In this document: one piece after another, positions 1 to 32,000 of the stretch
Position numbering within the stretch: the first letter of the stretch is position 1
How the letters are laid out: each line of letters begins with the position of its first letter
Source: Candidatus Arthromitus sp. SFB-mouse-Japan
Lineage (GTDB): Bacteria; Bacillota; Clostridia; Clostridiales; Clostridiaceae
Assembly (NCBI RefSeq): GCF_000270205.1
Contig: NC_015913.1
Coordinates: 480,001 to 512,000, forward strand
Reading direction: 5' to 3'
Length of the DNA stretch: 32,000 nt
Notes under the pieces: generated by a model
Seen by the model: the letters and a program-made list of their open reading frames with translations, nothing else
What the model was told of the DNA's origin: nothing
Databases searched by the model: none
Made by a program: the position numbers and the translations under genes

Positions 1-203
1 TTACTCTATTTAGTGGATCAATAATAATTGAACAAGTTTTTGGTTGGCCTGGTATAGGTAATATAACTTATCAAGCTATTTTAAATAGGGATTATCCTTT
101 GTTAATGGGATCTGCTATGTTCTATGCAATATTGACTATTTTTTCAAATTTATTGACTGATATTGTTTACGCATTTGTTGATCCAAGAATAAGGCTTAAA
201 TAG
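1..203 (+). CDS. Peptide ABC transporter permease, OppB/DppB family, C-terminal fragment (5' end lies outside the window)
   Basis: The frame is open from the window edge (codons phased from nt 3) to TAG 201-203. The translation TLFSGSIIIEQVFGWPGIGNITYQAILNRDYPLLMGSAMFYAILTIFSNLLTDIVYAFVDPRIRLK is the conserved tail of binding-protein-dependent peptide permeases. The oppC-like gene follows with its own GGAGG. Confidence 0.85.
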   Translation, partial: TLFSGSIIIEQVFGWPGIGNITYQAILNRDYPLLMGSAMFYAILTIFSNLLTDIVYAFVDPRIRLK

Positions 204-216
204 GAGGTTAAGATTT

Positions 217-1146
217 ATGAAAGAAGGCAAAGATTTAGTTATTAAAAATAATAGTAAATTTAATGAAGAGAATTATAAAATTGAATCTCCAACTAAGATT
301 ATGTTTAAAAGATTATTGAGAGACAAATTAGCTATATTTGGATTTGCCATGCTTACAATAATTTTGATATTAATCTTAATTGTCCCATTTTTTAGCCAGG
401 ATTCATCTGTAATAAATGTATTAACAAAAAATCAACCTCCATCTTCTCAGCATATTTTAGGAACGGATGCACTGGGTAGGGATATGTTTGCTAGAGTTCT
501 CGAAGGTGGGAGATTTTCATTTTTTGTGGGATTTGCAGCAACAATTATATCTGTACTTTTAGGAACGGTTTTTGGACTTGTATCAGGTTATTATGGTGGA
601 GTAATTGATATGGTTATAATGAGAATTGTTGATATTTTGATGAGTATACCAACACTTCCACTACTTATCATATTGGCTGCATTTTTATCTGATTTAGAGG
701 TAAATCCTAAATATAGAATTTACGTAACTTTAGGATTATTGGCTTTTATATTTTGGACTACTTATTGTAGGAATATAAGAGGTATAGTTCTTTTGTTAAG
801 AGAGCAGGAGTACATGCAAGCTACTGAAGCCTTGGGATTTTCGACTTTCAGGAAATTGTTTGGACATTTGTTACCTAATATATTGCCTTATATAATACTT
901 TATATAGCAAGTGGATTAGGAACAATGATGATTTTTGAAGCAAGTCTGAGCTATTTAGGTTTAGGTGTTCAAGCACCATATGCATCTCTTGGGAATTTAT
1001 TACAAACCACACGTAATTTCTTCGATTTAACTAAGAGAGTATGGCTATGGATTCCACCTACTGTTTTATTATTTGCATCGGTTTTGTCTATAAACTTGGT
1101 CGGTGAGGGTTTAAGAAATGCTATAGACCCAAGACTTAAGAAATAG
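217..1146 (+). CDS. oppC: Peptide ABC transporter permease, OppC/DppC family
   Basis: 309-aa ORF with GGAGG at 203-207. It has several hydrophobic segments and an EAA-like permease loop (EALGFSTFRKLFGHLLPNILP). It sits between the oppB tail and oppD. Confidence 0.9.
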   Translation: MKEGKDLVIKNNSKFNEENYKIESPTKIMFKRLLRDKLAIFGFAMLTIILILILIVPFFSQDSSVINVLTKNQPPSSQHILGTDALGRDMFARVLEGGRFSFFVGFAATIISVLLGTVFGLVSGYYGGVIDMVIMRIVDILMSIPTLPLLIILAAFLSDLEVNPKYRIYVTLGLLAFIFWTTYCRNIRGIVLLLREQEYMQATEALGFSTFRKLFGHLLPNILPYIILYIASGLGTMMIFEASLSYLGLGVQAPYASLGNLLQTTRNFFDLTKRVWLWIPPTVLLFASVLSINLVGEGLRNAIDPRLKK

Positions 1147-1157
1147 GGGTGATTTTG

Positions 1158-2144
1158 ATGAGTAAAAAAATAGTAGAATTTAAAAACTTATGTGTTTCTT
1201 TTAAAGTAGAAGAGAGAATAGTTAATGCTGTAAATGATGTTAGTTTTGAAATTAGACAAGGTGAAGTACTCGGAATTGTAGGAGAATCTGGATGCGGTAA
1301 ATCAGTTACATCTATGTCTTTAATGAGATTATTAGCAGTTCCTCCAGCTAAGTATGAGTCAGGGAGTATTTATTTAAATGGAATAGATATTTTAACATTA
1401 TCAGAAGAAGAAATGAGAAAAAGGAGAGGTTCTGAGGTAGCCATGATTTTTCAGGAACCGATGACATCTTTAAATCCAGTTATGAAGATTGGATATCAAA
1501 TTTCTGAAGTAATAACTATACACCATAAAGTATCTAAAAAAGAAGCAAAAAAACGATCTATTGATATGATAAAGTTAGTTGGTATACCGAGAGCTGAGTC
1601 GATTTATGATTCGTATCCACATGAATTATCAGGAGGTATGCGTCAAAGAATAATGATTGCTATTGCCTTAGTTTGTAATCCTCAGGTTTTAATTGCCGAT
1701 GAGCCAACTACGGCATTAGATGTTACTATACAGGCACAAATATTAGATTTAATAAAAAACATGAGAGAAAAGCTTGGAACTTCTATTATGATGATAACTC
1801 ACGATTTAGGAGTTATAGCAGAAATGGCTGATTATGTTATTGTTATGTATGCAGGTAAGGTTGTAGAAAAAGCAAAGGTAAGAGAAATATTTAATAATTC
1901 GAGGCATCCATATACAATTGGTCTTATGAAGTCAAAGCCTACGTTTGAAGGTAGTACAAGTAAGTTATATTCTATACCTGGGCAGGTACCTAATCCTATG
2001 GAGCTCCCAAATTATTGTTATTTTTATGATAGATGCGATAGAAGGCAAGATACGTGTAAAAAAGGTATACCGGAACTAGTGAAGGTTAATGATGCACATT
2101 ATGCTTCCTGCTATATTTTGGGTAAGGAGGGAAATAATGAGTAG
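1158..2144 (+). CDS. oppD: Oligopeptide ABC transporter ATP-binding protein (OppD type)
   Basis: Walker A GESGCGKS, signature LSGGMRQR and Walker B LIADEPTTALD are present, along with a C-terminal oligopeptide-type extension containing Cys residues. ATG 1158 is preferred to the track's GTG 1149 because GGGGTGA at 1146-1152 is better spaced for it. The start is uncertain by 9 nt. Confidence 0.93.
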   Translation: MSKKIVEFKNLCVSFKVEERIVNAVNDVSFEIRQGEVLGIVGESGCGKSVTSMSLMRLLAVPPAKYESGSIYLNGIDILTLSEEEMRKRRGSEVAMIFQEPMTSLNPVMKIGYQISEVITIHHKVSKKEAKKRSIDMIKLVGIPRAESIYDSYPHELSGGMRQRIMIAIALVCNPQVLIADEPTTALDVTIQAQILDLIKNMREKLGTSIMMITHDLGVIAEMADYVIVMYAGKVVEKAKVREIFNNSRHPYTIGLMKSKPTFEGSTSKLYSIPGQVPNPMELPNYCYFYDRCDRRQDTCKKGIPELVKVNDAHYASCYILGKEGNNE

Positions 2145-3108
2145 TAATAGAATTCTTGAAGTAACGAATCTAAAAAAATATTTTCCTATTAAAAATGGTG
2201 TTTTACAAAGAGTTGTAGGTAATGTAAAAGCAGTTGATGATGTTTCTTTTACTATAAATAAGGGAGAAACGTATTCACTTGTTGGTGAATCAGGATGTGG
2301 AAAATCAACTTTAGGTAGAACTGTTATTAAATTATTAGATAAAACTGATGGAACAGTTCGATTTAAAGGTATTGATATTCATAGTATGTCTAGAAAGGAA
2401 ATGAAGGAACTTAGACTTAAGATGCAGATAATATTTCAAGATCCATTTAGTTCCCTAAATCCAAGAAAACCTGTTAGTGAGTTGATAGGAGAGGCATTAA
2501 TTGCTCATAAAGTTGTAAATAGCAAGAAAGAGTATTATAATAGAGTTGGAGAAGTTATGGAAATATGTGGTCTTGCGAAGTATCATATGAAAAGATATCC
2601 ACATGAATTTTCAGGAGGTCAACGTCAAAGAATATGTATAGCTAGAGGATTAATTTTGAATCCAGAATTTATAGTTGCTGACGAACCTGTATCGGCATTA
2701 GATGTTTCTATACAGTCGCAGATAATAAATCTGCTACAACAGTTTCAGGAAGAGTATAACCTGAGTTATTTGTTTATATCACATGATTTAAGTGTTGTGA
2801 GACATATAAGTCATAGGGTAGGTGTTTTGTATTTAGGCTCTTTGGTTGAGGAGGGTAAAAAAGAGGATTTATATGAAAAACCATTACACCCATATACACA
2901 GGCTTTAATATCTTGTGTTCCTTTACCTGATCCGGATAGGAAAAATAATAGGATAATATTAAAGGGTGATATACCTAGTGCATCTAATCCTCCATCTGGA
3001 TGTAAATTTCATACGAGATGTTTATATGTAAAAGATATATGTAAACATGAAATACCAATTTTAAGAGATTTAGGTAATGGTCATAAGGTTGCATGTCATT
3101 TGTATTAA
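2137..3108 (+). CDS. oppF: Oligopeptide ABC transporter ATP-binding protein (OppF type)
   Basis: Walker A GESGCGKS, signature FSGGQRQR and Walker B VADEPVSALD are present. ATG 2137 is preceded by AAGGAGGG and overlaps the oppD stop by 8 nt. The track start at 2089 adds an implausible 16-aa leader that lies inside oppD. Confidence 0.93.
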   Translation: MSSNRILEVTNLKKYFPIKNGVLQRVVGNVKAVDDVSFTINKGETYSLVGESGCGKSTLGRTVIKLLDKTDGTVRFKGIDIHSMSRKEMKELRLKMQIIFQDPFSSLNPRKPVSELIGEALIAHKVVNSKKEYYNRVGEVMEICGLAKYHMKRYPHEFSGGQRQRICIARGLILNPEFIVADEPVSALDVSIQSQIINLLQQFQEEYNLSYLFISHDLSVVRHISHRVGVLYLGSLVEEGKKEDLYEKPLHPYTQALISCVPLPDPDRKNNRIILKGDIPSASNPPSGCKFHTRCLYVKDICKHEIPILRDLGNGHKVACHLY

Positions 3109-3189
3109 ATTAGTTTAAAATATTTTTAATAAATATAAAATTTATATTTATTAAATTTAATTAATTTTTATGATTTTTAGGAGGAATAA

Positions 3190-4971
3190 ATGAAAAAGAG
3201 AAAATTAATTAGCATATTGGGATTGGTTTTGGGATTTATGTTTGTTGTATCTTCTTGTTCTTCATCAGATTCAAGTCAATTAGATAATCCTGATTTTGCA
3301 ATTCAACCATCTGATAATGTAGTTCTTACAAATGGTACTGGTAATTATGATAGAGAAACTTTGTATTTATCTGCTATGTTACCAGAAACTTTACCTGTAA
3401 ATTCAGCAAATAGAAAAGATACACTTATAATTGGAATAATAAGTCCAAATGGTGTTTTTAATCCACTTCTTGAAGAATCGCAATATGATTCAGATGTAAA
3501 TGATGCTATGTGGGCTCCATTACTTGAAATAAATTATGATGGAACAATAATAGAAGGACTTGCTTATATGCCGGAGATATCTGAGGATGGAAAAACTTAT
3601 ACATTTACTTTAAAAGATGATATCAAGTGGCAGGATGGTACACCTATAACATCACAAGATTTTGATTTTACATTTAAATATATAATGGATAAGACTTATA
3701 CAGGAAGATTTGAAAGAGAAACTTTAAATGTATTAGGTTGGGAAGCGTATAGAGATGGTACATCTACTGAAATTGAAGGATTTAAAATAATTGATGATAA
3801 AACTTTTTCAGTTACAATGGCTTCACCAAATGCTAAAACATTAGCCTATTTTTCAAAAGATCTCAAGCCTTTAGCAAAACATGTATATGGTGCTGATTAT
3901 GTTCAAGGTAATGCTAAAGATTTAGATAAGTTTAATAGGAATCCATTTGGTAACGGAGCTTATAAGTTTGTAAGTTATAAGGATGGAGAAGAAGTTACTT
4001 TAGTTGCTAATGAAAATTACTATAAGGGTGCTCCAAAGATTAAAAATTTAGTATTTAGAGTGGTAAATGAAACTAACCAAATGTTATTGTTAGAAAATGG
4101 TGATGTAGATATAATGGCTAGTACTGTAGCTGTTACTGCAGAGAATTTATTACTTTTACAACAGCTTGGATTTATTAATGCAAATATAGTTGAATTTTTG
4201 GGCTATGGTTATGTTGCTATAAATCATAATGAACCAATTATGCAAGATTTAAATGTGAGGAAAGCATTAGCTTATGGTTTAGATAGAAGTTCAGTTGTAG
4301 AAGCTGCATTTGGAGGACAGGCGAATGTAATAGATATTCCACAATCTACGGTTTCTTGGGCTTATCCTGAGGATGGAGATTATACGCATTATGAATATAA
4401 TCCAGAAAAAGCAAAACAACTTTTAGAGGAAGCGGGTTGGAAAGTTGGATCTGATGGAATAAGGGAAAAAGATGGAGTGAAATTATCGCTTAAATTTTTA
4501 GCATCTTCTCCAAATCCAGTTAATGATGTTTTGGTTCCTGTAATGATTGATAATTATAAAGCAATTGGTATAGAATTAAAGGCTGAGCAAATGGAATTTA
4601 GAACTTTAGTTGATAAGCAAAGTGAAGCTAAAGAAGGGAAATTTTCTTATCATTTAGCATTTTTGGCTTGGTCACTTGATATAGATCCAGATTCAACTTC
4701 TACATTTGCTTCAAATGGGGCAAATAATAAAGTTGGGTATTCAAATCCTACGGTTGATAAGTTGTTGAATGATGCTTTAAATGAAATGGATACAACAAAA
4801 AGAAAAGAATTGTATGCACAGTTATATAAAGAGATTTCAGAGGATTTACCTTATTTATTCTTGTATCAAAGAAAAGATATGAATGTTTATTCTTCTAAAG
4901 TTAAGGGTATGGAAGGAGGAACTCCTTACAGATCATTTAAAGATGAATTAGAGAAGATTTCATTCGAATAG
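3190..4971 (+). CDS. Peptide ABC transporter substrate-binding lipoprotein (family 5 SBP, OppA-like), paralog 1
   Basis: 593-aa ORF with AGGAGGA at 3179-3185. The signal peptide has a lipobox (VVSSC). Family-5 SBP motifs recur along the sequence (RKDTLIIG, NPFGNGAYKF, LVANENYY, LGYGYVAINH). Confidence 0.9.
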   Translation: MKKRKLISILGLVLGFMFVVSSCSSSDSSQLDNPDFAIQPSDNVVLTNGTGNYDRETLYLSAMLPETLPVNSANRKDTLIIGIISPNGVFNPLLEESQYDSDVNDAMWAPLLEINYDGTIIEGLAYMPEISEDGKTYTFTLKDDIKWQDGTPITSQDFDFTFKYIMDKTYTGRFERETLNVLGWEAYRDGTSTEIEGFKIIDDKTFSVTMASPNAKTLAYFSKDLKPLAKHVYGADYVQGNAKDLDKFNRNPFGNGAYKFVSYKDGEEVTLVANENYYKGAPKIKNLVFRVVNETNQMLLLENGDVDIMASTVAVTAENLLLLQQLGFINANIVEFLGYGYVAINHNEPIMQDLNVRKALAYGLDRSSVVEAAFGGQANVIDIPQSTVSWAYPEDGDYTHYEYNPEKAKQLLEEAGWKVGSDGIREKDGVKLSLKFLASSPNPVNDVLVPVMIDNYKAIGIELKAEQMEFRTLVDKQSEAKEGKFSYHLAFLAWSLDIDPDSTSTFASNGANNKVGYSNPTVDKLLNDALNEMDTTKRKELYAQLYKEISEDLPYLFLYQRKDMNVYSSKVKGMEGGTPYRSFKDELEKISFE

Positions 4972-4981
4972 TGTGTTGATT

Positions 4982-5034
4982 AAAATCTTGCTTATATATT
5001 AACTTTGGTTTAATATATAGGTAAGATTTTTTAT
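4982..5034 (+). terminator. Rho-independent terminator after OppA paralog 1
   Basis: A 20-bp stem pairs 4982-5001 (aaaatcttgcttatatatta) with 5011-5030 (taatatataggtaagatttt), including two G-T wobbles and a 9-nt loop. It runs into a T tract. A TTGCTT-17 nt-TAATAT promoter-like pair (4988-5016) lies inside the same hairpin. Confidence 0.7.
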
Positions 5035-5051
5035 TTACATATAGAAAGAGG

Positions 5052-6803
5052 ATGATTAAATTAAATAAGTTTTTAGTTTTTACTTTAATATTCATTATGT
5101 TTACATTTTGTTCTTGTAAAAAGGAAGGGGATGTTACACAGAATAAAGAAGTTGTATTTGTTAATGGGGTAGATGAATTTGATAAAGAAACTTTATATTT
5201 AGTTCCATCGAATCCTGAAGCTTTACCTAAAAATTCTTTGAATAGGAAGGATACATTAATAATTGGAATGCCTTCACCTAGTGGTGTATTTAACCCATTA
5301 TTTGCAATTTCAACAAATGATGTTGATGTTAATGATACTATGTGGGATCCTATTTTGGAAATTGGTGGTGATGGAAATGTTACGAATGGTATAGCTTATT
5401 TACCAGATATTATAGAGAGTGAAAATACTTATAATTTTATTATTAGAGATGATGCTGTGTGGCAAGATGGTGAGCCTATTACTTCTTATGATATGGAGTT
5501 TACGTTTAAGGTTTTAATGGACAAGACTTATACTGGGACTTTTGAGAGAGATAATTTTGATATGGTAGGTTGGGAAAATTATAGGGATGGTGTAACTGAA
5601 GATATAGAAGGATTTAAGATAATTGATGATAAAAGATTTTCAATTAAATTTAATTCTATAAATGCTAAAAAGAATTATTACTTTGAGAGGATTAAGCCAC
5701 TTGCTCTTCATGTTTATGGTAAAGATTATATACAAGGAGAAGCATCTAAAATTGAATTGTTAAATAGAAAACCTTTTGGTAATGGTCCATATAAGTTCGT
5801 TGAGTATATAGAGGGTGAAGAGGTACGGCTTGTAGCAAATGAAAATTATTATAATGGTGAACCTAAGATTAAAAATTTAATACTTAGAGTAATTAATGAT
5901 TCCAATCAAATTTCTTTAATAGAAAATGGAGATGTTGATATAGTAAGAAAAACAATTTTACCTACACAAGAGAATTTTACTATTTTAAATGATATGGGGT
6001 TTGTTGGTGGAATTTTGACTGATGTTTTAGGTTATGGATATATTGCAATAAATCATAAAGAAGAGATTATGCAGGATAGGAATATTCGTCAAGCACTCGC
6101 ATATGGCCTTGATAGGGAATCAATAGTTGATAGTAGTTTTGGAGATTATGGAAGTGTTTTAAACATACCTCAGAATAAAAATTCTTATTTTTATCCAGAT
6201 GTAGAAAGCTTTACTAAGTATGATTATAATCCGGATAAGGCTCGTAAACTTTTAGAAGAGTCGGGTTGGTTCTTAGGTGATGATGGGATAAGGGAAAAAA
6301 ATGGGAAAAAGTTGACCTTAAAATTTTTGGCAAGTTCTCCAAATGAGGTTAATGATATATTGATACCTATAATGCTTGATAATTATAAAAAAATCGGGAT
6401 TAATGTTATAGTTGAATATATGGAATCTAAAACATTAATTCAGAGGCAAAAAGATGCTAAAGAGGGGAAATTTTCTTACCATTTATCATTTATGTTTACA
6501 CCATTTGCAAGTCCTGATCCTGATTCATCATCAAGATTTTCTACGGATGGTCCTTCAAATAGATTTTCTTATTCAAATGAAAGGGTAGATAAACTCCTTA
6601 ATGATGCATTGAATGAACTTGATAATTCAAAGAGAAAAGAAATATATGCAGAATTATATGAGGAACTTTCGTATGATCTACCATATATATTTCTGTTTGA
6701 GAGAAAGAATATTGATGTATATACATCAAAAGTTAAGGGGATTAAAAACTATAATTTAAATAGATGGTTTTCTAAAGATTTAGAAAAATTATATTTCGAA
6801 TAA
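5052..6803 (+). CDS. Peptide ABC transporter substrate-binding lipoprotein (OppA-like), paralog 2
   Basis: 583-aa ORF with AAGAGG upstream and a signal peptide ending FTFCSC. It is collinear with paralog 1 and shares many identical blocks (RKDTLIIG, IEGFKIIDDK, LVANENYY, ENGDVDI, LGYGYIAINH, ALAYGLDR, KEGKFSYHL, VDKLLNDALNE). Confidence 0.9.
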   Translation: MIKLNKFLVFTLIFIMFTFCSCKKEGDVTQNKEVVFVNGVDEFDKETLYLVPSNPEALPKNSLNRKDTLIIGMPSPSGVFNPLFAISTNDVDVNDTMWDPILEIGGDGNVTNGIAYLPDIIESENTYNFIIRDDAVWQDGEPITSYDMEFTFKVLMDKTYTGTFERDNFDMVGWENYRDGVTEDIEGFKIIDDKRFSIKFNSINAKKNYYFERIKPLALHVYGKDYIQGEASKIELLNRKPFGNGPYKFVEYIEGEEVRLVANENYYNGEPKIKNLILRVINDSNQISLIENGDVDIVRKTILPTQENFTILNDMGFVGGILTDVLGYGYIAINHKEEIMQDRNIRQALAYGLDRESIVDSSFGDYGSVLNIPQNKNSYFYPDVESFTKYDYNPDKARKLLEESGWFLGDDGIREKNGKKLTLKFLASSPNEVNDILIPIMLDNYKKIGINVIVEYMESKTLIQRQKDAKEGKFSYHLSFMFTPFASPDPDSSSRFSTDGPSNRFSYSNERVDKLLNDALNELDNSKRKEIYAELYEELSYDLPYIFLFERKNIDVYTSKVKGIKNYNLNRWFSKDLEKLYFE

Positions 6804-6834
6804 AAAGCTATCTTATTTTTAAGATAGCTTTTTA
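6804..6834. terminator. Bidirectional rho-independent terminator between convergent oppA2 and dpaB-like genes
   Basis: A perfect 9-bp stem pairs agctatctt (6806-6814) with aagatagct (6821-6829). It is flanked by an A tract on the left and a T tract on the right. Confidence 0.8.
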
Positions 6835-7419
6835 TATTGTTACAATTGGTCTTATTTGTTTTCCTTTAAGAGCAAGTAGTATTGTGTCAATAACTTTTGA
6901 ATAGTCTGTAACAAGAGAATTTGGTTTTGATATAACATTGTCTTGAATCATTGGGGAAAAATAAATATTTTTAGTATTTATAAGTGAAGATATATTTTTA
7001 AGAGTGAGTCCTAATGCATCATTTGATGATAATGCAATTACGACTGGTTTATCTTGTCCTCGTAGAAAAGATTTAATTGCCATAGTAACAGGAGTGTCGT
7101 TTATGCCATTTGCAACTTTTCCTAATGTATTAGATGTACAAGGGGCAACTAATAATAAATCTAAGAAGTTTTTAGGTCCTATAGATTCAGATTCTTCGAT
7201 GCTTTTTAATATGGCATGATTAGTTTTGACTTTCAAAAATTTCATAGTTTCTTCTGGAATTGCAAATCTATTTTTGATTTTTTGAACATTGAAAGAAACA
7301 ATAGGATATATATCAGCACCTAATTCTATAAGTTTTTCCATTAGAGCAAAAGATTCATTAAAAGTACAGAATGATCCTGTTATGGCATATCCAATTTTTA
7401 GACCTCTCAAATTTTCCAT
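6832..7419 (-). CDS. dpaB: Dipicolinate synthase subunit B-like flavoprotein (SpoVFB/DpaB family)
   Basis: The 195-aa ORF is collinear by eye with B. subtilis SpoVFB. Matching blocks are GYAITGSFCT, PIVSFNV, ESIGPK, LLVAPCTSNTLGKVANGINDTPVTMA, PVVIALSSNDALGL, TKNIYF.P and KPNSLV. AAGAGGTTATTT precedes the ATG. Confidence 0.75.
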   Translation of the reverse strand: MENLRGLKIGYAITGSFCTFNESFALMEKLIELGADIYPIVSFNVQKIKNRFAIPEETMKFLKVKTNHAILKSIEESESIGPKNFLDLLLVAPCTSNTLGKVANGINDTPVTMAIKSFLRGQDKPVVIALSSNDALGLTLKNISSLINTKNIYFSPMIQDNVISKPNSLVTDYSKVIDTILLALKGKQIRPIVTI

Positions 7420-7519
7420 AAATAACCTCTTAAAATATTGATAAAAAGAAAATCATATATAAGAAAATATTCTTTAATATATTAAAAGGTTACTATCACA
7501 AGAAATATTTTCAGAGTAT

Positions 7520-8002
7520 TTATTTAATCCTCTGATATATTTTTATAAAAAATATATCATATTCTTTTTGGTCAATAAGTTTAAAGTTATTTAATTGTAT
7601 ATTTAATTTTACGGACTGATTTATAGGGTAGACTTTGGTGTATTTATCTTTTATCATTGTTAAGTGTATTTCATCATAGAAATCTGTAAAATATTTATAT
7701 ATTTTACTTCCTCCTATTATAAAGATATCTTTTGGTGTATTTAGTTTTAAAACACTATTTATATCATTGAAGACAGTATAAGATTTGTCCTTAGGATTAC
7801 ATAAATTTCGAGATATAATTATATTTTCTCTATTTGGAAGAGGTTTGTTATTTAAACTATTGAAGGTTTTTCTACCCATGACGACTATATTATTAATAGT
7901 TTTTTCTTTGAAGATTTTTAAATCTTCTTTGATGAAATAAATGAGATTATTATTTATGCCTAGTGAACTGTACTTGTCTATACATGCAATTAGTTTAATC
8001 AT
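7520..8002 (-). CDS. folA: Dihydrofolate reductase
   Basis: 160-aa ORF with DHFR blocks: IACID...LG, EDLKIFKEKT, VVMGRKTFNSL, LPNRENIIISR and IGGSKIY. Its start lies 2 nt after the thyA stop, the classical thyA-folA coupling. Confidence 0.85.
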   Translation of the reverse strand: MIKLIACIDKYSSLGINNNLIYFIKEDLKIFKEKTINNIVVMGRKTFNSLNNKPLPNRENIIISRNLCNPKDKSYTVFNDINSVLKLNTPKDIFIIGGSKIYKYFTDFYDEIHLTMIKDKYTKVYPINQSVKLNIQLNNFKLIDQKEYDIFFIKIYQRIK

Positions 8003-8004
8003 GA

Positions 8005-8832
8005 TTAAATTCCTAACTCAAATTTTAATTGTGGTGATGTATATTCATAGTTTTCAATTTTAAAATCATTAATTGTGAAATTATAAAAGTCATTTTCATT
8101 AGTATTTAATTTTAAAATGGGTTGTTTACCAATTTTTCTATTAAGTAAGATATGTGCTTGATTAATATGCCGATCATAAATATGTACGTTATTAATAACG
8201 TGGGTAAATTTTCCGGGTTTTAAATTACACGTTTTTGATATCATCATTTGAAGGGATACATATTGTATTGAATTTATTGAAGATGCTACTAGAAAATCTG
8301 AGCTTCTTTGTATTAGCATAGTATCTAAAAAATCTCCTCTTACAGAGAATAGAGTTTGAAATGCACATGGATTAAGTCCATCGCTATCATTAAAATCTTT
8401 TTCTTGCCATAAATTCATAATATGACGTCTTCCGTATGGGTCTTTTTTTATTCCATTGATTAATTTGTTTATTAGGTCATATCTTTTTACAGTTTCTCCA
8501 TATCTTATACCAATTGTATTTGGATATTTCTTGCTTTCCCATTCATCCCACCAAAAAATATTGTATTTATTTCTTAGTATGTTTAAGTCTGATGTCTGGT
8601 CTTGATATATCCAAAGTATTTCTTTTATAGCATTTTTGACTGGAATATGTCTTAATGTTATTATGGGGAATTCATTTTTGGATATGTCATAACTTTCTAT
8701 ATAGTGAGTTATGAATTTTGAATATGCAGGAGATCCATCTTTATATTTTGGACGTGGATTTTTATCAAATATTCCATTATCCAATATATTTTGAATGCAC
8801 TTTTTATGGTTTATATCAGCAATACAAATCAT
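8005..8832 (-). CDS. thyA: Thymidylate synthase (ThyA, B. subtilis ThyA-like long form)
   Basis: 275-aa ORF with AAGGAA 8 nt upstream. Motifs present are AIKEILWIYQ, DPYGRRHIMNLW, the catalytic-Cys context LNPCAFQT, IQRSSD, HIYDRH and the tail DFKIENYEY...FELGI. Confidence 0.9.
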   Translation of the reverse strand: MICIADINHKKCIQNILDNGIFDKNPRPKYKDGSPAYSKFITHYIESYDISKNEFPIITLRHIPVKNAIKEILWIYQDQTSDLNILRNKYNIFWWDEWESKKYPNTIGIRYGETVKRYDLINKLINGIKKDPYGRRHIMNLWQEKDFNDSDGLNPCAFQTLFSVRGDFLDTMLIQRSSDFLVASSINSIQYVSLQMMISKTCNLKPGKFTHVINNVHIYDRHINQAHILLNRKIGKQPILKLNTNENDFYNFTINDFKIENYEYTSPQLKFELGI

Positions 8833-8988
8833 CTTTTAAATTCCTTATAATAAATATTATTTAAATGATACTAGATTTTTAGTGTAATTTCTATATTAAA
8901 GTTAAAATTAATGAATAAATTGAAGTATTATGATAATATATTTAATTTAAAAATTTAACACTTAGCATGATGATTCAGGGGTGATAGA

Positions 8989-10410
8989 ATGGATTGTTGT
9001 TTAGTTATAGATATCTCAAAAATAAATTTGAAAATAATGTGTATTACACTTAGAAATGATAAAATATTTCTACAAGAGGTTCATAGATGCTCAAAAATTA
9101 CTGCAAATGGTTTGAATTCTATGAAATATTTAAATGTAGATAAAATAATAAAGGAAATAAATGAGGCTTTAGTTAGTGTTAAACAAATAGGGTATAATAT
9201 TGAATCAATTTCTATAAATTCTTCTATAAATGAACCCGTTATTTTGGATGATAAAAATAATTTAATAATGGAAATATACTTAGGCATAAATATGAAATCT
9301 ATTTATTTAAATAAAATAGTAAATGAATTAGGGGCTGCGTATATTTATAGAAAAACAGGAGTTGAACTTAATAGTAATGACACTTTATGTAAACTTTTAA
9401 TGTACAAAGATTTGTATAAAAGTGAATTTAATAATATCAGAAAAATTGTTTATTTAAGTGACTATATAGGCTATAGGTTAACTGGAAATTTATTCAATGA
9501 GAGAACTCAACTTGGATTTTCGCAGTTATTTAATTTTAAAAACCAAAATATTGATAATGATATAATTGATTATGTAGGCTTTGGAAACGAAGTAGAGTTT
9601 AATATAGTAGATTATGGGAAAAGTATTGGTAAGTGTAAAGTGAATGGGGTAGATGTAATATCACCTTATGGTAATACATTATTATCATCATTATTTACTA
9701 CCCGTATATTAAATAAAAATTCTATATTTATAGTTAATTCTAACGAGGGTATTATTGGATGTACCGAAGATTTTTCTAAAATGTATCTTGAAGGTTCTAA
9801 ATTTGGATTAAATCATCAGATGATTAATAGTGATTTAGTAAAAATATTTAGATATATACCTTGTTATAAGTTAGTTGATGATTTTTTGAAAAATATAGAA
9901 AATAACTTTATGGTCGAGAACTTATGGAATATTTTAGATAGTAATGGAGATATAAACTATATTATAGATTTTGATAGTGATATATTTAAAAATTCGGCGG
10001 TATTAATGAATATCGTAAAATATTATTTTGATTTTAAATTAAATAGTATGCCAAATTCAATTTCTGATTTTATAAGAATTGTTTACAATAGTTTTGCTGT
10101 GTATTATAGGAAGTGTATAAAAGATTTTGAAAAAGTAACAGGTGGAATATTTGATAGTATATGTATGGTTGGAGAGTATAGTTTAAATAATTTTTATAAT
10201 CAATTTATATCTGATATTACATTGAAGGATTTGGAAATTGGACCTAAAGATTCTGGAATTATAGGGAATGCAATAAATCAGTTTATTGCGATTGGTAAGA
10301 TAAAAAATATTTATGATATAGATGATTTGCTTAAAAATTCATTTAATTATTCAAAGATAAAATATAGTGGGAGAAAGATTGAGTACCAATATATAGAAAA
10401 TATAGTTTAA
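8989..10410 (+). CDS. FGGY carbohydrate-kinase-fold protein, rhamnulokinase-like, with degenerate catalytic motifs
   Basis: The 473-aa ORF follows AGGGGTGA. It is collinear by eye with E. coli RhaB (CLVIDIS..., REVHRC, SISINS, LSDYIGYRLTG, ICMVGEYSLNNFYNQFISD, IGPKDSGIIGNAINQ). The phosphate-binding loops and the catalytic Asp position are substituted (see findings). Confidence 0.7.
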   Translation: MDCCLVIDISKINLKIMCITLRNDKIFLQEVHRCSKITANGLNSMKYLNVDKIIKEINEALVSVKQIGYNIESISINSSINEPVILDDKNNLIMEIYLGINMKSIYLNKIVNELGAAYIYRKTGVELNSNDTLCKLLMYKDLYKSEFNNIRKIVYLSDYIGYRLTGNLFNERTQLGFSQLFNFKNQNIDNDIIDYVGFGNEVEFNIVDYGKSIGKCKVNGVDVISPYGNTLLSSLFTTRILNKNSIFIVNSNEGIIGCTEDFSKMYLEGSKFGLNHQMINSDLVKIFRYIPCYKLVDDFLKNIENNFMVENLWNILDSNGDINYIIDFDSDIFKNSAVLMNIVKYYFDFKLNSMPNSISDFIRIVYNSFAVYYRKCIKDFEKVTGGIFDSICMVGEYSLNNFYNQFISDITLKDLEIGPKDSGIIGNAINQFIAIGKIKNIYDIDDLLKNSFNYSKIKYSGRKIEYQYIENIV

Positions 10411-10415
10411 TTTCT

Positions 10416-10448
10416 AAATAGCTACCTCTAGGAGGTAGCTATTTTATT
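10416..10448 (+). terminator. Rho-independent terminator after the FGGY-like gene
   Basis: A perfect 13-bp stem pairs aaatagctacctc (10416-10428) with gaggtagctattt (10432-10444). A TTTTATT tract follows. Confidence 0.8.
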
Positions 10449-10518
10449 GTTTAAATATGGATTTATTAGAATATTTTATGGTATAATTAGGGATAATTTT
10501 AGTTTGGGGGATAGTTTG

Positions 10519-11514
10519 ATGAAAAAATATGTAACACTTGTTCCGGAGTCAAGTCATCATATATATAAGATAGGATTGGGTACATATGATATATTAAAAA
10601 GTGGATTATCTGATGAAAAATTGAGAGAATTATTGACTGATTTTTTAGATATGGGAGGAAACGTAATAGATACCTCAATATCTGAGTTAGGATTGAGAAG
10701 GGATGAAGTAGAAGAATCTCAAAAATTTATTGGTAGATGGATTAGTTCTTGTAATAGACGTGAAAGTATTTATTTGATTTCTAAAAGTTCGTTTCTTTTA
10801 AGTAATAATACTTTTGATTCTTTATTGAATGATTTAAATATTAGTCTAAAAAATTTAAATACCGATTATTTAGATTTATTTTTAATTGATGGCGATGATG
10901 AGAAAACAGATGTTTCATTAATACTTGGATATTTAGAGGATATCAAAAAGGATGGAAAGATATTAAATTATGGATGCTCTAATTGGAAGCCTTATAGAAT
11001 TAGACAAGCTATGGAATATGCAAAGAAACATAATATAGGAGGTTTTGTAGTTAATCAAATGTTATGGAATGCGGGAGTTTTTGGAATGGATGAATCTAAA
11101 ATAGAAGATAAGTATGTAAAGATGGATTCTGAAATGATGGATATACATAATGAATTTAATATATTAGCCATGCCATATTCCGCATTAGCAAATGGTTTTT
11201 TTGCAAAACTTTATTTAAATGAAATGGAGCCACAAACTGTAGATATGGAAGAATTAAAACTAACTTCACCATATTATACAGAAAAAAATTTGGATTTATA
11301 TGAAGAATTGAAAATCATAGGTGAAAAGTATATAGCATCACCCTCATGGGCTGCACTTGGATATTTATTTAATCAGAATATAGAAACGTGTTCTATAATA
11401 TCTGTTAATAATTTAAACCAGTTAAAGGAAGCCTTTGAAGCTGTTGATATAAAATATACTTTCGAAGATTTTAAGAGTATAGATATGTTTAATATTGATG
11501 AAATTTTAGTTTAA
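10519..11514 (+). CDS. Aldo/keto reductase family protein with a non-canonical active-site tetrad
   Basis: AKR-like blocks are IGLGTYD, NVIDTS, SQKFIGRW, YLISKS, YLDLFLIDG, GCSNW and VVNQMLWN. ATG 10519 is preceded by TTGGGGGA. The track's TTG 10447 lies inside the upstream terminator and was rejected. Confidence 0.7.
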   Translation: MKKYVTLVPESSHHIYKIGLGTYDILKSGLSDEKLRELLTDFLDMGGNVIDTSISELGLRRDEVEESQKFIGRWISSCNRRESIYLISKSSFLLSNNTFDSLLNDLNISLKNLNTDYLDLFLIDGDDEKTDVSLILGYLEDIKKDGKILNYGCSNWKPYRIRQAMEYAKKHNIGGFVVNQMLWNAGVFGMDESKIEDKYVKMDSEMMDIHNEFNILAMPYSALANGFFAKLYLNEMEPQTVDMEELKLTSPYYTEKNLDLYEELKIIGEKYIASPSWAALGYLFNQNIETCSIISVNNLNQLKEAFEAVDIKYTFEDFKSIDMFNIDEILV

Positions 11515-11615
11515 TATTTTAAGAGATGAATATATAAAAAGTGTATTTTTAGGGGAAGTTATTAAAATATATCTATATATAGAGTTTTGTATTATTAAAT
11601 TTCGGAGGGGAAATT

Positions 11616-12785
11616 TTGAGAGAATTTTGGAAAGATATTAAGAGTCATAAGTTTTTTACAATTTTTATTATGGTTATTATATTGATTCTGTTATATAAGG
11701 GTATTGATTATGTACCAGAAGTTTGGGGTAATATTAAAGTATTTTGGGTTAATTTATTTAGTATATGCCAACCAATAATTATTGCGGCAATTATGTCATA
11801 CATATTAAAACCATTGGTAAATTTACTAGATAAAGGATATTTTAGATTATTTTATAAAATTAAGAAAGATCAAGATCCATTAGAAGTTGTTTCTAAGAAA
11901 CAATTTGGTAGGATAAGGCTATTAACTATTGTAACAGTAATGTTAGTTTTAGGATCTGCGGTTGCTATACTTATAGCATTTATATTGGAACCGTTTTTAA
12001 ATAGTTTAAAAGCTCTTATAAAAGAGTTGCCAGCCTATGTCGATATAATTATAAGATTTTTAAATAATTTTGAGATTGATCCAAATATTATTAATGTAAT
12101 AAATGAGAAAGTAGGATATTTCCTAAATAATAATTTTAAAAATCTTTTGGATGTGTCTATTTCTGCTTTGACGGCTTTTATTTCCAGCACTGGTGTATTT
12201 ATATTTAATTTATTGGTAGCTGTAATTTTATCTGTATATATGTTAAGAGATAAAGAAAAAATATCAAAATTTTTCTCAACATTATCTGATATCATATTTA
12301 AAAAGCATATTAGTACGAAGATTAAAAATTTTACATTAGATTTTGATCAGGTGTTCGGTGGATATTTTACAGGACTTATAGTAGATGCAGTATTTGTTGG
12401 GGTTTGTTCATTTATTTTAACGTATATTATAAAAAATCCATATGCAGTTATAATTGGGGTGTTAGCTGGTATGAGTAATGTTATACCTTATTTGGGTCCA
12501 CTGATTGGGGCTATAGGTGCTTTTGTATTGGGATTACCATCCGGATTTAGCGTAGCTATACTTGGATTTTTATTATTAATGGCATTTCAGCAGATAGAAG
12601 GTAATTTAATTCAGCCTAAGATACTAGGGGATTTTGTTGGATTGCCGCCACTTGTTGTTATAGTTTCTTTAATAATAGGTGGAGGATTGTTTGGAATTGG
12701 TGGAATAATATTATCATCACCTGTTGTTGGTGTAATTTCTCTCTATTATAGGAGATATTTGAAGAAGATAGATAAAGAAATTTAA
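11616..12785 (+). CDS. AI-2E family transporter (PerM/YhhT, UPF0118)
   Basis: The 389-aa polytopic membrane ORF carries the family's C-terminal signature QQIEGNLIQPKILGDFVGLPPLVVIVSLIIGGGLFGIGGIILSSPV. It starts at TTG, 5 nt after GGAGGGG. Confidence 0.85.
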   Translation: MREFWKDIKSHKFFTIFIMVIILILLYKGIDYVPEVWGNIKVFWVNLFSICQPIIIAAIMSYILKPLVNLLDKGYFRLFYKIKKDQDPLEVVSKKQFGRIRLLTIVTVMLVLGSAVAILIAFILEPFLNSLKALIKELPAYVDIIIRFLNNFEIDPNIINVINEKVGYFLNNNFKNLLDVSISALTAFISSTGVFIFNLLVAVILSVYMLRDKEKISKFFSTLSDIIFKKHISTKIKNFTLDFDQVFGGYFTGLIVDAVFVGVCSFILTYIIKNPYAVIIGVLAGMSNVIPYLGPLIGAIGAFVLGLPSGFSVAILGFLLLMAFQQIEGNLIQPKILGDFVGLPPLVVIVSLIIGGGLFGIGGIILSSPVVGVISLYYRRYLKKIDKEI

Positions 12786-12791
12786 TAAGTG

Positions 12792-12826
12792 TAAAGGTGT
12801 ATTGATGTGATATCAGTACACCTTTA
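12792..12826. terminator. Bidirectional terminator hairpin between the AI-2E transporter and the convergent VOC gene
   Basis: A 10-bp stem pairs taaaggtgta (12792-12801) with tacaccttta (12817-12826). There is extra inner pairing (tgat/atca). It overlaps the stop codon of the VOC gene. Confidence 0.7.
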
Positions 12827-13198
12827 TGTTTGTTTAAGTGAAAATATATTTCCATCATCATCATTGAATTCTGTAAAGATTCCATATCCTGTATCTAAGG
12901 GTTCTCTTAAAAATTTTACACCTTTTGAAGAGAGTTCGTTGTATGTTGATTGTATATCATCGGTAAAGAATGTTATTTCTTTATATGATTTTTTAGAATC
13001 AGTTCTTAAACTTTTTGGATATAGTACAAGTGATGTCGTGCCTTCCTGAGGGATTACTTCTGTCCAAGTATATTTTCCTTCTATTTGGATATCTTCTTTT
13101 ATTTTAAAGCCCATTTTTTTTGACCAAAATTCTTTAGCTTTATTTTGATCTTTAACGAAAATAAATACATTACATAGATTTTTAATCATAATTTTCAC
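12824..13198 (-). CDS. VOC (glyoxalase/bleomycin-resistance/dioxygenase) family protein
   Basis: The 124-aa ORF has a typical VOC layout: VFIFVKDQNKAKEFWSKKMGF at the N-terminus and FFTDDIQSTYNELSSKGVKF...EFNDDDGNIFSL at the C-terminus. Confidence 0.8.
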   Translation of the reverse strand: MKIMIKNLCNVFIFVKDQNKAKEFWSKKMGFKIKEDIQIEGKYTWTEVIPQEGTTSLVLYPKSLRTDSKKSYKEITFFTDDIQSTYNELSSKGVKFLREPLDTGYGIFTEFNDDDGNIFSLKQT

Positions 13199-13385
13199 CC
13201 CTATAAAAAATTAAGGTTAATAAATTTTTATGATTATATCGTAAAATACTTATATTTATTCAATAATTTTTAGTAATTAACGGTTAATTAATAAATTGAA
13301 TAAATTAGTTAAATAATTTAATTAATTAATATTAATACTAAAGAGTGTGGTAATGAAATTTTTACATAGAGTTAAGGTGATATTT

Positions 13386-16300
13386 ATGAGTGATAGTTTG
13401 AGAAAGTATCAAGATATTTCTGTTAATTTAACTTTAGATAATAGGACAATATATTTAGATAATCTTCACGATGAGGATTTTTTAGATTTATATATTTTAA
13501 AAAGTTATAACGAAGAAGTTTATTCCAATTTTATTAATTTTATATTTTCAGAGAATTGGGATATATTAAAAATTGTTGAAGACCCTTTAACTTGGCAGAG
13601 TGATAGATTATTTAAAATTAGGGAGTTAGCTAATAGGAATAAAAAAGAAAAGCTTGAGAAGTTTGAGGTGAATGATGATTTTTCAAGCATAAAAGAGTAT
13701 GAGATATTTTTAGATGATTTTTATAAGGGAAACATAAACAAAAATTTGGATTTATTAAATGCGCAGTATAGTAGCATGAATGATGTTATTTTAAATTTAG
13801 ATAAGTTGTGTAAAGAAAATAAAAGTAGGGATTTATATATAGGGTATCCGTTTGTTGAGGGATATATTGACAGCACAAGTTTTGTTCGTATGCCATTTTT
13901 TTTAATACCTGTTGAAGTTTTTAATGATAATAATGAGTGGTTTATAAGGAAGAAGATTGAAAGTAAAATAAAGATAAATAGATATTTGATTATTATACTT
14001 CAAAGGATTTTTAAACACAAGAATTTGGAAATTAAGCTTGATTATGAGTTTAAGAAAGATTTTAAAAGAGATATTTTAAAATTAGCATTAGATTTTTTGA
14101 AAAGTTTAGATATAAGTTTTAGTAATAATGAAGGAATTTTAGATAATAAGTTTGATGAATTTTCAGGTGTATTAAGAAGTTTAAGTAGTGATAATCCATA
14201 TTTAGAGATTAAAAATTATTTGGTTCTTGGTGATTTTCAGGTAATAGGAGAAGAGTATGAAGATTATGAATCACTCATTTATGTGGATATATCTAATACT
14301 CTTGTAGGGAGATTAATTTCTGGAAGTGATAACAAAGAGAAATACAAGGAAGATATAAACAAAGAAATTTATGTGAGAGATAAACTTGATTTTAGTCAGA
14401 AACAATCTATTTGTCTAAGTGATGAGAGTTATATTACACTTGTAAATTCAAATTTGGATGTGGGCAAGGATACTACTATAACTAATTTTGTATTTGATAA
14501 GATTTGTAAAAATAAGAGTTTGCTTATAATTTCTAGGGATAAGGAATATTTGGAAAAATTGTATAATGAATTCTCTTTTACAAAATCAATTATTATGGAC
14601 TTATTCCAAAATGATTTTTATCAAAAATTTTATAGAAGTTTTGATAGGATACTTAATTTTCGAGAAGATTTTGAAATAAAAAGGGTATTTAATGAAATTT
14701 TAAAAGAGATTAATGAAAAGTATAATTTTATAGAAGATTCTAATGGCATTTACAATAAAATAGAGAGCTTTGGTTTGTCGCTTAAGGATATGTATGAATT
14801 AACTATGGATGTAAGTGACAGTAGTATTGATAAAATGTCATTTAATAAATTTAAATTGAATAATCCTGTTTCTGGTTGTACATTCAATGAGATTGTGCAC
14901 GCAATTGATGAAATTAAAGATAAAAATTTGATAGATATTTTTATATCTCATAAGGAATATTTAAATAAACATAAAATTTTAAATTTAATCAGAGAAGATT
15001 TTAATTTCGAAGATATAAATTTATATTTAGATAAATTAAAGGCTCTTAGACAAAAATATGATAAGTTAGCTTTAAATTTTGAAAAAAATAAATGTAGTCT
15101 TAGTGTGATTAGGTTATTCAAAGAGAATAAATTTTCTAAAGATGAGATTATAGATAAGTGTTTTAAATATAGTGAATACTACATTGAATCTGAAAATGAT
15201 AATAATTATGATTCTTCAGAATCTTGGTTTAAAAGTTTAGGTTTTGGGAAAATCAAAAGAAAAAGTATTGAACTTAACAGGCAAGCTTTATTAAATACTG
15301 AGATGTATTATGAAGCTATAAAAGAAATTGATCATGATATTAGTTTTATTGGAGATATAGTAAAGCATGATAAATTTGAATTTATTAGGAATAGAATATT
15401 TGATTTTAATGATGTAACGCATTATACAGGTAATCTTTTGAATATGATGGATACTTTTCATGAATTTATAGAGTATAGTTATAAAATTAAAAATTTCAGT
15501 ATGCTTGTTAATGATATATTAGAATATATATATGATAATTCTATCAATGAGAAAATGATGCGAGATAATTTAGATAAAATTTTGAAATTTTCTATATTTG
15601 TAAATATTTTAAGACGTCATAATAAACATGGGGATACACTTGAGAATTATAAAATGGTTGATAGATATTTTGATAATCTTATGAAATTATTTGATAAGAG
15701 AGCGTGTAATTTAGAAAGATTTGTATTAAATAAGGTTCTGTCTGAAGCAAAGGAAAGTTTAATTAATAATGATAATAAAATAGATAAAAATTCTTTTTCA
15801 AATATTTCTAGATATTTAATTAAAGATTTTATAAGCACTTTTAATAAGGAATGTTTAAAATTATTTCCATGTTTTTTAATCGATTATGATAGTTTGTCTT
15901 CAAATATACCTTTAATCGAAGGATTATTTGATTATATAGTTTTTGTAGATGGACATAATTATTTTTTAGAAGATATTTTACCTGTAGTGTATAGAGGTAA
16001 AAGATTGGTTGTATTCGGAAGTGATAATCAAATTAATTGCAGTAGTAAGAGTTATAATATAATATCTTATGATGTTACAGAGATTTCAAATAATGTGTTT
16101 AAATTTGTGAGTGATAAATTTAATAGGGTAAATTTAAAATATATGTATCCGTCTGGAAATGAAATTTTTAGGGATATATTAAATAGTTTATTTAGTATTG
16201 AAGACATTATTTCATTACCTAGAGACAGGAAATATTCAGATATTGACAATCCATTTATGATATTTACTATAGGGAATAAAGGTATAGAGAATATAAATGA

Positions 16301-17303
16301 ATATGAGGCTAAATTTGTTGTAGATCTTTTATTTAAACATTTGAAAATTAAGAAATATGAGGATTCTATTGGAATAATTACAATTAGTAAAAGTCACGCA
16401 GATTTAATAAAAAAAGTAATTAGTGATAGATTGAAGGTAGATGAGGAATTTAATTTCTTGTATAACAGGGAATGTAAAAAGTATAAATCAAATGCTGGAA
16501 TATACATAAGTAGCATTCCTGAAATTTTATATAAGAAGATAGATATTGTGATATTTTCTCTAGGTGGTGAGAGAAATATAGAAAATGAGGTAGAAATTAA
16601 GTTTAGTGATATAGAAGGTCGGAATTGTAGAAATAAACTAAATATGTTTTTAATGATGACTCAATATGAAATGGATATAGTTACGTCACTCAGTATAAGT
16701 GATATTGAGAGTAAAGAATATTCAAATGAAAACGCAAATATTTTAAAAAAATATTTGCATTATGCCAATGAAATTTATAATGGTAATGTGGATAAAATTA
16801 TGAATGAGTTAAATTGTGATGAAAGTGATAATAGTAAAGTTAATAAAATATTAGATATTATTTGTGATAAGTTACTTGATAGGGGACTTATTGTAGAGAA
16901 AAATTTCGGAACTTCATTTTATAAATTTGATTTTGCGATATATGATAAAGACCTTAAAAAATATGTTTTATTTGTAGAACTTGAATCCAGTATAGTTGAT
17001 AAATTCAAGTGTAGGTTGGAGCAATATATAGATTGTTTTATTTATTTTGATAAACTTGGATATAATGTTTTGAAAATTTGGAGTAAAGATTTGTGGAGTG
17101 ATATAGATTTTCAGGTTGAGAATATAATTTATAATTATTTTTTAGTTAGGGATAAATTGTTGAAGTATAATTCTAATAGAAAGTGCGTTGATAGTTTGAT
17201 TAATAGAAATGGAGTATTAAGCAAGTTTGTTAAGATTATTGAAAATAGAAGAATAGGAATGCTTTTCTCTGAGAAGGCTGATAAAGATTTTATAAAAAGA
17301 TAG
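13386..17303 (+). CDS. Large DUF4011-like / Upf1-like SF1 helicase-fold / C-terminal restriction-endonuclease-like (DUF559/MTES_1575-type) protein with degenerate ATPase motifs
   Basis: The N-terminal block DLYIGYPFVEG...FVRMPFFLIPVEV resembles the DUF4011 core. The helicase scaffold is recognisable: SNLDVGKD at 14448-14471, FDYIVFVDGHNY around 15930-15962, and LVVFGSDNQ at 16005-16031. The C-terminus YKFDFAIYDKDLKKYVLFVELESS...LGYNVLKIWSKDLW resembles the REase-like tail. ATG 13386 follows AAGGTGA; the track's GTG 13347 is less likely. Confidence 0.65.
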   Translation: MSDSLRKYQDISVNLTLDNRTIYLDNLHDEDFLDLYILKSYNEEVYSNFINFIFSENWDILKIVEDPLTWQSDRLFKIRELANRNKKEKLEKFEVNDDFSSIKEYEIFLDDFYKGNINKNLDLLNAQYSSMNDVILNLDKLCKENKSRDLYIGYPFVEGYIDSTSFVRMPFFLIPVEVFNDNNEWFIRKKIESKIKINRYLIIILQRIFKHKNLEIKLDYEFKKDFKRDILKLALDFLKSLDISFSNNEGILDNKFDEFSGVLRSLSSDNPYLEIKNYLVLGDFQVIGEEYEDYESLIYVDISNTLVGRLISGSDNKEKYKEDINKEIYVRDKLDFSQKQSICLSDESYITLVNSNLDVGKDTTITNFVFDKICKNKSLLIISRDKEYLEKLYNEFSFTKSIIMDLFQNDFYQKFYRSFDRILNFREDFEIKRVFNEILKEINEKYNFIEDSNGIYNKIESFGLSLKDMYELTMDVSDSSIDKMSFNKFKLNNPVSGCTFNEIVHAIDEIKDKNLIDIFISHKEYLNKHKILNLIREDFNFEDINLYLDKLKALRQKYDKLALNFEKNKCSLSVIRLFKENKFSKDEIIDKCFKYSEYYIESENDNNYDSSESWFKSLGFGKIKRKSIELNRQALLNTEMYYEAIKEIDHDISFIGDIVKHDKFEFIRNRIFDFNDVTHYTGNLLNMMDTFHEFIEYSYKIKNFSMLVNDILEYIYDNSINEKMMRDNLDKILKFSIFVNILRRHNKHGDTLENYKMVDRYFDNLMKLFDKRACNLERFVLNKVLSEAKESLINNDNKIDKNSFSNISRYLIKDFISTFNKECLKLFPCFLIDYDSLSSNIPLIEGLFDYIVFVDGHNYFLEDILPVVYRGKRLVVFGSDNQINCSSKSYNIISYDVTEISNNVFKFVSDKFNRVNLKYMYPSGNEIFRDILNSLFSIEDIISLPRDRKYSDIDNPFMIFTIGNKGIENINEYEAKFVVDLLFKHLKIKKYEDSIGIITISKSHADLIKKVISDRLKVDEEFNFLYNRECKKYKSNAGIYISSIPEILYKKIDIVIFSLGGERNIENEVEIKFSDIEGRNCRNKLNMFLMMTQYEMDIVTSLSISDIESKEYSNENANILKKYLHYANEIYNGNVDKIMNELNCDESDNSKVNKILDIICDKLLDRGLIVEKNFGTSFYKFDFAIYDKDLKKYVLFVELESSIVDKFKCRLEQYIDCFIYFDKLGYNVLKIWSKDLWSDIDFQVENIIYNYFLVRDKLLKYNSNRKCVDSLINRNGVLSKFVKIIENRRIGMLFSEKADKDFIKR

Positions 17304-17325
17304 TAGGTTACTACTATCTTTTTTT
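17294..17325 (+). terminator. Rho-independent terminator after the helicase-like gene
   Basis: A 10-bp stem pairs aagatagtag (17297-17306) with ctactatctt (17311-17320), extended by A/T pairs. A T7 run follows. It overlaps the stop codon. Confidence 0.8.
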
Positions 17326-17348
17326 GATTACAAAATTATTTCAAAATG

Positions 17349-17377
17349 TTGAACAAAATATTGAAATATGTTAATAT
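17349..17377 (+). promoter_or_regulatory. Putative sigma-A-type promoter for the essC-like gene
   Basis: TTGAAC (17349-17354), a 17-nt spacer, then TAATAT (17372-17377), about 40 nt upstream of ATG 17418 (SD AGAGGGGA). It is embedded in an array of CAAAAT(A/G)TTGA repeats. Confidence 0.45.
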
Positions 17378-17417
17378 GTTGTTTACAAAATATTGATAAA
17401 ATTTGTAAGAGGGGATT

Positions 17418-20400
17418 ATGAAAAGGGTAAAAATTTATGTTTTCTATAAGAACAAGCTTATAGAATGGAATATTGAAAGCTTTCAAAATAGTTCAGTTGA
17501 ATTTTTATTAGATAAAGATATAACCTTATTTTCAAGAGACTATACATTTCATTTTGAATATGAAAATGGGAATTATATATTGAAATCTTTTAATGATTTT
17601 GAGCTTATTTATAAAGATCAAAAATTAAACTCAAAATTGATTATAGATGGAGATATAATTATATGTGATTTAATTAGGGATAAATCTAAGGTTATTTTAT
17701 CAATACAGTACGAAGATTTTTCAAATTGTAATTTTTATAAGTGTAAAGTGAATGAAATTTCACAGATAAAGATTGGAAAAAATGAATATGCTGATATTAT
17801 TTATGATAATGATGATATGCTTGACTATCATATTATTTTAAATTTTAGGAAAAATAGTGTGGAAGTTATAAGTAATGGTATTGGTTGTTATCTAAATAAT
17901 AGGAAGATTTCAAAAGGTGAAGCTTTATTTGGAGATACAATTTTTATTTATGGACTTAAGATTATTTATTTAGGAAAGTATATTGCAGTAAATAATCCAA
18001 ATGGAAAAGTATCTTCAAGGTTAAAATTTTCCAATGATGATATTGAAGTAATGGAAACTAGGAGTTTTACTAATATTAATAGGGAAATTGAAGATGATGG
18101 TAAAGTATATTTGGATTTAGATGAAAATGTAGAGTTTAGGGTTGATGCACCTGTTATTTATAATCATAATTCCTTGAAATTTTTGTTTATTGGATTAATC
18201 CCATTAAGCTTAATAGTTTTAGCAGTTTCTATGTTATTTTTGTATTATATAGGGGCAAATTCTTTTTATTATCTTTTAGTTAGTTCGATTGGAACTTTAG
18301 TTATTGTATTACTTATATGTTTATTATTTTATTTTAAAGTAAATAGGAGAAGACAAGAAGAAAAGTACAATTCTTATTTGGATGATAAGTTTAAGGAAAT
18401 ATCAGTAATTAAAGATGAATGGGTAAGGGCTTTATCTCAAAGATATCCAAGGACTATTGATTGTTATGAAAGTGTTATTAATTTTGATAATAATGTTTGG
18501 AATAGAGTTGGAAGAGATAATAATTTTTTGAATTTGACAATAGGACAAGGTGAATCTTATTTTGGGAATTTAAAAATATTAACTAAAAATGTTCATGATA
18601 ATAGACTTTTTGATTCCCATAAAATACTTAAGAAGGTGCCAATAACTATACCTCTTAAAAAGATAAGTAAGCTTGCAGTTGTGTCAGACATGCATAAAAT
18701 TTATGATGTATTTAAAAATTTTATAGTACAATTTACGAGCAATAATTCTTATAAGGACTTGAAAATTGTTACGATTGCATCAAAAGATCATGAAGAAAAC
18801 ATAAATTATTTAAAACTAATTCCTCATGTGTATTCTGATAAAAATGATTTTAGATATTTTGCTATAACTGATGATGAAGTAATTGATGTTTTACATAATT
18901 TACGCAAAATAATTAAAGAAAGGGAGAGCATTTTAAGACAGAATACTAATTATGTTTTTAAGACATCTTACGTTGTTTTTTTATTTCATAATTTTACTAC
19001 CCCAATGAATCAATTTTTAAATTATATAAAGAGTGTTAGTAGTAAGATAGATGTTCATTTTGTGATTTTTACTATAAATAATAAGGATATACCTGAGTGC
19101 TTTAAATATATACTAAATGTTGGTGAAAGAGAGCAGATTCTTTATAACATTCGAGAAAATGGAATTAAAAAAGTTGTTTTATCTTATGACTATGTTGACA
19201 TAGCTAATTTGATTGATATAGATAAATTTACGGATACATTATCTAAGATCAAATTAAGCACAGAAGGAGTGATTAAAGGATTTGAAAGTAGATCAATTTT
19301 TGGTTTATATAATGCTTCTTCTGTTAAAGATCTAAATATAGAAGATAGATGGAGAAAGAATAAGTTATTAAGTTCTTTAAATATTCCTGTGGCTACTAAG
19401 AATTTTAAAGATGTATTTACTCTTAATATACATGAGAAGCATGATGGAATAAATGGAATAATATTCGGTGAAAGTGGAGTTGGAAAGACCGAATTATTGA
19501 AAAATATGATTCTTTCTTACTCAATAAACTTAAGTCCAAATCTTTTAAATTTCATAATACTTAAATCTAATTATAATATAAAGTTAAATAATTTTGTACA
19601 TCTTCCACATGTGATTGATATTTTGGATAAGGAAGATATTTCAGAGAAGAATAGATTAATAGAACTTATAAAAAATGAAATTAGTAGGAGACAAAAATTA
19701 TTTGATAGTATAGGTGTTAAAGATATAAACGCATATTTGAATACTTATGAAAATTATTCCGATACTATAATAATTCCACATTTGATTATTATTATAGATG
19801 ATGTTTGTAAAAATGATATCGACTTTATACGTGAGTTATCACAGTTATATTCATCGATATTGAGTATTGGAATTCATATTATTGTATCTTCTAATTGTGT
19901 TAGTGCATTTGTTAAAGAAGAGAAAATTTTGAGTAATTTTGATTTCAAAGTATGTTTTAGGTTATCTGATGTGAGAGATTTGTTTGAAATTATGGGAGAA
20001 AATGAAATTTTAAATCCCAATTCCACAGGTAAATTTAATATAAGATTGTCGGATAGTGTTATAGTTAATAATGTGCAAATTGTATATTCGAATTGTTATG
20101 TTGGGGATTATGAGGAGCAATTAGCTATAGAACTTGTAAATAATTGTGGTACTATTAGCAAAAAGATCATAAGAGCTTATGAGACGAATGAATTTTTGCT
20201 TCAGGAAGATGAAATAATTAATGAAATTTCAAGTCTTTCAACAAATATAAATATGAGATATATGTCAGCATTTAATAGTTCACTTAGATATTTAAGTCTT
20301 TATGATTTATCTGGATATAAGAGTAATTTTAATGGGTTTATGTGGACTGAATCTGAGAAACCTTGTTCGGCAATCGTAGGAGTTGTTGATGATCCTAAGT

Positions 20401-21701
20401 ATCAGGTTCAAAGATTTTTAAGTGTGGATTTTAAGAATATTGGTAATTTATTTGTATTTGGATCACCGGGAACAGGAAAGAGTAATCTTATTAAGACACT
20501 TATTTATTCTTTATGTTGTGAATATAAGGAAAGGAATTTAAATGTGTATATAGTTGATCCTAATACTAGGAATACAGATTGTTTTGGTTATGCTCCACAT
20601 GTTAAGAATATAGCTTATACTAAAAGTGAAATTAACTCGTTATTTAAAAAAATATTGGAAGAGTTTGAACTTAGAAAAAAAATATTTGATAATTTAGATA
20701 TTTCAACTATAGATCAATATAAACTTAGAGTTGGGGAAGAATTACCAAATGTAATTTTAACAATTGATAGTGTACAAGAAATTATAGATGATAAGTGGGA
20801 TTATATGAAATTTATCAGAATGATAGCAAGAGACGGTAAATTTTATGGAATCTATGTTTGCATAACTTCATCTGAATATGGAAATATAGAAATGAACTTA
20901 AGTGAGTATTTTGATAATAAATTCGTATTGAGGTTTAATGATGAATCTTTATACAAAAAAATATTAGGAAGGGAATATAAATTGAATTCCAAATTTAAAG
21001 GAAGAGGTATAGTTAATTATAGAGATTCTTTAGGTGATAGGATTCTTGAGTTCCAAGTTGCTCTTCCTATGTTAAGTAATAATGATGTTGATCTTAATAA
21101 TAAATTAAAGCGTTTATTTATTCACATGAATGAAATAAATAATAAGATTTATGGTGGATCAGAAATTATGGATGTATTAGAACATGAGAGTAATGAAGAG
21201 AAGCAATTAATTGAAAGTAGAACGGAATTAGATTTAAATAGTTTTTTAGATAATTTTATTAATGATTGTAATAATTTGTGTGTTGTACATGATTCTAAAA
21301 ACAATGATGGAATTTTATATAATATCTATAAGATTGTAGAAGAAAAGGGAATTAAGTCTTATTTTTTTCAAAATAGAGATTTAGATGAGAATGAGGTAAA
21401 AGAATTTATAAATTGGCTAGATTCTGTTACTGATGAGAGAGTTTGTGTAATTATAAGTAATATAGAGAAATTGATATCTTTGTGCAATGATGAGATGATA
21501 GGATCATTAAATTCTATTTTAGAGAGGCAATCAAGAAAAATGTATTTTGTTACGTCGATATATAGGACTAGTAATATAGATAATAGATGTTCAAAGGTAA
21601 TAGATTTATTACTTTTAAATGGGGCAAGCATAATTGTAAATGATGATGAGAATGCAACTATTTTATATAAATCTCAAGAGAATCTCATCAAGATAAATTA
21701 G
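17418..21701 (+). CDS. essC: Type VII secretion (T7SSb) EssC/YukB-like FtsK/SpoIIIE-family ATPase
   Basis: The 1427-aa ORF has two FHA-like N-terminal modules (for example IGKNEYADIIYDND...ISNGIGCYLNNRKISKGEALFGDTIFIYGLKIIY). Two hydrophobic helices follow (about aa 255-305). Then come a P-loop-less module, D1 with GESGVGKT (19467-19490), D2 with GSPGTGKS (20460-20483), and a short P-loop-less C-terminal module. Confidence 0.85.
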   Translation: MKRVKIYVFYKNKLIEWNIESFQNSSVEFLLDKDITLFSRDYTFHFEYENGNYILKSFNDFELIYKDQKLNSKLIIDGDIIICDLIRDKSKVILSIQYEDFSNCNFYKCKVNEISQIKIGKNEYADIIYDNDDMLDYHIILNFRKNSVEVISNGIGCYLNNRKISKGEALFGDTIFIYGLKIIYLGKYIAVNNPNGKVSSRLKFSNDDIEVMETRSFTNINREIEDDGKVYLDLDENVEFRVDAPVIYNHNSLKFLFIGLIPLSLIVLAVSMLFLYYIGANSFYYLLVSSIGTLVIVLLICLLFYFKVNRRRQEEKYNSYLDDKFKEISVIKDEWVRALSQRYPRTIDCYESVINFDNNVWNRVGRDNNFLNLTIGQGESYFGNLKILTKNVHDNRLFDSHKILKKVPITIPLKKISKLAVVSDMHKIYDVFKNFIVQFTSNNSYKDLKIVTIASKDHEENINYLKLIPHVYSDKNDFRYFAITDDEVIDVLHNLRKIIKERESILRQNTNYVFKTSYVVFLFHNFTTPMNQFLNYIKSVSSKIDVHFVIFTINNKDIPECFKYILNVGEREQILYNIRENGIKKVVLSYDYVDIANLIDIDKFTDTLSKIKLSTEGVIKGFESRSIFGLYNASSVKDLNIEDRWRKNKLLSSLNIPVATKNFKDVFTLNIHEKHDGINGIIFGESGVGKTELLKNMILSYSINLSPNLLNFIILKSNYNIKLNNFVHLPHVIDILDKEDISEKNRLIELIKNEISRRQKLFDSIGVKDINAYLNTYENYSDTIIIPHLIIIIDDVCKNDIDFIRELSQLYSSILSIGIHIIVSSNCVSAFVKEEKILSNFDFKVCFRLSDVRDLFEIMGENEILNPNSTGKFNIRLSDSVIVNNVQIVYSNCYVGDYEEQLAIELVNNCGTISKKIIRAYETNEFLLQEDEIINEISSLSTNINMRYMSAFNSSLRYLSLYDLSGYKSNFNGFMWTESEKPCSAIVGVVDDPKYQVQRFLSVDFKNIGNLFVFGSPGTGKSNLIKTLIYSLCCEYKERNLNVYIVDPNTRNTDCFGYAPHVKNIAYTKSEINSLFKKILEEFELRKKIFDNLDISTIDQYKLRVGEELPNVILTIDSVQEIIDDKWDYMKFIRMIARDGKFYGIYVCITSSEYGNIEMNLSEYFDNKFVLRFNDESLYKKILGREYKLNSKFKGRGIVNYRDSLGDRILEFQVALPMLSNNDVDLNNKLKRLFIHMNEINNKIYGGSEIMDVLEHESNEEKQLIESRTELDLNSFLDNFINDCNNLCVVHDSKNNDGILYNIYKIVEEKGIKSYFFQNRDLDENEVKEFINWLDSVTDERVCVIISNIEKLISLCNDEMIGSLNSILERQSRKMYFVTSIYRTSNIDNRCSKVIDLLLLNGASIIVNDDENATILYKSQENLIKIN

Positions 21702-21721
21702 GAATTTTGGAGGACCTATAT

Positions 21722-21967
21722 ATGATTTATATACAAGTATATGTGCCAGATAAAAATAGATTTTTTGATTATAAGGTATCTAGGAAAATAAATATTTGTA
21801 ATTTAAAAAGCTTAATTGTTGAATCAATATATAATGTGAAATGTAATGATGAATTTATAAAATGTAATTATGCATTAATGGATTTTAATTGTAGAAAAAG
21901 ATTGAAAGATGATGTAAATTTGTATAATTATCCTGTTTATAATGGATATAAATTTTTGTTAATATAG
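21722..21967 (+). CDS. esaB: YukD/EsaB-like ubiquitin-fold protein
   Basis: The 81-aa ORF from ATG 21722 has GGAGG at 21709-21713 with 8-nt spacing. It matches B. subtilis YukD by eye over its full length: MIYIQVYVP...FDYKVSRKINICNLKSLI at the N-terminus and RLKDDVNLYNYPVYNGYKFLLI at the C-terminus (the L-x-D-x-gI-x-nGd-x-L-x-iL pattern). It starts 20 nt after essC. Confidence 0.65.
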   Translation: MIYIQVYVPDKNRFFDYKVSRKINICNLKSLIVESIYNVKCNDEFIKCNYALMDFNCRKRLKDDVNLYNYPVYNGYKFLLI

Positions 21968-21977
21968 AACTTACAAT

Positions 21978-22001
21978 GGCATGCTTATATATAAGCATGC
22001 C
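21978..22001 (+). terminator. Hairpin (terminator or attenuator) after the yukD-like gene
   Basis: The perfect palindrome ggcatgctta-tata-taagcatgcc has a 10-bp GC-containing stem. It is followed by CTTTAATTTT, so the T tract is weak. Confidence 0.55.
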
Positions 22002-22059
22002 CTTTAATTTTAAAACATATATAATAAATGAATATTTTTATTTTATTTTTGGAGGTAAG

Positions 22060-23574
22060 ATGATTAATAAAATAAAAACTCTTATTATGATAGGTTTTAT
22101 TGCAGGATTAATAACTAATTTTAGTGTAATCACTAATGCTAAAAATAATATGGGAACAGAAATTTTAAATGGTTATGGTACCGGCGAATTAATTTATTTA
22201 ATTAATGAAAATGGAGAATTGGTTATATTAAATAGTGATATGGAAGATATAGTTCCAGAGGATATGCCTAAACTTTTATCTATTGATATTTATGATGATG
22301 GTTTTGTTGCATTAACGAGGGAACATGAACTTATTTCTTCAAAAAATTTTACAACATCAAAAAATATAAGTAAAATTGATGGTAGATTTTTATTAACATT
22401 AGATGGTAAAGTATCTTCATTTGATATGGAAAATTCTAGAATATTTAAAGATTTTAAAAATGTTAGGGATATAAAAGCTTTAACTGATAATGCACTTATG
22501 ATATATGAAGGTGAGGATAATGTAAGTATTGTTAATATTGGGAATTCTAAAGTAATGAGTATAAAAAATTTATTTGAAGTGAAAGAGGTAAATATTTTTA
22601 GTGATGATTTGATATTAATTATTAAAGAAGATGGGAGCATGATAGGATTCGGTGATGAATATAATAAAGTCTCAAAAATTGTAGAATCAATTAAGAATGC
22701 AAAAAAATTTATACATCAGGCAGATAATTTATATGTTGTAACTTATGATAATAAGGCAATACCAATAATTGAAAATGGTTTTAAAGCACCTGAAGAATAT
22801 TTATTGGATGTATATGACATTACTGTTAACGAATTTTCAAATAGCGAAGGTGAATTTTATAAGTCTTATTTTGTAACTACGGAAGGTAAAGTTTTTTATT
22901 ATATACAAAGTGATAATGAAATAAGTGATTTTAATAGGCAAAAAATTGAATATATGAATAGTTTTGATAATGTAGAGAAGGTATATGAATCAGGATATTT
23001 AACTATAGTACTTCATAGGGATGGATCTATAACTATACCTTTTAATATTCATCATGAATTAAATGGTATTACTGGAGTAATTAGTGTTGAGCTTAAAAAT
23101 CAAAGTTATGTCGTTTATTTAGATGATGGACAAGCTATAACTTCACTAGATAATATTATTTTAAATGATAGAAGTTCATTTGTTAAACGAGATGAAATTT
23201 CAGATTTATATGATTATTTCAATGTAATTTCTTTAAATACTGTGAATAGAGAACTTAATAAGGAAGATTTTGAAAAGATGAGAGAATCTATTTTAAATGA
23301 TAAGGAATCATTTAAAAATGTTATAAGGAGTTTATGTTTAGATAGGAAATTTATATTGATAGATAATAAATATGATGAAATAATGGATAAATTATATTAT
23401 TCTATTTTAAATGTGAAGCCAAGTTCTGATGAATATAATCATATGTTATATGCAATAATTGAAAAATCAGAGGAGAATAATATGACTAAGGAACAAATTT
23501 TAATTCAGATTGTGAATTATATATTTGAAAATCCACTATTTGAGGACATATTTAAGAAATTTACTCAAATATAG
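22060..23574 (+). CDS. Secreted repeat protein (degenerate RCC1-like / beta-propeller-like blades) with a C-terminal helical DUF4214-like region
   Basis: ATG 22060 follows GGAGG (22051-22055). The Sec-type signal peptide is MINKIKTLIMIGFIAGLITNFSVITNA. About 8-9 units of roughly 40 aa share a hydrophobic-strand-(D/E)-(D/N)-G-x-hydrophobic pattern (INENGELVIL, TLDGKVSSF, IKEDGSMIGFG, TTEGKVFYY, LHRDGSITIPF, YLDDGQAITS). The track start at 21976 lies inside the upstream hairpin and was rejected. Confidence 0.5.
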   Translation: MINKIKTLIMIGFIAGLITNFSVITNAKNNMGTEILNGYGTGELIYLINENGELVILNSDMEDIVPEDMPKLLSIDIYDDGFVALTREHELISSKNFTTSKNISKIDGRFLLTLDGKVSSFDMENSRIFKDFKNVRDIKALTDNALMIYEGEDNVSIVNIGNSKVMSIKNLFEVKEVNIFSDDLILIIKEDGSMIGFGDEYNKVSKIVESIKNAKKFIHQADNLYVVTYDNKAIPIIENGFKAPEEYLLDVYDITVNEFSNSEGEFYKSYFVTTEGKVFYYIQSDNEISDFNRQKIEYMNSFDNVEKVYESGYLTIVLHRDGSITIPFNIHHELNGITGVISVELKNQSYVVYLDDGQAITSLDNIILNDRSSFVKRDEISDLYDYFNVISLNTVNRELNKEDFEKMRESILNDKESFKNVIRSLCLDRKFILIDNKYDEIMDKLYYSILNVKPSSDEYNHMLYAIIEKSEENNMTKEQILIQIVNYIFENPLFEDIFKKFTQI

Positions 23575-23583
23575 TTGTTGTAG

Positions 23584-23612
23584 TTGAATATATTTCTATC
23601 CTTATGTATATT
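23584..23612 (+). promoter_or_regulatory. Putative sigma-A-type promoter for the cytidylate-kinase-like gene
   Basis: TTGAAT (23584-23589), a 17-nt spacer, then TATATT (23607-23612), with TG immediately upstream of the -10 hexamer. Confidence 0.45.
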
Positions 23613-23659
23613 AACTAGTATGTAAGAATTTTATAGTAATTCGTGGAGGAATGTTAAGC

Positions 23660-24274
23660 ATGAATAAAATAATTACTATAGGTCGTGAATTTGGGAGTGG
23701 CGGTAGAGAATTTGGGAAGCGACTTGCTGAATATTTGGGTATTGCATATTATGATAAAGAAATAATAATTGAGATATCCAAAAAAACGAAACTTGCAGAA
23801 GAATATATTCAGCAGGTTATTGAGGATAAACCTATTTCATCATTTCCTATTACTATAGGGAACAGTTTTTATGCAATTTTTAACCCTATGACAGAAAATT
23901 TAGAAGCAAATATTTATGCAGAGCAAAATAATATTTTAGTTGATATGGCTAAAAAATCTAGTTGTGTTATTATAGGAAGATGTGCAGATTATATACTTAA
24001 GGAATATAATCCATTTAAAATATTTATTTATTCTGATATGAAAACAAAGATTAATAGATGTATTGAAAAAGCACCTGAACATGAAAATTTAAGTGAAAAG
24101 CAGTTAAGGCATCAAATTTTAAATATAGATAAAAATAGAGCTAAGTATTATCAATTTATAACTGGAAGTAAATGGGGAGATAAATTGAATTATGATTTAT
24201 GTGTAAATACTAGTTCTGTACTTATAAAAGATGCAGCAGAGTATATTGGTAAGATGATTGAAAATAGAATCTAA
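23660..24274 (+). CDS. Cytidylate kinase-like family protein (P-loop NMP-kinase fold)
   Basis: The N-terminus MNKIITIGREFGSGGREFGKRLAEYLGIAYYDKEII is the hallmark of the cytidylate-kinase-like family. ATG 23660 is better spaced from GGAGGA (23645-23650) than the track's ATG 23651. Confidence 0.75.
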   Translation: MNKIITIGREFGSGGREFGKRLAEYLGIAYYDKEIIIEISKKTKLAEEYIQQVIEDKPISSFPITIGNSFYAIFNPMTENLEANIYAEQNNILVDMAKKSSCVIIGRCADYILKEYNPFKIFIYSDMKTKINRCIEKAPEHENLSEKQLRHQILNIDKNRAKYYQFITGSKWGDKLNYDLCVNTSSVLIKDAAEYIGKMIENRI

Positions 24275-24278
24275 AAAT

Positions 24279-24310
24279 AAAAAGCCAGTGTAATTTTACA
24301 CTGGCTTTTT
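24279..24310. terminator. Bidirectional rho-independent terminator
   Basis: A 10-bp stem pairs agccagtgta (24283-24292) with tacactggct (24297-24306). An A tract lies upstream and a T tract downstream. It overlaps the stop of the convergent glycosidase gene. Confidence 0.8.
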
Positions 24311-25839
24311 ATATTATTTCGATATTATAGGTTTTGATAATGTTATTTACTTCAATTGTTATAGTTCCTTTAGATGGAACATTTATTGGGTGAAATATAT
24401 AATCTGAATCAAAGTAACCAATATTACTTGATAATTTTAGATCTGGTAATGTGTATATATCTATTGGATTGAAATTTTTATCGTAAGATACAAAATTTAG
24501 TTTTTTTGATTCGTTTGAATTTATTTTTGGAGAATCATGAAAATAGAAATCTTCTATATCAAGAGTATAGGGCATTTTATTTATAATCATGATTGAATTT
24601 GATATTAAACGATTTTCTCTTGGGAGATTTGTATATTTCAGCGAATGTATTCCAGGTTCTCGAATCATCATTGACGTTGACCCTCCACCATCTAGGTTTA
24701 TGGCTTTATATGCCCCTTTTGATTTTAGGAAGTGAGCGAGTTCTATTAAGGACATTCCTTTAAAATCATTTTTTTTGTCAACTGTTAAAGCTAAAAGTGT
24801 ATTTCTATTTGTGAGGGCTAAAGCTGTTCTATGATTTTTTGAAGTAGTTGAGCCTTGTGACCATGTTCTTGAAAAATAATTTTGTGGTAATATTTGGTTA
24901 TCATAGAGGATGAATTCATGACCTGTTAGAAGATGTTTTATCTTTGGAGTTGAATAGTTGCTAGATTTTCTTATTTCAAAATTTATTTCCACATCCATAT
25001 CTAAGAAAGCATTATTAAATAGTGCCTTTTTTTTGTCGTATGAAATTACTATAATTTCATCATTTCTAATCTTATAGGTGTTTGGAGGATCATTTATTAT
25101 TTCTTTGATTTTTCCTGATATTAAACTTTTATTGTAAAAGGAAGTGTTTTTATTGTTTGGTATTATGGATATAATAGTTGCATCCTCTTTATTGTCTGGT
25201 AGAAATATTGTCGATGATTCGTTGTCTTTGCAGTTGAATATGTTTACAGTATCTTCTAAATAGTCACTTCTGTTAATTGAATCTATGTTTATTTGCGTTT
25301 TATAGGAATTTGAATCTATTAAATTTATGTATCCTGTAAAATGATAGTTGTCTATATCAATACGATTATTTTCAAATATTGTAAAGCATGGCCTCATTAC
25401 TTCTTCATCTCTTGTTAATGAGGTTGAAAAAATCTCACCATTTATTAAATTGCTACATACGGGAATACCATTTGACATATTGAAGAAATCACCGTTGATT
25501 GCACCGATTATATTATTTCCATTTTTTTGCTCATGATTAACTTGATCATTTAATGTGGATTTTCCATTAGTTATGTTTTGGGATTTATGACACATGAGTG
25601 AGTATGTTTGGTTAATTAAGTTTAAATCCATCTCAATATAGTTAATATTTTGGTGATTAAATTGTTTTCCCATAAAATTATAGATTATTTCATTTTTATG
25701 AGTTACTCCAATTGCTAAGGGAGTAGATGATATAATTTGTGAATGTTCATTAGATGATTTTGAAAAACATGGCTGATTTTCAAGTAAGGTAAAAATTATA
25801 AATACAAATAAAATTTTAATAAAACTTCTTATATCTCAT
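24309..25839 (-). CDS. Phosphodiester glycosidase family protein (NAGPA/DUF2233 domain), exported; the 5' end is anomalous (frameshift or ATA start)
   Basis: The domain signature is RTALALTNRNTLLALTVDKKNDFKGMSLIELAHFLKSKGAYKAINLDGGGSTSM. The reading frame stays open 165 nt upstream of the track's ATG 25673. That upstream stretch encodes a signal-peptide-like segment (FIKILFVFIIFTLLENQPCFSKSS) and conserved-looking sequence (LAIGVTHKNEIIYNF). The only ATG (25839) is in another frame. Confidence 0.7.
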
Positions 25840-25924
25840 CACCTCAAATTATTTACTTACATAATAGCTTAGTATTTCTTAATTATTAAAAAAAATACTT
25901 GATATTTTAAAGGGGGAATTATTT

Positions 25925-32000: not shown

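Follow-up and report, generated by a model that had tools for sequence, protein, structure and literature searches.

The 32-kb window, the whole stretch of DNA that was analysed, is part of the mouse SFB chromosome (Candidatus Arthromitus SFB-mouse). The genes of interest, SFBM_0459 to SFBM_0461, encode an EssC-like membrane ATPase, a small YukD-like protein and a Sec-exported protein, and are preceded by the gene for a helicase-like giant. Database annotation of the EssC-YukD unit is only "hypothetical" or "FtsK/SpoIIIE domain-containing." The features are as follows.

13386..17303 (alternative start 13347), forward strand: helicase-like giant with Upf1-type SF1 domains (AAA_11/AAA_12) and an MTES_1575 REase-like C terminus
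17300-17317: hairpin followed by a T-run, at the 3′ end of the helicase-like gene
17349..17377, forward strand: sigma-A-type promoter of the essC operon, from an alignment of 7 SFB-lineage upstream regions
17418..21701, forward strand: SFBM_0459, EssC/YukB-like membrane ATPase, 1427 aa, from profile, motif and hydropathy evidence
21722..21967, forward strand: SFBM_0460, putative YukD/EsaB-like protein, 81 aa, from hhalign and weak Pfam matches in the family
21978..22001, forward strand: intrinsic-terminator hairpin of the essC-yukD-like operon, with a 10-bp stem and a GCATGC core
22060..23574, forward strand: SFBM_0461, Sec-exported protein, 504 aa, from AF2, Foldseek and weak family matches

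The essC-like and yukD-like genes make up a bicistronic operon that has a promoter and a terminator of its own, both conserved. The promoter (−35 TTGAAC at 17349-17354, a 17-nt spacer with TG, and −10 TAATAT at 17372-17377) sits inside a nearly invariant stretch of about 80 nt upstream of the essC-like gene in the seven SFB lineages aligned, and its hexamers are unchanged in all seven, although the proteins share only 36-50% identity. This region also carries a repeated box and is identical in kind with or without a helicase gene 5′ of it. As the initial annotation had stated, the 81-aa ORF follows the essC-like stop by exactly 20 nt, starting at an ATG with a GGAGG ribosome-binding site (RBS), and hairpins do end both the helicase-like and the yukD-like genes. 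An equivalent of the second, with its GCATGC hairpin and T-run, is present in 7/7 lineages compared; RBS, promoter and terminator are all conserved across SFB lineages. Rfam gave no family for any part of the window or for the conserved leader of essC. The SFBM_0461 ORF extends from 21976 to 23574, but its true start is the ATG at 22060, preceded by a GGAGG; the resulting 504 aa match the database entry.

Profile comparison places the 1427-aa protein in the EssC/YukB lineage. It is laid out as an FHA region (residues 1-245), two predicted transmembrane helices seen as hydropathy peaks (251-275 and 282-305), a DUF/D0 (about 311-640), D1 (about 641-940), D2 (about 960-1245) and a variable C-terminal domain that lacks a P-loop (1250-1427). 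The Walker A motifs are GESGVGKT at 684 in D1 and GSPGTGKS at 1015 in D2; the corresponding Walker B motifs are IIIDD at 794 and TIDS. The closest solved structure is B. subtilis YukB (9qks; E 6e-83 with the family profile), and profile positions 241-962 align with YukB 240-965 almost residue for residue. Pfam matched FtsK_SpoIIIE twice (4e-29) and FHA weakly. The NCBIfam EssC model, TIGR03928, scored 456 bits, below its 778.4-bit equivalog cut-off, over residues 257-1240 (model positions 38-1041 of 1296), and identity to any non-SFB EssC is about 25%. At residues 117-166 the window protein has one weak FHA match (E 0.0028), and FHA is detected in 11 of 13 family members (best E 1.2e-8); the first 105 residues gave no profile match. 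By inspection, FHA2 has GK and D-x-H at the positions that would bind phosphothreonine, and the neighbourhood of the essC-like gene contains no pseudokinase gene.

Of the EssC architecture claimed initially, the two transmembrane helices stand, as does an FHA region, in which one domain of the proposed pair is matched. The "four FtsK-like modules" were an overstatement, because two P-loop modules (D1 and D2) and the YukB-type DUF/D0 are verifiable and the third ATPase, D3, is not recognisable from the sequence. D1 and D2 are mutually homologous (hhalign, 98.9%), and D2 is the best conserved domain, with 68% identity across the family. The C-terminal 178 aa (about 180) showed no similarity to D0, D1 or D2 by hhalign, and a PDB profile search with this domain returned nothing significant. 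In characterised T7SS, D3 is the substrate-recognising domain, and D1 catalysis is essential in known systems. P0014/L002, the most divergent lineage, no longer has the Walker A of D1, and P0013 has GTDKT there. The EssC variants of S. aureus and Listeria differ at the C terminus with effector specificity, and the variable SFB C terminus looks like variation of this kind.

The 81-aa protein is probably a very divergent YukD/EsaB-like ubiquitin-fold protein. Aligned by hhalign with four YukD-like proteins encoded beside non-SFB EssCs, its family matched over the full length (probability 94.3%, E 1e-7), which upholds the initial identification as YukD at the profile-profile level, while the window protein has no match at Pfam thresholds. 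Within the family, PF08817 (YukD) matches 2/7 members (best E 0.0038, under the gathering score) and UBL_UBAC1 5/7, with weak ubiquitin matches also among members. The protein ends in KFLLI and has no C-terminal Gly-Gly. Its AF2 model, from a shallow four-sequence alignment, is unreliable (pLDDT 59); the ββα...β elements in this low-confidence model are compatible with a β-grasp (ubiquitin) fold, and Foldseek found no significant fold match with it, the model being too poor for this to carry meaning. HMMER searches of 1.84 billion representatives with the 81-aa profile found SFB-lineage proteins only, with no bridge to YukD, and a word-indexed search was likewise limited to the SFB lineage. 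A bona fide YukD from a non-SFB locus (L013) also had no match in a phmmer search of the PDB.

Downstream, the Sec-signal repeat protein noted earlier proved to have a signal peptide (about 1-27), an RCC1-like β-propeller (33-367) and a helical DUF4214-like domain (383-502). Its AF2 model (pLDDT 81.6) matched BLIP-II, UVR8, RCC1 and HERC2 in Foldseek; in its family, RCC1_2 is weakly matched in 11/21 members and DUF4214 in 5/21. The gene always adjoins the EssC-YukD pair, and its product is a candidate extracellular accessory of the unit. It was rejected as an analogue of EssB, EsaA or TsgL on topology and fold. Upstream, the initial description of the giant is borne out for the SF1 helicase and REase-like parts; DUF4011 was not detected in it. 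Its ATPase motifs are degenerate (Walker A GK[D/N/I], motif II DGH). Assignment to the anti-phage helicase systems is not supported: the matches to NCBIfam ProA (77.5 bits against a cut-off of 1500) and PADLOC PDC-S37 (83 bits) are both partial, and the motifs are not intact. The helicase-like giant is a separate transcription unit, outside the EssC-YukD module.

T7SSb loci ordinarily also carry esxA, essA, essB/yukC and esaA/yueB. The search for these partners covered the ORFs of the window and the called genes 10 kb past each end (~52 kb). In agreement with the initial annotation, no gene for WXG100, EssA, EssB/YukC or EsaA/YueB was found from about 27 kb upstream to 20 kb downstream, and no window ORF of at least 60 aa, antisense and small ORFs included, matched PF06013 (WXG100). 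The roughly 52 kb around the essC-like gene contain housekeeping genes only, and this holds in eight lineages; Pfam identified an opp ABC transporter, thyA/folA, FGGY, AKR, AI-2E, cytidylate-kinase-like and NAGPA genes, as well as RR/HK, GH129, hemerythrin, tRNA synthetases and ribosomal proteins. WXG100-like genes are present at all three nearest non-SFB EssC loci.

The essC-like, 81-aa and 504-aa trio is intact in the window and in L001, L002/L003, L004, L005, L015, L016 and L017, and the EssC-YukD pair occupies one and the same chromosomal site in 8/8 SFB-lineage loci. Purifying selection maintains the two genes at this site in every lineage sampled: dN/dS is 0.155 for EssC and 0.24 for the 81-aa protein, compared to 0.07-0.15 in neighbouring genes. 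Identity across lineages is 36-50% for the pair and 57-83% for housekeeping neighbours. In searches of 5.8 and 1.8 billion proteins, all three families were confined to the SFB lineage; a scan of genome contigs added two SFB-lineage MAGs and two irrelevant FtsK matches, and a JGI metagenome scan for the clade found nothing. The order of essC followed by a gene of ~81-84 aa is common to the SFB loci and the nearest non-SFB relative (L012). A coupling protein of a mobile or conjugative element was rejected, given the fixed housekeeping context, the EssC-type FHA/DUF architecture and no integrase or relaxase. Literature searches on SFB and T7SS/EssC returned nothing relevant on the EssC-YukD unit.

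We think it probable that the SFB unit is a functional type VII-type translocase in reduced form, inherited vertically and specific to the SFB lineage. Of the options raised initially, an EssC-YukD pair working with other partners fits best, with its conserved operon and purifying selection at every SFB-lineage locus read. The stripped-down T7SS also raised there survives as a reduced derivative. Decay toward loss, leaving a non-functional remnant of a once complete T7SS, would account for the partner genes missing near the locus, the degenerate D3, a D1 Walker A that one lineage has lost and a second has in damaged form, and a pair that evolves faster than its housekeeping neighbours. We give this little credence: ORFs of 1300-1500 aa remain intact in every lineage across deep divergence, D2 is well conserved, and promoter, RBS and terminator are invariant. 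An intact, conserved pair with its own promoter and terminator and a dN/dS of 0.16-0.24 is therefore taken to be functional and not a decaying remnant. That the helicase/REase-like protein and EssC act together, as once proposed, is very improbable. Their genes lie side by side on one strand in L002, L004, L005 and the window, but such co-occurrence is uninformative because all of these lie within one syntenic lineage. Across relatives, essC and the yukD-like gene co-occur in eight loci, whereas the helicase-like gene is missing from L001 and L016, which both retain the EssC trio; for this reason the helicase was rejected as an EssC partner. Between the genes lie a terminator hairpin and essC's own conserved promoter, the nearest non-SFB EssC relatives lack a helicase-like neighbour, and Walker A and motif II are degenerate.

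An ordinary T7SSb with a split locus, its EsxA/WXG100, EssA, EssB/YukC and EsaA/YueB encoded elsewhere in the SFB chromosome and its function canonical, is unlikely in our judgment. The parts of B. subtilis EssC (YukB) that bind YukD and YukC are the FHA region and the DUF (PMC12637312), and SFB EssC retains them. However, the core genes are clustered in every described subtype, a to j (PMC11217815), the surrounding 52 kb are housekeeping in eight lineages, and SFB EssC falls far under the equivalog cut-off, has no D3, and has an FHA2 reading GK and D-x-H with no pseudokinase gene near. One can also picture a unit repurposed away from effector secretion, for instance in protein transfer between the mother segment and its intracellular offspring or in envelope remodelling during the filament/holdfast life cycle. 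Consistent with this, it is kept in a reduced genome of ~1.6 Mb with no canonical substrate gene at the locus, the cargo-recognising D3 is lost, and the strongly conserved promoter region with its repeated box suggests tight regulation. To our knowledge, however, all characterised EssC/EccC proteins are secretion ATPases, and the variable C terminus resembles the effector-specificity variation of S. aureus and Listeria EssC; we consider repurposing distinctly unlikely.

How might a reduced translocase work? B. subtilis YukB-YukD (PMC12637312) offers an analogy: the YukD-like protein may be clasped between the FHA region and DUF/D0, where it would stabilise the EssC oligomer in the membrane. 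D1, with its Walker A and DD Walker B, would be the motor, and D2, with a Walker A and a DS Walker B, would have a regulatory role through nucleotide binding. In place of D3, the C-terminal domain, which is short, evolves fast and has no P-loop, might serve as a lineage-specific cargo-recognition end. Cargo and any membrane or cell-wall partners, if present, would be encoded beyond the ~27 kb upstream and 20 kb downstream. Counting against the reduced-translocase reading are the sub-cut-off TIGR03928 score, the unrecognisable D3, the D1 Walker A lost in P0014/L002 and changed to GTDKT in P0013, and the poor AF2 model of the 81-aa protein with its lack of a fold match.

A conserved, selected EssC-YukD unit gives a concrete candidate export machine to test in SFB. 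These textbook Th17-inducing gut commensals attach to the epithelium of the ileum and transfer antigens into host cells; they are hard to manipulate, and their protein-export repertoire is barely characterised. A bolder and unlikely version is a WXG100-independent minimal T7SS-derived export machine. In it, an EssC-like ATPase bearing a novel cargo domain at its C terminus, a YukD-like clamp and perhaps, as outer partner, the propeller/DUF4214 protein would deliver lineage-specific (host-specific) proteins where the filament attaches to the epithelium or between its segments. If true, this would add an eleventh organisation to those of T7SS and offer a candidate path of communication between SFB and host. 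For the T7SS field, no organisation so far would be as reduced as the SFB unit, which could show the irreducible core (FHA-DUF-YukD clamp, D1 and D2) and whether the WXG100 protein and the D3 ATPase are dispensable.

That leaves the place of the SFB unit among known systems. With T7SSb (B. subtilis YukB/YukD/YukC/YueB/YueC/YukE; S. aureus EssC/EsaB/EssB/EsaA/EssA/EsxA) it shares the ATPase plan of FHA region, two transmembrane helices, DUF/D0, D1 and D2, and a small, Gly-Gly-less partner encoded beside the ATPase, which in SFB is probably also of ubiquitin fold (by hhalign). The FHA of T7SSb EssC is without the canonical GR/SxxH phosphothreonine-binding residues (PMC11217815), and so is that of SFB EssC. 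Unlike T7SSb, the SFB locus lacks the WXG100, EssA, EssB/YukC and EsaA/YueB genes over the interval searched, a short, unrelated-looking domain takes the D3 position, HMMER searches do not detect the YukD-like protein, and EssC scores under the TIGR03928 cut-off.

The T7SSf-T7SSj systems of Clostridia combine an EssC-type TsxC and a YukD-like TsxB with non-canonical accessory genes (Garrett, Higginson and Palmer 2024, PMC11217815). All these loci carry WXG100 genes (assignment being unclear in T7SSi only) together with kinases, phosphatases or FHA proteins (PMC11217815), whereas the SFB locus has no WXG100, kinase, phosphatase or separate FHA-protein gene. The nearest non-SFB EssC matches sit in such loci, with DUF6382-FHA and a TadZ-like ATPase at L013 and LytTR at L014. 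Arthromitus does not appear in PMC11217815 or in the examined parts of its supplement. T7SSg (TsgA1/A2, TsgB, TsgC, TsgL) is similarly small and likewise joins an EssC-type ATPase, a YukD-like protein and a β-propeller protein. However, TsgL is a DUF5050/YWTD-type propeller without a signal peptide, whereas the SFB propeller is RCC1-like and Sec-exported, with a DUF4214-like tail and no DUF5050 match among the families listed; TsgC lacks the FHA that SFB EssC has, and WXG100 genes are missing from the SFB locus. Membership in T7SSg was rejected on the signal peptide, the lack of DUF5050 and the FHA-bearing EssC.

The best fold matches of the 504-aa protein are seven-bladed BLIP-II/RCC1-like propellers (3qhy, Foldseek E 1e-9; UVR8, RCC1, HERC2 RLD), at only 10-14% identity and low TM-scores (0.3/0.5), and the SFB protein has the helical DUF4214-like domain in addition. 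We know of no link between such propellers and T7SS; BLIP-II is also a secreted bacterial protein-binding propeller. Taken with these comparisons, the SFB pair is best read as a reduced variant of T7SS that is specific to its lineage and falls outside the organisations published as T7SSa-j.

ORF calling bore out the ORF positions of the initial annotation, and the real start of the most downstream protein is at 22060:

13386..17303 (+), helicase-like giant
17418..21701 (+), EssC-like ATPase, 1427 aa
21722..21967 (+), YukD-like protein, 81 aa
22060..23574 (+), Sec-exported propeller protein, 504 aa

Exact sequence look-up identifies the DNA as that of Candidatus Arthromitus sp. SFB-mouse, a segmented filamentous bacterium (SFB). 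Databases list the 1427-aa protein (SFBM_0459/BAK56238.1) as "hypothetical protein" or "FtsK/SpoIIIE domain-containing protein"; the 81-aa (SFBM_0460) and 504-aa (SFBM_0461) proteins are both called "hypothetical." The window has a G+C content of 23-33% and a strong coding-strand GC skew, and the genes around the trio are housekeeping: upstream, an opp ABC transporter, thyA/folA, an FGGY kinase, an aldo-keto reductase, an AI-2E transporter, and a glyoxalase; downstream, a cytidylate-kinase-like gene, NAGPA, a two-component system, GH129, and hemerythrin. The initial annotation had described an EssC and YukD module lacking other T7SSb genes, and this observation is confirmed with two corrections, an unrecognizable EssC D3 domain and, in the upstream giant, a DUF4011 that domain searches did not detect.

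The relationship of the 1427-aa protein to EssC rests on several searches. It matches Pfam FtsK_SpoIIIE twice (4e-29) and scores 456 bits against NCBIfam TIGR03928 (EssC) over residues 257-1240 only, under the equivalog cut-off of 778 bits. A profile of the 13-member EssC-like family found Bacillus subtilis YukB (PDB 9qks) at an E value of 6e-83, aligned nearly residue for residue over 241-962, with EccC and EssC fragments ranking next among structure chains. Two hydrophobic helices (251-275 and 282-305) are present. D1 (Walker A GESGVGKT, Walker B IIIDD) and D2 (GSPGTGKS, TIDS) are mutually homologous (hhalign, 98.9%). The window protein matches FHA weakly (E 0.0028); the match is found in 11 of the 13 family members, at best with an E value of 1.2e-8. 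Canonical FHA domains bind phosphothreonine through G-R and S-x-x-H; at these positions, inspection of the family alignment finds G-K and D-x-H in FHA2. The binding site is likewise missing from the FHA domain of T7SSb EssC (PMC11217815).

The C-terminal 178 residues do not bear out the initial proposal of four FtsK/SpoIIIE-like modules. They lack a P-loop, show no resemblance detectable by hhalign or PDB profile search to D0, D1, D2, or any solved chain, carry large indels between lineages, and average 31% identity across the family, compared to 68% for D2, the best conserved domain. The D2 P-loop is present in every orthologue compared, while the D1 Walker A motif is deleted in the most divergent one (P0014, YNNE---NKV) and mutated in another (P0013, GESGTDKT). 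D1 is the essential motor in the canonical T7SS. Loss or damage of the D1 P-loop in these lineages, with that of D2 kept everywhere, is the reverse of the canonical expectation.

The 81-aa gene begins 20 nt past the essC-like stop, with GGAGG preceding its start. The protein has no passing match in Pfam, NCBIfam, or PADLOC, and HMMER, run exhaustively with its family against 1.84 billion representatives, returned SFB-lineage copies only. Ubiquitin-like matches within the family are weak: UBL_UBAC1 in 5 of 7 members, YukD in 2 of 7 (best E 0.0038), and ubiquitin in 2 of 7. Profile-profile comparison gave 94.3% probability (E 1e-7) over the whole length against a set of four small proteins whose genes adjoin those of non-SFB EssC homologues; two of these small proteins match PF08817. 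The AF2 model (pLDDT 59) was too poor for use. We consider the protein YukD-like with moderate confidence.

Might the pair be a fragment of an ordinary T7SSb locus, or a decaying one? Among window ORFs of 60 aa or longer, antisense ones included, none matched WXG100 or other T7SS families. We widened the view by 10 kb past each window end; upstream lie peptidase M28, thrS, groES/EL, MCP, and prepilin peptidase genes, and downstream M23 peptidase, ytxC, infC, rpmI, rplT, trkAH, and pheST. The reported absence of other T7SSb genes therefore holds across the window and both flanks, and no full set lies in the 10 kb just outside either end of the window. As to decay, dN/dS against a 79%-identical relative (L017) is 0.155 (EssC-like gene), 0.24 (81-aa gene), and 0.18 (504-aa gene), with neighboring genes at 0.07-0.15; these ratios show that the trio is under purifying selection and not decaying. 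The EssC-like family comprises only 14 clusters (36-100% identity), followed by a gap to about 25% with other EssCs. In all eight SFB-lineage loci compared, including Candidatus Dwaynia gallinarum (chicken) and several MAGs, one and the same chromosomal site holds, in this order, the essC-like gene, the 81-aa gene, a ~500-aa gene, and the cytidylate-kinase-like gene. Orthologue identity is 57-83% for flanking housekeeping proteins versus 36-50% for EssC, 44-56% for the propeller protein, and 40-46% for the helicase. The last three evolve faster but are vertically inherited.

The initial annotation had also raised a module of two translocase-derived giants. The upstream giant belongs to the Upf1-type AAA_11/AAA_12 proteins, has an MTES_1575 REase-like C terminus, and shows partial, below-threshold similarity to ProA and PDC-S37. 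SF1 helicases usually carry GK[ST] in Walker A and DE in motif II; here, these are degenerate in four of four orthologues (GK[D/N/I] and DGH), and the protein, kept full length at the identity noted despite this, resembles an SF1 helicase scaffold that is catalytically dead. Since its gene is closed by its own terminator hairpin, is missing from two loci that keep the trio (L001 and L016), is not found adjoining the nearest non-SFB EssCs, and encodes degenerate motifs, the two-giant module is unsupported, and the helicase-like neighbor is a bystander.

The EssC-like and 81-aa genes form a unit of their own. The ~80 nt upstream of the former (17340-17417) are nearly invariant in seven lineages whose proteins are 36-50% identical, contain a predicted sigma-A promoter (TTGAAC and TAATAT, separated by 17 nt that include TG), and are the same whether a helicase or an AI-2E transporter gene precedes; they have no Rfam match. 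A GCATGC-core hairpin with a T-run (terminator at 21978-22001 in the window) lies 3′ of the 81-aa gene in all lineages compared. With its conserved promoter and terminator, the unit is therefore a self-contained bicistronic operon. A box, CAAAATRTTGA, occurs twice in the upstream region (~17342-17352 and ~17386-17396), which suggests a conserved putative regulator-binding site.

The 504-aa protein is indeed a likely Sec substrate, as first reported: its AF2 model (pLDDT 81.6) shows a signal helix at the N terminus, with a cleavage site of the A-x-A type, then a β-propeller over residues 33-367 and a helical domain over 383-502. Foldseek matched BLIP-II, UVR8, RCC1, and the HERC2 RLD (E 1e-9 to 1e-6); family members, all within the SFB lineage, weakly match RCC1_2 (11 of 21) and DUF4214 (5 of 21). 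It adjoins the pair in every locus compared and evolves at a similar rate. Adjacency alone proves nothing, because there is a terminator in between and synteny extends over the whole region; we regard the secreted propeller as a candidate accessory of the unit. Past the cytidylate-kinase-like gene, the L001 genome (17290-19019) carries two small ORFs of 116 and 86 aa and encodes a DUF4214 protein of 262 aa (E 3e-12); the tail of the propeller protein is also a DUF4214 domain, hinting that exported DUF4214 proteins form a family particular to this lineage.

Elsewhere in the region, a 227-aa ORF without a Pfam match (30401-31084) is the best conserved protein, 76-83% identical to lineages whose neighboring genes are 57-75% identical. 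In L017 (9771-11326), an IS1595-family transposase and an aminoglycoside-nucleotidyltransferase-like gene occupy the place of the window's response regulator, histidine kinase, and GH129 genes, which are fragmented there. Two further mouse-SFB assemblies (L008 11476-13715, L009 14028-15780) have GH129 as two ORFs (252 + 478 aa) and a shortened histidine kinase (343 aa) and response regulator (169 aa), reflecting either strain-level pseudogenization or assembly error.

Every subtype in the T7SSa-j catalogue of Garrett, Higginson, and Palmer has ATPase and WXG100 genes, although for T7SSi the authors could not single out the core TsxA among the WXG100 genes; YukD-like TsxB is present in most subtypes (PMC11217815). 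The nearest non-SFB EssC loci that we examined fit these patterns, all with WXG100-like genes. In one metagenomic locus (L012, 5478-19632), an array of 13 small genes of 94-155 aa, one of which weakly matches WXG100, lies between two EssC genes of 1532 and 1518 aa, and behind each EssC gene comes a YukD-like gene of 84 aa. This double-ATPase T7SS arrangement is unusual, and among non-SFB relatives it comes closest in gene order.

The SFB organization matches no described subtype. A propeller occurs in T7SSg, but that one is cytoplasmic and of the DUF5050 type, and the T7SSg ATPase lacks FHA. In the literature searched, we found no paper linking SFB to a T7SS or mentioning these locus tags. On balance, we lean toward a functional, lineage-specific, reduced T7SS-type unit, an EssC-like ATPase with a YukD-like clamp, whose cargo and partners are perhaps encoded elsewhere. 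In B. subtilis, the FHA domains and the DUF of YukB hold YukD between them, and YukD helps to recruit the pseudokinase YukC (Oka et al., PMC12637312). While no pseudokinase gene lies near the SFB pair, the FHA-DUF-YukD elements of that system are kept.

Follow-up and report, generated by a model that had tools for sequence, protein, structure and literature searches.

The closest described systems are, among the curated NCBIfam families, the single-protein anti-phage systems ProA (NF058533) and Hhe (NF042953), together with the PADLOC candidate PDC-S37. The gene considered here, which we call a pseudo-helicase, lies in a 32,000-nt stretch of the Candidatus Arthromitus sp. SFB-mouse-Japan genome (hereafter the window). 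Its product has the same domain order and length as members of the DUF4011/SF1B plus MTES_1575 family and can be aligned with them end to end, but all of its ATPase/helicase motifs are substituted. The sequence LYIGYPFVEGY is identical to that of its close intact relatives, and the nuclease Asp and Glu are kept. The gene is inherited vertically as part of the core genome and holds a fixed slot, whereas the family is otherwise found in variable contexts, and no defence island is present here. In the NCBIfam comparison it scores 77.5 bits against ProA (cut-off 1,500) and has no match to Hhe; intact Clostridium-type relatives themselves reach 459–669 bits against cut-offs of 1,500–2,000, so the subfamily itself is not ProA or Hhe proper.

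The eukaryotic helicases Upf1, IGHMBP2, Sen1/SETX, Aquarius, DNA2 and ZNFX1 share the helicase-core fold (Foldseek E 1e-10 to 1e-8), but they are active ATPases with intact motifs, are 9–17% identical to the pseudo-helicase, and have neither DUF4011 nor the Vsr-type nuclease; the nuclease of DNA2 is a different one and is N-terminal.

RecC (of RecBCD) and AddB (of AddAB) are SF1 helicase folds without motor motifs that have been kept as DNA-recognition scaffolds, AddB retaining just a Walker A remnant, and each carries a RecB-type nuclease domain, which works in AddB but not in RecC. Both are SF1A (UvrD-like) proteins that function solely in complex with an active motor subunit. Their likeness to the pseudo-helicase, which is SF1B (Upf1-like) and has no known motor partner, is one of functional analogy alone. 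Among other described pseudo-helicases, Utp25 (PMC9539457) is likewise reported to be a helicase-like protein kept for a non-motor role; it differs in being a eukaryotic DEAD-box-like (SF2) ribosome-assembly factor of unrelated lineage.

Gene structure, homology and fold

The open reading frame runs on the + strand from 13347 (GTG) or 13386 (ATG) to 17303, and the ATG start yields 1,305 aa. The features that define the gene and its N-terminal domain are:

13386–17303, + strand: pseudo-helicase gene (ORF, homologues, alignments, dN/dS, AF2 and Foldseek)
13365–13388, + strand: RBS AAGGTGAT and ATG start, conserved in 8/8 SFB lineages aligned
13833–13865, + strand: DUF4011 signature LYIGYPFVEGY, residues 150–160 (alignments)
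17296–17325, + strand: intrinsic-terminator hairpin (GATAGTAG-GTTA-CTACTATC) with T-run, overlapping the stop codon

A -10-like box, AATATCAATAcT, lies about 50 nt upstream. Every SFB lineage examined has a terminator hairpin in this position, with a stem whose sequence differs and co-varies. From the N-terminus, the protein comprises a DUF4011-like N-domain, a degenerate SF1B RecA1 domain, a helical insertion, a degenerate RecA2 domain, a Vsr-type nuclease and a variable tail.

The protein is 75% identical to an SFB-rat-Yit protein annotated as "helicase", and the gene belongs to the segmented filamentous bacteria (SFB). In a phmmer search, an intact protein with DUF4011, AAA_11, AAA_12 and MTES_1575 matches at E 7.5e-83 across 96% of the query, and the family profile matches IGHMBP2 (1e-15), Sen1, Upf1, ZNFX1 and DNA2. 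Over its first 330 residues the protein can be aligned with PF13195-positive relatives, and Y154, P155, F156 and G159 are invariant in 19/19 sequences of alignment A1; in the more distant relatives aligned, the signature is recognisable with substitutions. PF13195 (DUF4011) itself gives no Pfam match at E <= 1, the only Pfam matches being to MTES_1575 and AAA_12, both sub-threshold, so that the DUF4011 type is an assignment by alignment, without Pfam support. The AF2 model (pLDDT 81.7, pTM 0.73) retrieves Aquarius, SETX/Sen1, Upf1, DNA2, IGHMBP2, ZNFX1 and nsp13 in Foldseek at E 1e-10 to 1e-5, and two RecA-like domains with the Upf1-like (SF1B) fold are predicted to be retained despite the loss of motifs. 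The Upf1-like scaffold recognised in the first-pass annotation is thus borne out by alignment, phmmer, profile and Foldseek alike, its DUF4011 type by alignment.

Loss of the ATPase/helicase motifs

Motifs were compared in alignment A2, which sets 33 intact relatives against 11 SFB-lineage proteins. The SFB-mouse-Japan protein is substituted at motifs I, Ia, II, III, IV, V and VI (its sequence is given first in each line, that of the relatives second):

14385–14411, + strand: Q-motif LDFSQKQSI, Gln kept in 9/11 SFB lineages
14448–14477, + strand: degenerate Walker A (motif I), SNLDVGKDTT vs GPPGTGKSQT (alignment)
14520–14558, + strand: degenerate motif Ia, LLIISRDKEYLEK vs VLMVSQKKAALDV (ISRDKEYLEK vs VSQKKAALDV; alignment)
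15936–15962, + strand: degenerate motif II (Walker B), IVFVDGHNY vs IIFDEASQM (alignment)
16014–16040, + strand: degenerate motif III, FGSDNQINC vs AGDDKQLKP (relatives AGDxKQLxP; alignment)
16140–16169, + strand: degenerate motif IV, YMYPSGNEIF vs YHYRSKYDEL (MYPS vs HYRS; alignment)
16509–16559, + strand: degenerate motif V, SSIPEILYKKIDIVIFS vs KNIENVQGDERDIIIFS (ILYKKID vs VQGDERD; alignment)
16632–16667, + strand: degenerate motif VI, NKLNMFLMMTQY vs NRLNVAISRAKK (KLNMFLMMTQY vs RLNVAISRAKK; alignment)

The intact relatives (33/33) carry GPPGTGKSQ, DEASQ, GDxxQ, HYRS, VQGDERD and RLNVAxTRA with single substitutions at most, GPPGTGKSQT being exact in all but two, which have one substitution each, whereas 11/11 SFB-lineage proteins deviate. 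In Walker A of the SFB-mouse-Japan protein, only the second Gly and Lys361 remain, the Lys being invariant in 44/44 aligned sequences; the first Gly is gone in all SFB lineages and the Ser/Thr after the Lys in 10/11, and the resulting versions differ from lineage to lineage (SNLDVGKD, SPIGTGKN, SHIHSDKN, MGAYPDKN). Motif II of this protein has Val in place of Asp and Asp in place of the catalytic Glu (FVDGHN vs FDEASQ). The Asp-Glu pair of the motif persists in two deep lineages, P0006 and P0010, and an acidic residue stands at or beside the Walker B position in every SFB lineage (VD, DD, DE, DN, ED). Motifs Ia, IV, V and VI are lost in all lineages sampled: the motif V Gln-Gly is gone in 11/11, with Tyr1049 invariant in its place, and so are the Arg finger of motif VI and the motif IV Arg. 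Since Lys361 is invariant and two lineages keep Asp-Glu, erosion is complete for motifs IV–VI and graded for motifs I–III across the clade. A search of the whole protein for GxxxxGK[ST], DExx and [ST]RA elsewhere found none, and thus no substitute Walker A or B.

The same picture holds in a wider sample, where nearly all of about 70 full-length non-SFB relatives have six motifs or all but one, and none of motifs I–VI is present in any of the ten SFB loci. Intact relatives share 87 columns with conservation of 90% or more. SFB proteins keep only 21 of these, and the formerly conserved columns now evolve near the SFB background (conservation 0.71 vs 0.62 overall). Sporadic and apparently independent motif erosion is also seen in other members of the family (P0104, P0155, P0099 and P0115).

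The proposal, made from the SFB-mouse-Japan sequence in the first-pass annotation, of an SF1-fold protein with every motif eroded is confirmed by the alignment with the 33 intact relatives. Its Walker A (SNLDVGKD, 14448–14471, first Gly and Ser/Thr lost) aligns to GPPGTGKS and its motif II (VDGH, 15945–15956, no catalytic Glu) to FDEASQ. Motif III was correctly identified as GSDNQINC, although the end given, 16031, falls a few codons short. The stated loss of Gln, Gly and the Arg finger from motifs V and VI proved right, and both motifs, unplaced earlier, now have the positions listed above. Motifs IV and Ia, both degenerate, are additions to its list.

Constraint, clade-specific patches and the nuclease-like domain

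SFB-lineage proteins form 11 clusters that are 40–100% identical and all without motifs, and in 10/10 SFB loci recovered the gene occupies the same chromosomal slot as one uninterrupted ORF. We obtained dN/dS values of 0.133 (bootstrap CI 0.105–0.164) and 0.186 (CI 0.154–0.229), with bootstrap maxima of at most 0.25 across estimates; by domain the values are 0.04–0.30, except for the last 55 residues. The gene is therefore under purifying selection in SFB, although the constraint is moderate, since it evolves at about double the rate of the housekeeping genes beside it (dN/dS 0.13 vs 0.06–0.08). Synonymous sites are saturated between deep SFB lineages. At the local base composition a stop codon has a probability of 0.109 per codon, and 1,305 open codons would arise by chance with a probability of about 1e-65, in agreement with the earlier remark that long random ORFs are rare in AT-rich DNA.

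The remaining features of the protein are:

14769–14897, + strand: helical-insertion patches FGLSLxxMYxxT (residues 462–473) and NNPVSGCTF (492–500) (alignments)
15555–15617, + strand: SFB-specific patch MMxxNLxxILKFSxxxNIxR, residues 724–744 (alignments)
16860–17129, + strand: Vsr-type (MTES_1575) nuclease-like domain, residues 1159–1248 (sub-threshold Pfam, alignment, dN/dS, AF2)
17136–17300, + strand: poorly conserved C-terminal tail, residues 1251–1305 (dN/dS 0.27–0.95, relaxed)

There are 69 positions that are invariant in SFB yet unconserved in intact relatives, mostly within residues 446–790. FGLSLxxMYxxT corresponds to a stretch of the closest intact relatives (FGLTLQEMY in P0012), while NNPVSGCTF is SFB-specific. 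As judged from the alignments, new clade-specific conserved patches have been gained in the helical insertion between the RecA1 halves.

REase_MTES_1575 (PF18741) is a Vsr-type REase fold (PMC3710099). It matches model positions 5–93 of 96 in the pseudo-helicase with 28.8 bits (E 1.3e-6; gathering score 38.2), and the match is precomputed for all SFB orthologues. The domain keeps D1182, E1198-x-E1200, E1212 and the IWS..W block; D1182 is invariant, and E1198-L-E1200 is aligned to E-C-D (ExD), with D/E there in all SFB lineages. It is modelled by AF2 with an alpha-beta-beta-beta-alpha-beta topology (pLDDT 81–94) and has a dN/dS of 0.10–0.14. The retention of acidic residues and of the IWS..W block described earlier for this REase-like tail therefore stands, with coordinates correct to within one codon; the neighbouring RERD and Arg-rich motif has, however, partly disappeared from the SFB-mouse-Japan lineage, which has RLEQY in place of RERD. 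The nuclease-like domain might still be working; kept acidic residues alone are no proof of activity.

The pseudo-helicase interpretation is supported, and the findings named beforehand as speaking against it are all absent: no intact Walker A or B lies elsewhere by alignment or motif search, SF1 homology is plain from the phmmer, profile and Foldseek matches, and none of the ten SFB loci has a frameshift or stop. Two of the analyses suggested as checks gave purifying selection among orthologues (dN/dS 0.13–0.19) and an AF2 model matching Upf1/DNA2-like cores; with ten open loci, they also bear out the argument that a 3.9-kb open frame reflects retained function and not simple decay.

Possible roles of the motor-less protein

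We favour, with a probability of about 0.72, the reading that the gene is the SFB orthologue of a DUF4011/Upf1-like SF1B helicase–Vsr-type nuclease whose motor was lost in the SFB ancestor and which has stayed under selection, now as an ATP-independent passive module. Directly supported are the homology, the loss of motifs, the kept fold, the presence of the gene throughout the clade and the purifying selection. The common ancestor of the SFB lineages sampled would already have lost the ATP-driven motor, after which Walker B and motif III would have drifted differently, lineage by lineage. We infer that the protein may now serve, with no ATP hydrolysis, as a passive module for recognition or scaffolding. 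It would act through its nuclease-like domain or through a partner protein, resembling the dead lobes of RecC and AddB. As the motor motifs are gone yet the gene is kept in every lineage sampled, it probably does something new for which no motor is required. Motifs Ia and IV, which canonically contact nucleic acid, are gone too, so a RecC/AddB-like DNA scaffold gets no direct sequence support.

Nucleotides may still be bound, or in some lineages weakly hydrolysed, given the invariant Lys361, the Q-motif Gln in 9/11 and the Asp-Glu of P0006 and P0010. The Walker A Lys, the mostly kept Gln, the acidic residue near Walker B in every lineage and the purifying selection on the RecA-like regions would even fit an ATP-dependent helicase or translocase with a non-canonical catalytic constellation. 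We consider this unlikely, as the Arg finger, motif V Gln-Gly and motif IV Arg are absent in 11/11 lineages, the first Walker A Gly is missing everywhere and the Ser/Thr in 10/11, and the close intact relatives all keep every motif with single substitutions at most; moreover, the replaced positions vary among SFB lineages, where a newly evolved active site would be expected to be conserved. That the gene is instead a slowly decaying pseudogene, its open frame a leftover and its protein functionless, could be argued from the loss of all catalytic motifs, its evolution faster than that of housekeeping neighbours, the nearly neutral C-terminal tail and the sporadic erosion elsewhere in the family (P0104, P0155, P0099, P0115). 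It is contradicted by the dN/dS values (for 0.13, the 1,000 bootstrap replicates reach 0.195 at most) and by the intact orthologues, the 3.9-kb frame being open in ten loci despite 0.109 stops per codon and saturated synonymous sites; the RBS and terminator are conserved as well, and SFB have reduced genomes (1.52 Mb for the SFB-rat-Yit chromosome). Reduced genomes tend to discard non-functional DNA. With its full length kept, its own RBS and terminator, and purifying selection, the gene is not a pseudogene, and we regard the decay reading as very improbable.

In all SFB loci recovered, the gene directly downstream, on the same strand, is EssC-like (17418–21701 in the window), part of a type VII-like secretion block made up of this EssC-like ATPase, an 81-aa protein and a secreted protein of about 500 aa. 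The EssC-like protein matches the type VIIb secretion EssC model TIGR03928 at E 2.5e-136 with 456 bits (cut-off 778), has an FHA domain at 21.2 bits (gathering score 20.7) and matches FtsK_SpoIIIE in two stretches. No WXG100 protein was found within the window, and a YukD-like identity was looked for in the 81-aa protein and not confirmed. The pseudo-helicase could belong to this block as an accessory component, chaperone or substrate. In favour are its constant place directly upstream and similar rates, dN/dS being 0.13 for it and 0.12 for the EssC-like gene, with deep-lineage identities of 40–50% for all three large genes vs 60–72% for housekeeping neighbours. The pairing is also SFB-specific, since 0 of about 75 intact relatives have an EssC-like gene within 6 kb. 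The whole SFB region is collinear, however, so adjacency carries no information, and the conserved terminator after the pseudo-helicase and a near-invariant promoter ahead of the EssC-like gene (TTGAAC-17 nt-TGnTAATAT) divide the genes into two transcription units. Inspection by eye found no signal peptide, WXG or LXG features in the pseudo-helicase, and none of the T7SS variants catalogued has a helicase-like component (PMC11217815). A role in secretion seems unlikely.

The passive-module reading can be extended to a more specific history, which has only a small chance of being right. An anti-phage-type helicase–nuclease would have been domesticated in the SFB ancestor, becoming a core protein that lacks a motor and offers a new surface for ligand binding (the SFB-invariant NNPVSGCTF and MMxxNLxxILKFS), and acting with the EssC-like, 81-aa and 500-aa block. 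If this were true, the protein might take part in attaching these Th17-inducing symbionts to the host or in their developmental cycle.

The open reading frame and its helicase ancestry

The pseudo-helicase is encoded by the sole long ORF that an ORF scan finds in this part of the window, the antisense and overlapping ORFs being short (60–63 aa) and unremarkable.

13347 (GTG) or 13386 (ATG) to 17303, forward strand: pseudo-helicase ORF

The sequence AAGGTGAT precedes the ATG at 13386, and because this ribosome binding site and start codon are kept in 8/8 related lineages aligned, we take the protein to be 1,305 residues long. The first-pass annotation had argued that long chance ORFs are rare in AT-rich DNA, and this is borne out: the G+C content of the DNA is 22–24%, a stop codon is expected 0.109 times per codon from the gene's own base composition, and the probability of 1,305 open codons by chance is approximately 1e-65. 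The block from 13000 to 24000 (pseudo-helicase, EssC-like and 500-aa genes) has a G+C fraction of 0.22–0.27, vs. 0.28–0.33 for the transporter and housekeeping genes at 1–5000.

Pfam matches to the single protein are sub-threshold (MTES_1575 nuclease, E = 1.3e-6; AAA_12, E = 6e-4), its NCBIfam score for “anti-phage protein ProA” is 77 bits where the cut-off is 1,500, the PADLOC candidate PDC-S37 is matched at E = 3e-24, and a sequence search of the PDB yielded no match at E ≤ 1, matches there coming only with the family profile. A protein-database search returned clusters 100%, 88%, and 75% identical to the window protein (the last being the “helicase” of Candidatus Arthromitus sp. SFB-rat-Yit, family Clostridiaceae) and eight further clusters at 40–46% identity over the full length, after which the next tier drops to 25–26% identity with 83–96% of the query covered and E-values down to 7.5e-83. 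Proteins of this tier bear the full Pfam set of DUF4011, AAA_11, AAA_12, and MTES_1575, the last of which PMC3710099 defines as a new restriction-endonuclease fold of the Vsr type. Run exhaustively against 1.84 billion representatives, phmmer confirmed the gap: the proteins of the segmented filamentous bacteria (SFB) score 800–915 bits and the next best 324 bits at 26% identity. A neighbor-joining tree, used solely for this purpose, shows the SFB proteins as a monophyletic clade with a long stem; the midpoint root, which places the clade outside the rest, was taken as a long-branch artefact.

Structure prediction, which the first-pass annotation had proposed as a check, points the same way. 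AlphaFold2 was run on residues 125–1262 with a 44-sequence alignment as input (mean pLDDT 81.7, pTM 0.73), and Foldseek matched the model in the PDB to the Upf1-like SF1B helicases Aquarius, SETX/Sen1, Upf1, DNA2, IGHMBP2, ZNFX1, and coronavirus nsp13 with E-values of 1e-10 to 1e-5; the family profile recovers the same proteins by sequence. The predicted model thus shows that the SF1B fold is kept. Its C-terminal domain (pLDDT 81–94) has an alpha-beta-beta-beta-alpha-beta topology that is compatible with a restriction-endonuclease-like core, and the acidic residues that had been noted in this tail (D...ExD/E) are present in all SFB lineages. A protein lacking detectable SF1 homology is not what we find: the E-values down to 7.5e-83 and the family-profile and Foldseek matches show that the window protein truly descends from a DUF4011/Upf1-like helicase with a fused Vsr-type nuclease.

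Loss of the helicase motifs

The catalytic positions of the scaffold had been described as substituted, and that motif table is correct, with the same columns found in two alignments, A1 with 8 intact relatives and A2 with 33. The intact proteins read GPPGTGKSQ, DEASQ, GDxxQ, HYRS, VQGDERD, and RLNVAxTRA, with single substitutions at most.

Residues of the pseudo-helicase in the aligned motif columns (window coordinates, forward strand)
14448–14477, +: motif I, SNLDVGKDTT, residues 355–364
14520–14558, +: motif Ia, LLIISRDKEYLEK, residues 379–391
15936–15962, +: motif II, FVDGHN in IVFVDGHNY, residues 851–859
16014–16040, +: motif III, FGSDNQINC, residues 877–885
16140–16169, +: motif IV, YMYPSGNEIF, residues 919–928
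16509–16559, +: motif V, ILYKKID in SSIPEILYKKIDIVIFS, residues 1042–1058
16632–16667, +: motif VI, KLNMFLMMTQY in NKLNMFLMMTQY, residues 1083–1094

The alternative that intact Walker A/B motifs lie elsewhere in the protein finds nothing in a regex scan of its whole length, which returned no other Walker A/B, DExx, or Arg-finger-like [ST]RA strings. The residues of the SF1/SF2 motifs are required for ATP hydrolysis and its coupling. The SFB protein fails the defining motifs of an active SF1 helicase, and the alignments show that it has none of the residue sets on which ATP hydrolysis and coupling in SF1 helicases are known to depend. The only source annotation seen for the protein is “helicase,” and this name, carried by the SFB-rat-Yit orthologue in NCBI and UniRef, is probably a misnomer as far as enzymatic activity goes.

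The loss extends over the clade to different degrees. All 11 SFB proteins lack motifs Ia, IV, V, and VI, with an invariant tyrosine in place of the glycine of motif V, and 10/11 lack the Ser/Thr of Walker A. Depending on the lineage, Walker A reads SPIGTGKN, SPIDTGKS, SHIHSDKN, or MGAYPDKN, and the Walker B pair is DE, DD, DN, ED, or VD. The SFB group retains the residue in 21 of the 87 columns that are at least 90% conserved in the 33 intact relatives, and the LYIGYPFVEGY signature of DUF4011 has hardly changed. This lineage pattern looks like that of one ancient inactivation, which would have been followed by drift at positions no longer needed; the conservation of the formerly near-invariant columns, barely higher than the SFB background (0.71 vs. 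0.62), is consistent with this.

Residual nucleotide binding seems possible from the alignment, since the Walker A lysine (Lys361) is invariant in 44/44 sequences and the Q-motif is mostly kept. We do not claim the invariance of Lys361 as proof of binding, as background invariance among the SFB proteins is already 11–27% per domain outside the tail. Two cysteines, C498 (nt 14877–14879) and C829 (nt 15870–15872), are invariant across all SFB lineages, and the nearly invariant H857 (nt 15954–15956) replaces the serine of DEASQ beside the former ATP site, which raises the question of whether the three lie close together, e.g., as a putative metal site.

Clade-wide retention under purifying selection

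A motif-less gene might simply be a broken copy on its way to decay, in which case frameshifts or stops would be expected among orthologues. We compared ten SFB loci (SFB-rat-Yit AP012210, several metagenome contigs, GCA_964271565, “Candidatus Dwaynia gallinarum,” an uncultured Ca. Arthromitus MAG, and a Clostridiales MAG) and found none: each carries the pseudo-helicase as one unbroken ORF that lacks all six motifs. The gene order common to these loci is FGGY kinase, aldo-keto reductase, AI-2E transporter, glyoxalase (minus strand), pseudo-helicase, EssC-like ATPase, 81-aa ORF, ~500-aa protein, cytidylate-kinase-like gene, and NAGPA (minus strand). The glyoxalase-family gene just upstream of the pseudo-helicase (window 12824–13198, minus strand) is absent in rat SFB (L001 9866–10000) and present in the other lineages examined.

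Approximately 75 loci of other species (Clostridium spp., other Clostridia, Bacilli, Bacteroidota, and methanogen-related and other archaea) served as comparison. Their full-length copies nearly all carry all six motifs, their contexts are unrelated and variable, none has an EssC-like neighbor, and the intact Clostridium relatives share no flanking gene with the SFB loci within 6 kb. The motif-less protein is therefore a clade-wide state and not a broken copy.

dN/dS had been suggested as a check for purifying selection and, calculated by the Nei-Gojobori method on codon alignments, is far under 1: 0.133 against the 88% orthologue (dS 0.42, bootstrap 95% CI 0.105–0.164, maximum of 1,000 bootstraps 0.195) and 0.186 against the rat lineage (dS 0.73, bootstrap 95% CI 0.154–0.229). 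Between the deep SFB lineages, synonymous sites are saturated. For the closest pair, housekeeping neighbors (ThyA, FGGY, NAGPA, CMK-like, AI-2E) have values of 0.06–0.08; the EssC-like gene gives 0.12–0.15 and the 500-aa gene 0.18–0.24. By domain, the pseudo-helicase ranges from 0.04 to 0.30 with the degenerate RecA1 and RecA2 segments included, the nuclease domain being at 0.10–0.14, and the last 55 residues (0.27–0.95) are the only relaxed part. These values show that the pseudo-helicase is kept under purifying selection across a deep clade and, with the ten unbroken ORFs, support the earlier reading of the open ~3.9-kb frame as retention rather than simple decay.

There are 69 positions that are invariant in SFB and unconserved in the intact relatives, concentrated in a helical insertion (residues 446–790) and including the patches NNPVSGCTF (residues 492–500) and MMxxNLxxILKFS..NIxR (residues 724–743). 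FGLSLxxMYxxT (residues 462–473) is highly conserved too, yet the intact relatives nearest to SFB have an equivalent of it. Constraint, as judged from the alignments, is shifted from the ATP site to this accessory domain.

The phmmer search also revealed independent partial erosion in a few other family representatives, so motif loss may be recurrent in DUF4011 helicase-nucleases. The proteins concerned are P0104, P0155, P0099, and P0115; P0104 has HTPPCTDCAK at Walker A and DGASQ at motif II, and P0155, from which motifs V and VI are deleted, reads GDEKTGKIN and FTNGDE. Complete loss together with long-term retention in multiple lineages was seen here in the SFB clade alone.

The EssC-like neighbor and the proposed role of the pseudo-helicase

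Features downstream of the pseudo-helicase (window coordinates)
17296–17325: intrinsic terminator overlapping the pseudo-helicase stop, folding at −13.5 kcal/mol (z = −5.6)
17342, 17354, and 17386 (region 17342–17396): three CAAAATRTTGA direct repeats around the promoter-like block
17349–17377: TTGAAC-17 nt-TGnTAATAT, a nearly invariant block resembling a promoter, upstream of the EssC-like gene
17418–23574: divergent type VII-like block (EssC-like ATPase, 81-aa ORF, ~500-aa protein), conserved in all SFB lineages
21722–21967: 81-aa ORF with homologues in SFB only
21978–22001: strong hairpin terminator containing the mechanical ORF start at 21976

A generic scan detected no terminator between the pseudo-helicase and the EssC-like gene, which is a false negative since the scan required at least 3 G-C pairs and the stem has fewer. 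In an intergenic alignment of eight lineages, every lineage has a hairpin and U-run directly at the stop codon, the stem sequence differing from one lineage to the next; the equivalent is at 13914–13945 of the SFB-rat-Yit locus (L001) and at the same position in L004, L005, L006, L012, and L013, with compensatory stem changes. An invariant ribosome binding site for the EssC-like gene follows the promoter-like block. CAAAATRTTGA, with four copies in the window vs. 0.17 expected by chance, is a candidate operator site for some regulator, and an Rfam scan of the window gave nothing at gathering score. Because a terminator and then a separate promoter follow it, the pseudo-helicase looks monocistronic, with the EssC-like gene under its own regulated promoter. 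We reject synteny as evidence of a functional link between the two, as they look like separate transcription units and the whole region is collinear in SFB.

The EssC-like gene matches TIGR03928 (E = 2.5e-136, under the family cut-off), its product having an N-terminal FHA domain, FtsK/SpoIIIE matches in two stretches, and a length of 1,271 to 1,429 aa between lineages. A catalogue of type VII variants (PMC11217815) includes clostridial systems that combine an FHA-FtsK ATPase with a YukD-like protein and a WXG100 protein, and it describes no helicase-like component. No WXG100 gene was seen within the window. By eye the 81-aa protein resembles YukD/EsaB-type ubiquitin-like proteins; it has no Pfam match, an AF2 pLDDT of 59, and nothing significant in Foldseek. 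The hairpin at 21978–22001 probably ends the EssC-like/81-aa unit, and the 500-aa protein, for which neither Pfam nor NCBIfam gives a match, most likely begins at 22060 with the signal-peptide-like MINKIKTLIMIGF...; this gives 504 aa, the length found in 3/5 other lineages compared (the other two having 495 and 502 aa). All three proteins evolve fast (36–56% identity between deep lineages).

We infer that the pseudo-helicase would be a motor-independent module for recognition or scaffolding, with an output that would come either from the nuclease-like domain, whose acidic D...ExD/E is kept in all lineages, or from a partner protein. The best analogy we can offer for such a role would be RecC and AddB with their dead SF1 lobes. 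The motifs that canonically contact nucleic acid, Ia and IV, are gone as well.

ProA and Hhe, single-gene anti-phage proteins, are the closest curated families, and the subfamily is related to them yet not a member, because even the intact Clostridium-type relatives score 459–669 bits against cut-offs of 1,500–2,000. Our literature search found no paper on the pseudo-helicase or any dead DUF4011 helicase and nothing usable on ProA, Hhe, PDC-S37, or type VII secretion in SFB; where DUF4011 did appear, it was solely as a core gene at the boundary of a defence hotspot in Pseudomonas.

To our knowledge, the mechanism of DUF4011/Hhe-type proteins is poorly understood. The SFB protein offers a clean natural case in which a deep clade has retained a 1,300-residue helicase-nuclease very long after loss of the motor, and the series of SFB lineages, from those with the motif II Asp-Glu pair kept to those with all motifs lost, could separate fold-dependent from ATP-dependent functions. 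SFB rank among the major immune-modulating symbionts of the gut, have small genomes, and offer hardly any genetics, and the interest of the pseudo-helicase lies in this natural inactivation series and in the organism. Being conserved, fast-evolving, clade-specific, and adjacent to a divergent type VII-like locus, it may reasonably be considered a candidate for SFB biology specific to lineage or host.
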